The notes: generated by a model not told the origin, from the sequence alone. 64,000 bases of DNA from Planctomycetia bacterium (GCA_005790605.1 SXUI01000040.1:16941-80940), one strand, 5' to 3'; shown: positions 1-64,000, counted from the first letter of the stretch. A program made the numbers and translations.

Positions 1-62
1 TCGCCAAAGGCGGCGTTTCGAGCGATCTTGAAGGCGGAAGGCTGATCACCAATCGCATCGGT

Positions 63-1361
63 TTGCCGGGCTCCGCAGCAATCAGCGTGCTCGCTGCCGC
101 CGGAACGTTCGGCCTCTATTGGATTCTTGCCGGACCACTCGGCTTCACGATCCTCAAGGCGGTGCGACGAGATCGCGCGGCGTGGGTCTACGCAGCGCTC
201 CTTTCACTCGCCTTCGCCGTCGGCATTTGGTTCGTGGGTAACGCACTCGCTGGTCGCACAGCAAAAGTCCGCTACTTGATGTTCCTTGACGCGGCCGCGC
301 GCCCACAAGGCGAGACCTCGCTCCTCCAACGACAACCCGCTCGCGCGAGCGGTTGGCTGTCGGTGCATGTTCCTTCGTACTCCCCAACGACCCTTCAGCT
401 TGGTACACCTGAGGACGGAAGATCGATGGTGCGAAGTTGGCTCAATCCCTCCGATCCGATCATTGAAGGATTTCCAAGTCAAGCGCGCGTGCGTCGCCCG
501 CTCGACGGCGATGGCACACTCACGATGATTTCCCGAGCCGCGAGCACTGACTTTTCATTCCGCTGGCTCGGCGGTCTCGATGCTGGTTGGGGAACGCTCC
601 CGTCCATCGCATCGCCTGTCCGCGTCGATGTTGATCGCCGGAAGTCGCCGATTGATGTGCGGATCGTGGGCACGCTTGTGCATGGTTTGCCGAGCACGCT
701 CCGCAATGTGATGCTCGTGCATGTGTGGCCGCTGCGAACACCGCCAGTCAGTCTGCTCAGCGGATTCCCACCAGAACGCGCACCGAGCGGGTCTATGCCA
801 AACCTCGGCATTTCCGCCATTCTGCCCGAATGGCAGGCAAATACGCCCCTCGATCTTGCGAAGGTGTTCCAGCCGTCGACATCGGCGAACGATGGTTCAC
901 TCGAAGCGCAATTCGACTTTCGGTTTTATGACGCAGTGCGAAACCTCGCGTCGCCCTTCAACAACTTCGGCATGCACCGTGTGACGCAAGCGGAGGAAGA
1001 GCGATTCCTGCAAATGCTCTCTTTCTACAACATGCTCGAGCCGCCCAAGTACGCGCATGCCGCAGGTGCCGAGTCCAAACTGCTGCAAACAGAACGCGTC
1101 ATCGCACGCGATGTTGATATCTCGAAGTGGTTCACACGCCCCTGCCTTATTGTGTACGGCCTCATGGAAAGCGATACGTCGCCGCTTCCACTCCGCGTCG
1201 ACGGCGATGCAGTGGATGCCACTGGAGAGATTGTGCTGCGCTGGATTCTTCCCCTCCCCTCCGACAACGATGCGCAAGACATCGTCCCACCGGCTCGTCA
1301 TGAGCGAGAACCGACAATCCCTGAACAAACCGAGAGCACAGAGCAGCCTGAGGCCGCGTGA
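63..1361 (+). CDS. hypothetical membrane protein (3 N-terminal TM helices, soluble C-terminal region)
   Basis: 432-aa ORF with a hydrophobic N-terminus (LAAAGTFGLYWILAGPLGF..., AALLSLAFAVGIWFVG). No recognisable catalytic motif. May extend upstream of the window. Confidence 0.4.
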   Translation: MPGSAAISVLAAAGTFGLYWILAGPLGFTILKAVRRDRAAWVYAALLSLAFAVGIWFVGNALAGRTAKVRYLMFLDAAARPQGETSLLQRQPARASGWLSVHVPSYSPTTLQLGTPEDGRSMVRSWLNPSDPIIEGFPSQARVRRPLDGDGTLTMISRAASTDFSFRWLGGLDAGWGTLPSIASPVRVDVDRRKSPIDVRIVGTLVHGLPSTLRNVMLVHVWPLRTPPVSLLSGFPPERAPSGSMPNLGISAILPEWQANTPLDLAKVFQPSTSANDGSLEAQFDFRFYDAVRNLASPFNNFGMHRVTQAEEERFLQMLSFYNMLEPPKYAHAAGAESKLLQTERVIARDVDISKWFTRPCLIVYGLMESDTSPLPLRVDGDAVDATGEIVLRWILPLPSDNDAQDIVPPARHEREPTIPEQTESTEQPEAA

Positions 1362-1385
1362 CCCGTTGACTGATGGAGTTTTTCT

Positions 1386-2333
1386 ATGGCGATGATCGAG
1401 ACTGTCAACCTCACGAAAAAGTACGGCGACCTGATTGCGCTCGACAATCTCAATCTCTCGATTGAGGAAGGCGCGTGCTTTGGGTTCATCGGCCCCAACG
1501 GCGCTGGGAAGACGACCACCATCAAGATCCTCGCGACCCTGCTCAAGCCAACTTGGGGCGAGGCGCGCATTGATGGAAAGACGGTCGGCTATCAGAATCA
1601 TCTCATTCGCCCGCTCATTGGATATGTCCCGGATTTCATGGGCGCGTATCAGGACATGACCGTCGCGGAGTACTTGGAGTTTTTCGCGGCGTGCTATGGC
1701 CTTACCGCAGGAAAACGGGAGAAGACGATCGCGGATGTTCTCGCGCTCACCGATCTTTCCCACAAGAACAGCAGCGAAGTGAATGGTCTCTCGCGCGGAA
1801 CCCAGCAGCGGCTCGCCGTTGCGCGTGTGTTACTCCACGACCCCAAAGTACTCTTGATGGATGAACCTTCAAGCGGTCTCGATCCGCGAGCGCGCATCGA
1901 GATGCGCGAGCTCCTCAAGGAGCTGCGTCGCATGGGCAAGACCATCCTAATTTCCAGCCACATCTTGTACGAGCTCGCCGAACTCTGCAACACCGTGGGT
2001 GTCGTCGAACAAGGCAAGTTGATTTTCGCCGGCTCGGTGCATGAGATCATGGCGCGCGCGAAAGTTGGGCAAGTCGTGCAAATCGTCGTGGAGGAACGCC
2101 GCACGGACGCTGCTGAGCTTCTCGGAAAACTCAAGGGCGTCCTCAGCGTTGACCTCGTCGATGACGGCAACACGCAGCGCATGGATGTGACACTCGAGCC
2201 AAACTCGCTGCTGTCGCCGAGCGAACTCGCCTCGAGGTTACTCGCCAATGGCTTCCGACTCTCCCGGTTGCAACCCGAACAGATCAGCCTCGAAACGGCA
2301 TTCATGCGTCTAACCAAGGGCATTGTGAGTTAG
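1386..2333 (+). CDS. ABC transporter ATP-binding protein (ABC-2 type)
   Basis: Walker A 'GPNGAGKTTTIKIL', ABC signature 'LSRGTQQRL', Walker B 'LLMDEPSSGLD'. RBS-like sequence upstream. Confidence 0.85.
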   Translation: MAMIETVNLTKKYGDLIALDNLNLSIEEGACFGFIGPNGAGKTTTIKILATLLKPTWGEARIDGKTVGYQNHLIRPLIGYVPDFMGAYQDMTVAEYLEFFAACYGLTAGKREKTIADVLALTDLSHKNSSEVNGLSRGTQQRLAVARVLLHDPKVLLMDEPSSGLDPRARIEMRELLKELRRMGKTILISSHILYELAELCNTVGVVEQGKLIFAGSVHEIMARAKVGQVVQIVVEERRTDAAELLGKLKGVLSVDLVDDGNTQRMDVTLEPNSLLSPSELASRLLANGFRLSRLQPEQISLETAFMRLTKGIVS

Positions 2334-2344
2334 GATTTCCACGC

Positions 2345-3205
2345 GTGTCGAAGCCCCCCCGCATCCTCTTCATCGCCAGTAAAGAACGAGCCCGCACTCG
2401 CGAAGTCTACGCCGCGGTGCACTCGACCCTGAGTCGCGCGCACGCGGAGATCGTGCAGTGCGATGCCAACGATGCCGCATGCATTGCGGAAGGCAATTGC
2501 GACTTCGCGATCGTCATTGGCGGTGACGGAACGATCATCGAGCAGGCGCGGCTGCTCCTCCAACGCGCCACGCCGATCATCGGCATCAACGCGGGTCGAG
2601 TTGGGTTTCTCGCGGAGTTCGATAGCGAGAGCTTTCACCGGCACGCACAGTTCATTCTTGAAGGCCGCGCGACTGTTCGCGCACGCACGGTGCTTGAAGT
2701 CGCCGCGACGCGCGCGGGCGAACGCATCGGAGGCGGTATCGCGATCAACGATTGCGTGATTACTGCGGGTGAACCATTCCGGATGATCGAGCTTGGACTC
2801 ACCGTTGACGGCGAAGCCGGACCCGAACTCGTCGGTGATGGTGTCATCGTTGCAACACCAACAGGATCGACTGCCTACAGCGCGTCCGCGGGCGGCGCGA
2901 TCGTGCACCCCTCGCTCGATGCACTCTCGATTGTTCCGATCTGCGCGCAGAGTCTCGCGTTCCGCCCAGTCACGCTTCCCGATTCGGCGCGCATCGAGTT
3001 CACGATTCAACGCGCCAACCAAGGGACGGCGCTCATACTTGACGGCGTGAAGACTGCCTCGCTCGAAGTAGGCGACCGTATCGCGATTGCGCGGAATGCG
3101 CAGGGCGCGCTCTTCGTCACAAATCCCGACAACTCCTATTGGCGCACGCTCACGGAGAAGCTCCGCTGGGCAGCGATGCCAAGCTACCGCACCGAGAGTC
3201 GGTAG
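2345..3205 (+). CDS. nadK: NAD(+) kinase
   Basis: 'GGDGT' motif (VIGGDGTII), 'NAGRVGFL' and 'DGVIVATPTGSTAYSASAGG' conserved blocks of the NAD kinase family. Confidence 0.85.
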   Translation: MSKPPRILFIASKERARTREVYAAVHSTLSRAHAEIVQCDANDAACIAEGNCDFAIVIGGDGTIIEQARLLLQRATPIIGINAGRVGFLAEFDSESFHRHAQFILEGRATVRARTVLEVAATRAGERIGGGIAINDCVITAGEPFRMIELGLTVDGEAGPELVGDGVIVATPTGSTAYSASAGGAIVHPSLDALSIVPICAQSLAFRPVTLPDSARIEFTIQRANQGTALILDGVKTASLEVGDRIAIARNAQGALFVTNPDNSYWRTLTEKLRWAAMPSYRTESR

Positions 3206-3264
3206 ACGCGCGCCGCAAGCCTTCGGACTGCCGCGGCTATCCTGCGCCTTGACCGAGACCACAC

Positions 3265-4668
3265 ATGATTGACCTGAAAGAACTGCGCGAGAATCCTGAT
3301 CGCTTCCGACAAGGCGTAGCCGACAAGGCGATGAGTGTCGACATTGATCGCTTACTCGCGCTTGACGAAGCGCGTCGTTCGATTCTCACGAGACAAGAAT
3401 CCGCGCGCGCGGAACAAAATCGGATCTCGAAGGAACTTGGTCCAAAGCTCGGCCAACTCAAGGGGAAGGCCAAGGGTGCGCACGGCGACGATCGCGCTGC
3501 GCTCGACGCAGAGATTGCGCAACTCGAGTCGCGACCCGCGGCGCTGAAGTTAGAGATCCAAGAGTGCGAACAACGCATCCTTGCAATCGAGCCGGAGTGG
3601 AAATCACTTTGGATGCAAGTGCCGCAACCTCCCTCCGCGGATGTGCCCAAAGGCAAGGGCAGCGAAGACAATGTCGAGATCCGCCGCTGGGCTCCCGCGA
3701 AGTGGGACTGGAGCAAGTCCTTCGAACAGAATCGCGGATTCAAACCGCGCACGCATGTCGAACTTCTGAAGATGCATCGACTCGCCGACTTCGAGCGCGG
3801 CGTCAAGATGTCGGGAACTCGGCACTATGTCTTGACCGGACTCGGCATGCGACTCCACCAAGCCGTGCTTCGATACGCGGTCGATTTCATGGCGGACAAA
3901 CGAGGCTTCACACCGATGGGCGTGCCCGTCATCGTGAAAGAAGAATGCATGGTGGGAACTGGCTTCTTTCCCGCTGGTCGCGAACAGGCGTATCACATCG
4001 AGGAGTCGCGTCGTGGATCGGGTCACGATCTCTTTCTCACGGGCACCGGCGAGGTCGGGCTCATGGGCATCCACGCGGATGAGATCTTAAACCTCGAAGA
4101 TCTTCCGCTGAAGTACTGCACCGTGTCGACCTGTTTCCGCCGCGAAGCTGGCGCCGCAGGAAAGGACACTGCGGGTCTCTATCGCATTCACCAATTCGAC
4201 AAAGTTGAACAGGTTGTCGTCTGCAAGGCAGATGATGCGGAGAGTCGCGCGTGGCATGCGCAGATGATTGAGACAGTCGAGACGATTCTGCAATCGTTTG
4301 AACTTCCATACCGACTGCTCCAATGCTGCACGGGCGACCTTGGCGTGAAGAACGAGGACATGATCGACATCGAGAGTTGGATGCCTGGCCGTGGCGAGAT
4401 CGGAGCGGATGGTTCGCCGCTTGGAGCTTTCGGCGAGACGCATTCCGCAAGCCGCTTGAGAGATTTCCAGTGCCGCCGACTCAATCTTCGCTACAAGGAT
4501 GCGCAGGGAAAGACGCAATTCGCATTCGCGCTCAACAACACGGTGATCGCAAGCCCGCGCGTGCTCATTCCTATTCTTGAGATGCACCAACAACCGAATG
4601 GCGCCGTCGTCATTCCGCCCATCCTGCGACCGTACATGGGCGGCATCTCGAAGATTGGTGATGCGTGA
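3265..4668 (+). CDS. serS: seryl-tRNA synthetase
   Basis: N-terminal coiled-coil arm (MIDLKELRENPD...). Class II aaRS core motifs (FRREAG...GLYRIHQFDKVE, GER...RL) typical of SerRS. 467 aa, slightly long with an insert. Confidence 0.9.
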   Translation: MIDLKELRENPDRFRQGVADKAMSVDIDRLLALDEARRSILTRQESARAEQNRISKELGPKLGQLKGKAKGAHGDDRAALDAEIAQLESRPAALKLEIQECEQRILAIEPEWKSLWMQVPQPPSADVPKGKGSEDNVEIRRWAPAKWDWSKSFEQNRGFKPRTHVELLKMHRLADFERGVKMSGTRHYVLTGLGMRLHQAVLRYAVDFMADKRGFTPMGVPVIVKEECMVGTGFFPAGREQAYHIEESRRGSGHDLFLTGTGEVGLMGIHADEILNLEDLPLKYCTVSTCFRREAGAAGKDTAGLYRIHQFDKVEQVVVCKADDAESRAWHAQMIETVETILQSFELPYRLLQCCTGDLGVKNEDMIDIESWMPGRGEIGADGSPLGAFGETHSASRLRDFQCRRLNLRYKDAQGKTQFAFALNNTVIASPRVLIPILEMHQQPNGAVVIPPILRPYMGGISKIGDA

Positions 4669-4779
4669 TCGCGGCGGCGCGAGGCCTGCCGCAAAATCTC
4701 GATCAATCGCACCGCTCTGCGGTCATATCGCGTCCCCATGAGCGTTGAGATTGCAACCCATTGCAACGACGAGACACTC

Positions 4780-6672
4780 ATGCAGCACCGCGCGCACTCT
4801 CGAACATCTCTTTCACTCGCACTTCTTCTTTGCGCCAGCACGGTTGCCTTCGGACAGGACGCGCCGACTGACGCGCCGCCCCCACCTCTTGGCGATGGCC
4901 CAAGCATGCGCGGGCCAGGTGGGCCAGGTGGTCCGATGCGCGCCGAACGCAAGGTATTGAAAGAGTTCGACAAGGATGGAAACGGTCGTCTTGAGGGCGT
5001 GGAGCTTGAAACTGCGCGCGAAGAACTTCGCAAGAACCCCGCGCCGACCCGACAAGGTCGAGGCGGCATGCGAGGCGGGCCGGGTGGTGGACCAGGTGGC
5101 GGTCCAGGTGGGGGTCCAGGTCCCCAGCGCCCAGCGACTTCTCCTGGCCGCACCGTTTCGCCAACAGAAGTCACGAACTACCCTGACGCCCCGCTCTACG
5201 ACACGAGCATCGTTCGCACGATTTTCTTCACTATTGATTCGCCCGACTGGGAAGCGGAACTCGAGCTCTTCCACGGCACGGACATCGATGTGCCTTCCAC
5301 GATGATCGTTGATGGGAAAGAGTACCCAGGCGTCGGGCTCCACTTCCGCGGCGCGTCAAGTTACATGATGGTGCCGAAGGGATCGAAGCGATCGCTCAAT
5401 GTCTCGGTGGATCACTCGAATCCCAAGCAGCAACTACTCGGACACAACACACTCAACCTGTTGAATTGCAGCGGTGATCCGTCGATGCTCTCGACGCTGC
5501 TCTACTCGCGCCTCGCTGCGCCACATATCGCCGTGCCAAAGGCGAACTTCGTCGAGGTCGTCGTCAATGGCGCGTCATGGGGAGTCTTCGTCAGCGTCGA
5601 ACAATTCAATGCGCAGTTCGTGAAGGAGCATTGGCCGCAATTCAAAGGCGAAGGCGCGCGATGGAAAGTGCCGGGTTCGCCGCAAGGCAGCGCGGGACTC
5701 GATGACAAGGGCGACGACCTCGCGTCCTATCAATCGCGATACGAAATCAAGTCGAAGGATCGCGAAGAGGATTGGGGCGCGCTCATGCATTTGTGCGATG
5801 TCCTTTCCAACACACCGAGCGACGAACTTGAAGCCGCACTCACGCCGATTCTCGATATCGAGGGCGCGCTTTGGTTTCTCGCGCTCGATATGGTGACTTC
5901 CAACAGCGATGGATTCTGGACGCGTGCGAGCGATTACTCGATATACCGCGATCCCACTGGGGTCTTCCACATTCTTCCACACGACATGAATGAAGCTTTC
6001 AAGATGCACGCGGGCGGGCCTGGGATGAGAGGTCGCCGCCTAGGTGCGGGAAATCCGGGACCTGACGGCCCGCCTGCGCAACGCGGTGAAGGCAGGATGC
6101 CGCCCGATGATCGCGGAGGTCGCGATGATCAAGCACGCGGAAGGCAACCGGAGTTTTCGCTTCCGCGACCACCACAAGACGGAGGCGTGCCACCCGATGG
6201 CGGTCCACCGATGGACGGCCCTGGTGGCGGTTTCGGCGTGCGTGGCGGCGGACAAGCCGGCGGAGGAGGCGATGGAACCAAGCTCGACCCACTCATGGGA
6301 ATCGACGACAGCATGAAGGCACTCCGCAGCAGATTGCTTTCGGTTCCTTCATTCCGTGCGCGTTACCTCGCGAAAGTCAAGACCCTCGCAGGTGAACTCG
6401 CCTGGTCGAAGCTTGGTCCCTTCATCACGCAGGAGCGAGAACTGATCGCGCCATTCGTCGAACGCGACACGCGAAAACTCTCCACCTACGAGGACTTCCT
6501 CGCGCTCACTTCGGACGCTGAACCACAGACCGACGCGAGCGCGAATGCTCCCCGGGCGAACCAAAGTCTGCGCGCGTTCTGTACGCTACGCTCGAAGTAC
6601 CTCATGGAGTACGCACCGAAGGCCGCGACTCCGGATCCCGCTGCGTCACGCAATCCGCCTCCCGCGCGCTAA
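4780..6672 (+). CDS. secreted CotH-kinase-family protein with Gly/Pro-rich and EF-hand-like segments
   Basis: Signal peptide (LSLALLLCASTVAFGQ). CotH-domain blocks (FFTIDSPDWEAELE..., NLLNCSGDPSMLSTLLYSRLA, FVEVVVNGASWGVFVSVEQFN). 'DKDGNGRLEGVELE' EF-hand-like loop. GPGG repeats. Start is the internal Met of ORF 4738-6672. Confidence 0.7.
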   Translation: MQHRAHSRTSLSLALLLCASTVAFGQDAPTDAPPPPLGDGPSMRGPGGPGGPMRAERKVLKEFDKDGNGRLEGVELETAREELRKNPAPTRQGRGGMRGGPGGGPGGGPGGGPGPQRPATSPGRTVSPTEVTNYPDAPLYDTSIVRTIFFTIDSPDWEAELELFHGTDIDVPSTMIVDGKEYPGVGLHFRGASSYMMVPKGSKRSLNVSVDHSNPKQQLLGHNTLNLLNCSGDPSMLSTLLYSRLAAPHIAVPKANFVEVVVNGASWGVFVSVEQFNAQFVKEHWPQFKGEGARWKVPGSPQGSAGLDDKGDDLASYQSRYEIKSKDREEDWGALMHLCDVLSNTPSDELEAALTPILDIEGALWFLALDMVTSNSDGFWTRASDYSIYRDPTGVFHILPHDMNEAFKMHAGGPGMRGRRLGAGNPGPDGPPAQRGEGRMPPDDRGGRDDQARGRQPEFSLPRPPQDGGVPPDGGPPMDGPGGGFGVRGGGQAGGGGDGTKLDPLMGIDDSMKALRSRLLSVPSFRARYLAKVKTLAGELAWSKLGPFITQERELIAPFVERDTRKLSTYEDFLALTSDAEPQTDASANAPRANQSLRAFCTLRSKYLMEYAPKAATPDPAASRNPPPAR

Positions 6673-6693
6673 CCCATCGAAGGCACCGCTCCC

Positions 6694-7362
6694 TTGCTCG
6701 ACTCCATTCAGCAGACCTTCGCGTCGAACAGCTCCGTAGGCGTCGGTGAAGCGTTTTGGCGATTGTTTGCCGCGCTCCTTCTCGGCATCGCGGTCGCGAT
6801 CATTTACCGACTCACGCGAGGACCCCGCGCGCAGCGTTCGCTCCTTGCGACACTCGTCATGCTTTCGGTGCTGCTTTCGATCACGACGCTTGTGATTGGC
6901 GACAACATCGCTCGCGCATTCAGCATCGTCGGCGCGCTTTCCATCGTTCGTTTTCGAACGGTCGTGAACGACACGCGTGATACCGCGTTTGTGATCTTTG
7001 CAGTCGCGGTTGGTATGGCTGCGGGCGCGGGTTACACGGCCGTACCACTCCTGTCGCTTCCATTTGTTTGGTGCGCCGCTTGGATCTGCACGCCATTCCA
7101 GTCGGGCGCTCCGGCAAAGAAGCTTGCCTACAAAGCAACCTTGCGTCTCTCGCGGGAGCACGCCCAAAGCACTCGCGTTGCGGAGGCGCTTACTGCGCAG
7201 ACGAAGAGGTGTGTGCTGCGAGGGGTGACGAGCGCAAAGGGCGACGCATCCTCTGTGCGGGTGTACGCCATTCGACTCGAGTCGGAGGCGGCGCTCCTTC
7301 CGCTGATCGAATCGTTGCAGAGCCTCGAAGGCGTGCAAGGGGTCGAAGTTAAGCGTGATTAG
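6694..7362 (+). CDS. DUF4956-like membrane protein
   Basis: Polytopic membrane protein with a 'SIVRFRTVVNDTRDTAFVIFAVAVGMAAGAG' block resembling DUF4956. DUF4956 genes commonly neighbour CotH genes. Confidence 0.5.
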   Translation: MLDSIQQTFASNSSVGVGEAFWRLFAALLLGIAVAIIYRLTRGPRAQRSLLATLVMLSVLLSITTLVIGDNIARAFSIVGALSIVRFRTVVNDTRDTAFVIFAVAVGMAAGAGYTAVPLLSLPFVWCAAWICTPFQSGAPAKKLAYKATLRLSREHAQSTRVAEALTAQTKRCVLRGVTSAKGDASSVRVYAIRLESEAALLPLIESLQSLEGVQGVEVKRD

Positions 7363-7601
7363 GCGAGCGCGGAACGCTTTCCCAGCAGTCGCGGCGAGCG
7401 CTTGGCGTACGGAGAAATACAAGACTTCAACTACCGCGCTGCACTGCGAGGGAGCACGGTTTCGTGCGGCTGGGATCGGCTTCAGGCGCGTTCGCGCTGC
7501 GACTTCGAAAGTTGCAACTCCCTCGGCTCAAGCCGACCATGCGGATTGACGAAAGTAGGCTTCGCTGTACACTTCCCGCCCCTGTCGCAAGGCAGGACAA
7601 T

Positions 7602-7674
7602 TCCCCTGTAGCTCAATTGGTAGAGCGGGCGGCTGTTAACCGCCAGGTTACTGGTTCAAGTCCAGTCGGGGGAG
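7602..7674 (+). tRNA. tRNA-Asn (anticodon GTT)
   Basis: Cloverleaf folded by hand. Acceptor tcccctg/cggggga (one G-U). D stem gctc/gagc. Anticodon stem ggcgg/ccgcc with loop ctGTTaa. T stem ctgg/ccag with loop ttcaagt. Discriminator G. No encoded CCA. Confidence 0.85.
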
Positions 7675-7677
7675 TTC
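7656..7677. repeat. attL-like direct repeat: 22-bp tRNA-Asn 3' end (tcaagtccagtcgggggagttc)
   Basis: Identical 22-mer recurs at 52694-52715. The expected chance frequency of an exact 22-mer repeat in 64 kb is about 1e-4. Confidence 0.7.
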
Positions 7678-7678
7678 A

Positions 7679-7715
7679 ACCGGTCGACCTCACACGAGGC
7701 CGACCGGTTTGTTTA
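7679..7715 (+). terminator. hairpin (accggtcg...cgaccggt) followed by T-rich tract downstream of the tRNA
   Basis: Perfect 8-bp inverted repeat with a 13-nt loop followed by 'ttgttt'. Intrinsic-terminator-like. Confidence 0.4.
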
Positions 7716-8302
7716 GAGGGTGACGCGAGAGAAACGGCCTCGTTGCGCGGTGTGACGAGGGTTTCGCGCTCTCGCGTTTGTAGTAAGCGTGATGGGTCCC
7801 GATCGAAACGGTGGTGAAATTGGCGAAAACTCGCCGCGATCTCACGCGCTCTCTGAATTGGTTTACAGCCTTCGGAGATCGGGGGTCTATCGAAACGACT
7901 CGCATTGCCCTGACAGCCTGCGACCACCGGCAGATGTAGCAAGGAGTGGTCGCACTCACTTGCGGCCTCACAACTTGAGGTAACCAGCATGCCACACGAC
8001 CAGCGCTCCGCGATTTCCCCGCGGGCGGCGATGCCACTCGCACCACTCCCAACTGCGGACGCCCTCGTCAATGAGATCGCTTCGCTGCTCGGCGCGGGTA
8101 TCGCGCGCGTCGTCGAAGCCAACGCGGTGAAGGACGCGGAGCAAGTCGTGGCATTCGCCCCGTGCATGGAACTTGCCATCAACCGCGCCTCATGGCTCAC
8201 TGTGCGGAGGAGCGACCGCGAGTGCGGCGAGTCCAACGAGAGAGCACGCACACGAGCACGCACATGATCACAACCATCGACAGACATGCGACCACCGATT
8301 CG

Positions 8303-8815
8303 ATGCCGATCGCGCAGCGCCTCGCTGACCTCGAGCGCATGACTGCGACACAACTTCGAGTTCGCCACGCCGAGGTCTTTGGAGAGAAGTCGAGATCAGG
8401 AAATCGCCAGTGGCTCTTTCGCCGCATTGCGTGGCGGATTCAATTCGACGCCGAAGGAAGCTTCGCGCAGAGAGCCGACGACCAAGCTCGTGCGCTCGCG
8501 AAGCAATACGCCTTTGATAGCGACATCCGATTCCGGCCACCGAAGACGCCACCGGCAGTCGAACTCGCTGAGCCAACTGTGACCATGCATGTTTCAGCGC
8601 CGCGCGACGGCAGGCTTCCGCCGCCGGGCAGTGTCATCGTGCGCAAATTCAAGGGCGGCGACCACCGCGTCACAGTCATGCCGTCGGGGTTTGACTACGA
8701 CGGCGGCCACTACAAGTCGCTCAGCGCGGTCGCACATGCGATCACCGGAAGCCACTGGAACGGAATGCTGTTCTTCGGCCTCAGCAGCCGCGCGAAGCAA
8801 GGACTTGCGACATGA
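8303..8815 (+). CDS. DUF2924-family protein (recombinase-associated)
   Basis: N-terminal 'IAQRLADLERMTATQLRVRHAEVFGEKSRSGNRQWLFRRIAWRIQ' matches the conserved DUF2924 start. Its stop overlaps the recombinase ATG (ATGA). Upstream in-frame starts at 8162 and 8264 are possible. Confidence 0.6.
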   Translation: MPIAQRLADLERMTATQLRVRHAEVFGEKSRSGNRQWLFRRIAWRIQFDAEGSFAQRADDQARALAKQYAFDSDIRFRPPKTPPAVELAEPTVTMHVSAPRDGRLPPPGSVIVRKFKGGDHRVTVMPSGFDYDGGHYKSLSAVAHAITGSHWNGMLFFGLSSRAKQGLAT

Positions 8816-10371
8816 GCAAGGCGAACGCTGAACCCAAGCGCGTCGTTCGATGCGCGATCTACACGCGCAAGTCAAGCGACGACGGCCTCGAACTCGACTT
8901 CAACAGCCTCGATGCGCAGCGCGAGTCAGCGGAGGCGTTCATTGCAAGTCAGCGCGGCGACGGCTGGCAAGTGATCACGACGCGCTACGACGACGGCGGA
9001 TTCTCCGGCGGCACCATGGAGCGCCCCGCGCTCGAAGCGCTTCTTGAAGACATTCGTGCGGGACTCGTCGACTGCGTGGTCGTCTACAAGGTGGATCGGC
9101 TGAGCAGATCCCTTCTTGACTTCACGAAGATCATCGGCACGTTTGACGCGCACCATGTCGCGTTCGTATCGGTGACTCAGCACTTCAACACCACGCACTC
9201 GATGGGCCGATTGACGCTGAACATCCTCCTTTCGTTCGCGCAGTTCGAGCGGGAGATCATCAGTGAACGGACCCGCGACAAGATCGCTGCCTCGCGCAAG
9301 AAGGGCATTTGGGGCGGAGGACGACCAATTCTCGGCTACGACATCGAGCGAAGCCCGGGAGGCAGTCGGCTCCTGGCCAACGAGATCGAGGCAGAGCGTG
9401 TCCGCTCCATCTTCAGCATGTACCTCGAGCTCGGTTCGATGTCGCAAGTATTGCGTCAACTTGATGAACTCGGTTGGCAGAACAAACAGTGGCTCGGCAA
9501 GGACGGTCGCGTCATGGGAGGGCGGACATTCAACAAGTCGCAGCTCTTCTGCCTCCTGACGAACCCCGGCTATATCGGGAAAATCCGCCACAAAGACAAT
9601 CTCTTCGACGGCCTGCATGAAGCGATCGTCCCTGCGGATCTGTTCAGCAAGGTGTCGACTGCCTTACGAGAGAACCGAACCAACGATGGTCGGGGCGCCA
9701 ACAACAGCCGTTGTGCACTGCTGCGCGGACTCGTGCGTTGCAAGGCTTGTGGTTGCGCAATGACGCACCACTTCACCGCCTCGAAGGGGAAGTCGTCGGC
9801 CAAGCGCGAGTACCGCTACTACGTCTGCACTCGCGCGCAGAAGCGCGGTTGGAACTGCTGCCCAGCACCATCCCTTCCCGCCGAAGAACTCGAACACTTT
9901 GTGGTAGCGCAGATCCGCGCTGTGGGAAGCGACAACGCCACGACGGCGGCGGCCGTCCGCGCGGCGCAGGTGCGACTCAAAGCGCGGTCGCAAGAGCTCA
10001 GGGAAGCGAGCGCAGTTGAGGTTGCGAGGATTGCCACTTTCACCGCCGAGGCACGCCAACTCCATGAAGCGGAACCGACGCCCGCGCAAGACGCGGCGCT
10101 TGCGGCGCTTCGCGAAAACATTCGGCTTGCGAAGGCGCGCATGGCGCGGCTTGAAGCACAAGCAACCGCGATCGACGCTCGGCTGCTCGATCGCGACGAA
10201 CTCACGGGCGTGATCGAGGCGTTCGACCCGCTGTGGGAGGCGCTTCGCTTTGAGGAGCGTGAGCGGCTGGTGCGAATTCTCATCAAGTCAATCGAATACG
10301 ACGCCAGTTGCGAGAGCGTGAGCATCTCGTTTCGATCAAGTGATGCGCCAGCGGCGACGGAGGCGGCATGA
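8812..10371 (+). CDS. large serine recombinase (phage integrase type)
   Basis: Resolvase catalytic domain with the 'YTRKSSDD' serine nucleophile motif and 'VVYKVDRLSRS'. Recombinase domain. Zinc ribbon 'CKACGCAMTHH...YRYYVC'. C-terminal coiled coil. Confidence 0.9.
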   Translation: MSKANAEPKRVVRCAIYTRKSSDDGLELDFNSLDAQRESAEAFIASQRGDGWQVITTRYDDGGFSGGTMERPALEALLEDIRAGLVDCVVVYKVDRLSRSLLDFTKIIGTFDAHHVAFVSVTQHFNTTHSMGRLTLNILLSFAQFEREIISERTRDKIAASRKKGIWGGGRPILGYDIERSPGGSRLLANEIEAERVRSIFSMYLELGSMSQVLRQLDELGWQNKQWLGKDGRVMGGRTFNKSQLFCLLTNPGYIGKIRHKDNLFDGLHEAIVPADLFSKVSTALRENRTNDGRGANNSRCALLRGLVRCKACGCAMTHHFTASKGKSSAKREYRYYVCTRAQKRGWNCCPAPSLPAEELEHFVVAQIRAVGSDNATTAAAVRAAQVRLKARSQELREASAVEVARIATFTAEARQLHEAEPTPAQDAALAALRENIRLAKARMARLEAQATAIDARLLDRDELTGVIEAFDPLWEALRFEERERLVRILIKSIEYDASCESVSISFRSSDAPAATEAA

Positions 10372-10775
10372 ACACTTTGACGGTCACCAAGCAGATCCAC
10401 TTCACAACGCACAACCGCGGACGCAAACAAGTCGTCGTTGGTGTACGACCAACACCGATCGACACGCCCGATGGACGCGTGCCGCGACTCATGCGTTTGA
10501 TGGCGCTTGCGTATCGGCTTGACGGGCTGATCGAGTCTGGCGCGATCACCGACCAGGCGCAGGCAGCGATGATGGGCCATGTGACCCGTGCGAGGGTCAC
10601 GCAGATCCTCAGCCTAATGCGCCTCGCGCCCGACATCCGCCTGGCAATCCTGCAACTCCAGAGGACGAAACTGGGTCGGGACCGGATCGCTGAGAGGCAG
10701 GTGCGCGCGCTCACCCTGATCGTCGACTGGGAGGAGCAGCGGAAGGGTTGGATGACGATTTCAAAGCAGCGCTGA
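10368..10775 (+). CDS. small HTH protein (ParB/KorB-like HTH segment)
   Basis: 'GHVTRARVTQILSLMRLAPDIRLAILQL' resembles the ParB-type HTH. Start overlaps the recombinase stop. Confidence 0.4.
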   Translation: MNTLTVTKQIHFTTHNRGRKQVVVGVRPTPIDTPDGRVPRLMRLMALAYRLDGLIESGAITDQAQAAMMGHVTRARVTQILSLMRLAPDIRLAILQLQRTKLGRDRIAERQVRALTLIVDWEEQRKGWMTISKQR

Positions 10776-10933
10776 ACCGCCTAACCACATGCCTCACAGC
10801 TGTTTGTGGATTCATCGGGCACAGCCTCCCGATACCCTGACAAACACCGAACTTTGATATGCTCGGGTTTCCCCTGCAGGGGCGGTTCGTCCACCGCTCC
10901 TCAATCCCCGCACGCTCAAAGAACGGAGCAGTC

Positions 10934-12106
10934 ATGCCGCGAAAGCAGCTGAATCGGATCGCCACACCTGAATCGCTCTCCCAGATCGACCCGCTGTTTC
11001 TCGCCGAACTTCTCCACGGGCACCCCGAGTTTCTTGATCGGCATGGAGTCTCCTGTGTCGCGCCACTCTCCCAACGCGACATCACGCGGCTGAGCGAGAT
11101 CCTCATCGATCCCACGCATAACGCGCCGGCTCCCCTCATCGATGCGTTCCTGCACATCGAGGAGATGGCTGACGATGACGCGATGTTGAAGTTGCTTGAA
11201 GCGCTCGAGAGCCGTGGAATCGACCTTGGACTTCCGCCCAATGCGACCCCCGCCGATGTCGCGACGCGGACTTGGCTTCGATACCCAGAGGTCATCGAGC
11301 GAGCGCATGTCGAGCACCGTGTTTGGAAAGCGCAGTCGTTCGGCATCTTTCTGCGCGCCGAGGGGAAAGCGCTTCCTTCTATCTCTCATCTCGATGATCT
11401 GGTTAGCGCGCTCGAGAACGCGCTGAGGCAGCACCATGCAAAGAGCCGCCGAGGCAGTGCGTGCGAGTTGTTCAAGTTCAACGATGGCGAACTGCTGACC
11501 ATCGCCGTCCGCAGGGGAGGCACCTATCGCCGCGAGAGCTGCATTGCCAACGGCGAGCCGAGCACAATCCAATACCAGCCGATCAAGTACGACTTCATCA
11601 CCATCGACCTCGCCACTTGGGAACTGCGGATGACCCGCGGCAGCAAGCGAGACACTGTCGCCTACCGGCGCGCCGTCGGAGAGAATCTTGCGGGCGACCC
11701 GGATTTCTTCAATCCGAATCAACCGAAGTACGACCTCTCTCGGATCATGCGCGACCGGCGCGGATGCGTGATGTCTACAGACCTGATCGGAATCGCGAGC
11801 GTCGATCTGGTCGAGATCGAAGTCGACTACAACGACGGAATCTCAAGCCGCGATACCAAGAAATCGGCTGACCTCTTCCGCGCGTTCGATACGCAGCACT
11901 TCCAACTTGCGCTGGGAGCAAGGATCACAAAGGCGCGATTCGCGTTCACGTTCGATGACGCACCGAACAAAAAGCGGACTGCCGATGTCTCGATCTGGAA
12001 CCGCCTGCGCTGCACACGCAGCAGCGATTCCGCCCTCGTGAACGAGTTCCTGCTCAAGCGCGGATTCGTGGTGGATGTCGACCATGTCGCCCTGGCAAGC
12101 GCTTGA
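10934..12106 (+). CDS. hypothetical protein (early region, unknown function)
   Basis: 391-aa ORF with a good RBS (AAGAACGGAGCAGTCATG). No recognisable domain. Overlaps the next gene by 32 nt. Confidence 0.4.
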   Translation: MPRKQLNRIATPESLSQIDPLFLAELLHGHPEFLDRHGVSCVAPLSQRDITRLSEILIDPTHNAPAPLIDAFLHIEEMADDDAMLKLLEALESRGIDLGLPPNATPADVATRTWLRYPEVIERAHVEHRVWKAQSFGIFLRAEGKALPSISHLDDLVSALENALRQHHAKSRRGSACELFKFNDGELLTIAVRRGGTYRRESCIANGEPSTIQYQPIKYDFITIDLATWELRMTRGSKRDTVAYRRAVGENLAGDPDFFNPNQPKYDLSRIMRDRRGCVMSTDLIGIASVDLVEIEVDYNDGISSRDTKKSADLFRAFDTQHFQLALGARITKARFAFTFDDAPNKKRTADVSIWNRLRCTRSSDSALVNEFLLKRGFVVDVDHVALASA

Positions 12107-13115
12107 CCAGATTCACGGATGGCGAGCCACCGATAGTGAGTGGCGTCGGGTACTCGCAGACGCGTATCCGGCGATTCAACCACTTCTCGTCACGGAGGAC
12201 GCGTACGCCACAGAGATCCTGATCGAGCCGGAGCGCCGACCGCGAATCATCGTCATGCATTCGAAGTCCGACATCGTCGCGATCAGCCGTGACACCGATG
12301 AGTCCCTGCCGTTGCGTCTTGAGGATGTCGTCCTGCGCGCACTGCGTCCCAAGCGTCTGTGCGACGAGATCTCCAAGCATCTGCGCCTTGGGAAGCCTGA
12401 CGACGACTGGTTGCATGGCGGGTCTGCATGGAGGCTTGGAGAGTTCATCCCATACGAGGGCGAGCGATTCCCAACCTATTTGGTGCCGGGTCACTCCGCG
12501 GCGCTGCGGTGCCAAGCCATCAAGGCGATCGCCGGTTGCATTAAGTCTCCGTTTGTCGTGGTCGTGCTGCACGCGGGCAACGCTTGCGATCAGCTGTGCG
12601 AGGTCGCAACTCGGTGTAAGGCCGGAGTCGTGGTAGTCGAGCACGCCATGCGTCTCCTCGATGGCATGGCTGCAAGGGCTCCGCATGAATCGTTTCGCGA
12701 GCAACTTGACACCTTCGTGCAAGACCACGTCCGGCCGACAGATCACATGGAGGTTGGCCAGCTTCGGTTCCCGACGCCCCCCGGATCAAAGTGGTCGGAG
12801 GTGAAAATGAGATTCCTCGACAATGAAACCGTGACGGTCAGTTGCAAGGGCGTGCAGCGGAAGCTCCGCTACGACCAGCTTGGCTTCACAGACGGACGCA
12901 ACGGCAAGCCCGACACCCAGTGGGCGCTACTCCGCGTATTCGCCAATGACGGCGGCGCGATCACGTGGCGATCAGAAGGGGCGAGGCAGGAAAGGCGCAA
13001 GCAGGTGCAGCGCCTCAACGATCGACTGCGTGAGTTCTTCCTCATCGAGGGGGCGCCGATCGCCCACGACGATGAGATCGGAGGCTGGCGGACGCCGATC
13101 GATCTCCAACAGTGA
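12075..13115 (+). CDS. hypothetical protein (early region, unknown function)
   Basis: 346-aa ORF apparently translationally coupled to the upstream gene. No recognisable domain. Confidence 0.4.
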   Translation: MSTMSPWQALDQIHGWRATDSEWRRVLADAYPAIQPLLVTEDAYATEILIEPERRPRIIVMHSKSDIVAISRDTDESLPLRLEDVVLRALRPKRLCDEISKHLRLGKPDDDWLHGGSAWRLGEFIPYEGERFPTYLVPGHSAALRCQAIKAIAGCIKSPFVVVVLHAGNACDQLCEVATRCKAGVVVVEHAMRLLDGMAARAPHESFREQLDTFVQDHVRPTDHMEVGQLRFPTPPGSKWSEVKMRFLDNETVTVSCKGVQRKLRYDQLGFTDGRNGKPDTQWALLRVFANDGGAITWRSEGARQERRKQVQRLNDRLREFFLIEGAPIAHDDEIGGWRTPIDLQQ

Positions 13116-13355
13116 AGCCAAGCCAGTGACAACTCCGTAGAAACCGACGAACTCGGCAACATTTTCTTGCCATCACAACCGCCTGCGGGACAAGCCATTG
13201 CGCTTCTCCGCGGGCGGTTTGCTTTGGCGTCGGCGGACATGTCGCCAGAGGCGGTTGACAGGTCCGGCCTTACCGCCACCTCGCGCGCCTCGCAGGACAA
13301 CCACGCGCCGGTCCTGTCGCCTCGAGGCGACGCAGCAGCACGACAGAACCGCACC

Positions 13356-13916
13356 ATGAGCCACCCAACTGAATCGAACCATCGACCCACGAACTACCAC
13401 ATCATCGACGACTTCGCCTGCGCGCGAGTCCGCTTCAACGCGAGACGCATTGCCCGATGGCTGAGCCTCAATCAGACTGCGCGCGAGGACCTCGCTCAGA
13501 ACATATTCCTTGCGCTCTGTAAGGCCGCGCCGAGTTTCGATCCCACCGTAGCGAGCAGTCGCACATTCGTCTCCCGCGTCATTCATCAAGCCGCCCTTCA
13601 TGAGTTCCGCACGATGAAGCGGGCAACCGCTTGCGCCGTGCGCAACCCAAGGCTGCTGACCGACTGCACCGAAGAGTCCTTTGAGCTCATCGCGTGCCCC
13701 ACCTCGTTCGGCTACGCGCGCTACGAACTTCGCGCAGATGTTTCCCTGCGAATCCGCGCGCTGCCATCGCGAACCGCGCTGGTGGCAAGGCATCTCATGC
13801 ATTCGACGCAGGCGCAGGCCGCGAGGGCGCTCGGAATCTCGCGTCAAGCGGTCCACGCGCACGTCGCAGCGTTGCGCAACACCAGGCCGTTGTTGCTTCT
13901 TCACGCTGATTTCTGA
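13356..13916 (+). CDS. ECF-type sigma-70 family factor-like protein
   Basis: Region-2-like 'EDLAQNIFLALCKAAPSFDPTVASSRTFVSRVIHQAALHEFR' and region-4 HTH 'TQAQAARALGISRQAVHAHVAALR'. Start is the internal Met of ORF 13167-13916. Confidence 0.5.
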   Translation: MSHPTESNHRPTNYHIIDDFACARVRFNARRIARWLSLNQTAREDLAQNIFLALCKAAPSFDPTVASSRTFVSRVIHQAALHEFRTMKRATACAVRNPRLLTDCTEESFELIACPTSFGYARYELRADVSLRIRALPSRTALVARHLMHSTQAQAARALGISRQAVHAHVAALRNTRPLLLLHADF

Positions 13917-13958
13917 GAGCGACCTGACACGAGCGCGCGAGCGGCAGATGTAGCAAGT

Positions 13959-14885
13959 ATGGGCCCACCAGCAAACCACGGCGACCCACGCATTGTGCCG
14001 CTCGTGCCGCTCGGGCAGCGCGGCTGCCACGCTGAGATCTTTCCAAAGCACACCAACATGAACGACCCTGCCACGAGCGATTCCTTCAACCTCCGCTCGC
14101 TTCTGCGCGAGCCCGTGGACACCTATCACGCCAAAGCGAAGGACCATCTTTCGTCGCACGCGCTTGCGGAGTTTCGGCGTTGCCCGCTGCTCTTTCGTAA
14201 AAAGGAACTCGGGCTCATTCCCTCGAGGGACTCGCATGCGTTCGTCGTTGGTCGTGCTGCGCATGTGCTGATTCTCGAGGGTCGCGAGCGCTACGAAGCT
14301 GAGTTCGCAGTTGGTGGCCCCATCAACACGAAGACCGGTTTGCCATTTGGCTCCGCGACCAAGGCGTTCATGGAGTGGGCCACGCAGCGCGGACGACCAG
14401 TGCTCGCCGACGACGACGCGGCGACGGTTGAAGAGATGGCGGCGAGCGTGACGAGTCACGCCGTCGCGAACGCGCTGCTTGCCGACGGAGTTGCTGAAGG
14501 AGTCGTGCGCGCCAAGTACGCGGGTCACGCCTCTCAGGCTCGCATTGATTGGATCAACCCCGCGGGTGGCGCTGGCATCGTCGACCTCAAGACCTGCGAT
14601 CGCATGGACTCCTTTGAGTTTGACGCGCGCGCCTTCAACTACATCCATCAACTCGCGTTCTATCGCGCTGTGCTTGAAGTGGCGACTGATGTTGCGCTTC
14701 CTGTCCACATCATCGCCGTTGAGAAGCGCGAACCCTTTCGTAGCGGCGTCTGGCACATCGCGCCCGCAGTGCTCGACGCCGCGAAAAGGGAGAACGAAGC
14801 GGCGATGGCGTCACTCTCCGAATGTCGCGCGAGCGGCATCTGGCCCACCGGCTTCGAAGCCATGCGGCAGTTCGACCACAACTGA
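13959..14885 (+). CDS. PD-(D/E)XK nuclease (phage recombination exonuclease / Cas4-like family)
   Basis: 'GIVDLKT' (D-x-K) and 'QLAFYRAV' (QxxxY) RecB-nuclease motifs. Sits beside the Sak4/DUF669 recombination genes. Confidence 0.6.
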   Translation: MGPPANHGDPRIVPLVPLGQRGCHAEIFPKHTNMNDPATSDSFNLRSLLREPVDTYHAKAKDHLSSHALAEFRRCPLLFRKKELGLIPSRDSHAFVVGRAAHVLILEGRERYEAEFAVGGPINTKTGLPFGSATKAFMEWATQRGRPVLADDDAATVEEMAASVTSHAVANALLADGVAEGVVRAKYAGHASQARIDWINPAGGAGIVDLKTCDRMDSFEFDARAFNYIHQLAFYRAVLEVATDVALPVHIIAVEKREPFRSGVWHIAPAVLDAAKRENEAAMASLSECRASGIWPTGFEAMRQFDHN

Positions 14886-14925
14886 CTCGCATTCACCCAT
14901 CCATTCACCACACACAAAGGAACCT

Positions 14926-15699
14926 ATGAAACTGATGAAACACATCACGCGCGGCGTCTCGTCGCCGCCTCGCAGAGTCCTCGTCTACGGCACGCACGGC
15001 ATCGGCAAAACTACTTTCGGCGCGATGTCGCAGCGACCTGTCTTCATTCAAACCGAGGACGGACTCGCCGGCGTCGAAACCGACCGCTTCCCACTCGCCT
15101 CGCGCTTGGGAGAAGTCACCGCTGCGCTCGCGGAGCTGCGTGCAGAGCAACACGACTATCGCACCGTCGTGCTCGACAGCCTCGACTGGCTTGAGCGACT
15201 GATTCACAGTGAGGTCTGTCAGAAGAGAAGCGTCGAAAGCATTGAGGACATCGGCTACGGCAAGGGATATGTGTTTGCGCTGCCCCTGTGGCGCGAGGTG
15301 CTCAACACGCTCGATGCGCTGCGCAACGAGCGTGACATGGAAGTGATTCTCGTCGCGCATGCGCAGATTGAGAAGTTTGCAAATCCAGAAACTGAAACCT
15401 ACGACCGCTACGCGCCACGTCTGCAGAAGCTCGCGAGCGCGCTCGTGCAGGAGTGGTGCGACGAAGTGCTCTTTGCGACCTACCGCGTGCACACACGCAC
15501 AGCAATCGAGGGTTTTGATCGCAAGCGCGTCCAGGCGATCGGCACTGGCGAGCGCGTCCTGCGCACGAGCGAGCGACCAGCGCATGTCGCGAAGAATCGT
15601 CTCGCACTTCCTGACGAGATTGCACTCGATCACCGCGTGTTTGCGGCGTACGCGCGTGGCGAAAACCCGCAAGAGGTCGCGGAAACACAGCAACTCTGA
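14926..15699 (+). CDS. AAA_24 / Sak4-like ATPase (phage ssDNA-annealing/recombination)
   Basis: Walker A 'VLVYGTHGIGKTTFGA'. RBS AAGG 6 nt before the ATG. Sits within the longer ORF 14479-15699, which would otherwise overlap the nuclease gene. Confidence 0.65.
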   Translation: MKLMKHITRGVSSPPRRVLVYGTHGIGKTTFGAMSQRPVFIQTEDGLAGVETDRFPLASRLGEVTAALAELRAEQHDYRTVVLDSLDWLERLIHSEVCQKRSVESIEDIGYGKGYVFALPLWREVLNTLDALRNERDMEVILVAHAQIEKFANPETETYDRYAPRLQKLASALVQEWCDEVLFATYRVHTRTAIEGFDRKRVQAIGTGERVLRTSERPAHVAKNRLALPDEIALDHRVFAAYARGENPQEVAETQQL

Positions 15700-15775
15700 C
15701 ACGCAGCAGTGCCGCGCACACGCACCACTCATTCCCACTCCCTACTCCCACTCCTTACTAAGGACATCCAACCAC

Positions 15776-16228
15776 ATGGCAAGTCTCAACTTCAACGCCC
15801 ACGACATCAAGCCCACCGCTTCACTTGACCCCATCCCTGCCGGCAAGTACCTCGCCGCGATCGTCGAGAGCACCACAAAGCCAACTAAGAACGGCACTGG
15901 CGAATACCTCGAAATCGTGCTCGAAATCCTTGAAGGTCCATACAAGGGACGCCGTCTTTGGGAGCGCCTCACGCTCAAGCACCACAACGATGTGGTGGTG
16001 CGCATCGCGAGCGCAACTCTGTCGGCCATCTGTCATGCCGTTGCGGTGATGACGCTGCGCGACTCGCACGAACTGCATGACATCCCGATGACAATCACGG
16101 TCGCACTTCGCAAACGCGATGACAACGGCGAGATGGTCAATGCGGTGAAGAGTTTCAACAAGCGCGAGCCGACCGCGTCCGCGCCGCGCACACCGTTGTC
16201 TCACGGAGGCGCGCCCTGGAAGCGCTAG
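15776..16228 (+). CDS. DUF669-like phage protein (putative SSB-like, partner of Sak4)
   Basis: 'DIKPTASLDPIPAGKYLAAIVESTTKPTKNGTGEYLEIVLEIL' resembles DUF669. The DUF669-Sak4 pairing is conserved in phages. Confidence 0.5.
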   Translation: MASLNFNAHDIKPTASLDPIPAGKYLAAIVESTTKPTKNGTGEYLEIVLEILEGPYKGRRLWERLTLKHHNDVVVRIASATLSAICHAVAVMTLRDSHELHDIPMTITVALRKRDDNGEMVNAVKSFNKREPTASAPRTPLSHGGAPWKR

Positions 16229-16584
16229 TTCGCACCTTCATTCTGCCCTACCCGCCCTCGGCGAATCACTACTGGCGGCATGTCGGCTGGAGGACGCTCG
16301 TGAGCCGCGAGGGAAGGCGCTACCGCAGAACGGTACGCGACCTCCTCGCAGGCACGACGCAGCTCACTGGACGGCTCGCTGTTGTGGTCACGCTTTTCCC
16401 ACCGGACCAACGAAGGAGAGATCTCGACAACGCGCTCAAAGCATTACTCGACGCAGTTGGTCATGGAGGCGCGTACGGCGATGACTCGCAGATCGACGAG
16501 CTCCGTGTGACGCGCGGCGAAGTGCTCACTGGCGGATCAACACGCATCGAGATTCGGGAGATCAAGTCTGATGAAACTCCGTGA
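16216..16584 (+). CDS. rusA: RusA-family Holliday junction resolvase
   Basis: 'RRRDLDNALKALLDAVG' catalytic block. The conserved N-terminal 'ILPYPPSANHYWRH' lies upstream of the first GTG/ATG (16300), so the real start is non-canonical (CTG at 16216?) or unresolved. Confidence 0.65.
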   Translation: MEALVRTFILPYPPSANHYWRHVGWRTLVSREGRRYRRTVRDLLAGTTQLTGRLAVVVTLFPPDQRRRDLDNALKALLDAVGHGGAYGDDSQIDELRVTRGEVLTGGSTRIEIREIKSDETP

Positions 16585-18241
16585 CTACCAGCAGAGCGCG
16601 ATTGATGCGGTGTACGCGCATCTGCGCGAGCGCGATGACAACCCGCTCATTGTGATTCCCACCGGTGGCGGCAAGACGCCTGTGATTGCGTCGATCTGCA
16701 GCGACGCCGTTGAACAGTGGCAAGGGCGCGTGCTTGTGCTTGCACATGTGAAGGAGCTCCTAGCGCAAACCGTGAGCAAGCTTGACGCCGTGGCTCCCGG
16801 CCTCGGCGTAGGCGTCTACTCGGCGGGACTGGGAAGGCGCGAACTCACGCATGCAGTCACCATCGCTGGAATCCAATCGATCTGGCAACGCGCAGGCGAA
16901 CTTGGTCCAGTGGATCTTGTCATCGTCGATGAAGCGCATCTCATTCCTCCTGATTACGGCGAGGGCATGTACCGAGCGTTTCTCGCGGACGCGAAACTTG
17001 TGAATCCGCTCCTGCGCGTGATCGGCCTGACCGCGACTCCGTTTCGCATGCGCACGGGAATGATCTGCGCACCAGATGGCATCCTCAATCACATCTGCTA
17101 CGAAGTCGGCGTGCGCTCGCTGATTGACCGCGGGTTTCTCGCAGCGCTCAAATCAAAGTCCGGTCGCGTGAAGGTGGACACCAGTCAGCTTGCCCTGCGC
17201 TGCGGCGAGTTCGTCGCAAGCGAAGTCGAAGAGGTCTTTGATACCGACGAGATCGTCGAGCGCGCGTGCGCGGAAATCGCTGACGAGACAAAGACACGCG
17301 CAAGCACGCTCCTCTTCGCTGCGGGCATCGCGCACGGCCGGCACATTGTGTCGGTGCTGCGCGAGCGGCACGGCATCGAATGCGGCTGGGTCGACGGCAA
17401 CACATCGGCCAGTGAGCGAGCCAGCTGCATCGACCGCTTTCGCTCGGGCGAACTTCGATATCTGGCCAATGTGAATGTGCTCACCACTGGTTTCGACGCA
17501 CCGAATGTGGATTGCGTGGCGCTGTTGCGCCCAACGGCATCAGCAGGGCTCTACTACCAGATGGTTGGTCGCGGCTTTCGCGTCGCTCCTGGAAAAGAGG
17601 ATTGCCTCATCCTTGATTTTGGCGGCAATGTGATGCGGCATGGGCCAGTGGATGACCTCCAACTTCGTGCGCGAAGTCTCGGCACTCAAGCTGCACCCAT
17701 GAAGGAGTGCGATTCGTGTCACGCGCTCGTCGCAACTGCAACACGCAAGTGCCCAGAGTGCGGATTCGCATTTCCTGAACCCGAGCGCACACGGCACGAG
17801 GCGAGAGCGACCACCGCAGAAATCATTCGCACGAACGAACTCCCGCAGCACCTCGCAGTGAGCGAAGTGCGCTACTGCGAGCACTTCAAACGCGACGACG
17901 AGTACGCACCGCCTACTCTGCGCGTTGAGTACCGCATCAGCTTCACACGCTGGGTGCGCGAGTGGCTCTGCATTGAGCATCCGCTCGGCAGCTTCCCTCG
18001 CCGCAAAGCTGAAGTGTGGTGGCGCGCGCGATCCAACGCGCCGTGCCCGCAAACCGTGGCTGGGGCGATCGCACTCGCCGAGTCTGGCGCGCTCGCGCAC
18101 TGCAGCGGCATCGTCGTAACACGTCCCGCGGGCGAGCAGTACGACCGCATCGCGTCGCACGAACTCGGCGTGATCCCCGAGTACTCGCACTCCTCTGTCG
18201 GCACGCACTGCACGATTCCCGACGACGAGATTCCTTTCTGA
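16571..18241 (+). CDS. SF2 DEAD/DEAH-box helicase, phage replication type
   Basis: Motif I 'IPTGGGKT', motif II 'VIVDEAHL', motif VI region. C-terminal Zn ribbon 'CDSCHAL...CPECG'. Confidence 0.85.
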   Translation: MKLRDYQQSAIDAVYAHLRERDDNPLIVIPTGGGKTPVIASICSDAVEQWQGRVLVLAHVKELLAQTVSKLDAVAPGLGVGVYSAGLGRRELTHAVTIAGIQSIWQRAGELGPVDLVIVDEAHLIPPDYGEGMYRAFLADAKLVNPLLRVIGLTATPFRMRTGMICAPDGILNHICYEVGVRSLIDRGFLAALKSKSGRVKVDTSQLALRCGEFVASEVEEVFDTDEIVERACAEIADETKTRASTLLFAAGIAHGRHIVSVLRERHGIECGWVDGNTSASERASCIDRFRSGELRYLANVNVLTTGFDAPNVDCVALLRPTASAGLYYQMVGRGFRVAPGKEDCLILDFGGNVMRHGPVDDLQLRARSLGTQAAPMKECDSCHALVATATRKCPECGFAFPEPERTRHEARATTAEIIRTNELPQHLAVSEVRYCEHFKRDDEYAPPTLRVEYRISFTRWVREWLCIEHPLGSFPRRKAEVWWRARSNAPCPQTVAGAIALAESGALAHCSGIVVTRPAGEQYDRIASHELGVIPEYSHSSVGTHCTIPDDEIPF

Positions 18242-20421
18242 TGCAGCACGAAGCCACCATCGACGCGGCGCTCGCGTGCATCGCGAGAGGTTGGAGTCCT
18301 ATCCCTGTGCCCCACGGATCGAAGAGCCCACTCACGCCCGCTTGGCTGAAGCTCCGCCTCAGCGCTGGCGAAGCGAAGAGCCACTTCGCGCTCAATGCAA
18401 ACATCGGCGTGCTTCTTGGCGAGCCGTCCGCGTGGCTCGTCGACATCGATCTCGATTGTGAGGAAGCGCGCGAGGCCGCAGACTGCTTCGTTCCACTCAC
18501 CGCGTGCGTCACGGGTCGCCCGTCGAGCAAGGCCAGTCATCGTTGGTATGTGTCGCGCGGCGCACGCACGCGGCAATACCGCGATCCACTCGATCGCTCC
18601 ATGATCGTCGAACTGCGAAGCACCGGCGCGCAGACGATCATTGGGCCAAGCGTGCATCCCTCTGGAGAGCGCTACGACATGCTCGAAGGCATTCCCGCGA
18701 CCGTGGACGCAGAGGAACTCGAAGCCAGCGTGCAGCGCCTCGCTGCACATGTCATTGCTCGCCGCCACTCGAACACTGAGCCGGTGGGTCAAGATGGAGT
18801 GGCTCGCGACGAGCACGATGACGAGCACACGGAGTCGCGCGCGAAGGCCTACATCGATCGCATGCCTCCTGCAATCGCTGGATCGGGCGGCCATGCTGCG
18901 ACCTACGCCGCGGCCACCGCGCTCGTGCACGGCTTCGCTCTCGCGCCAGTGCGAGCGCTCGCATTGCTGCGCGACCACTACAACGCGCGCTGCATACCGC
19001 AGTGGACTGATGTCGAGCTCTCGCACAAAGTCAGCGATGCCCAGCGCAAGCCACACGCGCGGCCCTACGGTTGGTTGCGCGACGAACGCACAAACGCGTC
19101 CGATGCAGCCGACCTCGGCGTCGATCTGTCGAACTTCAAACTGTGCCGCAACACGGTTGAGGTGCATGACGAAGATCGTCTCGCTCCAACCGACACGCCT
19201 CCTGATCCCGGTCCATTCCCCGAGCACCTGTTGCGCGTGCCCGGTTTTGTGGCCGATGTCATGGCGCACAACCTGGCCACCGCCCATCGGCCGCAGCCGG
19301 TACTCGCGCTCGCGGGCGCGATTGCGCTGCAAGCGGTGCTCGCTGGTCGCAAGGTGCGCGACGAGCGCGGCAATCGCACAAATCTGTACGCCGTCGGTGT
19401 CGCGCCATCAGGAGCTGGCAAAGACCACGCGCGGAAGGTCAACAAGAATGTCCTCCATCAAGCAGCGCTCTCCTCGCTTGAAGCCAATGAGGATCTCGCC
19501 AGTGACGCTGGACTCGTGAGCGCGCTTGAAGCGCATCCCGCGTCGCTCTTCCAATTCGACGAGTTCGGCCGTTTCTTGCGCACCATTGGTGATGCGAAGA
19601 AAGCGCCGCACCTCTACAACGTGCTCACGGCGTTGATGAAACTCTACTCAAGCGCCGACACGGTGTTCAAGGGAAAGGCCTACGCAGACGCGAAGCGCAA
19701 CAAGGTGATTGATCGCCCCTGCGCGGTGGTCTACGGAACCACCGTGCCCGAACACTTCTTTGAATCGCTCACCGCCGAAGCGCTCGCCGATGGTTTCATT
19801 GCTCGACTGCTGATCTTCGAGGCCGTCTCAACATCCTCGCGGCAATGCGCGCATGCGGCATCAGTACCCGAGTCCATTCTTGAGGCCGCGCGCTGGTGGG
19901 GAGATTTTGTGCCTGGTGGCAATCTTCGTCATGCGATACCTGATCCGATTGTGGTCCCGACAACACGCGAGGCAGCAGATGTCTACGAGCGCTTCGCGAA
20001 GTTGGTCGATGCCGAGCTTGCGCATGACGCACCAGGACGATCGCTCTGGGCGCGTGCAGAAGAGAAGGCGTGCAGACTCGCGCTCGTGTACGCGTGCAGT
20101 GCCAGCCGCGAGCAACCTGTGGTGGGCCAAGAGGCAGCCGAGTGGGCGTGCGCTGTGTCGGTACACCTGACTCGACGCATGCTTCACCTCGCGCACACTT
20201 GGGTATCCGACGGCTTCTTCGACTCGCGACAGAAGCGCGTGCTGCGCATCGTGCGCGCGGCAGATAGAAAGATCTCCGCGACAGAACTCTCTCGGCGCAC
20301 GCAGTGGCTCTCCAAGCGCGAGCGATCCGAAGTGCTTGAAAACCTCTTGGAAACAGGGCAAATCGTGATGCTTCGCGAGGCATCGCCCACCCGCCCAAGG
20401 ATGATGTATGCGCTTGCCTGA
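18241..20421 (+). CDS. DNA primase/polymerase (PrimPol N-terminal domain + DUF3987-like P-loop domain)
   Basis: 'GWSPIPVPHGSKSPLTPAWLKL' bifunctional primase-pol motif. Later 'VGVAPSGAGKDHARKV'. ATG overlaps the helicase stop (TGATG). Confidence 0.75.
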   Translation: MQHEATIDAALACIARGWSPIPVPHGSKSPLTPAWLKLRLSAGEAKSHFALNANIGVLLGEPSAWLVDIDLDCEEAREAADCFVPLTACVTGRPSSKASHRWYVSRGARTRQYRDPLDRSMIVELRSTGAQTIIGPSVHPSGERYDMLEGIPATVDAEELEASVQRLAAHVIARRHSNTEPVGQDGVARDEHDDEHTESRAKAYIDRMPPAIAGSGGHAATYAAATALVHGFALAPVRALALLRDHYNARCIPQWTDVELSHKVSDAQRKPHARPYGWLRDERTNASDAADLGVDLSNFKLCRNTVEVHDEDRLAPTDTPPDPGPFPEHLLRVPGFVADVMAHNLATAHRPQPVLALAGAIALQAVLAGRKVRDERGNRTNLYAVGVAPSGAGKDHARKVNKNVLHQAALSSLEANEDLASDAGLVSALEAHPASLFQFDEFGRFLRTIGDAKKAPHLYNVLTALMKLYSSADTVFKGKAYADAKRNKVIDRPCAVVYGTTVPEHFFESLTAEALADGFIARLLIFEAVSTSSRQCAHAASVPESILEAARWWGDFVPGGNLRHAIPDPIVVPTTREAADVYERFAKLVDAELAHDAPGRSLWARAEEKACRLALVYACSASREQPVVGQEAAEWACAVSVHLTRRMLHLAHTWVSDGFFDSRQKRVLRIVRAADRKISATELSRRTQWLSKRERSEVLENLLETGQIVMLREASPTRPRMMYALA

Positions 20422-20439
20422 CCCTGACGGAGATAGTTC

Positions 20440-20600
20440 AATCTTTCAAGTTCTATTCGTGGCCCCATGGGAGAGCGCGCGGAGACGAACAGGGATTGAA
20501 GTATTGAAAGATCTCTCTCTTTTCTCAGATATATCTATAAAACAAGGGGTTCCCGCGTCGGAGATCTGTCAAGAAGCCCCATGTAATACCTTTGACGTTT
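20440..20600. promoter_or_regulatory. AT-rich intergenic patch (candidate promoter / origin region)
   Basis: 'agatagttcaatctttcaagttctattcgtgg ... gattgaagtattgaaagatctctctcttttctcagatatatctataaaacaagg' in an otherwise ~62% GC context. Lies between the primase gene and the late-gene methyltransferase. Confidence 0.3.
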
Positions 20601-20852
20601 CTCCCCAAGTAGGTACTCCCGGGCGCTCGCAAGCCTCGTGTGGCCCGTTGGAGGAGCAGACCTTCGCGAGTGAGTTTGTTTCGCGTGGGTGGCGCACCTC
20701 ACCTCTGGCCCACCGAGGCCGCCACGCTTCCCGACGACGCGCTCATCGAGTTCGCGCGGGCCACGGCGCCGCTCACGCACTGCACGCGGCAGAAGCCCTC
20801 GTGGCGGCTTTGTGCGCGTCGCGCATTCAGTCCACCAACGAAGGAGCATGTC

Positions 20853-22079
20853 ATGGAGAAAGTCATGTCGCATGACGCGCCCTCGCTTCTGCTCGTTGAG
20901 CAGCGCGCGCTCTCTGCCGTGCGCCCCTACGCGAACAACCCGCGGCACAACGACGACGCCATCGCGGCCGTCGCTGAGAGCATCCGGAAGTTTGGCTTTC
21001 GCCAGCCGATCGTCGTCGACGCCGACGGCGTCATCGTCGCTGGGCACACTCGCTTCCGAGCAGCACAACACCTCGGACTCGCAAGCGTCCCCGTGCATGT
21101 CGCGACCGATCTCACACACGACGAGATTCGCGCCTATCGACTGGCCGACAACAAAACTGCGGAGCGCGCCTCGTGGGATGACGCCATGCTCTCGATCGAA
21201 CTCGACGCGCTCCGCGGCGCTGACATCGATTGGACGCTTCTCGGTTTTGACGAGAATGAACTCGCGAAGCTCCTCGCACCTGCGGGCACCGAAGGACTCA
21301 CCGATCCCGATGCTGTCCCCGAGACACCAACCAATCCAGTCACGCAATCAGGCGACCTCTATCTCCTCGGCAGGCATCGACTCCTCTGCGGCGACTCAAC
21401 CAACGCAATCGATGTCGCGAAGCTCCTTGATGGCGTAGTTCCAACGCTCATGGTCACCGATCCACCCTACGGCGTCGAGTACGACCCGCACTGGCGCATG
21501 GACGCCGGCATCAACAAAAACATCGCGCGCATGGGTGCAGTCCCGAACGATCATCGCGCCGACTGGACTGCGGCGTGGCAACTCTTTCCGGGTGACATCG
21601 CGTATGTCTATCACGCAGGCATCTTCGCTTCGACCGTGCAGCAATCACTTGAGCGCGCGGGCTTCGCGATTCGCGCACAGATCATCTGGGCAAAGGATCG
21701 CATGGCGCTCAGTCGCGGCGATTACCACTGGCAGCACGAGCCATGTTGGTACGCGGTGCGCGAAGGTGCGACAGGACGGCGCACCCATGATCGCACGCAA
21801 ACCACCTTGTGGTCAATTCCCGCGCGCGATGACGCGGGCCATGGACACGGCACACAAAAACCAGTCGAGTGCATGGAGCGAGCCGTGCGCAATCACTTGG
21901 CCGACATGATCTATGAACCCTTCGCAGGGAGCGGCACGACCGTCATCGCCTCTGAGCGCACAGGGCGCGCGTGCATGGCGATGGAGATCGATCCCGGCTA
22001 CTGCGATGTCGTGGTGCGCCGCTGGGAAGATTTTACGGGCAAGAAAGCGGAGCGCGTCACGGCGAAGGAAGTCGCGTGA
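20853..22079 (+). CDS. ParB-like nuclease domain / DNA N6(or N4) methyltransferase fusion
   Basis: ParB-N motif 'GHTRFRAAQHLGL'. MTase motif IV 'VTDPPYG' precedes motif I 'EPFAGSGTT' (beta class). RBS AAGGAG. Confidence 0.85.
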   Translation: MEKVMSHDAPSLLLVEQRALSAVRPYANNPRHNDDAIAAVAESIRKFGFRQPIVVDADGVIVAGHTRFRAAQHLGLASVPVHVATDLTHDEIRAYRLADNKTAERASWDDAMLSIELDALRGADIDWTLLGFDENELAKLLAPAGTEGLTDPDAVPETPTNPVTQSGDLYLLGRHRLLCGDSTNAIDVAKLLDGVVPTLMVTDPPYGVEYDPHWRMDAGINKNIARMGAVPNDHRADWTAAWQLFPGDIAYVYHAGIFASTVQQSLERAGFAIRAQIIWAKDRMALSRGDYHWQHEPCWYAVREGATGRRTHDRTQTTLWSIPARDDAGHGHGTQKPVECMERAVRNHLADMIYEPFAGSGTTVIASERTGRACMAMEIDPGYCDVVVRRWEDFTGKKAERVTAKEVA

Positions 22080-22132
22080 CTGCAACTGAGATCTCCGCGA
22101 AGTCGAACGGTGCGTGCGATGTGAGCGATGAC

Positions 22133-22354
22133 CTACCTGCTCCTCACGATCTGCAACTGAAACTCACGCCCGTCCTTGAGCGCCTCGATCACGAGTCCGC
22201 GGTTCATACAGAGCACGCCGTCGTCTTCGAACGTGCGCACGCAACTGACGCGCTCAGCGACTTCCATTGCGACCTCCTCAAGCGCGTCGTGATCACCCGT
22301 CGCAGCCGCGTCGATCAAGCGGCGCAAGAGATCCTCGATCTCGGTGTCGTGCAT
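22133..22354 (-). CDS. hypothetical small protein
   Basis: 73-aa ORF, the last gene of a tightly spaced minus-strand operon. Confidence 0.35.
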   Translation of the reverse strand: MHDTEIEDLLRRLIDAAATGDHDALEEVAMEVAERVSCVRTFEDDGVLCMNRGLVIEALKDGREFQLQIVRSR

Positions 22355-22357
22355 GAC

Positions 22358-22786
22358 TCAAGCACCTCCTTTGTTGGTCGACGAGAACTCGCCCCTACTC
22401 ACCTTCGCGAAGCGGGAGGCCGTTCCTTTGGCGCTGATCTCGCGCAGGATCGCCGCGTAGAGCGTCGCTTCGGGCGTCTTGCCTCCTGGGCTGGTCCAGA
22501 GTCCTCGCATGGCCATCGCGATGATGAGGTCCTTCGTGCGCATCGATGTGCCAGCGTCGGCGAGGACGAGCGCAGCGGCGTCGAGCGCTCCCAATCTGCG
22601 CGGCGTCTTTGGCGCGAGCGTTGGCACTTCGTTGGCTTTCGCCGTGGCCTCCAGTGTGAGCGCCTCCTTGCGCGTGGCCTTCAGTCGTCGTGTCACGAGC
22701 ATCGCGACCGCGGCGTCGAGCGCCTTCTCGTGCTTCACCCTGGTCTTGCTTGCGGGCTTCTTCATCTGCTTCGTCGCGGTCTTCAT
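22358..22786 (-). CDS. lysine-rich protein with C-terminal HARE-HTH-like domain
   Basis: C-terminal 'MRTKDLIIAMAMRGLWTSPGGKTPEATLYAAILREI...FAKVSRGEF' resembles HARE-HTH. The N-terminus is K/A-rich and histone-H1-like. Confidence 0.5.
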   Translation of the reverse strand: MKTATKQMKKPASKTRVKHEKALDAAVAMLVTRRLKATRKEALTLEATAKANEVPTLAPKTPRRLGALDAAALVLADAGTSMRTKDLIIAMAMRGLWTSPGGKTPEATLYAAILREISAKGTASRFAKVSRGEFSSTNKGGA

Positions 22787-22804
22787 ATCGTGTCTCCTTC
22801 AATC

Positions 22805-23167
22805 TCAAGTGGTGGATTGTGCTGGGACCACATCCCAGCTGTTCGTGATCGGTCGGTACTTCGGTGGGTAGATCGCCGCCCCGCGTCGCTCCATCGCGTC
22901 GCAGAAACGACTGCAGAGTTGGCCAGTGTTCACTCGCTTCTCGGCGAGTGCGTCCTTCACCGCGGTCGCCATGTCAGCGGGTGCGATGCGTGCGTTTCTC
23001 AGTTCGAAGCCAAGCGCTTCGGTCGTGCGCGTGATCGCGATGTCGAGCTCGCGCACCTCGGCGGCGAGCCGATCGAGAAGTTCGGCGCGCCTCTCTTGAA
23101 GAGTTGCAATCTCGGCGACCAACCCGATCGCGTCGGCGGCTGCGCGCGTAGTGCTCTTGGCATTCAT
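22805..23167 (-). CDS. hypothetical coiled-coil protein
   Basis: 120-aa ORF with protein-like composition, in the operon. Confidence 0.4.
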   Translation of the reverse strand: MNAKSTTRAAADAIGLVAEIATLQERRAELLDRLAAEVRELDIAITRTTEALGFELRNARIAPADMATAVKDALAEKRVNTGQLCSRFCDAMERRGAAIYPPKYRPITNSWDVVPAQSTT

Positions 23168-23170
23168 GAC

Positions 23171-23452
23171 TCAAACTCCTTTCTTCGCGGCGGCGAGGCC
23201 GAGTGCGTAAGCGGCGCTGAGAGCGTCCTTGAGGCCCCACACCGACACTTCGTGGAAGTCGAACGCGTCGCCCTTGCGCTCGGTGAGCGTCTCGATGTGG
23301 AGGATCGTGCGAGCGATCGACTCGAGTGCTTTGTCGCGCTTCTTCGTCGTGCGGTTCGTTGTGCCATTCGTCGTGCGGGCTGTGCGTTGTGTGCTGTGCT
23401 TCATCGTGTGTTCCTTCGTTGCGCCTTGGCGGCGCGTGACACATGTGGCCAT
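23171..23452 (-). CDS. hypothetical small basic protein
   Basis: 93-aa ORF, the first gene of the minus-strand operon. Divergent from the terminase genes. Confidence 0.35.
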   Translation of the reverse strand: MATCVTRRQGATKEHTMKHSTQRTARTTNGTTNRTTKKRDKALESIARTILHIETLTERKGDAFDFHEVSVWGLKDALSAAYALGLAAAKKGV

Positions 23453-23561
23453 GACATCGCGGCGTCAGCGAGCGCATTTGGGGCTTGTTTCCTCTTCATT
23501 CCGACAATTCGCGCGATCTCCAACATGAAGTCGCCACACGCGGGCACGAAGGGCTTTCATC

Positions 23562-23789
23562 TTGGACGCTGAACCTGAAAAATCTGCGCCCACGCGCGCG
23601 AACCCCGCGGCTCTGACCGTGGCCGACGCAGCGCGCCTCCTCGCAAAGGCTGGCGGCGAGCCAGTGACAGAGGCGATGATCCGCGCCGACATCACCGACG
23701 GCGCGCCGACAAATGCAGACGGCACCGTCAACCTTCTCCACTACGCAGCGTGGCTCGCGCGCAAGTCAAGTGAGGACGCCGGTGGCTGA
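23562..23789 (+). CDS. small protein upstream of terminase (possible small terminase subunit / DNA-binding)
   Basis: 75 aa. Its stop overlaps the putative GTG start of the large terminase. Confidence 0.3.
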   Translation: MDAEPEKSAPTRANPAALTVADAARLLAKAGGEPVTEAMIRADITDGAPTNADGTVNLLHYAAWLARKSSEDAGG

Positions 23790-26088
23790 CTCGCCACGCT
23801 TCAATCCGCGCAAACTTCGGCTCAGCGAGCTCTGCCGCATCCTCAACTCAACACCGCTTGGCGAAGTGGCGAGCGAGCGAGCACTCCAACGACAGCGCAA
23901 TCGCGCAGGCCTGCGCATCGACGACGGCAGCGGGAAGCACATTGATCTCTTCCGCTTCGTCGCGTGGCTCACGACGCGACGCGAGCGCGGCGCGACGACA
24001 GAGCCAACACTTTCCGCCAAACTCACCGGCTATGAACTCCACCGCGAACGCGCGCGACACCGCAACGCCCAACTCTCGCGCTCCGGTCGCGACATCGGCG
24101 AGTTGCCCGTCGTGGCCGACGACGCACGAAAAGCCGCATGCCGCTGCGACTTCCGCTCCTTCTGCGAGCGATACTTTCCACAGACCTTTTGCCTCGCCTG
24201 GAGCGACGACCACCTTCGCGTCATCGGTCGAATCGAAAACGCAGTGCTCGAAGGCGGGCTCTTCGCCATGGCCATGCCGCGCGGCTCCGGCAAAACGAGC
24301 CTCTGCGAAACAGCGTGTCTGTGGTCGCTGCTGTACGGGCACCGCGAATTTGTGGCTCTCATCGGCAGCGACGAAGAGCACGCCGCGAGCATGCTCGAGT
24401 CCATCAAAGCCGAGCTCGAAAACAACGATCTCCTCCTCGACGATTTCGCTGAAGTGTGCTTTCCTATCCGCGCGCTCGAAGGCATCCATCAACGCGCCAG
24501 TGGTCAACTCCATCGGGGCAAACAAACGCATATCGGATGGACCGCGCGTGAGATCGTGCTGCCGTCCGTGACGGGGTCGCCAGCGTCGGGTGCCGTCGTG
24601 CGGGTAGGCGGAATCACGGGCCGCATCCGCGGCATGAAGCACAAGCGCCCTGACGGCGCGAGCATTCGGCCGTCGCTCGTCTTGATCGACGACCCACAAA
24701 CTGATGAGAGTGCGCGCAGCCCTTCCCAAGTTGCCAATCGCCAGCGCATCCTCGCGGGCGCGGTGCTCGGCCTTGCAGGTCCCGGCCGCAAGATCGCCGG
24801 ACTTATGACACTCACTGTGGTTCGACAAGACGACCTGGCCGACCGACTCCTCGATCGCGACACACACCAAGAGTGGCAAGGCGAGCGCACGCGCATGGTC
24901 TACGCATTCCCAACGAATGACGCGCTGTGGGACCGCTACGCCAAAGTGCGCACCGATGGACTTCGCACTGGCGTCGGTCTACGCGACGCGACTGCGTTCT
25001 ATGTCGAACATCGACGCGCGATGGACGAAGGCGCACGCGTTGCCTGGGAAGCGCGCTTCAACTACGACGAAGCAAGCGCGCTGCAGCATGCCATGAACCT
25101 TCGACTGCAAGACGAGGCCGCCTTCCACGCTGAGTACCAGAACGACCCTCTCCCTGAAGCGACCGCGCTCGACGATGAACTCCTCACCGCTGACGCGATC
25201 GCTGCAAAGACATCTGGCATGGCGCGCGGAGCTCTCCCAATAGGCACCTCGCACCTCACTGCCTTCGTCGATGTGCAAGCGAAGTGTCTCTATTGGTGCA
25301 TCGTCGCGTGGGAAGATGATTTCACCGGCACGATTGTTGACTACGGCACGGAGCCAGATCAGAAGTTCCCTGCTGGCACTGCGTGGACGCTGCGCGATGT
25401 GAAGCGCACACTCGCAGCGGCGACTCCGCGCGCAGGGCTCGAAGGATCGATCTACGCCGGGCTCGACCGCGTCGTCGAACATCTCGTCGAACGCGAGTGG
25501 CGTCGCGACGACGGCGCCATGCTGCGCGTGGCTCGACTTCTCATTGACGCCAACTGGGGATCGTCAACGGATGTCGTCTATCAATTCTGCCGCGAAACAA
25601 AGCACGCAAGTTCGGTGATGCCCGCGCACGGACGCTATGTCGGCGCGTCGAGCGTGGCGTTTGGCGACTACAAGCGTCGGCGCGGCGAGCGCGTCGGGCT
25701 CAACTGGCGCATCCCAACTGTGACGGGTAAGCGCGCGGTGCGACATGTCACCTACGACACAAACTTCTGGAAAAGTTTTACACACGCGAGGCTTGCGGTC
25801 ATGCAGGGCGATCCCGGATCGCTCTCGCTCTTTGGCCGCGACTCGCGCGTGCATGAGGTGTTTGCGTCACACCTCACGAGCGAGTACCGCGTGAAAACCG
25901 AGGGCCGCGGCCGCGTGGTCGACGAGTGGAAATTGCGGCTTGCCGGTGCTGACAACCACTGGCTCGATTGCTTGGTGGGCTGCGCGGTCGCAGCGAGCAT
26001 GGAGGGATCAGTGCTCTTCGGCACCGATGCGAGATTCGTAGCGAGGCCGAAAGTCCGCCTGTCGGCCATCCGTAAGGGAGGCCACTAA
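23782..26088 (+). CDS. phage terminase large subunit
   Basis: ATPase Walker A 'AMPRGSGKTSL'. C-terminal nuclease region. Size and gene order. Start uncertain: GTG 23782 within ORF 23713-26088. Confidence 0.8.
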   Translation: MADSPRFNPRKLRLSELCRILNSTPLGEVASERALQRQRNRAGLRIDDGSGKHIDLFRFVAWLTTRRERGATTEPTLSAKLTGYELHRERARHRNAQLSRSGRDIGELPVVADDARKAACRCDFRSFCERYFPQTFCLAWSDDHLRVIGRIENAVLEGGLFAMAMPRGSGKTSLCETACLWSLLYGHREFVALIGSDEEHAASMLESIKAELENNDLLLDDFAEVCFPIRALEGIHQRASGQLHRGKQTHIGWTAREIVLPSVTGSPASGAVVRVGGITGRIRGMKHKRPDGASIRPSLVLIDDPQTDESARSPSQVANRQRILAGAVLGLAGPGRKIAGLMTLTVVRQDDLADRLLDRDTHQEWQGERTRMVYAFPTNDALWDRYAKVRTDGLRTGVGLRDATAFYVEHRRAMDEGARVAWEARFNYDEASALQHAMNLRLQDEAAFHAEYQNDPLPEATALDDELLTADAIAAKTSGMARGALPIGTSHLTAFVDVQAKCLYWCIVAWEDDFTGTIVDYGTEPDQKFPAGTAWTLRDVKRTLAAATPRAGLEGSIYAGLDRVVEHLVEREWRRDDGAMLRVARLLIDANWGSSTDVVYQFCRETKHASSVMPAHGRYVGASSVAFGDYKRRRGERVGLNWRIPTVTGKRAVRHVTYDTNFWKSFTHARLAVMQGDPGSLSLFGRDSRVHEVFASHLTSEYRVKTEGRGRVVDEWKLRLAGADNHWLDCLVGCAVAASMEGSVLFGTDARFVARPKVRLSAIRKGGH

Positions 26089-26273
26089 TGCCGCGCGCCA
26101 AGCGAGATGGCCTCGAAAAGGACGGCGCAAAGCTCGGGCTCTCTTGCCGCGCGTGCGGCTGCCAACACCTCAAGGTCGTCTATCTGCGGAGGCTTCGCAA
26201 TGGAGAGGTCCTGCGACGCAGAGAGTGCAGGCATTGCAGCAAACGCGTGACGACGCGCGAGACGCAACCGTGA
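26088..26273 (+). CDS. small zinc-ribbon protein
   Basis: CxxC...CxxC (CRACGC...CRHCSK). ATG overlaps the terminase stop. Confidence 0.4.
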   Translation: MPRAKRDGLEKDGAKLGLSCRACGCQHLKVVYLRRLRNGEVLRRRECRHCSKRVTTRETQP

Positions 26274-26671
26274 TGGTTCGATTGATCGAACGATTCACAC
26301 GAGCGCGCGCGAATTGCAAGGTTCGAACACAACACCCAGTCGGCACGCAGTGGATGCGATCCCTCTCCGCCACTCTTCCCGACACTCCACTCGCCGCAAA
26401 GCTCGCTCTTGAACTGCGGCTGTGTCCAGGTGTCGACCGCGAGGACGCTGCACAAGAAGCGTGGCTCGCCTCGCTCGAAGGCCGCAACCCAGCACGCGCC
26501 GTCAACACCTTCGCACAGCGAGAGCGTCGCCATCGCAGGCGCGAAGTCGCGCTCGCGATCGAGGGTCTGAAGTCCTGTCGCCTCTCGACCCTGCGAGCCG
26601 AGCGAACCACTGCACGCCGAGTGAACAAGCGCCGCGCAGTGGGTTCGACTTTGAATTCGACCTCAGCGTAA
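26273..26671 (+). CDS. hypothetical protein with sigma-70 region-2-like segment
   Basis: 'DREDAAQEAWLASLEGRNPARAVNTFAQRERRHRRRE' resembles ECF sigma region 2. ATG overlaps the upstream stop. Confidence 0.3.
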   Translation: MVRLIERFTRARANCKVRTQHPVGTQWMRSLSATLPDTPLAAKLALELRLCPGVDREDAAQEAWLASLEGRNPARAVNTFAQRERRHRRREVALAIEGLKSCRLSTLRAERTTARRVNKRRAVGSTLNSTSA

Positions 26672-26682
26672 CGATGTGACGC

Positions 26683-26919
26683 GTGTCGGTACTGGGCAAG
26701 AAGATGCCTGACCCCACTCCATCCATCACCGACGCCATTCGCGAAAACGCCGCAGGCCTCAAGAAGGCTTCCAACGACGCAGGCAGCATCGAGCAGCACG
26801 CAATCGCAGATCAGATCGCGGCCGATCGCTACCTCGCGTCGAAGCTGGCCATGTCGCGAAAGCACCGTGGCCTACGCATCTCGCGCATCGTTGCGCCCGC
26901 TGCTGGAGGCGCGACCTGA
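26683..26919 (+). CDS. hypothetical small phage protein (gpW-like position)
   Basis: 78 aa between terminase and portal, the position of gpW in lambda. Confidence 0.3.
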   Translation: MSVLGKKMPDPTPSITDAIRENAAGLKKASNDAGSIEQHAIADQIAADRYLASKLAMSRKHRGLRISRIVAPAAGGAT

Positions 26920-28391
26920 TGCGTTGGCTCGCGGGGATTCTGAGCCGCAAGGCGTCTGCTGCACCACAGCGGCTTTCGATTCGCGCGCGCTACGACGCCG
27001 CCGCAACGACCGACGCCAATCGCAAGCACTGGGCCAACGCCGACGGGCTTTCCGCAGATGCCGCCGCCTCACCCGAAGTGCGTCGCATTCTCCGAAATCG
27101 CGCGCGCTACGAGTCGGCCAACAATAGTTACGCCTCAGGCATCGTCTCAACGCTCGCCAACGATGTCGTCGGCACTGGCCCACGCCTGCAGGTACTCACC
27201 GATGACGCCGAAGCAAACACCGCCATCGAGCAAGCGTTCAATGCGTGGGCCAACGCCATCAACCTCGCTGACCGACTGCGCACGATGCGCATGGCACGCG
27301 CTCACTCCGGCGAGTGCTTCGCGAAACTCGCATCAAACCCCGCAATCTTCGGCCCAGTGAAGCTCGACCTCGTGCTCGTTGAAGCCGAGCGCGTCGCGAG
27401 TCTCGCATATGGAGTGATGAGCTCCACCGAAGTCGACGGCATCGTCTATGACGCCGCTGGAAATCCGCTTCGCTACCGCGTGCTACGCGAGCATCCTGGA
27501 GATCGCGCGCTCAGGCTCGCGTCGGACACGATTGATGCCTCGCAGTTCATTCACTACTTCATGCCCGCGCGGCCAGAGCAACACCGCGGCATACCCGACC
27601 TCACACCCGCCCTGCCGCTCTTCGCGCAACTGCGGCGCTATACGATCGCCGTCCTCTCGGCCGCCGAAACCGCTGCAAATTTCGCAGGAACTGTCGAAAC
27701 CGACGCGCCCGCCAACGGCGAGGCCGATCCTGTCGAACCCATGGACACAATCGAGCTTGAAGCGAACTCGCTGCTGACACTGCCCGCAGGCTGGAAGATG
27801 TCGCAGGTCAAGCCCGAACAGCCCGCGACGACCTACAGCGAGTTCAAACGCGAAATCCTCAACGAAATCGCGCGCTGCCTCAACATGCCATTCAATGTAG
27901 CCGCAGGAAACAGTTCGGGCTACAACTACGCCAGCGGTCGACTCGACCACCAGACATACTTCAAAGCCATTCGCATCGATCAGGCGCACATGAGTCGCAC
28001 AGTGCTCGACCGCGTGCTTGGTGAGTGGTTCAACGAAGCGAAGCTCACCGAGAGGCTTGTGCCCACGCGGGTGCGCGTGCTCGACTCGCTGCCGCACCAG
28101 TGGTTTTGGGATGGCACCGAGCATGTCGATCCCGCAAAGGAAGCTACTGCGCAAGCGACGCGCCTCGCGAATCACACCACGACGCTCGCGAGCGAGTTTG
28201 CCAAGCAAGGCAAGGACTGGGAAGCGGAACTGCGGCAGCGCGCGCGCGAGCTCGCGTTCATGGATGAACTCGGCATCACCGCGCTCTCGTCGGTACCTCT
28301 CAACGAGACGCCACGCGAGCGCAATGACCAGCGCGCGGATCAGGCAAGCGACGAGGACACGCATGACGAACTTGATGAATCAGACCTCTAG
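26919..28391 (+). CDS. phage portal protein (lambda gpB family)
   Basis: N-terminal 'RYDAAATTDANRKHWANADGLSADAAASPEVRRILRNRARYESANNSYASGIV' typical of lambda-family portals. Acidic C-terminus. Confidence 0.85.
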   Translation: MRWLAGILSRKASAAPQRLSIRARYDAAATTDANRKHWANADGLSADAAASPEVRRILRNRARYESANNSYASGIVSTLANDVVGTGPRLQVLTDDAEANTAIEQAFNAWANAINLADRLRTMRMARAHSGECFAKLASNPAIFGPVKLDLVLVEAERVASLAYGVMSSTEVDGIVYDAAGNPLRYRVLREHPGDRALRLASDTIDASQFIHYFMPARPEQHRGIPDLTPALPLFAQLRRYTIAVLSAAETAANFAGTVETDAPANGEADPVEPMDTIELEANSLLTLPAGWKMSQVKPEQPATTYSEFKREILNEIARCLNMPFNVAAGNSSGYNYASGRLDHQTYFKAIRIDQAHMSRTVLDRVLGEWFNEAKLTERLVPTRVRVLDSLPHQWFWDGTEHVDPAKEATAQATRLANHTTTLASEFAKQGKDWEAELRQRARELAFMDELGITALSSVPLNETPRERNDQRADQASDEDTHDELDESDL

Positions 28392-30363
28392 TTTCGTTCC
28401 CAACGCGCGCCCCGTCGCGCTTGCGATGACTACGCCAATCGAGCTGCTGTCGGCGGACGCTGCATTGAGCTCGGCGACTGCAGGTGCGAGCGATGCCGCC
28501 GCTGAAACCTCGACTCCCGTGCTGAAGCGATTCGCGATGAGCGCCTACACCGGCGGCGCCATGACACTGCGCGGCTGGCGACATGCAACCGTCATCGACC
28601 TCGCGGGCCTGGCATGGAGTTCAAAGCCGCGGCCGATCCTCAAGGACCACAATCCGTCATTGATCGTCGGCCACACCGATAGTGTCTCCGTTGTCGATGG
28701 CGTGCTGCGCGTGTCGGGCGTCGTGAGCGGCGCGGGTAGCGTCGCGCGCGAGATCATTGAAGCGGGCGTGAACGGCTTTCCTTGGCAAGCGTCGGTCGGC
28801 GCATACGCCACGGAAACTGAAGAGATCCGCAAGGGTCGCAGCGCGATTGCCAATGGCAGATCGTTTGATGGACCCGTGTCGATCGTGCGTCGGTCGGTAC
28901 TAGGAGAGATCAGTTTCGTCGCGCTTGGCGCTGACGACGCCACCGAAGCACGTATCGCGGCAGAGTCCGCAGGAAACACAGAGGAACGCACCATGACCGA
29001 ACTCGAGCAAGGAACTCACGAGCAGGTTGCTCAGGCCGCGACCCCCACCGCCGACACTACTTCGATCACCGCGCGCATGCGCGCCGAGGCCGCCGCCGAG
29101 AGCACTCGCATCGCAGCGATTCGCGCCGCGTGCGGCACGCAACACATGTCCATTGAGGCGAAGGCCATCACAGAGGGTTGGGACGAAACGCGCACTGAAC
29201 TCGAGGTGCTTCGTGCCTCGCGCCCTGTTGGTAACGCACCCGCTGCGCACATCCACTCGTCGAACGCAACTCCAGACATCATCGAAGCCGCACTCTGCAA
29301 AGCTGGCCGACTCACTGGGCTCGAGCAACACTTCCATGACAAAACGCTCGAAGCAGCCGATCGCCGCTACGGCCGCGGGATCGGTCTGCAAGAAGTGCTT
29401 CTTGAAGCCGCGTGGGCGAACGGTCACACAGGTCGCTCCATCAAGGGCGACACACGCGGTGTGCTCCAAGCCGCCTTCTCGAACCTGACGCTCCCCGGCA
29501 TCTTCTCGAATGTGGCCAACAAGTTTCTTCTGACGGGTTTCACGGCGGTCGAAGGAACCTGGCGCGAGATCAGTGCAATTCGCTCTGTGAGCGACTTCAA
29601 ACAAATCACTTCGTATCGCCTCAACGGCGCGTTCGCCTACGACGAGATCGGCCCAGCAGGCGAACTCAAGGCGGGTGATGTCAGCGAGGAGAGCTTCACC
29701 AACCAAGTGAAGACCTACGGCAAGATGTTCTCCGTCACGCGCCAAGACATCATCAACGATGACCTCGGCGCACTCACCGCGCTGCCCACGCGCATCGGTC
29801 GCGGAGCTGCGCTGAAACTGAATCAAGTGTTCTGGAGCGCATTTCTCGCCAACAGTGCGTTCTTCACCACCGCGCGTAAGAACTTCGCGTCCGGCCCGAG
29901 TTCGGCCTTCGGCATCGACGCGCTCACCGCGGCCGAACAACTGTTTCTCGACCAAACTGACACGGATGGTCAGCCGCTCGCTCTCTCACCCGCTGCGCTT
30001 CTTGTCCCCACAGCGCTCAACTCGCGCGCTGCGCAACTCATGAACTCGACCGAGATTCGTGATACCGCAGCAAGCACAAAATATCCGACCGCAAATCCGC
30101 ACGCCGGCAAATTTCGCACGCTCTACTCGGCATATCTCTCGAACGCAACGCTCACTGGCAACAGTGCAACGGCGTGGTATCTGCTGGGCAATCCCGCTGA
30201 TGTGCCGCTTGTTGAGGTTGCGTTCCTCAACGGCCGCGAAGTGCCGACGGTCGAAACAGCCGAGGCTGATTTCTCGGTGTTGGGTGTGCAGATGCGCGGC
30301 TACTTCGATTTCGGTGTGGCGCTTCAAGACTGGCGCGGCGGCGTGAAGATGGCCGGCGGCTAA
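28363..30363 (+). CDS. fused prohead protease / scaffold-like linker / HK97-fold major capsid protein
   Basis: Protease-like N-terminal domain. Ala/Glu-rich coiled linker. C-terminal block typical of phage major capsid proteins. Start overlaps the portal end. Confidence 0.7.
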   Translation: MTNLMNQTSSFVPNARPVALAMTTPIELLSADAALSSATAGASDAAAETSTPVLKRFAMSAYTGGAMTLRGWRHATVIDLAGLAWSSKPRPILKDHNPSLIVGHTDSVSVVDGVLRVSGVVSGAGSVAREIIEAGVNGFPWQASVGAYATETEEIRKGRSAIANGRSFDGPVSIVRRSVLGEISFVALGADDATEARIAAESAGNTEERTMTELEQGTHEQVAQAATPTADTTSITARMRAEAAAESTRIAAIRAACGTQHMSIEAKAITEGWDETRTELEVLRASRPVGNAPAAHIHSSNATPDIIEAALCKAGRLTGLEQHFHDKTLEAADRRYGRGIGLQEVLLEAAWANGHTGRSIKGDTRGVLQAAFSNLTLPGIFSNVANKFLLTGFTAVEGTWREISAIRSVSDFKQITSYRLNGAFAYDEIGPAGELKAGDVSEESFTNQVKTYGKMFSVTRQDIINDDLGALTALPTRIGRGAALKLNQVFWSAFLANSAFFTTARKNFASGPSSAFGIDALTAAEQLFLDQTDTDGQPLALSPAALLVPTALNSRAAQLMNSTEIRDTAASTKYPTANPHAGKFRTLYSAYLSNATLTGNSATAWYLLGNPADVPLVEVAFLNGREVPTVETAEADFSVLGVQMRGYFDFGVALQDWRGGVKMAGG

Positions 30364-30402
30364 GCGCTGCACGAAGGAAACACCTCACAGGAGATTCAAC
30401 TC

Positions 30403-30732
30403 ATGGCAACATTTGTGCAAAACGGAAAGTATGTCGATTACACGCCCACTGCGGCGCTGACTGCGGGAGCAGTCATTGTGCAGGCGGATCTCATTGGAGT
30501 CGCTGTGCGCGACATTCCTGCAAACACGCTCGGCGTGCTCGCGGTCGAGGGAGTGTTCAACTTCCCGAAGGCGACCGGAGCAAGCACTGCAATCGCAGTC
30601 GGCACTTCCGTGTATTGGGCGAGCGGCACCTCCACGGCGACCGCGACAGCTTCAGGCAACAAGCTCATCGGCAAAGTTGTGCGCGCCGCTGCGGACGCTG
30701 ACGCAACCGCGCTCGTCAAGCTTTTCCAGTGA
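30403..30732 (+). CDS. DUF2190-family head protein (decoration/cement-like)
   Basis: Gly/Val/Ala-rich beta pattern 'LTAGAVIVQADLIGVAVRDI...GVLAVEGVFNFPK...GTSVYW' typical of DUF2190. Confidence 0.55.
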   Translation: MATFVQNGKYVDYTPTAALTAGAVIVQADLIGVAVRDIPANTLGVLAVEGVFNFPKATGASTAIAVGTSVYWASGTSTATATASGNKLIGKVVRAAADADATALVKLFQ

Positions 30733-30751
30733 GGTCCATGTGCCCGACCTC

Positions 30752-31126
30752 ATGGCTCGCGCTGCGGAGTTTATCGCCGCAAAACTCGGTGCAGAGATGT
30801 CGCGCACAGTGACCTATTCGCGAGGGAGTGACACCATCGCGTTGTCAGCAACGGTTGGGCGCAGTTCATTCGATGTCGACGATGGACACGGCATGCTGCG
30901 CTACCAAACGCGCGACTACATCGTGCGCGCGGACGCACTCATTCTCGCGGGCATCGCGACGCTTCCTCGACGAGGTGATCGGATCACCGAGTCGACTCGA
31001 TCTGGCGAAGTAACCGCTGAAGTGGTGTCAATCAGTGGGAGTCCCGAGTGGCGGCCGTGCGATTCCTCGCGCGTGCTCATCCGCATTCACACGAAGCTGT
31101 CCAGCACGATGGAAGTCTCCGCATGA
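30752..31126 (+). CDS. putative head-tail adaptor/connector protein
   Basis: 125 aa at the position expected for a head-completion protein. A GTG at 30740 is an alternative start. Confidence 0.35.
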   Translation: MARAAEFIAAKLGAEMSRTVTYSRGSDTIALSATVGRSSFDVDDGHGMLRYQTRDYIVRADALILAGIATLPRRGDRITESTRSGEVTAEVVSISGSPEWRPCDSSRVLIRIHTKLSSTMEVSA

Positions 31127-31431
31127 CCACCGACGCGCAGAACACGCGCTCCTTCGCCACCATCCTCGGCCTCGCGCAACTCGCGGCGATTCTGCTGCAG
31201 TTCGCAGGACTTCTATGGATGGGCGGCCGCTGGAGCGCTCAGATGTCTGCGGTTGGAGAGCGCGTCACAGAGCTGCGGCAGATTGTCGGCGAACTCGCCA
31301 AGAGCCAAGCGCAAGGCGCGATCATCGACGCCTCGCAGGGCGCGCGGCTCGAGACGCTCGCGAAGCGACTCGATGAGATCGTTGCGCGGCTCGATAGGTT
31401 TGACATCGATCGACGCGAAGGGAGGCAATAG
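31123..31431 (+). CDS. small membrane/coiled-coil protein
   Basis: One TM helix (FATILGLAQLAAILLQFAGLLWMGG) followed by a coiled coil. Confidence 0.35.
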   Translation: MTTDAQNTRSFATILGLAQLAAILLQFAGLLWMGGRWSAQMSAVGERVTELRQIVGELAKSQAQGAIIDASQGARLETLAKRLDEIVARLDRFDIDRREGRQ

Positions 31432-31433
31432 CC

Positions 31434-31862
31434 GTGGGCATCACCGCAACTGCCGACAGCATTGTCGCTGCACTCGACGCCGCCGACCTTGGTGAACCGA
31501 AATCGGTCGTGCGCGCGTTTCTCCCCTACCGCGACCGCGACCAACTCTCGTCGCTGACGCTCACCGTCATGCCACGCGGAATCGAGCGCACGCTCTCCAC
31601 GCGCAGCGGCGTGCATCAAGTCGATCACCTCGTCGAAGTGGCGGTGCAGAAGAAAGTCGATGGTGCCGACGAGAGCGCGTTTGCTGCGGGCGTTGCAGTA
31701 GTCGAAGCGGCGACAGACCTACTTGCGGGTCTACGCCTCGCGGGAACTCCCGCGTGGAGTTGTGTCGAGACACGCATCGACCCACTCATGAGTGAAGAGC
31801 ACGCCGCAAACCTCCGCGTCTTTACGAGCGTCGTGCACGCGAGGCTTCGCAGCCACGCGTGA
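31434..31862 (+). CDS. hypothetical phage head-tail joining protein
   Basis: 142-aa ORF with a GTG start, between connector-like genes and the major tail gene. Confidence 0.35.
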   Translation: MGITATADSIVAALDAADLGEPKSVVRAFLPYRDRDQLSSLTLTVMPRGIERTLSTRSGVHQVDHLVEVAVQKKVDGADESAFAAGVAVVEAATDLLAGLRLAGTPAWSCVETRIDPLMSEEHAANLRVFTSVVHARLRSHA

Positions 31863-31901
31863 GCCAGCACCTCTGTCGGTACTCACGAAGGAACACACTC
31901 C

Positions 31902-32327
31902 ATGGCCTACAAACTCGGAATGGAAGCCGTCCTCAAATACGGCACTGCGGGAACCACCGCAAACACTGCACTCACGAGCGTGCGCAATGTCACGCTCAAC
32001 CTTGAGAAGGGAGAAGCGGATGTCACCACCCGCGGCAACGGTGGTTGGAAGGCAACCGTCGCGACCCTCAAGGATGCGAGCGTCGAGTTTGAGATGGTGT
32101 GGGACACGGCCGATGCGGGTTTCACCGCCATCAAGAACAGTTACTTCAACAACACAGCGATCTCGCTGTTGATTCTCGACGCCGCAACGGGCGGCCAAGG
32201 GCTCGACGCGGACTTCATGGTGACGAAGTTCACGCGCGAGGAGCCGCTCGATGAGGCGATTGTTGTGAAGGTCACCGCGAAGCCAACGCTCTCGACTCGA
32301 TCGCCCACATGGCACTCGGGTAGCTGA
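31902..32327 (+). CDS. major tail (tube) protein
   Basis: 141 aa, Thr/Ala-rich beta-sandwich-like sequence. Directly upstream of the chaperone pair. Confidence 0.55.
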   Translation: MAYKLGMEAVLKYGTAGTTANTALTSVRNVTLNLEKGEADVTTRGNGGWKATVATLKDASVEFEMVWDTADAGFTAIKNSYFNNTAISLLILDAATGGQGLDADFMVTKFTREEPLDEAIVVKVTAKPTLSTRSPTWHSGS

Positions 32328-32353
32328 GCAACAAGAAACGAACGAGGAAATCT

Positions 32354-32881
32354 ATGCACACCTTCCGTGACAACGCAGGACGCTCGTGGGAAGTCGCCGT
32401 CGATGTCGCCGCCATCAAGCGCGTGCGATCACTCCTTGGCATCGATCTGCTTGGCGTCCTCGACGGAGGCCAACGGAACGACTCCCCGACCAAGGGCTTC
32501 GATCCCATCACGCGCGATCCAGTGATCTTTGTCGATGTGCTCTATGTGCTCTGCAAGCTTGAGGCCGATCGCATCGGCGTGACGGACGAAGAGTTCGGTC
32601 GCGCTCTTGGCGGTGATGCACTGCGCGAGGCGACAGACGCATTTACTGAGGCTTTCATTTCTTTTTGCCCGAACCCGAGAGATCGCACGAGGATGAGGCG
32701 AGCGGTCGAGCACATGTCGACGCTGTTGGAGCACGCGCGAGTCACGCTGGACAACACTCTCGAACAACGGATCGAACAAGTGGTGAACTCCCATCTCGCC
32801 GCGCGTGGCGACTCATCTGGCAACTCGCTGGAGCCGTCGGAATTGACCCGCACCACTTCACGCTGCGAGAACTCTGCCTGA
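32354..32881 (+). CDS. tail assembly chaperone (gpG-like)
   Basis: Acidic 175-aa ORF after the major tail gene. A -1-frame ORF overlaps its 3' part. Confidence 0.5.
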   Translation: MHTFRDNAGRSWEVAVDVAAIKRVRSLLGIDLLGVLDGGQRNDSPTKGFDPITRDPVIFVDVLYVLCKLEADRIGVTDEEFGRALGGDALREATDAFTEAFISFCPNPRDRTRMRRAVEHMSTLLEHARVTLDNTLEQRIEQVVNSHLAARGDSSGNSLEPSELTRTTSRCENSA

Positions 32882-33087
32882 TGAGCGAGGGCCGCGCGCG
32901 AGAGGAGTGGAACCACACTGCCGCGCTCTTGGCCATGCTCGCCAACGCGCACCGCGATCACCGCCAGAAGAGCGAACCGTTTGGCATCGATGACTTCCAC
33001 CCATTTCGCGCGCCGCGCCAAAGCGAACCGCTCAAAGTTGACATCACCGTCCTGCGAGACGTTATTGTGAAAGAGCATGAACGATGA
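32665..33087 (+). CDS. -1 frame extension of the tail assembly chaperone (gpGT-like; candidate programmed frameshift product)
   Basis: ORF in the -1 frame relative to 32354-32881, lacking its own RBS. A T5 run lies at 32662-32666. Confidence 0.4.
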   Translation: MPEPERSHEDEASGRAHVDAVGARASHAGQHSRTTDRTSGELPSRRAWRLIWQLAGAVGIDPHHFTLRELCLMSEGRAREEWNHTAALLAMLANAHRDHRQKSEPFGIDDFHPFRAPRQSEPLKVDITVLRDVIVKEHER

Positions 33088-33638
33088 AAGCGAATCTCAA
33101 CAGCCTCACACTCGCACTCAAAGCGAACCCCGCGCTCGCTGCTTCGCTTGCCGCGCTCGTGCTCGCGTGCGTCGCGCTCGCAGCCGCGCAGGGTTGTGAC
33201 TTGCGCCACCTCGTCAAGGTCGACGCGCCACGGGATCTCCTTACAGCAGTCGACACACCCGATCCCGCAGAGGGCATCACACTTGCCGAGGCCGAAGCCG
33301 TGTGGACCGACTGGACCGCGTGGGTCAACGACCGCTCGACGCGCTTTCGCCGCGCAGTCGACGACGCAGAGGGTCGCTACGCAGCACTGGAATCGCTCGT
33401 AAACCTCGGCCTCGATGCCGCAAACACAGCAGCACCAGCCATCCCCGGTGGCGCGTTCCTCGTCGGCGGACTCTCGCTGCTCACAGGCCTCTTGCTCAAG
33501 CGACCCGGCGAGGACAAGCGCGTGTTTGCGGAGAAGAAGAACTCGTACAACGCAGGCCTCGAGGAAGGGAAGCGAGTAGTGCTTGACGCGATCAGGCCAG
33601 CTGCCACGTCTCCCAGGCAGTCATCCCCAACCGCGTGA
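33084..33638 (+). CDS. hypothetical secreted/membrane-anchored protein
   Basis: Signal/TM segment (LAASLAALVLACVALAAAQGC), Ala-rich, second hydrophobic segment. Confidence 0.4.
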   Translation: MKANLNSLTLALKANPALAASLAALVLACVALAAAQGCDLRHLVKVDAPRDLLTAVDTPDPAEGITLAEAEAVWTDWTAWVNDRSTRFRRAVDDAEGRYAALESLVNLGLDAANTAAPAIPGGAFLVGGLSLLTGLLLKRPGEDKRVFAEKKNSYNAGLEEGKRVVLDAIRPAATSPRQSSPTA

Positions 33639-33666
33639 ACGCGGTCGGTACCTCTCGGAGATCCGC

Positions 33667-34014
33667 ATGCCCGTGATGGTCGACAGCGAGGGCAAGTATG
33701 TGTCATTCACTGCTACGACGCCCATCACCGCGGGCGCGATCGTCGTGCTTGGCGAACTCGTCGGCGTTGCGCCGCTCAGCATTGCTGCAAACGGCGTCGG
33801 CCAGATCGCGGTGCGCGGGATCGTGCGCGTGCCGAAGCCTTCGAACACCAACATCGTCGCAGGCACCAAGCTTTGGTGGGACATCCTCGCGGGAACTGTT
33901 GTTCTCGTGCCATTCACTGACGAGTTCGGCATCGTCACTACTCCGTATCTCGGCAAGACCATCGAAGGCTCCGCGAAGGCAGCCACCACGGTTCGGGTTC
34001 GGCTCTCTCAGTAG
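33667..34014 (+). CDS. DUF2190-family protein, paralogue of 30403-30732
   Basis: Alignable with the first copy ('GKYVSFTATTPITAGAIVVLGELVGVA...GTKLWW'). Confidence 0.55.
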   Translation: MPVMVDSEGKYVSFTATTPITAGAIVVLGELVGVAPLSIAANGVGQIAVRGIVRVPKPSNTNIVAGTKLWWDILAGTVVLVPFTDEFGIVTTPYLGKTIEGSAKAATTVRVRLSQ

Positions 34015-34024
34015 CAAGGCGCTC

Positions 34025-34636
34025 ATGTTCACACTCACGGTTGACAGCTTCAAAGACACATTCTTCGATCGCGATCGAGTGCAACGCGCTGCTGACGCGG
34101 CGAAGTTCGCTTCGCTCAAGAGAAGCGGCGCTTCGATTCGCCTCATCGCTCGGCGCTCGATCCGTCGGCGCAAGAAACCCTCCACTCCTGGCCAACCTCC
34201 CTCGTCGCGCAAAGGTCAACTCAAGGAACTTCTGTTCTTCGGCTACGACGAGCGAGCGCGCTCGGTCGTTGTCGGTCCTGCGCGACTCAGTCGCCCCACT
34301 GGCGCTCCCAACATCCTTGAGTTTGGCGGCAGTGCAAAGGCCACTGATCGAAGGCGAGTGCGGCGCATTGGTGACGGCGGTGAGATGCGCGTGTCCGACT
34401 CTGCGATGCAAGGAAGGACCGTGAAGCGCGCGTACGCAGACGCGGGTTCGCATGTCGCGTACGCCACCGTGCGTACCGCGCGTCAAGCCGCGCACGCTAC
34501 TCGTCTCAACGACGAGCTCTATCGCCCAAACCCCGCAACCGCGCGCATCGCGGCGCGCCCCTACATGAGTCCTGCACTGACTGCAGCGCTTCCGCAACTC
34601 CCGCGACATTGGGCCCGTTCAGTCAACGGAGGATGA
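34025..34636 (+). CDS. hypothetical Arg-rich phage structural/morphogenesis protein
   Basis: 203 aa. Its stop overlaps the tape measure ATG (TGAATG). Confidence 0.4.
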   Translation: MFTLTVDSFKDTFFDRDRVQRAADAAKFASLKRSGASIRLIARRSIRRRKKPSTPGQPPSSRKGQLKELLFFGYDERARSVVVGPARLSRPTGAPNILEFGGSAKATDRRRVRRIGDGGEMRVSDSAMQGRTVKRAYADAGSHVAYATVRTARQAAHATRLNDELYRPNPATARIAARPYMSPALTAALPQLPRHWARSVNGG

Positions 34637-36526
34637 ATGGCAACAAGCGGTGCATCCGGAATCCGCGCTGGCCGCGCATATGTCGAGCTCGGAGCCAACG
34701 ACACGCTCTCTGCTGCGCTCGACCACGCGAAGAAGCAGCTCACAGAGTTCGGCGACGCAGCACGCGCCGTCGGCGGTGGCATCCAGACCGCGGGCCTTGC
34801 CATCATGGCTGCAGGCACGGCGATCGTCGGATCACTCGCGGCTGCTGGACTCACCTTCGCCAAAGTGGGCAGCGAACTCCATGATCTCTCGCAAAGATCT
34901 GGCGTCTCGGTTGAAGCGCTCAGCGAGTTGCGCTTTGTCTTTGGTCAAACCGGCGTAGAGGCGGCTGATCTTGAAACAGCAATCAAGAAGTTGCAGAAGG
35001 CCGTGGTCGAAGCTGCGAAGGGATCGAAGGGCGCGAACGAACTCATTACTCGACTCGGCCTCTCTGTGGCCGACCTCGCGGCAATGACGCCCGAAGCGAT
35101 GCTCTCAGCATTCGCTGCTGCTCTCGCTGCAGTCTCAAATCCATCCGAGCGCGCAGCGCTTGCCATGGAGCTCTTCGGCAAATCCGGCACGAAGCTTCTT
35201 CCAGTACTTGCGCAAGGCGCTGAAGGCCTCGCTCGCATGCGCGCGTATGCGCGTGATCTCGGGCTCACCGTTTCAACCGACGCAGCACAAGCCGCGGACG
35301 CGCTCGATGATGCGATCGGCGAACTCACTTCCACACTGCGCATTCTCGTTTTCGAAGTTGGCGCTGCGCTCGCTCCGATCTTTCTCGAGATTGTGACTGT
35401 CCTGCGCGGCGTCGCAAGCGCAACGATCGAGTGGGTGCGCAGCAACCGCGATGCCATCGTGACGGCGCTCGCCGTGGGAGCAGCGCTTGTTGGCATTGGC
35501 GCTGTACTCGCGAGTATCGGCGGCGGACTCATCGCGCTTGGTGCAACGATCACTGGCACAGCAACGCTGCTTGGATTTCTCTCGACTGCGTGGAGTCTTG
35601 TCACCGCGACCGCTACTGCAGCATGGACCGCGATGACTGGCCCAGTCGCGCTCACGCTCGCCGCTGTGCTCGCCATTGGAACGGCGCTCATGTATGTCAC
35701 TGGCGCGCTCGGAGCAGTGGCCGACTACTTCAGCCAGGTTTTCACGGCGCTTGCGAACGAATTGACGGCCACATGGGGCGGCGTACGCGACGCGCTTGCT
35801 GCGGGCGACCTCGCGCTCGCTGGTGAGATCGCACTCCAAGGTCTCAAGGTCGTGTGGATTCGGATCCTCAACGAAATCAAGAGTATTTGGCACACCTGGG
35901 TCTACGACCTCGCGGGCGCGTTTACGGTCATTGAGATCACCGCGCGCGAGATCTTCGAAGCGATCGTCGACTCGATCGTGAGCGGCGTCATCGCCATCGT
36001 GCAGGCGCTCGCGGAAGTGACCGGGATTGGCGACGAAGCTGCGCGTCGACTCCAGGAGGATTACAACCGTCAAGCTGCCACCGACAACGCCGCGCGCGAA
36101 CAGGAGTTGATGGATCGGATCGCTGCACTCGAGCACGAGCGATCGTCTGTCACGAGCGCCAACCAAGCAGAGCTCGACGCAGCGCGAGCCGCGCTTGACC
36201 GCCTGCGCAAAGAAGCCGCCGACGCACGGCGCGCGGTCGACGCTCGACGCGCGAATCCGCCTCTGATTGAGCCGCCTGAGTCTGAACCGATCGAACTGAC
36301 GATCAACGAGCCAAAGATCGAAGCGATCAAAGCCGCCAGCGCACAGGTCGAGCGCGTCGAGCAGTCGTTTCGCACCGCAGGCACATTCAACTTCGCGGCA
36401 GCAGCTGGACTCCTTGGCCCGTCGGAACAGGTGCAGCAGAAGATCGCAAACGCCACGCAGGCGACCGCAAGGAACACCCGCAGCATCCTCGACGCGATCA
36501 AAGGCGGCGGCCTTCTGTGGAGTTGA
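34637..36526 (+). CDS. tail tape measure protein
   Basis: N-terminal TMP-like Ala-rich region (LSELRFVFGQTGVEAADLETAIKKLQKAV). Central TM-like stretch. C-terminal coiled coil. RBS GGAGG. Confidence 0.75.
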   Translation: MATSGASGIRAGRAYVELGANDTLSAALDHAKKQLTEFGDAARAVGGGIQTAGLAIMAAGTAIVGSLAAAGLTFAKVGSELHDLSQRSGVSVEALSELRFVFGQTGVEAADLETAIKKLQKAVVEAAKGSKGANELITRLGLSVADLAAMTPEAMLSAFAAALAAVSNPSERAALAMELFGKSGTKLLPVLAQGAEGLARMRAYARDLGLTVSTDAAQAADALDDAIGELTSTLRILVFEVGAALAPIFLEIVTVLRGVASATIEWVRSNRDAIVTALAVGAALVGIGAVLASIGGGLIALGATITGTATLLGFLSTAWSLVTATATAAWTAMTGPVALTLAAVLAIGTALMYVTGALGAVADYFSQVFTALANELTATWGGVRDALAAGDLALAGEIALQGLKVVWIRILNEIKSIWHTWVYDLAGAFTVIEITAREIFEAIVDSIVSGVIAIVQALAEVTGIGDEAARRLQEDYNRQAATDNAAREQELMDRIAALEHERSSVTSANQAELDAARAALDRLRKEAADARRAVDARRANPPLIEPPESEPIELTINEPKIEAIKAASAQVERVEQSFRTAGTFNFAAAAGLLGPSEQVQQKIANATQATARNTRSILDAIKGGGLLWS

Positions 36527-36546
36527 AGCTCGTTTGGAGTTGACGC

Positions 36547-37365
36547 ATGACAACGACGGTCCACCAACTGATTGAAGGCACCGAGGTCACGACTGGCGCG
36601 AGCCCGTCGGTCACACTCAAGTACTTCGTCGATGGAGCGGTCAGTGAAAACTTGGCGCTCGATGCCGTACTGGCAGTCTGCCCCGCGACCTATAACGGCA
36701 TGCCGAGGCAATCGCGCTCAGCGGAGCCGATCAGCGACACAAAATATCTCGTCACTGCGCGCTACTCGCCGCAGGAGTCCAACGACCAAGGCAATGCAGG
36801 AAGCGCGCCGCCGGAGAGTTCGTATGAGTTTTCGACGGGCGGAGGAAGCGAGATGATGTTTGTCTCGCTCTCGACCAAACAACGCGTCGCGCTTGCTGGC
36901 GGCCCACAGGCGCCCGACTTCCACAGCGGTGTCAACGTGACGAACGACGGACCGCAGGGCGTCGAGCGCACTGTGCCGATCTTCAACTTCAGCGAGACGC
37001 ACTTCAAGAGTGCAGCGGAAATCACCAGCTCGTCTATCTCTACGCTCTTTGCACTCACGGGCTGTGTGAACAACTCCGCCTTCCGCGGATTCGCTTCGGG
37101 TGAAGTGCTCTTTCTTGGTGCACGCGGCTCTAAGCGCGGCGTCACTGGTGATTGGGAGATCACATATTCGTTCGCCGCAAGTCCCAATGTCACCAACGGC
37201 ACCATCGGCGGCTTCACTGGCATCAACAAGGATGGCTGGGATTACTTGTGGTTTCTCTTCGAGGACAAAGAGGATCCCAACGCCGAAAAGATTGTGCGTC
37301 GGCCACGGGCTGCGTATATCGAGCAGATCTACAAGCGCGGCAGTTTCGCGGGCTTGGGGATATAG
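36547..37365 (+). CDS. distal tail / tail tip protein (hypothetical)
   Basis: 272 aa immediately after the tape measure gene. Confidence 0.45.
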   Translation: MTTTVHQLIEGTEVTTGASPSVTLKYFVDGAVSENLALDAVLAVCPATYNGMPRQSRSAEPISDTKYLVTARYSPQESNDQGNAGSAPPESSYEFSTGGGSEMMFVSLSTKQRVALAGGPQAPDFHSGVNVTNDGPQGVERTVPIFNFSETHFKSAAEITSSSISTLFALTGCVNNSAFRGFASGEVLFLGARGSKRGVTGDWEITYSFAASPNVTNGTIGGFTGINKDGWDYLWFLFEDKEDPNAEKIVRRPRAAYIEQIYKRGSFAGLGI

Positions 37366-37368
37366 GTC

Positions 37369-38457
37369 ATGTCGGACTACCTCAAGAATGTCAGACGCGG
37401 CGAGCCGATCGACCTCTCTGCAGCTGCGTGGAACAAACTGATGGATATGGCCCGCCGCGACGGCGTGCGTGGCGCATCCGGAATGGCTGACCCACTCTTT
37501 GCGAAGCGCGATCGCGATGTGGTGCTCGTCAAAAACATGTCAGGTATCGAGTACCCACGATGGGGTGTACTCGGTCTTGGCGCACCCGTGTATGTGCCGC
37601 AGCACAACCCGCCGAGCGGAAAACAAGAGTTGCCGCAAGACTTCGCGGAGAACTTAGTACTCCGCGGCGAGATGCCCGTCGCGGGAGTGCACGAGGGACT
37701 CTTCGGTGTGCTGCTTCAACCGCTCAAAGATGGTGACATTGGCGCCGCGATTGTGTCGGGGACTTTCGGTTGCGTGATTGTTGTGCAAGACGGGCGCCAT
37801 CGCTTCGCTGATGTGTATCCGTCGCGCGCGGCGGGTGGTTCGGGCGAGAGCTTCTCAAGTGGCGCAGCACTCATCGATGGCGATGTCTTGCTGCGCAGTT
37901 GCGATCACGGCGGCGCGGAGATCCTTTGGAAGGAAGCGGGACTGGGCGAGCGATATGCGGCGATCAGGCTCGCGCAACAACCTCGAACGAGATGGCGAGC
38001 AATCCTCGGAGCAGCGCACCTTCTCCCCGGCGAACGCTTTCGTTGGCGCTACGAATGGCACGAAGCGCGCATCGACGCCGATCCCGCCAGTCCGACCAGC
38101 GGCTGCTACATGCCACTCGAAGTCGGGCTCTCAAGCAAGGACACACTCGGCAGCGAAGTCGACGCGCGCATGGCGATCAACCGCTACGAGTCGCATCTGT
38201 CGCAGATTCATTCGCAACCTGACAATGGCATCGAAGGCTTCGCCATTGCTGGCGCGTGCCTCGTCCGGGGCGTACCCGAGTCGTGCCCGCCCGAGAGAGC
38301 GGCGGTGCCGATCCTCCAACCAATCCTTTCTGGTGTCTGCGTCGAGCTCGTCGCCGAGCCCGATTCCCACGGGAACACGCGATACACGTTCGAGGCGCTC
38401 AACGGTGTGATCTTCACCGAGATGACCGTGCCGCCGCTGCGAGGGACCTTTCAATGA
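37369..38457 (+). CDS. tail tip / baseplate-like protein (hypothetical)
   Basis: 362 aa. Position only. Confidence 0.4.
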   Translation: MSDYLKNVRRGEPIDLSAAAWNKLMDMARRDGVRGASGMADPLFAKRDRDVVLVKNMSGIEYPRWGVLGLGAPVYVPQHNPPSGKQELPQDFAENLVLRGEMPVAGVHEGLFGVLLQPLKDGDIGAAIVSGTFGCVIVVQDGRHRFADVYPSRAAGGSGESFSSGAALIDGDVLLRSCDHGGAEILWKEAGLGERYAAIRLAQQPRTRWRAILGAAHLLPGERFRWRYEWHEARIDADPASPTSGCYMPLEVGLSSKDTLGSEVDARMAINRYESHLSQIHSQPDNGIEGFAIAGACLVRGVPESCPPERAAVPILQPILSGVCVELVAEPDSHGNTRYTFEALNGVIFTEMTVPPLRGTFQ

Positions 38458-38891
38458 ACCCGCGTGTGAACGACCCAAACCAAGTGGTCGAAGCGATCCT
38501 CGCGATCGAAGCGATGCGACCACCGCCCCGCTTCATTGTGCACCTTCGTTGCCATGACAACGCGCTCGTGTCGGCACTCCGAAGAAGGCGCTGCGATGGT
38601 CTCGGCGTCGACACAGAAAGCGAAGCAGCCGACATGCGCGGAGCAATTGGAATCAACGCAAATGAGCGCGTGCCTGTCGCTGACGGCGTGGCCGACTGCG
38701 TCATCTTTCTTGGCGCAACCACTGCAGAGCTCGATCACGCGTGGGCTGAGATCCGCCGCATCGCCCGGCCGCGCGCGCACTTCCTCTTGTCGTTCACTCG
38801 CGCACCCACGGCAAGTTGGTGCAGCGCACGACTGACAGGAGCAAGCGTCTCACGGCGTCATCCCTTTGTGTGGGGCACGTTCCATGCGTGA
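38454..38891 (+). CDS. small SAM-methyltransferase-like protein
   Basis: 'DCVIFLGATTAELDHAWAEIRRIARPRAHFLL' resembles the C-terminal part of class I MTases. ATG overlaps the upstream stop. Confidence 0.3.
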   Translation: MNPRVNDPNQVVEAILAIEAMRPPPRFIVHLRCHDNALVSALRRRRCDGLGVDTESEAADMRGAIGINANERVPVADGVADCVIFLGATTAELDHAWAEIRRIARPRAHFLLSFTRAPTASWCSARLTGASVSRRHPFVWGTFHA

Positions 38892-39771
38892 GCACGCTGG
38901 CGACATCGCTGCGCTCCAATCGGGGCTTCGGCAACGCAGGCCAAGTTTGAGCGGCGTGCGATTGTGGACTGCCGACTTCGACCATGTGTCGCTCGCGAAC
39001 TTCTACCGCGGCAAGCACGCGTTTCTTGTGCTCAGTGGGCCAAGTCTCTTGACGCACGACCTGTCTGAGCTTTCGCGCCGCGGCATCGTGACGATGGGCG
39101 TCAACAACTCGTGGACAGTAGTACGCCCAACGCTGTGGACCTGTGTGGATACGCCCGATCGCTTCGTCGACATCGGATGGAAAGACCCGGGGATTACGAA
39201 GATCGTGCCTATTGAGCATTGGAACTCGCGGCTGCGTGTCGCGCTTGGTGAGGGCCGCTTTCGCGCGAGTCAATTTCGCGTGGCCGACATGCCAAGCGTG
39301 TTGATGTATCGGCGCAGCGACACGTTCGATCACCGCTCGTTTCTGAGAGGCGACACGATCTCGTGGGGCTGCGCGACAAGCGCGACGGACTCATTGGGCA
39401 TCAAGGGCAAGCGCAGCGTCATGCTCGCCGCGCTCGGGCTTCTCTACTACCTCGGCTTTCGCCAGGTCTATCTCGTGGGCGCTGACTTTCGCATGGCGAC
39501 CAACCAGAGATATGCCTTCGACGAACAGCGTTCGGCTCAGGCGATCCGCCACAACAATGTGCTCTACGAGAGTCTTGATAGGCGCTTCCACGCGCTGAAG
39601 CCAGAGTTCGCGAAGGCGGGTTTCTCTGTCCACAACTGCTGCGAACACAGCGGGCTCACTGCGTTTCCGAAGATCAGATTTGCCAAGGCCGTCGAACGCG
39701 CGAGCGCGGAGTGCTCGAAACCTGTGCCGACGGATGGTTGGTACGAACCAATACGGGAGAACAAACGATGA
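38884..39771 (+). CDS. DUF115 / MptE-like (Maf-type) domain protein
   Basis: 'HAFLVLSGPSL', 'GIVTMGVNN', 'LLYYLGFRQVYLVGADF' blocks resemble DUF115. Confidence 0.35.
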   Translation: MREHAGDIAALQSGLRQRRPSLSGVRLWTADFDHVSLANFYRGKHAFLVLSGPSLLTHDLSELSRRGIVTMGVNNSWTVVRPTLWTCVDTPDRFVDIGWKDPGITKIVPIEHWNSRLRVALGEGRFRASQFRVADMPSVLMYRRSDTFDHRSFLRGDTISWGCATSATDSLGIKGKRSVMLAALGLLYYLGFRQVYLVGADFRMATNQRYAFDEQRSAQAIRHNNVLYESLDRRFHALKPEFAKAGFSVHNCCEHSGLTAFPKIRFAKAVERASAECSKPVPTDGWYEPIRENKR

Positions 39772-40775
39772 GTATGACTTCAAGTGGCTCGTCAAATCCG
39801 ATGCGATACTTTCTCTATATTCCGGTGTGGGCCACGACGCAGCAGCCTGAGGGCAGCGACTCGGAGAGCAACTCGAGTGGATCATTGAGTGAGTCGAACA
39901 GCAGCGGATCGAACAGTGGCTCGGGTAGTGGATCATCGAGCGGCACTGGTGGCTCGTTGGGAGGATCAAGTGGCGGATCCAGTAGTGGATCAACCGATGG
40001 TTCGAGCGGAGGATCCACTGGCGGTTCTGGCGGTTCTGGTGGTTCTGGTGGTGGTTCCGGCGGCGGTGGCGGCGGATCGGGCGGTGGCGGCGGCTCCGGC
40101 AATTGCCTGCTCTACGGTTCCCTCGTCACGCTCTCTGACGGCAGCACGATTGCCATCGAAGAGCTGCGCCCTGGCATGGAGGTGGCGTCGCTTGCAGTGC
40201 CCGGGCTCGACACCGATGTCGACTACCGCGCGCAGTATGCGTGGCTCTCTTCGCACGGTCTTGATGGCTGCGCGCCGCGGAGCGTGCGCCTCGATCATGT
40301 GCGCAAGGGCGAGCACGACGGACACTTTGTCATCAACGATCGTATTCGCGCAACATTCGAGCACCCGTTTCTGATCCGCCGCGGCGACCAGTGGGGCTTC
40401 GCGTCCGCGCACCTCCTTGAGATCGGCGATCGGCTGGTCGTTCCCGCGCACGGTGGCTCACTCGGCGAAGAGCGCATCGAGTCGATTGAGGCAATCGCCG
40501 GCGTCGTGCGCACGGTCGCGATTCATGTGCCGGGCACGAACATATTCATCGGCGACGGCGCGTGGATGCACAATGATCTCTCCCTCAGTGCGATGTCGAG
40601 TTCGAGCGGCTCGATGTCGTCGGGATCGGGCATAGGTTTGTCGAGCGGATCAAGCAGCGGCGGCAAGAACAGTGGCTCGAGCTTCTCTGGCAGTGCTTCC
40701 ACGGGAGGCACCGCGCTCTCGGGAAGCGGACCGCAGTTTTCTTCGACATTCACTCCGACAACTGGCAAAGGTTGA
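39768..40775 (+). CDS. Ser/Gly-rich protein with internal Hint (bacterial intein-like) domain
   Basis: Low-complexity S/G N- and C-terminal regions flank a block that starts with Cys (SGN-CLLYGSLVTLSDGSTIAIEELRPGMEV) and ends 'VAIHVPGTNIFIGDGAWMHN', a Hint-domain signature. Confidence 0.55.
   Translation: MSMTSSGSSNPMRYFLYIPVWATTQQPEGSDSESNSSGSLSESNSSGSNSGSGSGSSSGTGGSLGGSSGGSSSGSTDGSSGGSTGGSGGSGGSGGGSGGGGGGSGGGGGSGNCLLYGSLVTLSDGSTIAIEELRPGMEVASLAVPGLDTDVDYRAQYAWLSSHGLDGCAPRSVRLDHVRKGEHDGHFVINDRIRATFEHPFLIRRGDQWGFASAHLLEIGDRLVVPAHGGSLGEERIESIEAIAGVVRTVAIHVPGTNIFIGDGAWMHNDLSLSAMSSSSGSMSSGSGIGLSSGSSSGGKNSGSSFSGSASTGGTALSGSGPQFSSTFTPTTGKG
39990..40100 (+). repeat. coding tandem 9-bp (Gly-Gly-Ser) repeats
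   Basis: ggcggttct ggcggttct ggtggttct ggtggtggt tcc ggcggcggt..., a simple-sequence tract prone to slippage. Confidence 0.6.
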
Positions 40776-40776
40776 A

Positions 40777-41286
40777 ATGCGACGATGGCACATTGTGGCC
40801 GACCTCTGCAATCGCCACGGCCTTCGCCGCGGCGTCGAACTCGGCGTGCGCGAGGGACGCTTCACGAAGCACATCCTTGTTCATGTGCCCGACAGCCAAC
40901 TGATCGGCGTCGATGTGTGGCGCGCGCTCCCCACGCGTGACGCGCCCGGCGCAGAGACATACGCAGAGTGGCCCATGGCTCGCTACCGCGCTCAAGCGAT
41001 CGCGCTCGTCGATCAGTTCCCGAATCGTTGCCGCATGCTCGAGATGACCACTGACGAGGCTGCCAAAGCGCTGCCCGACGCAAGCGTCGACTTTGTATTC
41101 ATCGACGCAGACCACACTCAGGATGCCGTCGCGCGCGACATCGCTGCGTGGACACCGAAGGTGCGACCAGGCGGACTGATTGCGGGCCACGACATCCGCT
41201 GGCCATCCGTGCGCCGCGCTGTGGCAGCAAGCGGGCCATTTGAGGAAGTGGGCCACGACGAAGTGTGGTTGCGGTGGATCTCATGA
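40777..41286 (+). CDS. class I SAM-dependent methyltransferase (Methyltransf_24 / TylF-like O-MTase family)
   Basis: 'LGVREGRFTKHIL', 'DASVDFVFIDADHTQDAVARDIAAWTPKVRPGGLIAGHD'. Confidence 0.65.
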   Translation: MRRWHIVADLCNRHGLRRGVELGVREGRFTKHILVHVPDSQLIGVDVWRALPTRDAPGAETYAEWPMARYRAQAIALVDQFPNRCRMLEMTTDEAAKALPDASVDFVFIDADHTQDAVARDIAAWTPKVRPGGLIAGHDIRWPSVRRAVAASGPFEEVGHDEVWLRWIS

Positions 41287-41930
41287 CGCCGACAATCGCG
41301 TGTGTACTGCGCTCGGGCGGCCGCTACAGCGCTGACTGGGTCGCGCGACTCAAGCGCGGCATCGAACGCCACACGACGGTGCCCCACCGCTTCGTGTGTC
41401 TTACTGATGTCGATGTGCCCGATGTCGAAACGATCGCACTCGTCGAAAGTTGGCCAGGATGGTGGTCGAAGATCGAGCTCTTCCGGCCGGGGCTACTCAC
41501 CAGACAAACGCTCTACCTTGATCTCGATGTCGTGATCGTCGGCGACATCGCACCGCTCCTTCGAGCATGCGACGCCTTTACGATGGTGCACGAGCGCGGC
41601 ACGAGTAATTACTTCAATTCGTCAGTCATGGCGTGGAACGGCGACATGAGTTTCCTGCACAATGCGTTTCGCGCAGACGCGCTTCAACACATGCATCGCT
41701 ATCGCAGTCATCCGCGCATCGGCGATCAGGCGTTCATCAGCGAGTTCCTTGTGAGCGAAGGTAAGAAGCCACGAACCTTTCGCGGCGTGCTCGGCTACGA
41801 CGCGATTGTGTCGTACAAGCGCGATCGATGCGAGAGTCGTCCCCCGCCGAGCGCATGCGTCGCGAACTTCCATGGCCGACCAAAGCCGTGCGATTTCGAG
41901 ACGGGCTGGGTGGCGGAAGCGTGGAAGTGA
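41283..41930 (+). CDS. putative glycosyltransferase-like protein
   Basis: DxD-like 'YLDLDVVIVGD' with nucleotide-sugar transferase-like context. Weak. Confidence 0.3.
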   Translation: MTPTIACVLRSGGRYSADWVARLKRGIERHTTVPHRFVCLTDVDVPDVETIALVESWPGWWSKIELFRPGLLTRQTLYLDLDVVIVGDIAPLLRACDAFTMVHERGTSNYFNSSVMAWNGDMSFLHNAFRADALQHMHRYRSHPRIGDQAFISEFLVSEGKKPRTFRGVLGYDAIVSYKRDRCESRPPPSACVANFHGRPKPCDFETGWVAEAWK

Positions 41931-42205
41931 GAACCCACACAAGCACAGGCGAGCCCACGAAGCGGAGTGCCTAACCAACAAGGCTTCGATGTGGGTCACG
42001 CCCGTGCAGACATCATCTGCAAAGCCCCGACATCAACAGCAAAGTGTGGCACGACAACGAGTTACGCCACTCTTCCACGCGCAGGCAACTCGTCAGTCAG
42101 CGTCGACTTCGGTCGACTCCCGCTGCTGTGGTTGTCAAAGCATAGCAAAGATGCGAGCATGCCCACTCGAATCCACACCACCGCGACCGATTCGGGGAGC
42201 AATAA

Positions 42206-43843
42206 ATGGCTGAAAGTTCAGCGTATGGCGGACGTGGACGCCCATGGCATCCAGAGTTCGTCGAGTACATGGAGTTCATCGTGCAGCACCCCGTGTACAG
42301 CGGAATGCCGGATGCATACTACGAACCTGGGCGCATTCAGTGGGAAGCCCCATCCAATCGCAGCAGCGGGCAGTTCAAGGACACGCATGGTCGACGTGCA
42401 AAGTGGTGGGCCGCGAAGGCCGCGGAAATCGGCGTGTCAACAGCTTCTGATCAGTGGATCTCACGCGTCGCCAAAACCATCCACCCTACGAAACTGAAAC
42501 CGTGCAAGATCTGCGGACGCCAGCTTCAGCTTCGATATGCCTATCCCCAGGAAAGGCTACTGCAGAGACTTCGAGATTTGCGCGGGGTTCCAACCGACTT
42601 CCAATTCGATCCGCTCGAGCCAATCTCTGACCTGGTACTTCGATTGGATCGACACTGCGGGTCCACCGTGATTTCACAACTTCCATCCGTGTTCAGCAGC
42701 GGACTCAAGGCCCTCAACACCAAGCCGATTCCTCGCTCGATGCCTGAATGGATCGACTGGCTCGAGAAGCATTACATCCCGTCAGAGCCACGTGGCGTTC
42801 TCAGTCCAGGCGCCATGTCAAATGCGCCAGACCGCTTCGACGGCTTTCACTGCGACAACTTGTGCTGCAGAAAGCACGCGGATAAAGGTCGAAGCAAGGA
42901 GAATTTGCAGACGTACGTGACAGATCGCCGGGTGTTTGAGTACTGGTCTGCCGGGGACTGGGTGGCAGCCGACCGTCTCATGGGCCTCGTGCGTACGACA
43001 TTGTCTTCGGCGACCTGCCGAAACGGCCATCAAGGACCATGCGCGGCTGACCACATTGGCCCGATTTCGCTAGGCTTTTGTCATCGGCCACGGTTTCAGT
43101 TGTTGTGCACCCCCTGCAACAGTGCAAAGAGCAACCGAATGTATCTCTCCGATGTTCTGCTTTTGAAGCAACACGAAGCGACAGGAGAGACAGTCGTTTC
43201 GTGGCATTCGCGTGCGGTGTGGGACCTTTGCAAAGATCGTGTGGGTACCGACGAGCACGCGAGGCGACTGTCAAAGTTGATGCGCGACAACCGGCACTCT
43301 CTGATGGCTGCACTCAAAGAGGTGTACGACGCCAACGGCCTGACCTATCTTGCGTCCCTCCTCGAACTCGACCGCGCAAATTTTGACGTGACATTCACCG
43401 AACTCAAGGCAACCGATCATCTCACGGCATATGCAAAGTTGGTGCATTCGGCACGCGATACCAAGTATGCGGTCGAACAGAAGGTCCGCCGCCTTCGGAT
43501 CGCGTTCGACGAACTATCCGCGTACTTTGAGAAGCGGAATAGAAACGCATTTGTCGCCTGCCCAACCACCACGCATCTGAAACGAGCGGTCGATAGTCTT
43601 TCAAAGGCTCGATCTGGATTCTCGATGCAGGAGGCCTTGCTTGCGAAGGCGAATGCCGCAGCGAAGGATGCCCAAGGAAGCCTATTCAGGGCCTCTCTCG
43701 ATTCGACCCGAGCGGTTCCCGCTTCGGCCTTTGCCGCAACACATGCAGCACTCGAAGCGCATATGAACCAGACGGGGAGAACCCTCGCCGAACTCTGGGA
43801 ATCTGATCGCTACTGCCGCGAGATAGCTGAGGATGTCGACTAG
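42206..43843 (+). CDS. candidate Type IIS restriction endonuclease with HNH (His-Me finger) motif
   Basis: 'CAADHIGPISLGFCHRPRFQLLCTPCNSAKSN' fits the HNH pattern. Convergent with two DNA MTases. 545 aa, a size similar to BsaI/Eco31I-type REases. Confidence 0.4.
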   Translation: MAESSAYGGRGRPWHPEFVEYMEFIVQHPVYSGMPDAYYEPGRIQWEAPSNRSSGQFKDTHGRRAKWWAAKAAEIGVSTASDQWISRVAKTIHPTKLKPCKICGRQLQLRYAYPQERLLQRLRDLRGVPTDFQFDPLEPISDLVLRLDRHCGSTVISQLPSVFSSGLKALNTKPIPRSMPEWIDWLEKHYIPSEPRGVLSPGAMSNAPDRFDGFHCDNLCCRKHADKGRSKENLQTYVTDRRVFEYWSAGDWVAADRLMGLVRTTLSSATCRNGHQGPCAADHIGPISLGFCHRPRFQLLCTPCNSAKSNRMYLSDVLLLKQHEATGETVVSWHSRAVWDLCKDRVGTDEHARRLSKLMRDNRHSLMAALKEVYDANGLTYLASLLELDRANFDVTFTELKATDHLTAYAKLVHSARDTKYAVEQKVRRLRIAFDELSAYFEKRNRNAFVACPTTTHLKRAVDSLSKARSGFSMQEALLAKANAAAKDAQGSLFRASLDSTRAVPASAFAATHAALEAHMNQTGRTLAELWESDRYCREIAEDVD

Positions 43844-43845
43844 GT

Positions 43846-45090
43846 TTATGAGGAGGCCAGCTTGCCGCGCCGCCGAACGCTACCCGTATTGATTGGATCC
43901 GGCAGCTCGGTCAGGGAATCAACATCCGATCCTCGAGTGCTCAAAGCCGCGATGTAGGACTGTGCGCTAGTGCACCCGCGCATCAGCGATTGATAATCCG
44001 ATTTTGGAGCGGTTACATATTCGAGAGTCTCCCCGTTCTCACCTGCAACGAGCGCTGGTAAATCGCCGAGGGCCTCAAGGACGGAGATCGGTGTGCCGCC
44101 AAAGAGGCCGTTCGTCAGTGGTCCGTGAGGCAATTGAAACGCCGCACGCTTCCTGAATCCAACAATGATGATTCGCTTCCGACGCTGCGGCACGCCATAC
44201 TCCTCGGCGGATACGCGCCAGACCACTATCTCCCTAGCGACGGAACGAAGCGCCTGACTGACGCGCTCGAAGACCCGACCTGATTCCATGTTGATCAGGC
44301 CCGTCACATTCTCGAACAAGAAGGCGTCGGGATCGACCGCCTCGACGATCCGACAGTAGTCATTGAAGAGCAGATTGCGTTCATCTGCCTCGCTACGACG
44401 ATTCCCCGCGGTCGAGAACCCCTGGCATGGAGGTCCTCCAACGAGAACCTTCGGCACTCGCGAATCGCCGGAGGCTGCCAACTCGACGATCCTGTTTCGG
44501 ATGTCCTCTTCTCGAACATCGCCAACCACAACATTTGGGTGGATGTTCCGCACGAATGTCTTCATGGCGTGTTCGTCGATATCTGATGCCACCAAGCTCT
44601 TCCAACCAGCCCAGTGGAATCCGAGTGAGAGCCCACCTGCACCCGCGAACAAGTCGACGAGATTCCCGGGGCGCCCGAACGAGGTGGCCAACCAATACGC
44701 AAGGAGCGGCGGTACCGCGTTCCCGATCTGCTTTGATACAGCGGTGAGCGGTCCGGTGAAAACGAAGCTGTCAGGGAAACTCTGCAGGCGGGCCGCTTCG
44801 CGGTAGGAGAGCGTGCGAAGTTGCGCCCACTCGTAATGCAAGTGGCAACCGTTCCCGGGTCGACCAACGTAGGTAGAGATCGTGTACGAGGGCTGCGACG
44901 GATGCAGCCTCCCGTAATAGGTTGAACGACTTCCCTCGCCTCGCGCGTAACTCTCGCGGATCTGCTTCAGTCGCTGAGAAGGCACGGACTCGGGAATGTC
45001 CTTCCAGTTACCGCCTGGCGGAACAGCCCGCGCAAACTGCAGATCGAGTGCGCTAAGTTTCGGCGCAATATGATTCCGAATCATCACCAC
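43846..45090 (-). CDS. DNA (cytosine-5)-methyltransferase, circularly permuted motif order
   Basis: Motif I 'DLFAGAGGLSLGF', IV 'GGPPCQGFSTAG', VI 'FLFENV'. Motif IX/X-like 'LSYREAARLQSFPDSFVFTG' lies N-terminal to motif I. Confidence 0.85.
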   Translation of the reverse strand: MVMIRNHIAPKLSALDLQFARAVPPGGNWKDIPESVPSQRLKQIRESYARGEGSRSTYYGRLHPSQPSYTISTYVGRPGNGCHLHYEWAQLRTLSYREAARLQSFPDSFVFTGPLTAVSKQIGNAVPPLLAYWLATSFGRPGNLVDLFAGAGGLSLGFHWAGWKSLVASDIDEHAMKTFVRNIHPNVVVGDVREEDIRNRIVELAASGDSRVPKVLVGGPPCQGFSTAGNRRSEADERNLLFNDYCRIVEAVDPDAFLFENVTGLINMESGRVFERVSQALRSVAREIVVWRVSAEEYGVPQRRKRIIIVGFRKRAAFQLPHGPLTNGLFGGTPISVLEALGDLPALVAGENGETLEYVTAPKSDYQSLMRGCTSAQSYIAALSTRGSDVDSLTELPDPINTGSVRRRGKLASS

Positions 45091-46685
45091 AATTCCTTGT
45101 AAAGAAGGGCGTCTCGCTCTTCCGCTCTCAGTTTCGGGAAAGCCGGCAGCACGCTGGCAAAGGCGTCGCGATCGAGTCCGTACGCGCGCGCCACGGCCAC
45201 CTCAAGCCCTGGAAGTTCGATAGAGGAGTTCAACCGCCTATCGAGCATCAGCAACAGCCGTTCGCGCTCGGGCGACTCGAGCAGAAGAGTTAGAGGTGCG
45301 GCGCACCGTCGCAGCACCCCCTGCGAAACATGCGTTGTCGCGAGCTTGGTTCGAACCTGAAGCTCAAAAACCAAGCTGTTCATGACGGCGAGCAAAGCCG
45401 AAAGGGCTTTCGCGTCACCAGTTCGAAGAAACGCGATTCCAAGTGAGTTGCCCGTCACATTCCTTGGCGGCACGAAGGCGACGTGCATTCGCCTGCGCTG
45501 GGTGGGACGCGAGACATCGCGCCATGCAATCCTTCGCTCCAACACAGTTGCGGGAATCTGACGCTTAGTCGGATCGATGTAGTCGATGGATTCTCGCTTG
45601 ACCTGGAATGGGAACACATGCCGCCCCTTCAAAAAGGGGATGCCACCAACGACAGATCCAAATGACTCAGCCAAGCGTGTCTCGTCGAGCTCTCTTCCGA
45701 GCCGCAAGCCGATGCGTAGATCCTCTTCTAGCATTGAGAGCGATGCGTGTTGGCCGCAAATCAACCGAACGATCTCCTCCGCATCTCCTGCTACATTGAG
45801 TGCCAAGGGATCACTCAAACTCGAACGGAGGATATGTTCGCGCGACTCAACCTGATTGCGCGCAGCATCGAAGCGCGTGAGCTGAAAGCAACGCGTTGGT
45901 CCGCCTTCCCGCGCTGCCAAGGTTACGAACGCCTGGTCGACCGAGTCGAAAAACTTTGCTTCCGCGGGGTAGTACTCGATTCCGCTCACATCTAGCCTCT
46001 GGAACAAGCTTGCTCTGAAGGGCGATGAAGCTTGGTCGGCGAAGATCGCTGCCGGCAGAACTATGTACATCGCAGCGCTTGCCCGAAGCAGCCGCGCAGA
46101 CGCGATGGCGCCCGCGCGCGCCAGATTTACCCCGTACCCCGTGACCGCCTTGCCTGATGCACTCTTGCAGCCTGGGAACTCACGATCGAGCCACTCGGCA
46201 TATCCCCGCAGTGACTGCCTGTACTCGCCGGGTAACTCCACAGCGTCGCGCGAGTCCGGCTTGAGGAGTTCCCAAGGAGGATTGGTCAGCAGCAAGTCAA
46301 CACTTGCCGTCTCGAGGGGAACTCTTCGGAATGTATCTCCGCTCAACGCTACGAGTCGAACTCTCGCCGAAAGCCCAAGATCCTGAAGGAGGGCACCGAT
46401 TGCGCTGCGGGCGGTGTGTACCGCTTCGGCGTCGTAGTCAAAAACTCGGACCTCCGACAGACGTTCAATCGCGTTCTGATCGATCGCAGCTCGTCGCAGC
46501 CAAGCGACTACCAGCCTCCCGTCGCCACAAAATGGATCGCAGACGCACTGGGGCTGAAATCCCGACGCGACTGCTCTTGCGGCAAGCGCCCCCGCTATCT
46601 CGAGAGGCGTGTAAAAGCGACCGGTCAGCCGCGCCTCAATGTCAACTCGACTCGACGAGCGCTTCGCGATCTCAACATGCAGCAT
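45084..46685 (-). CDS. N6-adenine DNA methyltransferase (gamma class, NPPW)
   Basis: Motif I 'VCDPFCGDGRL' precedes motif IV 'LLTNPPWELL'. Confidence 0.8.
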   Translation of the reverse strand: MLHVEIAKRSSSRVDIEARLTGRFYTPLEIAGALAARAVASGFQPQCVCDPFCGDGRLVVAWLRRAAIDQNAIERLSEVRVFDYDAEAVHTARSAIGALLQDLGLSARVRLVALSGDTFRRVPLETASVDLLLTNPPWELLKPDSRDAVELPGEYRQSLRGYAEWLDREFPGCKSASGKAVTGYGVNLARAGAIASARLLRASAAMYIVLPAAIFADQASSPFRASLFQRLDVSGIEYYPAEAKFFDSVDQAFVTLAAREGGPTRCFQLTRFDAARNQVESREHILRSSLSDPLALNVAGDAEEIVRLICGQHASLSMLEEDLRIGLRLGRELDETRLAESFGSVVGGIPFLKGRHVFPFQVKRESIDYIDPTKRQIPATVLERRIAWRDVSRPTQRRRMHVAFVPPRNVTGNSLGIAFLRTGDAKALSALLAVMNSLVFELQVRTKLATTHVSQGVLRRCAAPLTLLLESPERERLLLMLDRRLNSSIELPGLEVAVARAYGLDRDAFASVLPAFPKLRAEERDALLYKELW

Positions 46686-47412
46686 ACTTCACCCCTCGAA
46701 CCAACCGAGACACCATTTCGTCTGGCACAAGAGGCGCATTTTGACATTGAACGACCGCTCGCCGAATCACGGCTCGAACCACCCCGACGGAGCGAAGGTT
46801 CGCGTTCGAGCCAAATCGAATTGCCGGCCCTTGATTCGCTACAGCATTCTCGTTTCTGATCACGCGTGCGAGTGACTCCCCGTCCAATGAGAATGCAAGC
46901 CAGTCACTCGAAGTGGGAGCCGCTCCCTCATCGATCATGAGCCTGTCACCGGGCTGCAGACAAAGGTCAGACTCGCACGACGCCGAAAGGCACCAAAGTA
47001 CGGCTATTCCGCCGCCTGGTAGCAGTTCCGCAAACCACTTCGCACCGGCTTCCGACCGGTCATGAGGGGATTGAGCAACGCCGACCTGGCGCTCGCAGAG
47101 ATCCGGGCACGCACTCGACAGCACCTGCAGGCCGCGGAACCGCCGAGCAGCGAGTCGCACGTAGCCCTTCCGTTCGAGTGCTTTGAGGTGGTCACGAACC
47201 GTGGCGGTCGATCGGAAGCCCAACTCGGCCTGCAACTCGCGGTAGGTCGGTGGAAGATCGCCGCGCAGCGAGCAAACCCGCAGCACTCGAAGCACGCGAA
47301 GCTGGGCTGGGGTAAGCGGGCTCAAGGTGGCGCTACCGTACCACTCATTTGAGTGCCCCGCAAGCGTTGCCTCCGTCGTGGCCGCTCGAACATTGTCCGC
47401 ACATGCTGACAT
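46672..47412 (-). CDS. LexA/CI-like transcriptional regulator (wHTH + S24-peptidase-like C-terminal domain, catalytic residues unclear)
   Basis: 'LTPAQLRVLRVLRVCSLRGDLPPTYRELQAELGFRSTATVRDHLKALERKGYV' is a LexA-type wHTH. The C-terminus aligns with LexA's beta domain but Ser/Lys are not evident. Start chosen at an internal Met (ORF runs to 47652). Overlaps the m6A MTase start by 14 nt. Confidence 0.55.
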   Translation of the reverse strand: MSACADNVRAATTEATLAGHSNEWYGSATLSPLTPAQLRVLRVLRVCSLRGDLPPTYRELQAELGFRSTATVRDHLKALERKGYVRLAARRFRGLQVLSSACPDLCERQVGVAQSPHDRSEAGAKWFAELLPGGGIAVLWCLSASCESDLCLQPGDRLMIDEGAAPTSSDWLAFSLDGESLARVIRNENAVANQGPAIRFGSNANLRSVGVVRAVIRRAVVQCQNAPLVPDEMVSRLVRGVKYAAC

Positions 47413-47434
47413 ACTGCGGCCGACGAGCAAGCAC

Positions 47435-48163
47435 ACTATGCCGGACTGCGACTCACCTCCCGAACACGACTCAAGCGACATCACCGCGAACTCGGCAGGA
47501 TCTCCTTGGACTCCGGTACGGTTCCAACTGTTGGAGTGGTTTCGCCAAGATGCGCCGTCGCTCGCTGGAGCGTACGAAGCAACTGTCTTTCTCGTTTCCA
47601 CTCCATCAGTTCCGGCGCGGGTCCATTTAGTCTGCCACCTTGTGCGCGACATCTACGGCAAGCTTCCAGAGATCCTTGACGGGGAGTTTCGTTTCCAGAG
47701 TGCCGGTGCTGTCTACCCACCATTCATCGATACGATCGCCAACCATTGGAGATCACCCGATGGCGCCCTGTTAACCAACGCCGCAGCTTCCGAAACCGCG
47801 CCGAGCGCGTCCGACCGCGTTAACGTTCCGAGAGCGGCTGCTCGCGCGGTAGACGACCTCCTCGCTCGACGAGCGGTGCTCAAAGATCAGCCCCGCAGCA
47901 CGGAGGTCCTTGCTCGAGCGCTATTCAGACGCTTCGCCGAATCTGGGCTTCAACCACCTGCTCGCCTGGCCGCCACGTTCGAGGAGGAGAGGAGATGGTT
48001 CACCGACCGTGCGCACCTGGTACTTGAGCGCGCCAAAGTACCTGCTGAGGAAGGGCTGCTCGATCATTTCGCCTCATTCGAGGGTGCGCTCCATTCGCTC
48101 GTCGGCGAGTACTTCACAGGGAAGGAGGAGCTGGATGCAATCCTCGCACAAGCCAACGCCTGA
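47435..48163 (+). CDS. hypothetical protein (first gene of divergent operon)
   Basis: Start at the internal Met of ORF 47327-48163. No recognisable domain. Confidence 0.35.
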   Translation, partial: TMPDCDSPPEHDSSDITANSAGSPWTPVRFQLLEWFRQDAPSLAGAYEATVFLVSTPSVPARVHLVCHLVRDIYGKLPEILDGEFRFQSAGAVYPPFIDTIANHWRSPDGALLTNAAASETAPSASDRVNVPRAAARAVDDLLARRAVLKDQPRSTEVLARALFRRFAESGLQPPARLAATFEEERRWFTDRAHLVLERAKVPAEEGLLDHFASFEGALHSLVGEYFTGKEELDAILAQANA

Positions 48164-50993
48164 GCAGGTTATGGCAGCGGTCGCGCGGATCACCGCGCCT
48201 CATCTCGAGCGCTACTTTTTCGAGAGGCTCGAAAACCCCGCATGGATCGAGCCCCTGCACGCGCACGGCTTCTTCAAGGATCCGCCCGCTCCCGAGCGAA
48301 TGGACGGCGGAGTGCGCTGCAGACTCTGGCCTCAGTCGGCGTATCTCGCACGCATGGCGCCGAGTGCGCCCGAGGCGGTCGCGACGATTCTCGGCACGCT
48401 CGAGACGAGCAACTGGATGGTTGTGCGCGACATGCTAGTGGCCGCGAGCCAACTGCCCTCGCCGCTCGTTCGATCACTCGTGCCTAACCTCGGCGACGCC
48501 GTTCGCTCGCATCGACTTTGGCATTCACTCGACACCCTCGGCGCAATCGTCGCAAACTTGGCGCACGACAATCACTCTGAGGTCGCTATCGACTTGATGA
48601 TCCGCGGGTTCGGAGGTGTTGTTGAGCGAGACGAGCAGACCCTTCGACAGGCGTCATATCCATTCTTCGAGGCGCTGACTGAGTCCGTGGTGCCCGCGCT
48701 GGCGCGATCCGCTCCGCTCCCGCTACTTGAGGTGTTGCTGCGATGGGTTCGCTCCGCAGCTTCCAAGGAGCACCCCTCGCGGGCTGATGGCGATGAACTG
48801 TCATACATCTGGCGACCAGCGATCGAGGAACACGAACAAAATCGGGACCACGATTTCGCAGGTCGGCTGCTGGGAGTTGTGCGCGATGTGTCGGAGCGCG
48901 CCATTCGCGATGCTGGCCTCGGCGTCAGCGCTCTTCTCGACGTACTCCGACCCGATGGTTCGGTCATCGGTCAACGCCTTGCCCTGCACCTCATCGGAGA
49001 GTTTAGCGAGAGGGAGCATGGCTTGACAGAATCAATGATGCTCAACCACAGGCTGTTTGCAGACCATCGTGTCAAGCACGAGTACGCACGGCTGATGGCG
49101 CGAAGATTCTCTCTGCTCAATCCCGACCAGCAGTCTCAGTGGTTCTCATGGGTCGTCGCTGGGCCACCTGATGATTCCGCCGCGGACCCCGCGAGCCGCT
49201 CCCAGTATGTTGCCTATTGGAAGTTCTGCCGGCTGCACTGGATCTGGGAGCACCTGACAGGTGCGCACCGCGCCTTCTACGAGAAGATGTTGACGGAACA
49301 CGGCGTTCCGGAGTTGGCGGATCTCAATATTCACTTCGGCGGGGTTCAGTCAGTCGTTGAGCTTTCCCCGTTCACAGTCGAGGAGCTTGCGGCAAGAGGC
49401 TTTGCCCCGGCGATCGAACACGCCCGAAGCTGGCGTCCAGAACCATGGTACCGTCGGTTTGATGCGCCTTGCATTGAAGGGTTCGCCAACACATTTCAGC
49501 AGTATGTCGCAACCGCGCCCGACCGCTTCTCTCGCGGTGCAACAATTCTCATCGGCCTCTCCGCGCCGTTCATTCGAGCGTTCCTACGCGCCATGATGGA
49601 CGCGATCAAGCGCGGCACGCGAGTTGATATCGTGAGCATCCTGACACTCTGCCACTGGGTGCTCTCGCGCCCGGTCGCGGAACGAACCTCGCCCAACGGC
49701 GAGTGCGAGCCCTTGCTAGATAAGGACTGGCAATGGTGTCGAGAGACAATCGGAGAACTGGCGGCGGCTGTGTGTGGAGCGCGCACCGATTCCCGACCGA
49801 CCTACGGGGTCGAACTGCGAGAATCTCTCTGGACCTCGATAGAACCGCTCCTTTGCGACAAGGCTGACTCGCACATCGTCCAACAGCAGGCCTGCATCGA
49901 TCCACGTGTGTCTGATTGGACGCTTCTTTCGGTCAATTCGCCGCGCGGGAAGGTGATGGCGGCCATTTGGGCGTACGCGGACTGGCTGGCGTGGCATCTC
50001 GATCCTGCACGCAAGGACCACACCAAGTTTGCTGGGACACTCGATCAGATGCCTGAAGTGCGGTCTGCGCTAGAGCGGCAGCTCACCGATGAATCAGCCG
50101 GGTTCACGGGACGTGCCGGATTCGGGATCCGGCTGGGTCTACTCTGGTGGATCGACACAGACTGGTTGGCCAGACATGCGTCAGTGATTTTCGATCTGCG
50201 CGCCTTCGAGATTGAACCGCAGCGGGCGTTCGGTTGGGCTGCTTGGAATACGTTCTTGTTCTCGAATCGGCCACACGTCGAGCTGTACAAGGTGCTTCGG
50301 GACCAGTTCGGTTACGCCGTTGATCAGGCCGCTCGCTGCGACCAAGTTGGTGACTCGAGGGAAGGGCCGTACTTCCATCTTGGCCAGCACTTGATGACGC
50401 TCTACGGTCGCGGAGACTTCGGATCTGACGCGGAAACGGCATGGGAAGCCGACCAAGGAGTCATCCGACGCCTCGTCACCCAGGCTCAATGGGCAATCCG
50501 CAGCTACGCGATCGAGTTTGTCGGAATCAGCCTGAATGATTCCGGCGGCAAGGTTCCCGACGAGGTGAGAGAGAGATTTGTCGGGCTCTGGGAGCGATAT
50601 TGGGCACAGGCCGGTTCCACTGATGCGCGCGCCGATCCGAACAGCGGCGTCTTTGGTTGGTGGTTCTGCTCGGGCGTGTTCGATCCGGCTTGGTCGATTC
50701 AACAGCTTGAGAGCTTCGTCGCACGCTGTCCAAAGGCCGAGCCCGATCATCTGATCGTGGAGCGCCTGGCAGCGACGGCGGAAGCCGATCCGCTGCGCGC
50801 AGCCAAAATCGTGGACATGCTTGTCGCAGGAGATAACGAAGGCTGGCGCGTTCGAGGATGGGCCGCCGACGCCAAGAAGGTGCTGGCGATTGCCCTCAAG
50901 GCAGGAGGTGAGGCGCGTGGGGCCGCCAAAGCCGCAATCGACAGACTTGGAAAGCACGGCCACAACGACTTCGGAGCCTTGCTGAAGGCTTGA
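48135..50993 (+). CDS. large hypothetical protein (953 aa, Trp/Arg-rich, predicted alpha-helical)
   Basis: Strong RBS (GAAGGAGGAG) 5 nt before the ATG. Overlaps the upstream gene by 29 nt. No recognisable enzymatic motif. Confidence 0.5.
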   Translation: MQSSHKPTPEQVMAAVARITAPHLERYFFERLENPAWIEPLHAHGFFKDPPAPERMDGGVRCRLWPQSAYLARMAPSAPEAVATILGTLETSNWMVVRDMLVAASQLPSPLVRSLVPNLGDAVRSHRLWHSLDTLGAIVANLAHDNHSEVAIDLMIRGFGGVVERDEQTLRQASYPFFEALTESVVPALARSAPLPLLEVLLRWVRSAASKEHPSRADGDELSYIWRPAIEEHEQNRDHDFAGRLLGVVRDVSERAIRDAGLGVSALLDVLRPDGSVIGQRLALHLIGEFSEREHGLTESMMLNHRLFADHRVKHEYARLMARRFSLLNPDQQSQWFSWVVAGPPDDSAADPASRSQYVAYWKFCRLHWIWEHLTGAHRAFYEKMLTEHGVPELADLNIHFGGVQSVVELSPFTVEELAARGFAPAIEHARSWRPEPWYRRFDAPCIEGFANTFQQYVATAPDRFSRGATILIGLSAPFIRAFLRAMMDAIKRGTRVDIVSILTLCHWVLSRPVAERTSPNGECEPLLDKDWQWCRETIGELAAAVCGARTDSRPTYGVELRESLWTSIEPLLCDKADSHIVQQQACIDPRVSDWTLLSVNSPRGKVMAAIWAYADWLAWHLDPARKDHTKFAGTLDQMPEVRSALERQLTDESAGFTGRAGFGIRLGLLWWIDTDWLARHASVIFDLRAFEIEPQRAFGWAAWNTFLFSNRPHVELYKVLRDQFGYAVDQAARCDQVGDSREGPYFHLGQHLMTLYGRGDFGSDAETAWEADQGVIRRLVTQAQWAIRSYAIEFVGISLNDSGGKVPDEVRERFVGLWERYWAQAGSTDARADPNSGVFGWWFCSGVFDPAWSIQQLESFVARCPKAEPDHLIVERLAATAEADPLRAAKIVDMLVAGDNEGWRVRGWAADAKKVLAIALKAGGEARGAAKAAIDRLGKHGHNDFGALLKA

Positions 50994-51233
50994 CGACTGT
51001 GGAAGACTCACGCTGGGAACAACACAGCGATTCCAGATAGGCTGGAGTCAAAGCGGGATGTGCGCTCGGGCTTGCCTCGATTTCGCAGCCATCAAGGCAG
51101 GTACCATTGACGACCGAAACGAGCGTTCGAGAGGCTCAGGTTGGGCATGCGAAACCCATCGCGAATCATCTGATGAAATCCCGCAATGGATGGATCAATA
51201 CGATCTGTGTTCAGACAAACGAGCGAGTGGGCG

Positions 51234-51455
51234 TCACTCAGCGTCAGACCGATCCGATGGCTTCGCTCGTCGAGCGGCTTCTTCGAAAGCACGCAGATCC
51301 GACTCAAAGTCTGCCCGCTTCCCTTGTTCCCTTCGTCTAACGACTGGCGTGGATCTCCAAAGAAACGATACAACTCGCCCAAACAGCCCTAGACCTAGGC
51401 CGAGGATCGCGCCAACGACAGCGAATCCGAGAAGCGTCTGAATCAAGTCTGGCAT
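51234..51455 (-). CDS. small single-TM protein
   Basis: 73-aa ORF with a TM helix (LLGFAVVGAILGLGLGLF) and a charged tail. Weak. Confidence 0.25.
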   Translation of the reverse strand: MPDLIQTLLGFAVVGAILGLGLGLFGRVVSFLWRSTPVVRRREQGKRADFESDLRAFEEAARRAKPSDRSDAE

Positions 51456-51489
51456 TTGGTGCCCTTACGATCATGATAGAATACGCTGT

Positions 51490-52086
51490 ATGGAAAAACG
51501 AGATCGACTCCTGCGCCTGGACGGTGGTCCAAATGAGGCCCGCCAATTCTTCTCAGAGCGAAACATTTCACATATCCATGAAACCAAGAGCCTAATCATC
51601 TTCGGGTGGACTTGCGAACCGAGGGACAATCCCGCAATTGGGGCGCGAGGGTATGAGTGCGCGAGATCTCTTCCGTCGGTGGACCATGCCACGGCCTGTA
51701 TCGCTGGCGACTACCTCATGGACTGTCATGTTGCGGCCCAGTTGTTGGAGAACCGGCAACGACCAGGACTGCTCTTCCCGGATCGCATTGAACTGTACAT
51801 GGGTGACTCAAGACTCGCAATTGCCCAGCGGATGGTTGTGCTCAGTCGCGTCGACGGTCAATCTGGTTGGATGCCGATCGCAGATGAGATTCGCAATTTC
51901 TTCGCGCAGATCGCGCCAGACGTTGGGCCAGCATTCGCCGCAACCGCTCGTGTTTTTGACGCGACGTTAAGGATGGTGCGGGCCGTCCGAGAGATTGAGA
52001 AATTGAAGAGCGAGGCTCGCCCCACCGATGGCAACCACCACAAGTACTGGACTCGCCAGGAGATTGATCGCCCGAGAGCGCAGTAG
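51490..52086 (+). CDS. hypothetical protein
   Basis: 198-aa ORF preceded by -10-like 'tagaat'. No recognisable domain. Confidence 0.4.
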   Translation: MEKRDRLLRLDGGPNEARQFFSERNISHIHETKSLIIFGWTCEPRDNPAIGARGYECARSLPSVDHATACIAGDYLMDCHVAAQLLENRQRPGLLFPDRIELYMGDSRLAIAQRMVVLSRVDGQSGWMPIADEIRNFFAQIAPDVGPAFAATARVFDATLRMVRAVREIEKLKSEARPTDGNHHKYWTRQEIDRPRAQ

Positions 52087-52151
52087 TTGGCTGAGCTTGC
52101 CCGACTTTCGTAGACACCCATTGAGGCGAGGCTACTCGCCAGGAGTGTTCC

Positions 52152-52352
52152 ATGGGCAAGCCCTCAAAGACCGTCAAGAAGCGACTGCGCCGCACCTTCA
52201 CGCCCGAGTTCAAGGCTGAGGCCGTTCGCCTCTGCAAAACCGGCGATCGCGGCCTCGGCAAGTCGCTGCCGATCTCGACCTGATCGAAAGTTCTCCGCGT
52301 GACCGCACGTGTTTCGCCGCCATCGGAAGTCGCACGGCGACCTCATGCAACG
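52152..52352 (+). pseudogene. IS3-family transposase OrfA remnant (frameshifted/truncated)
   Basis: 'MGKPSKTVKKRLRRTFTPEFKAEAVRLCKTGDRGLGKS*', then in another frame 'QVAADLDLIESSPRD', matching the IS3/IS911 OrfA N-terminus. Disrupted after ~43 codons. Confidence 0.55.
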
Positions 52353-52693
52353 ATTAACCCTCGGCACCCATCGAGTTTCGCTCCCGTTTCGATCAGGATC
52401 GCACTCCTCGGCATCGAAAGAAACGGTCCTCACCGCTCTGGCGCGCTCAAAACGCCATCCAAAGTTTGATCCCGTTTCGATCGGGGAGTTCCTCGAAGAC
52501 CGCGTTGGCGCTGCTGCGCCCGCGGTCTTCTCGTATCACTCCCCCGCGTGTGGGAAGTCCGCTTCGCAGACTTCACACACCGCGTCATGCGGACATGCAA
52601 TCGAAGCTCGCGCCCGAAACGAAGACCAACGCACTCATGTCCACATGACGCTCTTGACATTGCGGCTCGCACCGCAAAGAGCGGTGCAAGGCG

Positions 52694-52715
52694 TCAAGTC
52701 CAGTCGGGGGAGTTC
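52694..52715. repeat. attR-like direct repeat of the tRNA-Asn 3' end
   Basis: Exact copy of tRNA positions 7656-7677, with no surrounding tRNA structure. Confidence 0.7.
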
Positions 52716-52983
52716 GGAAACCGCAATGGCGGCGTCTCGATTCGAGGCGGCGTTGTTCGTTCTTGCGTGAATGCGCTCGATCAGCACGCATGGATTCGCA
52801 TACAATCGCAACTTCAGGGCATCGCTCGTGCCGCTTCAGCGCGCGGTAGCTCGCATGTCCCAGCTTTCCCGCTGTCAGCCGAATGAAGTCCGGATGGGCT
52901 TACTCGATGCGTAAGCAGAGGACCTGATCAACTATCCACGAAAGTTGAGCAAGTTCGCTGCACTCCAATAGGATCCTGATTCC

Positions 52984-53184
52984 ATGCGCTCCGTTGTCTT
53001 AGGTGTCGGCCTCTTCTTGTGCGTGTCCGCAATTGCCTACGGTGTCATAGAATCGAGCCGCTGCCTATTCTGCAAATCTGCCCACAATCGGCGCGCATCC
53101 ATGGTGGTGCTGATGAAGCGCGTGTCCGCCGCATTCTTCGGAGGATGGATATTGTTCATAGTAGGGCTAGCGATTCCACCCTGA
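52984..53184 (+). CDS. small two-TM membrane protein
   Basis: 66-aa ORF with hydrophobic segments. Weak. Confidence 0.25.
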   Translation: MRSVVLGVGLFLCVSAIAYGVIESSRCLFCKSAHNRRASMVVLMKRVSAAFFGGWILFIVGLAIPP

Positions 53185-54026
53185 AACGAGGGGGTTGGCT
53201 TGCCTGTCCCAATTCGCGTACCACTTATCTCCCCGCGATGGACCAAGAGCGTTAGCTTGTCCGTGCAGCCTCTCATTTCTCTCCTCCTGATCCTGCTCCG
53301 AATCTGCCGCGAGCAATTCGAGTCTCAACACTGGCTAGTGAATGGATGTGATAGTTTGTCGGTCCACACGATTGAGAGCCGACAATCGATCACACCTATG
53401 GCTGTGAAGACCGAAGCGGAACGACTGCTCGACGAGTCCACCGCAAGGGAATCGTTCAGAATCACGAACCCGCACGGCGGGCCAGTCGCCGCACCAACAC
53501 GAATCCGGTGAGCACAGGCGTCGTTAGTATCAACCCAACAATGGCGCAAACGAGCCATTTGGGTTGTTGCGGGGAAAGCAGATAGATCGACAAACCACCG
53601 ATCATCATGCTCCCATTGGCGCTCCCCAATACGCACAGCTTCACACGGGCGACCGAAGCCTTCAGACGCGTGGGTGTATCCGTGTGAGCCTGCATTTATC
53701 AGTTCTCGCTTTCTGCTAGCGCGCAGCGTTTCCGCTTCAGAGAGTACCAGAACGAAGTCGCACGGATTGCTCGATGCGAGCGGATGTGAATCTGGCGAAA
53801 ACACGGCTCGCACCGCGTCATCAACCTCCCGCTCAATCGCGCGACTCACGGATCGCGGCGTTCGTGCGGAGTTTCGGTGTCGAGATTGTGCGATCGAGTG
53901 GTGCTTGATTCCTTGATTCGTGGTGTCCGCGCGGAACGACACACGCGAAGCGAGGTGCTTCGTGGGAATCTGATTCGGGGAGCACGGAGAGAGTCTCCGC
54001 ATGTCGCTCGCGAAAGTTCACGCCGA

Positions 54027-56240
54027 TCAGGATTTCACGCCAGGCGCTGGAACAGGAGTGGAAACCTTCGAATCGCGCACCATGTTGGCAAGCAGCAGTT
54101 GCACCAGTCCCGCGTTTGAGTCGCCCACGCCACCGCCGTTGACGACAACATCGGGCGTGATCTTGAGACCTGCACTCGCGATGGTCTTGACAACTTCCAC
54201 CGTCGTGACGCCCTGAGCAGTCAGCGCTTCGACTTGCTTCCGATACGCCTCGGCCTGTGCCTGACCCTTCGACTGAATCACCCCTGCTTCCGCTTCGCCG
54301 ACTTGCCTGACGCGACCAGCTTCGGCCTCGGCCTGAATGCGAATCTGCGCCGCAGTGCCCCGCGCGCGCTCCTCGGCCTGCGACGCCTCGTGCTTCGCGA
54401 TGGAAATGCCGACCTCTGCTCGAATGATCGAGTCCTGCTGATCGGCTTGCGCCTTCGTCTTTTGAAACTCAATGCGACGCTTTTCCGCCTGCTCCTGCGC
54501 GTCGAACATCGACTTGCGCTGTTCTGCGAGATTCTTCTCCTGCGTCGTCTTCATGAGCGCTTCGGGAAGATGAATGTTGGTGATCATGACGCTCACGACT
54601 TCAACTTTGTAGCTCGAGAGATCGTCACGCACGGCGCGCTCCGCAGCGGTTTGCTCTTCGGCGCGGTTCTGCTGATAGGAAATCGCGGGCGACTTCGAGA
54701 CCTGTGCGCGGAAGATGCCGTCGATCTGCGGGTGAATCACATTGGCTTCAAGGTCAGCAATCGACCCGAGCTTCTGCACGACATACGGAGCGTTCTCGGG
54801 AAGAATTCGGTACTGGCAGCGCACTTCAACTTTCATTTCGAAGCCGTCGTGCGAGACGACTTGAAACGGATCGAAGTTGGCATCGGTCGCGCCACCGCCC
54901 CACTCAACGCTGCGCGTCGTGGTTGGAATCGGAATGACCGTGAAGGCGCGAGGATTGATGTTGTACTTACCAGGGCCGAGCACATTCCGTTGGATGCCGC
55001 GGAAGCCATCGGGCACGACATGACGCGTCCGCACGCCGCGATCCATGCGCGCCTCTTCAGGATCATGCGCGCCGCGCGCCATCGATGCGCCTGATGCGAG
55101 ATCGTCTTCCGTTCCGAGCGTCGATGGATCGAGGCCGATGTTGGAAATGAGCACGCCAACTTCGCCTTGCCGCACGATCGTCAGCGGCGCAGGAACCACG
55201 GAAAACAAGTACGGATTCACATAGTAGGTACCAGGGCGCAACACCGATTCCTGCGGACCGCGGCGTCCTCCGTGCTCAAGAAATGCTTGCCCATCCTGAA
55301 AACTATTGTGCAAGCCAACATCAGGCGTCGGCGCCACAACATCCTCTTTCGACATCGGCTTGCCGTCGCGCGCATCGACCATCCCGATCTGATTCTCCGC
55401 AATCGCGATCGCGGCTTGCAGTTCGACGCTGAACATGTCGGTGAAAATGTTGTAGGTCCCGGGTCGCAAGAACTGGATTTGAGGCCCCTTTTGTCCAGCG
55501 CGTTGCAGGAAGACTTCGGCCTTCTGAAAGCAATCGTGCCCGTCGACACTCTTACCAAGGAGTTGACCCTGCTCGAGTGCCCCGCCGTCGGCAGCGGTCA
55601 CCACGCCGATCGCACCTTGCGGCACAACCGTCTTCGCAATCTTCTCGACGCGGAACAGCAGCGGGTGAATCTTGTAGGTTCCGTTGGTCAAGAAGCGAAG
55701 TTGCTTGCCGCGAATACCGCCGCTATTGAGAAACGCAACCGGATCCTGAAAGTTGTCGTGCGCTGCCCCGCCTTTGTCTTCGGCGTAAATGCGACCAGAC
55801 GGCATCGGTTCGCCGTCGGTTGCGGTCACGACGCCGAGCTCGTCCGGGCCAATGGTGACGAAGTCGTACTTGCCCACGAGGCGCACGAATGGCCACGGAA
55901 CCACATGAAGTCCCGGCGCGAGATATGCGGCTTGCACGCCGACTTCACCTTTCGCGCTGAACACGCGACCAGGCGAGAGCGTCGGACCGCTGAAGCGCCT
56001 TTCGGTGATGGCGATTTCACTTGAGCCGACATTCACAATCCAGCGCGTGACAAAAAAATGCAGCGCGCAAAGGCCGATGATTCCAGCCAAAGCAATCCAA
56101 ACAAGTTGCGGGACTTGCGAAATGGGCACTTGCGCGAGCATCATTCGTTCTCCGCTTCGTATCGCGGCAGCACGCTGTCGCGTGCGCAGTGTACTCTGCT
56201 GCGGCAGAACCGGAACAAAGGTCATCCCGGTTTGCGCCAA
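54027..56240 (-). CDS. flotillin-like SPFH/band-7 protein with extended N-terminal repeat region
   Basis: N-terminal TM helix. Four to five degenerate repeats 'G(T/K)Y(K/N/Y)I(H/F/N)P..F(R/S)V'. SPFH domain. Long Ala/Glu/Gln-rich flotillin coiled coil. Confidence 0.8.
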   Translation of the reverse strand: MAQTGMTFVPVLPQQSTLRTRQRAAAIRSGERMMLAQVPISQVPQLVWIALAGIIGLCALHFFVTRWIVNVGSSEIAITERRFSGPTLSPGRVFSAKGEVGVQAAYLAPGLHVVPWPFVRLVGKYDFVTIGPDELGVVTATDGEPMPSGRIYAEDKGGAAHDNFQDPVAFLNSGGIRGKQLRFLTNGTYKIHPLLFRVEKIAKTVVPQGAIGVVTAADGGALEQGQLLGKSVDGHDCFQKAEVFLQRAGQKGPQIQFLRPGTYNIFTDMFSVELQAAIAIAENQIGMVDARDGKPMSKEDVVAPTPDVGLHNSFQDGQAFLEHGGRRGPQESVLRPGTYYVNPYLFSVVPAPLTIVRQGEVGVLISNIGLDPSTLGTEDDLASGASMARGAHDPEEARMDRGVRTRHVVPDGFRGIQRNVLGPGKYNINPRAFTVIPIPTTTRSVEWGGGATDANFDPFQVVSHDGFEMKVEVRCQYRILPENAPYVVQKLGSIADLEANVIHPQIDGIFRAQVSKSPAISYQQNRAEEQTAAERAVRDDLSSYKVEVVSVMITNIHLPEALMKTTQEKNLAEQRKSMFDAQEQAEKRRIEFQKTKAQADQQDSIIRAEVGISIAKHEASQAEERARGTAAQIRIQAEAEAGRVRQVGEAEAGVIQSKGQAQAEAYRKQVEALTAQGVTTVEVVKTIASAGLKITPDVVVNGGGVGDSNAGLVQLLLANMVRDSKVSTPVPAPGVKS

Positions 56241-56347
56241 TGACTTCCGTCGTTGCTTTGAGGTGTGCGCCGCCTTGAGCCGAGCAACCGCACGTTTTCA
56301 TGAGCCCAACCATCGAATCTACCGCGCGCGTCAGTACGCTGTAGTCC

Positions 56348-57226
56348 ATGATCGGCCATCAAACACTCCAGCTCGCCGCCGTCCTCTCACTCGCCACCGC
56401 ACAGTTCGCCGGGGCCGACTTCACAGGCTGGATCGTTGAGCGCGTCGATCGCGAGGGGCTCGTACGGTTCGATGTGTGGGCCACCTTTGACGATCCGCTC
56501 GACGAGATTGCCTTGCTCCTTTACCTCACGCTTGCGGAAGGGTCGCCAGTCTTCCATCACCGGGATGTGCTCACGCAAGGCGCCGACTCGACAGTTGTGG
56601 GCAGTTGGGATCCGAACTTCGTCCTCGCACCCGACGCGATGGACTCTTACTTGATGCTCGGTGGTGGGACCGGCTTGGCATCGGGCAACCTGACCTTCGC
56701 CGGCGTGGAATGGGGACTTCCAGGTTGGCATGTACCGCAAATCCCCTTCGGCGACTACCTCACCGGACCATCGATCCTCGTCGCGCATCAGAACGGGCAA
56801 GGATTCGTTGGAAAGGACGGGCGCGTGCAGGTTGGAAGTTTCGTAGTCTCGCCAGCAGATGCGGAAGCCGGCGCGATTGTGTACGCAAAGATCGGCCACC
56901 GCGACCAACCCTTCCTCAATATCCTCCATCGACAAACGCAGTTCTGCTTGGGAGGGCCATGCGCGATCCCTGACTGCAACGCCAACGGTTTGATCGACGG
57001 CGCAGATATCGCATTCGGCATGGCTGACTCGGATGGAGACGATCAGCCCGACGACTGCGAACGCCAGCGCGGTGATCTGAACCTCGACAACGCGACCAAT
57101 GGCGCAGACCTTGCGATGCTGCTCGACGCGTGGGGACCGGGGTCAGGCGTCGCCGACATCAATGACGACCTCTTCGTGAACGGCGCGGATCTCGCGATCC
57201 TGCTGTCGAACTGGGGCGAGCACTGA
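56348..57226 (+). CDS. secreted protein with C-terminal dockerin-like repeats
   Basis: Signal peptide (LQLAAVLSLATAQFAGA). C-terminus 'DLNLDNATNGADLAMLLDAWG', 'DINDDLFVNGADLAILLSNWG'. Confidence 0.55.
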   Translation: MIGHQTLQLAAVLSLATAQFAGADFTGWIVERVDREGLVRFDVWATFDDPLDEIALLLYLTLAEGSPVFHHRDVLTQGADSTVVGSWDPNFVLAPDAMDSYLMLGGGTGLASGNLTFAGVEWGLPGWHVPQIPFGDYLTGPSILVAHQNGQGFVGKDGRVQVGSFVVSPADAEAGAIVYAKIGHRDQPFLNILHRQTQFCLGGPCAIPDCNANGLIDGADIAFGMADSDGDDQPDDCERQRGDLNLDNATNGADLAMLLDAWGPGSGVADINDDLFVNGADLAILLSNWGEH

Positions 57227-57233
57227 CGGACGA

Positions 57234-58085
57234 TTGTGCGCCGCGGGTACATTCTGCGGCGTGCGCGTCGCGTTGTTCACCACCTGTCTTGCCGAAGCGC
57301 TTGCGCCGCGCGCGCTGAAGGCAGCGGTGCTCGTGCTTGAGCATTGCGGCGTCGCGCCTGAAGTGCCGCTCGCGCAGACTTGCTGCGGGCAACCACTTCT
57401 ATCAAACGGTCTGCCGAACGACGGCGCGAAACTTGCGCAGCGAATGTGCGAGATCTTCGCGCCCTATGACGCGGTCGTGACACCTTCGGGATCTTGCTGC
57501 TCAGTCGTGCGCGAGAAGTACGCTGGCCTGTTTGCCGAAGGCTCGCGCGAACGCGCCAACGCCAATGTGCTTGCGGCGAAGACCTTCGAGTTCATCGAGT
57601 TTCTCGAAACGCAGTTGAAGATCGATCCGACCACACTCAAGCCGAAGGACTGCTCGGCGAACGCGCGCTGCGCAACACTCACTTGCCATGACGCCTGCCA
57701 TTTGCGCGGACTTCATCGCCATGGGTGCACAGCGCCCTTCCTACGAAGTGCTGGGTGCGGCACAGTGCGCGACCTACCGGACATGTCGCAATGCTGCGGT
57801 TTCGGAGGAATGTTTAGCACGCAGTTTCCCGAGGTTTCATCCGCACTCGGTGATGAGAAGCTCGCGCATTTCACTTCGACCGGCGCCGCGGTTCTAGTTG
57901 CAAGTGATACGGGCTGCGCAGCGCACCTCGCGGGACTCGCGCATCGAAAGGGCGTTGCGATTCGCGTGATTTCGCCCGCTGAGGCGATCGCGGAGTCGCT
58001 TGGTCTTCTTGCGCGCGAGGTCACCTCAGCGAACGCGAGCACGGAGGCTGCGATGCATCCGAAAAATGGAACTGAGGTCGGGTGA
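57234..58085 (+). CDS. lutA: lactate utilization protein A-like Fe-S oxidoreductase (two CCG domains)
   Basis: Cys-rich 'CCGQP' and 'CCGFGG' motifs. Operon with lutB/lutC-like genes. Confidence 0.65.
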   Translation: MCAAGTFCGVRVALFTTCLAEALAPRALKAAVLVLEHCGVAPEVPLAQTCCGQPLLSNGLPNDGAKLAQRMCEIFAPYDAVVTPSGSCCSVVREKYAGLFAEGSRERANANVLAAKTFEFIEFLETQLKIDPTTLKPKDCSANARCATLTCHDACHLRGLHRHGCTAPFLRSAGCGTVRDLPDMSQCCGFGGMFSTQFPEVSSALGDEKLAHFTSTGAAVLVASDTGCAAHLAGLAHRKGVAIRVISPAEAIAESLGLLAREVTSANASTEAAMHPKNGTEVG

Positions 58086-59572
58086 TGAACGAACTCATCG
58101 CCCCGCCACTTCCGTTCGATATGAAGCCGCGCGCGCGTGAAGCGGTGCGCGACCTGAAACTGCAGCAATTCGTCGGCAGCGCTACGCACTTGAAGGACAT
58201 CCATCGCGGAGGCATCTTCGACCGCGACTTCGGCCACGACTACGACGCGCTACGCACCGTCGCCCGCGACACAAAGCAGCATGCGCTCGATCATCTCGAC
58301 GAACTCCTCGAGCAGTTCATCGCGAACGCGCGAGCGTCAGGCGCGACCGTCCATGCCGCGACAACTGGCGCCGAGGCGTGCGAAATCGCGCTTCGAATCG
58401 CGCGCGCACATGGAGCCTTGAGTTGCGTGAAGAGCAAGTCGATGGTCACTGAGGAGATCGGGCTGCTGCCCGCGTTTGAAGCCGCAGGCATCAAGACTCT
58501 TGAAACCGATCTCGGCGAGTTCATCCTGCAGATCGACGGCGACGCGCCCTCGCACATCGTCACACCGATGATTCACAAGGACCGAGTGGCAACCGCACAG
58601 AGCTTCGTGCGCGAACTCGGCGCGCGCTACACCGAAGATCCGACCGAGCTCACCATGATCGCGCGCGAGCACATGCGCGGCCTCTACCGCGCGGCCGACA
58701 TCGGCGTCTCGGGCGCAAACTTCCTCCTCGCTGACGAGGGTGCAGCCGTCATCTGCACCAACGAAGGCAACTTCGATCTTTCTGTGGGCGGTCCGCCCGT
58801 GCACATCGTCTTCGTCGGCATCGAGAAGCTCATCCGCGGCGCGCGCGACCTCGCACCTTTTCTGAAGCTGCTCGCGCGCAGCGGCACCGCGCAGCCGCTC
58901 ACGGTCTACACGAGTTTCGTGCGCGGTCCACGCCGTGCAGGCGAACACGGCGGTCCGAAGGAACTTCACTTCGTGCTCGTCGACGCGGGCCGCGTAGGAG
59001 TGCTTGCGAGCGAGAAGCGTGATCTCCTGCGATGCATCCGTTGCGGCGCGTGCCTCAACGCCTGCCCGGTTTACCGCAAAGTTGGGGGACACTCTTACGG
59101 CTCAATGTATGCAGGCCCGATTGGCGCGGTGCTCACGCCGGAACTCGAACGCGCGCAAGCTGGCGGCGGCGCGGGTCTGGCGAACTACGCGGATCTTCCG
59201 CGCGCAAGTTCGCTTTGCGGCGCGTGCTACGAAGTGTGTCCAGTCAAGATCGACATCCCGAAGTTCTTGCTGCATGATCGTGCGCGATTGCGCGAACGGG
59301 GGCTTTCGCCGAAGTCTGAAGGCGCGATGCTGAGACTCTGGCGATGGCTCGCTGAACGACCGATGCTCTTCCGGCTCGCGATCGGCGCGGCACGGCTGCA
59401 CGCGCGCTTGCTCGGCCAGAAAGATGGCTCGCGCGCTTGGCTGCGCGCGGCGCCAGGACCAGGCGCTGGGTGGACGCAGTCGCGCGATCTCGGCATGCCA
59501 ACCGGCGAGCGTTTCCGCGATTGGTTCGCGACGCACGCCGCGAAGCGCGACACGAAGCGAGGTGCACGATGA
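58082..59572 (+). CDS. lutB: lactate utilization protein B-like (4Fe-4S, DUF162/LUD domain)
   Basis: 'CIRCGACLNACPVYR' and 'CGACYEVCPVKIDIP' ferredoxin motifs. Start overlaps the lutA stop. Confidence 0.75.
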   Translation: MMNELIAPPLPFDMKPRAREAVRDLKLQQFVGSATHLKDIHRGGIFDRDFGHDYDALRTVARDTKQHALDHLDELLEQFIANARASGATVHAATTGAEACEIALRIARAHGALSCVKSKSMVTEEIGLLPAFEAAGIKTLETDLGEFILQIDGDAPSHIVTPMIHKDRVATAQSFVRELGARYTEDPTELTMIAREHMRGLYRAADIGVSGANFLLADEGAAVICTNEGNFDLSVGGPPVHIVFVGIEKLIRGARDLAPFLKLLARSGTAQPLTVYTSFVRGPRRAGEHGGPKELHFVLVDAGRVGVLASEKRDLLRCIRCGACLNACPVYRKVGGHSYGSMYAGPIGAVLTPELERAQAGGGAGLANYADLPRASSLCGACYEVCPVKIDIPKFLLHDRARLRERGLSPKSEGAMLRLWRWLAERPMLFRLAIGAARLHARLLGQKDGSRAWLRAAPGPGAGWTQSRDLGMPTGERFRDWFATHAAKRDTKRGAR

Positions 59573-60303
59573 CGGCGCCTCATGAGAAGTCGAGGGATGA
59601 AGTTGCGAACAACGCAAACGAACGGACCGATGACGGCGATAGAGCGATCGACGCTCTGCTCGCCCGTGTGCGAGCAGCAGTGAGCGCGCAACCCGTGACC
59701 GTTGCCGAGGTGCCGTCACACGCGGTCGTTCGTCGCATCGCCAACGATGCGAGCGATCTCGCTGGTCTCTTCGAGACGCAGGCAACGGCGGTTGGTATGC
59801 GCGTGACGCGCGTGCATGGAAATCAAGTCGGCGGCCCTAGCACGCTCGACGCCGAAATCGCACAAACACTCGCGCGCCTCATCGACTCGCACGCCGGAAC
59901 AACGGGGCGAGCCGTTGTGGCAGTGAAGGATAGAGAGCTCGCACGCATCGCCGAGTGCGCTGCGGGCGCGCGCCTCGCATCCAACACCGACGACGATTTG
60001 CTCTTCGGCTGCGCCGTCGGAATCACCGATGTCGATGCGGCGATTGCCGAGAGCGGCTCGCTGGTTGTCTCGACAAACTACAGGATCCGAAACGCATGGA
60101 TCACGCCGCCGATTCACATTGCGCTCGTCCGCGAGTCGCAGGTCTTGGCGGACCTCGTCGACCTCTTTGAATCTCGACAGGATGCGCTCGACGCAGCGTC
60201 AACGACGATCATCACTGGCCCGTCAAAGACCGCCGACATTGAAGGCGTGCTCGTGACTGGAGTACACGGTCCAGCGGCGGTCGAGATTGTGCTTGTGGCA
60301 TGA
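59569..60303 (+). CDS. lutC: LUD-domain protein (lactate utilization protein C-like)
   Basis: ATG overlaps the lutB stop (ATGA). C-terminal block typical of LutC. Start is the internal Met of ORF 59437-60303. Confidence 0.6.
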   Translation: MTAPHEKSRDEVANNANERTDDGDRAIDALLARVRAAVSAQPVTVAEVPSHAVVRRIANDASDLAGLFETQATAVGMRVTRVHGNQVGGPSTLDAEIAQTLARLIDSHAGTTGRAVVAVKDRELARIAECAAGARLASNTDDDLLFGCAVGITDVDAAIAESGSLVVSTNYRIRNAWITPPIHIALVRESQVLADLVDLFESRQDALDAASTTIITGPSKTADIEGVLVTGVHGPAAVEIVLVA

Positions 60304-60449
60304 ACGCGCGGAGAGTGAACCGATGGCCCTTGGACTTGTCGAGTGCGCCGAAAAAGCTTGATCGTCGGCGCGCTCGCGAATAGAGTGAAGATGGCAAGAC
60401 AGTCCAGTCGCTCGTTCACGGTGCGGTTGAACCCTGAAGAGAGCGAAAC

Positions 60450-60662
60450 ATGACGCGCCAACGCTTGACTCTGTGCTCAATCATTTCCCTCATGCTCGCG
60501 GGCGTAACCGCGGCGCTGAGCGTGTCAATCGATGCAATGCTCTTGATACCGCACCCAAGTGATCTTGGCAGTCAACTTTGGATTGGCGCCGCCGGCCTCG
60601 CCATCACGAGTCTTGTGCTAGCCACCCTCGTGCTCACGATGCAAAGGCGTAAAGACCGTTAG
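60450..60662 (+). CDS. small two-TM membrane protein
   Basis: 70 aa with two hydrophobic helices. RBS-like GAAGAGAG upstream. Confidence 0.3.
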   Translation: MTRQRLTLCSIISLMLAGVTAALSVSIDAMLLIPHPSDLGSQLWIGAAGLAITSLVLATLVLTMQRRKDR

Positions 60663-60889
60663 ACGCGTTGCGGAATACCAACGGGCTCGCCGAGCGACGC
60701 ATCAGAGCGAATTGACTTCTGGAGCATGCGCGGGCGAGAGGGCAAGCGGGATGAACCACGCCAGCGGACGCTTTGCCCCGCACGCAGTGGCCCCTTCGTC
60801 GGAGCATCGTGACCTTGAGACTGCGAATGTACGCTACGCGAGTTCACTAGTGAATCAGCGACCGAGTCTTCGAAAACGGATGCTCCATC

Positions 60890-62311
60890 ATGATCAAGTT
60901 TGCTCTCGTTCTGATTTTCGCAACCGTCGCGCACGCGACTGTCGTCAGATCCACCGAGACACCCAACATCGTCATCATTTACGCCGACGACATCGGCTAC
61001 GGCGATCTCGGTTGCTACGGCGCAACGAAGGTGAAGACGCCCAACTGCGACAGACTCGCTGCGAGCGGATTGCGTTTCACCGACGGACACAGTGTCGCGA
61101 GCGTCTGCACTCCTTCGCGCTACTCCCTCATGACGGGCGAGTATGCGTTTCGCAGGAAAGGAACAGGCATCGCGTCGGGACTTGAAGGGCTGCTGATCTC
61201 GCCTGAACGAACGACGCTGCCGTCGATGCTGAAGTCTGGCGGCTACACCACGGCTGTCGTCGGCAAGTGGCATCTTGGATTGGGTACGACACCGACGAAC
61301 TACAACGAACCAATCAAACCTGGTCCGCGCGAAGTCGGGTTCGACTACGCATGGATCCTGCCGGCCACCGGCGACCGCGTGCCATGCGTGTGGATCGAAA
61401 ACGATCGCGTTGTCGGTCTCGACGCAAAGGACCCGATCGCGTTGGATTACTCAATCAAGCGCGGCGACCCAAAGTCGTTCATCAACGGGGTTCCCCGCAT
61501 TGGCGGCCAGACGGGAGGCGCAGCCGCACTCTGGAAGGACGACGAGATGTCGCTCGTCATCGCTCGTAAAGGCTGCGAGTTCATTCACGACAACAAGGAC
61601 AGACCGTTCTTTCTCTTTGCAGCCACGCACAACGTTCATGTGCCGCGGGTGCCTAACGCCATGTTCAAAGGCAAGAGCGAAGCCGGCGTTCGCGGCGATG
61701 CCATCGTCGAGTTCGATTGGATCGTTGGTCAGTTGCTCGACCAACTCGAAGCCGACGGACTGACGGAGAACACGCTCGTGTTGCTCACCTCCGACAACGG
61801 CGGCGTAAACGACGACAATGGTCCAGACAAAGTGCACGGCATCGGCGACCCGGACAGTACGAACGGACATGAGCCTAACGGTCCGCTGCGCGGCGCGAAG
61901 GGCTCGGTGTTTGAAGGAGGCACGCGAGTTCCGTTCATCATTCGGTGGCCCGCGAAGATTCGGCCGGGCGCATCGCATGCTCTCATAAGCCAGATTGATC
62001 TGCTCGCAACTTTCGCGACGCTCACCCAGCAGCAGATCAAGTTCGGCGAAGCTCCGGACAGCGAAAGTCATCTCGATGCACTCTTGGGAATCAAAGAGAC
62101 CGGACGAGAATGGCTCGTTGAGCAGTCCAACAACGGCGCGCCCTTTGGCATTCGCCATGGCACTTGGAAACTGATTCCGACAGCCAATAGTCCGGCCCTG
62201 TTTGACCTCGCGACGGACTTGGGTGAATCGACAAACCTCGCGAGCACCGAACCCGGCCGCGTGAAAGCGATGCTTGCAAAGCTGGAAGCGATCGTTCGCG
62301 CGTTGCACTAA
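60890..62311 (+). CDS. arylsulfatase (sulfatase family, formylglycine-dependent)
   Basis: Signal peptide. 'IYADDIGYGDLGCYGA'. 'CTPSRYSLMTG' (C-x-P-x-R FGly motif). Confidence 0.85.
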   Translation: MIKFALVLIFATVAHATVVRSTETPNIVIIYADDIGYGDLGCYGATKVKTPNCDRLAASGLRFTDGHSVASVCTPSRYSLMTGEYAFRRKGTGIASGLEGLLISPERTTLPSMLKSGGYTTAVVGKWHLGLGTTPTNYNEPIKPGPREVGFDYAWILPATGDRVPCVWIENDRVVGLDAKDPIALDYSIKRGDPKSFINGVPRIGGQTGGAAALWKDDEMSLVIARKGCEFIHDNKDRPFFLFAATHNVHVPRVPNAMFKGKSEAGVRGDAIVEFDWIVGQLLDQLEADGLTENTLVLLTSDNGGVNDDNGPDKVHGIGDPDSTNGHEPNGPLRGAKGSVFEGGTRVPFIIRWPAKIRPGASHALISQIDLLATFATLTQQQIKFGEAPDSESHLDALLGIKETGREWLVEQSNNGAPFGIRHGTWKLIPTANSPALFDLATDLGESTNLASTEPGRVKAMLAKLEAIVRALH

Positions 62312-62356
62312 CCGCTCTCGACGCCACCGTGACAACTTCGTCACAGACCTCCTCAA

Positions 62357-63964
62357 TCACTCCTCGCGCCTTCCACCCAACTGATCCAGAACCGCGTTGA
62401 GCAGCGTCTGGTTGCGGTCGGCCGTGATCTCCCAGAACATGAATCCACCGAGATTGTGCTCGCGCGCGTAGTCGGCTTTCACGCCGATGGATTGTGTGTC
62501 TTCATAGGAAACGAAGTGGCCGCCGTGTTGCGTCGGGTGATACGCCCACACTGCTTTCGCGATGGGATCCCAGTACCGCGCATAGCCGCCACTCGACAAG
62601 AACTCCTCGATCTGCGTGAAGTCGTTGACGCCTGTGGCGCCGGACGACCAATCATCCCAAGTCCCAGGCGGAACTCCCGTCGCTGATTGGAACAACCCAG
62701 CATTTGTCGCGCCGACACCCTTCCACGCATGACCATAGAACGCAAGGCCGGGAACGATCTTCTCGGAGGGAACGCCGGCGGCGAGAAACGCATCGAGAGC
62801 AGTGCGCATGTTGTAGTGCTTCTGCGTGAATGACTTGCCTGCAGCTGGATTCCATGCAAATCCCGCGTGATGCCCCGTCTGTGACAAGTCCCACGCGCCA
62901 AAGAAATCGTAACTCATCACATTGATCCAATCGACATACTGGTGATAGGCACCGACCTCCGTGTTCGCGATCTTGTCGAGGCCTGCGCCGACGGCGACGG
63001 TGAGCAAGTACTCCTTGCCGTCCTCTTTCGATGCTGCGTCGATCTTCTCGCGGACTTTCGCGAGGAGCAGCGTGAAATTCTGCTTGTCTTCAGGTCGCGC
63101 GATGTTTGTCTCAAGCCCGCCACCACACGGATACTCCCAGTCGATGTCTATCCCGTCGAAACCGTATTGACGGATGAACGACACACAACTGTTGGCGAAT
63201 GTGGTGCGCCCCTGCTCGGTCAGCGCTGCATCGCTGAAGAGTCCGGAGAGCGTCCAACCTCCAACGGAGATGAGCGTCTTGAGGTGCGGGTGTTGCCGCT
63301 TGAGAACATTGTTCAGCTGGTTGTAGCAACCACGCAATGGCTGATCCCATGTGTCACCCGGATAGTTCTTCTCGGTCGCCGCGTAGCTATCAAACGGCGC
63401 GATCGTGAAGTCCGCATTGAGCTTCGCGAAGGCATAGTTGAGATGCGTCACCTTCTCAAATGGCGTATCGGCGGGCTGATAGTTGCGACCATAAATCCCC
63501 CACTCAATCCAATACCCGACGATCTTCTTCTCGTCTGGCAATTCCCCCCAACGAGAGAGGAGCGCCGCGAGATCGCCCGCATCAACAACTCCGTCGCGAT
63601 TCACATCAGCGGGAAACTCCGGACCTGGCGCTCCACGCGAACCCCATCCATCGAGGACCACCGACAGATCCGCCGCACCCACGAGTCGATCGCCGTCGAC
63701 ATCTTCGGGTGCCCAGTATGGACCTCGCGCTTCAACCGCAGGATTCTCACCACCACCGCCGCCGCCACCTGGAACGGCATATGCGACTTCAGCCGCGACT
63801 CCACTCACGCTGCAATTCGACACGGTCTGCGCCAGAGTTCCGACGCCGCCAAAGCCAACCGTCACTGTCGCGCCTGGCGCGATGGCCGCGTTCCAGCCGT
63901 CGTTCGCCACCGTATGCGTGACGCCACTCAATGAGTGCACGCCGTTCCACAGCGACGAGATCAC
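62357..63964 (-). CDS. GH18 chitinase-like glycoside hydrolase with dockerin-like repeats (N-terminus may lie beyond window)
   Basis: Catalytic 'DGIDIDWEYP' (DxxDxDxE). 'DVDGDRLVGAADLSVVLDGWG', 'DVNRDGVVDAGDLAALLSRWG'. No signal peptide at the first Met, so the ORF probably continues upstream past position 64000. Confidence 0.8.
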   Translation of the reverse strand: MISSLWNGVHSLSGVTHTVANDGWNAAIAPGATVTVGFGGVGTLAQTVSNCSVSGVAAEVAYAVPGGGGGGGENPAVEARGPYWAPEDVDGDRLVGAADLSVVLDGWGSRGAPGPEFPADVNRDGVVDAGDLAALLSRWGELPDEKKIVGYWIEWGIYGRNYQPADTPFEKVTHLNYAFAKLNADFTIAPFDSYAATEKNYPGDTWDQPLRGCYNQLNNVLKRQHPHLKTLISVGGWTLSGLFSDAALTEQGRTTFANSCVSFIRQYGFDGIDIDWEYPCGGGLETNIARPEDKQNFTLLLAKVREKIDAASKEDGKEYLLTVAVGAGLDKIANTEVGAYHQYVDWINVMSYDFFGAWDLSQTGHHAGFAWNPAAGKSFTQKHYNMRTALDAFLAAGVPSEKIVPGLAFYGHAWKGVGATNAGLFQSATGVPPGTWDDWSSGATGVNDFTQIEEFLSSGGYARYWDPIAKAVWAYHPTQHGGHFVSYEDTQSIGVKADYAREHNLGGFMFWEITADRNQTLLNAVLDQLGGRREE

Positions 63965-64000
63965 AGGACCGTTGTCGAAGACAAGTTGCCACGACGGAAT

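Follow-up and report, generated by a model that had tools for sequence, protein, structure and literature searches.

The window analysed here, a 64,000-nt stretch of a Planctomycetia bacterium assembly (GCA_005790605.1), contains an integrated prophage that extends from a tRNA-Asn gene (7601-7675) to an exact 22-nt copy of the 3' end of that gene (7656-7677, repeated at 52694-52715), with a shorter repeat core, TCGGGGAGTTC, at 52481-52491. The prophage carries genes for a serine recombinase, a terminase, a portal protein and a primase-polymerase, and near its right end a cargo segment places two overlapping genes beside a LexA-like regulator and a restriction-modification (RM) cassette. The features of the locus are as follows:

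7601..52715, no strand: integrated prophage, tRNA-Asn to 22-nt repeat
8812-10371: serine recombinase, prophage gene
23713-26088: terminase gpA, prophage gene
26919-28391: portal, prophage gene
42206..46685, no strand: Alw26I/Eco31I/Esp3I-type RM cassette (REase, m5C MTase, m6A MTase)
42206-43843, plus strand: REase of the Alw26I family
43846-45090, minus strand: m5C MTase
45084-46685, minus strand: m6A MTase
46672..47325, minus strand: regulator heading the MTase operon, LexA-like wHTH and degenerate S24-like C-domain (probable TTG start)
47331..47366, no strand: conserved inverted repeat, putative operator of the LexA-like regulator
47364..52383, no strand: 5-kb cargo segment with the gene pair and an orphan ORF (51490-52086)
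47438..48163, plus strand: small gene for a 241-aa all-helical protein, Arg70 and His193 invariant; proposed effector, nuclease-like with a possibly HEPN-like fold
48135..50993, plus strand: large gene for the 952-aa sensor, an alpha-solenoid with homology to Dsr1 in the C-terminal part outside SIR2 (Avs7/Dsr1 sensor type)
48135..48163, plus strand: dual-coding overlap of the two genes, 29 nt

The cargo segment is absent from related elements carrying the same RM cassette. Homology to four such loci (L012-L015) in blastn stops at 47363 and resumes at 52384-52491, and it is because of this 5-kb indel (47364-52383) that the pair stands beside the LexA-like and RM genes in the window. Together with the tRNA-Asn, the 22-nt repeat and the recombinase, terminase and portal genes, the indel bears out the first-pass annotation, which had put the pair inside prophage cargo and beside an RM system. 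The 198-aa ORF at 51490-52086 has no homologue in any other locus and was rejected as a third component.

The large gene encodes a protein rich in Trp (3.7%) and Arg (8.5%) that is modelled by AF2 with confidence as an almost wholly helical alpha-solenoid (pLDDT 88.3, pTM 0.60), in agreement with the composition and all-helical structure first ascribed to it. The accompanying fold search of the PDB retrieved generic HEAT and karyopherin repeats alone, from a library that ends in April 2026 and does not include the Avs7 entries 9N00, 9N01 and 9YIX. The protein had also been described as unassignable, but it matches the Dsr1 models of both PADLOC (PDLC04166, E = 1.3e-17; residues 221-728 against positions 546-1016 of the 1227 in the profile) and NCBIfam (NF041818, 1.8e-7). 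Three of its relatives, which belong to a family of more than 276 homologues, match the PADLOC model at 5.2e-34, 8.8e-35 and 2.8e-22, always in the non-SIR2 part of the profile. Dsr1 is a known defence protein, defence-associated sirtuin 1 (Gao et al. 2020; Garb et al. 2022). These profile matches make the 952-aa protein a homologue of the sensor region at the C-terminus of Dsr1. It is not Dsr1 itself, because the NCBIfam score (29 bits) falls far under the equivalog cut-off (1400). Searches of Pfam, PADLOC and NCBIfam found no SIR2 domain and no P-loop or NACHT-type match in either protein of the pair, and profiles built from either family drew only chance matches from the PDB sequences.

According to Lee et al. 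(Nature 2026, PMC13581612), the Dsr1 sensor is homologous to that of Avs7 and has the major capsid protein of phages as its ligand, the sensor of this superfamily being a bilobed, sharply bent alpha-solenoid; the likeness of the pair's sensor to Avs7 rests on this link through Dsr1. [quoted passage not shown] The pair, which had been put forward as a novel anti-phage or abortive-infection module, is very probably a module of that kind, but its novelty is not supported, given the homology of its sensor to Dsr1 and the split and HEPN-like forms already listed (PMC13581612); we regard it as a real two-gene module that varies a known type of system.

To define the partners of this sensor, we compiled a census of 78 sensor genome loci. 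The small domain is encoded by a separate gene in 33 loci and fused to the sensor in 6; a further 21 present a divergent small-like domain, 12 a separate SIR2 gene upstream of the sensor, 5 are truncated and one holds a partial small-domain ORF. The small and large families occur on common contigs, the gene fusions are ordered small to large, and pairing or fusion of the two domains is obligate. Since the sensor is nearly always preceded by the small domain, separate or fused, and in 12 loci by SIR2 instead, the small protein occupies the effector slot. The SIR2 partner in one of these loci (L004; Pfam PF13289, 1.2e-14) directly adjoins the Gabija genes GajA and GajB. SIR2-partnered sensors share 26-41% identity with the sensor in the window and small-partnered sensors mostly 24-46%, and the natural alternation of small domain and SIR2 on closely related sensors provides a clean case of effector swapping.

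As in Dsr1, the effector comes first in the domain order and the sensor second, with a sensor region corresponding to profile positions of about 546-1016 and close relatives that are partnered with a SIR2 protein (L004). Unlike Dsr1, which is a single polypeptide with a SIR2 (NADase) domain, the pair consists of two overlapping genes, as in 33/78 loci (fused forms occur elsewhere), and its proposed effector is a 241-aa helical protein with a different fold, made from a gene of its own. Like the non-STAND members of the Avs7/Dsr1 superfamily, it joins a Dsr1-type sensor to an N-terminal partner, here of a possibly HEPN-like fold, but its family is mostly two-gene and centred on Planctomycetota, and it lacks the STAND NTPase domain that lies between effector and sensor in Avs7.

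We consider it fairly probable that the two genes (47438-48163 and 48135-50993), which the prophage carries as cargo towards its right-hand end, encode a Dsr1-type anti-phage system divided between two polypeptides. The alpha-solenoid would act as the sensor and, by homology with the Dsr1/Avs7 sensor, would most likely clamp a newly made phage structural protein. The documented ligand of this sensor class is the major capsid protein and, although that of the pair may differ, the trigger expected by analogy with the superfamily would be an HK97-fold major capsid protein, whose clamping by the lobes would activate the system. The 241-aa helical protein would be the effector, in the place held by the SIR2 NADase in Dsr1, and the two proteins would be made together because the small gene overlaps the large one from upstream. 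The sensor would restrain the effector until binding of the ligand sets it free or brings about its assembly, and the activated effector would then stop phage growth, probably by abortive infection. This reading turns a prophage protein once regarded as unassignable into a testable prediction, namely a sensor of the Dsr1/Avs7 type that recognises a structural protein of phages. The existence of separate-gene and fused forms opens an experimental route to the way in which sensors of this kind keep their effectors in check.

The small protein would most likely act as a nuclease or RNase through Arg70 and His193, which are invariant in its family and lie on different helices, 123 residues apart. 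The window's small protein retrieved nothing from Pfam (even at E = 10), PHROGs or NCBIfam. The canonical Rx4-6H motif that defines HEPN RNases (HepT, RnlA/LsoA, Cas13, Csm6, the AbiA C-domain) is missing from the small domain, which is matched by no HEPN Pfam model; a local R191-A-H193 constitutes an RxH, with R191 conserved in fewer than 80% of 166 family members. The predicted pPIWI-associating nuclease family PF18165 (pP_pnuc_1) is matched by 9/127 small-family members, all below threshold (best E = 8.2e-5; one example scores 18.4 bits over profile positions 7-41, against a gathering score of 26.3 bits), but not by the window's own protein, and we treat these matches only as a lead for remote homology. 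A literature search for PF18165/pP_pnuc_1 found nothing, and the 2013 pPIWI paper is not known to describe this domain.

The absence of a canonical catalytic motif and of a Pfam match for the window's protein, as well as the generic character of its helical-bundle fold, would also suit a defence system in which the small protein is no enzyme but an adaptor, an oligomerisation module or an inhibitor, with killing achieved otherwise, for instance through recruitment of a host nuclease or sequestration of EF-Tu, which is incorporated by SeAvs7 (Lee et al. 2026, PMC13581612). We regard this alternative as unlikely: on similarly close sensors the place of the small domain can be taken by SIR2, itself a genuine effector, an invariant Arg and His are typical of metal-independent nucleases, and the weak match to a predicted nuclease family is recurrent. 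If the small protein is indeed a nuclease, its family, which comprises 863 representative clusters, is widespread (mainly in Planctomycetota, plus many other phyla) and has no Pfam family, might, on a tentative reading, found a large unannotated group of effectors with a new Arg+His nuclease site on separate helices of a HEPN-like bundle, acting as a detachable subunit held by a capsid-sensing solenoid and freed on infection. This would be a two-component design unlike the single-chain Dsr1 and Avs proteins.

The genes to the left of the pair form a distinct unit. The REase matches PF09665 (1.6e-174) and TIGR02986 (494.8 bits, cut-off 443.85), the m5C MTase matches PF00145 (2.1e-63) and the m6A MTase scores 241 bits with TIGR02987, below the cut-off of 353.5; with a family REase and both m6A and m5C methyltransferases, the cassette is, on profile evidence, of the Alw26I/Eco31I/Esp3I type IIS. 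The LexA-like ORF, which ends at 46672, matches PF01726 (LexA_DNA_bind, E = 1.3e-16) and, in its N-domain only, LexA structures in the PDB (8s7g, 1lea; 2e-8). It overlaps the start of the m6A MTase gene by 14 nt and heads an operon LexA-like, m6A MTase, m5C MTase, as first annotated; this order, with the convergent REase, is kept in the four other loci. Its most likely start is TTG 47325 (217 aa), as the longest ORF (to 47652, 326 aa) and the gene caller's GTG 47436 (254 aa) both run across a DNA element that relatives keep despite a change of frame. Long versions of the gene, and with them a true overlap of divergent coding regions, were therefore rejected, and the regulator, previously thought to abut or overlap the pair, is separated from it by a likely 112-bp divergent intergenic region.

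The conserved element, an inverted repeat (47331-47366) whose DNA sequence survives a 1-nt shift of frame in L012-L015, is probably the operator of the LexA-like regulator. Its core palindrome, CACTCATTTGAGTG (CACTCA-NN-TGAGTG), at 47342-47355, is followed by GGTACGGTA on the minus strand, is unique within the window and lies 83-96 nt upstream of the small-gene ATG. Aligned with true LexAs (that of E. coli and eight more), the LexA-like subfamily presents Cys for Ser119 in 6/7 members and Arg, Glu or Gln at the Lys156 position (Cys and Arg, respectively, in the window's protein), with no Ala-Gly site and no PF00717 domain. This alignment of the S24 residues upholds the earlier suspicion that the C-domain lacks the Ser/Lys dyad, and makes RecA-stimulated self-cleavage unlikely; of the hallmarks of LexA/S24 repressors, the protein retains the LexA-type winged-helix domain. 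Its gene opens an RM operon, shares an overlap with the gene behind it and has a conserved palindrome in front, a layout that is that of an autoregulated RM controller (C) protein, but it differs from C proteins in combining a LexA-type wHTH with a degenerate S24-like domain instead of a small Xre-type HTH, and in heading the methylase operon rather than the endonuclease gene. We propose that this non-cleavable LexA derivative controls the methylase operon of the RM cassette and binds the palindrome at 47342-47355; the locus would document such a controller, with its likely operator, for a type IIS RM cassette.

Location of the palindrome within the common 112-bp region means that binding could touch the promoter of the pair. 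The first-pass annotation had set the pair under an SOS- or CI-type repressor. That the pair is a defence module silenced by the divergent regulator and induced by SOS or prophage induction is nevertheless improbable. The regulator and its operator travel with the RM cassette in L012-L015, all of them without the pair, and no LexA-like or Alw26I-type RM neighbour is found at any other sensor locus (0 of about 87). The stretch shared with L012-L015 stops at 47363, which means that the pair brought along 74 nt of upstream sequence of its own, and the substitutions at the dyad argue against release by RecA. Control of the pair by the LexA-like protein is thus not supported, and any effect would be incidental to the common region. 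A sigma-70 promoter scan of 47.0-52.8 kb, uninformative for an organism of this type, found none.

Both plus-strand ORFs of the pair are real, with the start of the small gene corrected from 47435 to ATG 47438. The small gene ends at 48163 and the large gene starts at ATG 48135, and the resulting 29-nt overlap and a Shine-Dalgarno-like run, GGAAGGAGGA, at 48120-48129, 5 nt ahead of that ATG, support the translational coupling originally suggested. Because the large ORF lies in the +1 frame relative to the small one, the overlap is kept at the nucleotide level in both frames and fused single-ORF relatives exist, the two ORFs might be taken for the halves of a gene broken by a frameshift (through a sequencing error or in a pseudogene), or for ORFs that programmed +1 frameshifting connects. 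This appears quite improbable, and a frameshift artefact was rejected, since the split form recurs, with a conserved sensor ATG, in 27 independent genomes (a 29-nt overlap in 19/30 scorable genome loci and a 38-nt overlap in 8/30) and in three assemblies of the same element. The SD-like motif is found in 16/30 loci, the in-frame start with its SD-like run is present at the window locus, and no slippery motif was identified.

The sensor family is patchily distributed over many phyla and one archaeon, and centred on Planctomycetota. Other sensor loci adjoin Hma-like, toxin-antitoxin (TA), recombinase, Gabija, RM and IS genes, but the RM type of the window recurs at none of them and some contexts (L003, L011) do not plainly resemble defence islands. 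When 110 flanking ORFs at 20 genome loci were scanned with PADLOC, the matches included mad3, mad8, MTase_II and AriA, as per-family output without background and hence with no measure of enrichment. That the pair is instead a housekeeping or structural protein of the alpha-solenoid kind, with a partner resembling a chaperone and no link to phage defence, is very improbable in view of the significant matches to Dsr1 defence models, the alternative SIR2 partner next to Gabija, the prophage-cargo site, the TA, RM, IS and recombinase neighbours and the sporadic spread over distant phyla.

The arrangement described in the first-pass annotation holds, with minor corrections, and comprises the following features.

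42206-43843, + strand: Alw26I/Eco31I/Esp3I-family restriction endonuclease
43846-45090, - strand: m5C methyltransferase
45084-46685, - strand: m6A methyltransferase, Alw26I type
ending at 46672, - strand: ORF with a LexA_DNA_bind domain, overlapping the m6A gene by 14 nt
ATG at 47438, + strand: small gene of the pair, 241 aa
48135-50993, + strand: large gene of the pair, 952 aa
51490-52086: orphan ORF, 198 aa, beside the pair

The reported overlap of the LexA-type ORF with the start of the m6A methyltransferase gene was recovered, as was the 29-nt overlap within the pair, with GGAAGGAGGA at 48120-48129 ahead of the large-gene start at 48135. The + strand gene pair is present, but the start assigned to its small gene (47435) lies one codon ahead of the ATG. 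The large protein is Trp/Arg-rich, as noted (Trp 3.7%, Arg 8.5%).

No Pfam domain was found in the 952-aa protein, which had been considered unassignable, but it does match models of Dsr1, a known single-chain defence protein in which a SIR2 NADase is followed by a sensor. Residues 221-728 align to positions 546-1016 of 1227 in the PADLOC Dsr1 profile (E=1.3e-17), which correspond to the region after the SIR2 domain, and the NCBIfam Dsr1 model is matched at 1.8e-7, far under its equivalog cut-off; relatives of the protein score higher on the PADLOC model (5e-34, 9e-35 and 3e-22). Structure prediction bears out the anticipated helical fold, the AF2 model being a confident alpha-solenoid (pLDDT 88.3), and a fold search of a PDB library without the SeAvs7 entries 9N00, 9N01 and 9YIX returned only generic HEAT and karyopherin repeats. 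The sensor family spans more than 276 clusters, each of about 950 aa and every one annotated as 'hypothetical', distributed patchily across the Planctomycetota, Thermodesulfobacteriota, Acidobacteriota, Chlamydiae and NC10, and further in the Bacillota, Cyanobacteria, Actinomycetota and one Thermoplasmata archaeon.

The 241-aa protein has no match in Pfam, PHROGs, PADLOC or NCBIfam. A profile built from 28 homologues defines a family of 863 representative clusters; among the best 150 of these most members are about 230 aa long, and the long proteins all carry the domain N-terminally with the sensor directly after it, fusions that constitute a classic 'Rosetta stone' link between the two families. 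Across 127-166 diverse members, Arg70 and His193 are the sole invariant residues, His67, Tyr46, Glu215 and Asp233 are nearly invariant, and the canonical HEPN Rx4-6H motif is absent. One Pfam family recurs, the 'predicted pPIWI-associating nuclease' PF18165, matched in 9 of 127 members with all matches below threshold (best E=8.2e-5), and in the single member inspected the match spans the segment with an H-x-x-R-[DE] motif. Because of these invariant residues, the absent Rx4-6H motif and the sub-threshold PF18165 matches, we call the 241-aa protein nuclease-like, with a putative HEPN-like fold and short of HEPN membership.

We conducted a census of partners encoded upstream of the sensor in 78 genome loci.

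Partners of the sensor in 78 genome loci
33/78: small domain, separate gene
6/78: small domain, fused to the sensor
21/78: divergent small-like domain with the same H-x-x-R-[DE] ... AH pattern, 16 of these fused
12/78: SIR2-like protein of 305-350 aa, separate gene
5/78: sensor N-terminus or upstream region beyond the contig end
1/78: partial small-domain ORF (L064)

Identity to the window sensor is 26-41% for SIR2-partnered sensors and mostly 24-46% for small-domain-partnered ones; the ranges are comparable, which indicates that the two partners have replaced one another among similarly related sensors. This exchange with SIR2 is the strongest evidence that the small protein probably occupies the effector slot. 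The SIR2 partner was verified in locus L004 (PF13289 at 1.2e-14; ThsA, LmuA and Dsr1 matched more weakly), where its gene comes immediately after a Gabija GajA/GajB pair (E=1e-184 and 5.5e-144) and the locus also encodes an Eco57I-type enzyme, a NERD protein and an integrase. In this Deltaproteobacteria island (L004 5874-13003) Gabija is directly followed by a split Dsr1, in which the genes for the SIR2 protein (330 aa) and the sensor (1000 aa) overlap; gene calling in the source record had overlooked the SIR2 ORF.

The overlap between the small and large genes (48135-48163 in the window, and its equivalents in the related loci L016-L093) codes for protein in both frames, and its nucleotides are conserved across phyla. 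Of the 30 scorable loci among the 33 with separate genes, 19 have an overlap of 29 nt and 8 have one of 38 nt. The same bases, read as ...GAT GNN ATC CTT CAG CAA GCC AAC... and as ATG NNA TCC TTC AGC AAG CCA ACC, encode ...ELDxILQQAN in the small protein and MxSFSKPT in the sensor. Translational coupling through a strong ribosome-binding site had been proposed; the conserved overlap, accompanied by a Shine-Dalgarno-like run in no more than roughly half of the loci, fits coupling.

The surroundings of related loci are suggestive of an association of the pair with mobile and defence genes. In L001 the pair adjoins a serine recombinase with DUF2924, an HNH protein and an MqsA/SocA pair, and the fused form in L007/L008 lies directly behind a DUF499-DUF3780-DUF1156-Fic-PLD/SNF2 cluster and ahead of a PhdYeFM-PIN pair; the surroundings of L003 and L011 are less telling. 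In L009 an IS3 element interrupts the small gene and a toxin-antitoxin pair follows. There (L009 7906-9882, metagenome-assembled genome GCA_030153525.1), residues 25-214 of the small protein are encoded before the IS3-family insertion and residues 215-240 after it, with the sensor gene intact, and the insertion may have inactivated a toxic gene. When 110 flanking ORFs were scanned with PADLOC, the matches were scattered; they are unnormalised and so provide no measure of enrichment. Toxin-antitoxin, Gabija and recombinase genes neighbour the sensor in some loci. Neither a LexA-like gene nor this Alw26I-type restriction-modification (RM) system lies near the sensor in any of about 87 other sensor loci.

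Since no other sensor locus has such a neighbour, we assign the LexA-like regulator to the RM cassette and take its position beside the pair to be peculiar to this element. Its close homologues always precede the same m6A-m5C methyltransferase operon with an identical 14-nt overlap, and the endonuclease gene is convergent to this operon in L012 and L013, where the contig extends far enough. The pair is absent from all four elements sharing this cassette (L012-L015), and the proposal that it is under a LexA/CI-type regulator was not borne out. Likeness to LexA is confined to the N-terminal winged helix (PF01726 at 1.3e-16; PDB LexA entries at about 2e-8), and the C-terminal half is still alignable to the S24 domain of genuine LexAs. 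In that alignment the catalytic Ser is replaced by Cys in 6 of 7 subfamily members, the Lys by Arg, Glu or Gln, and the Ala-Gly cleavage site is missing, which supports the earlier suspicion that the protein is incapable of self-cleavage. The subfamily also carries a conserved C-terminal extension, about 25 aa long and with ...KYAA(C/R) at its end (window 46672-46750), which overlaps the m6A methyltransferase start and is not present in true LexAs.

Just upstream of the LexA-like gene, a CACTCA-NN-TGAGTG palindrome followed by GGTACGGTA is conserved before every LexA-like/Alw26I-type RM cassette examined. In the window it occurs once, at 47342-47355 (+ strand), within an extended inverted repeat (47331-47366). 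Because it is unique in the window and kept although the reading frame across it shifts by 1 nt between relatives, we regard it as a non-coding site, most simply the likely operator of a LexA-derived RM controller with Cys for the catalytic Ser. The gene most likely starts at a conserved TTG/GTG codon (window 47325), giving a product that begins MSPLTPAQL..., resembling the MKALTARQ of LexA. This start leaves a 112-bp divergent intergenic region, instead of the abutting or overlapping starts previously described.

These features suggest a mechanism in which sensor and effector would be co-produced from overlapping genes and, as the fusions imply, form a complex. Upon infection, the solenoid may bind a phage structural protein, homology making a capsid protein the best guess; the ensuing change of conformation would free the effector or bring about its assembly, and the effector would cut RNA or DNA via Arg70 and His193 and abort the infection. 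A prophage-borne copy would double as superinfection exclusion. The RM cassette would be under separate control, with the non-cleavable LexA-derived regulator acting at the conserved 47342-47355 palindrome. According to Lee et al. 2026 (PMC13581612), the Dsr1 sensor is homologous to that of the STAND protein Avs7 and is a bilobed clamp, binding both the HK97-fold major capsid protein and EF-Tu; 'split proteins' were analysed along with their neighbours. Sensors of the Dsr1/Avs7 type whose effectors can be swapped, HEPN-like and split forms among them, are already known from that work. The suggested novelty of the anti-phage module consequently does not extend to the kind of sensor, but it does to the small R/H domain family defined here, with its obligate sensor pairing. 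Also new are the finding that the alternative SIR2 partner has a gene of its own, the conserved dual-coding overlap of effector and sensor genes, and the recognition of the LexA-like protein as a putative RM controller.

The prophage location of the region was corroborated by a tRNA-Asn gene (7601-7675), whose last 22 nt recur exactly at 52694-52715, 45 kb downstream, and by genes for a large serine recombinase, a primase-polymerase, a ParB-methylase, a gpA-type terminase and a lambda-type portal. Homology to L012-L015 in blastn breaks at 47363 and restarts at 52384-52491, which defines 47364-52383 as a 5-kb indel holding the pair and the 198-aa ORF; the latter matches nothing in Pfam or PADLOC and has no homologue among the loci retrieved. 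A shorter att-like core, TCGGGGAGTTC, lies at 52481-52491, about 200 nt inside the 52694-52715 repeat, so that there are two candidate right-end att sites, which might have been left by a second integration event. In L012-L015 the arrangement is the joined, attP-like one. The ParB_N domain is fused to an N6/N4 DNA methylase (20640-22079), a second, orphan methyltransferase of the prophage beside the RM cassette. At the end of the structural region, an ORF (39711-40775) has very long Gly/Ser-rich tracts around a central block that, judged by eye, looks like a Hint/intein-type domain. About 1.3 kb past the outer candidate right end lies a gene (54027-56240) for a Band_7/SPFH-domain protein of 737 aa (705 aa according to the gene caller).
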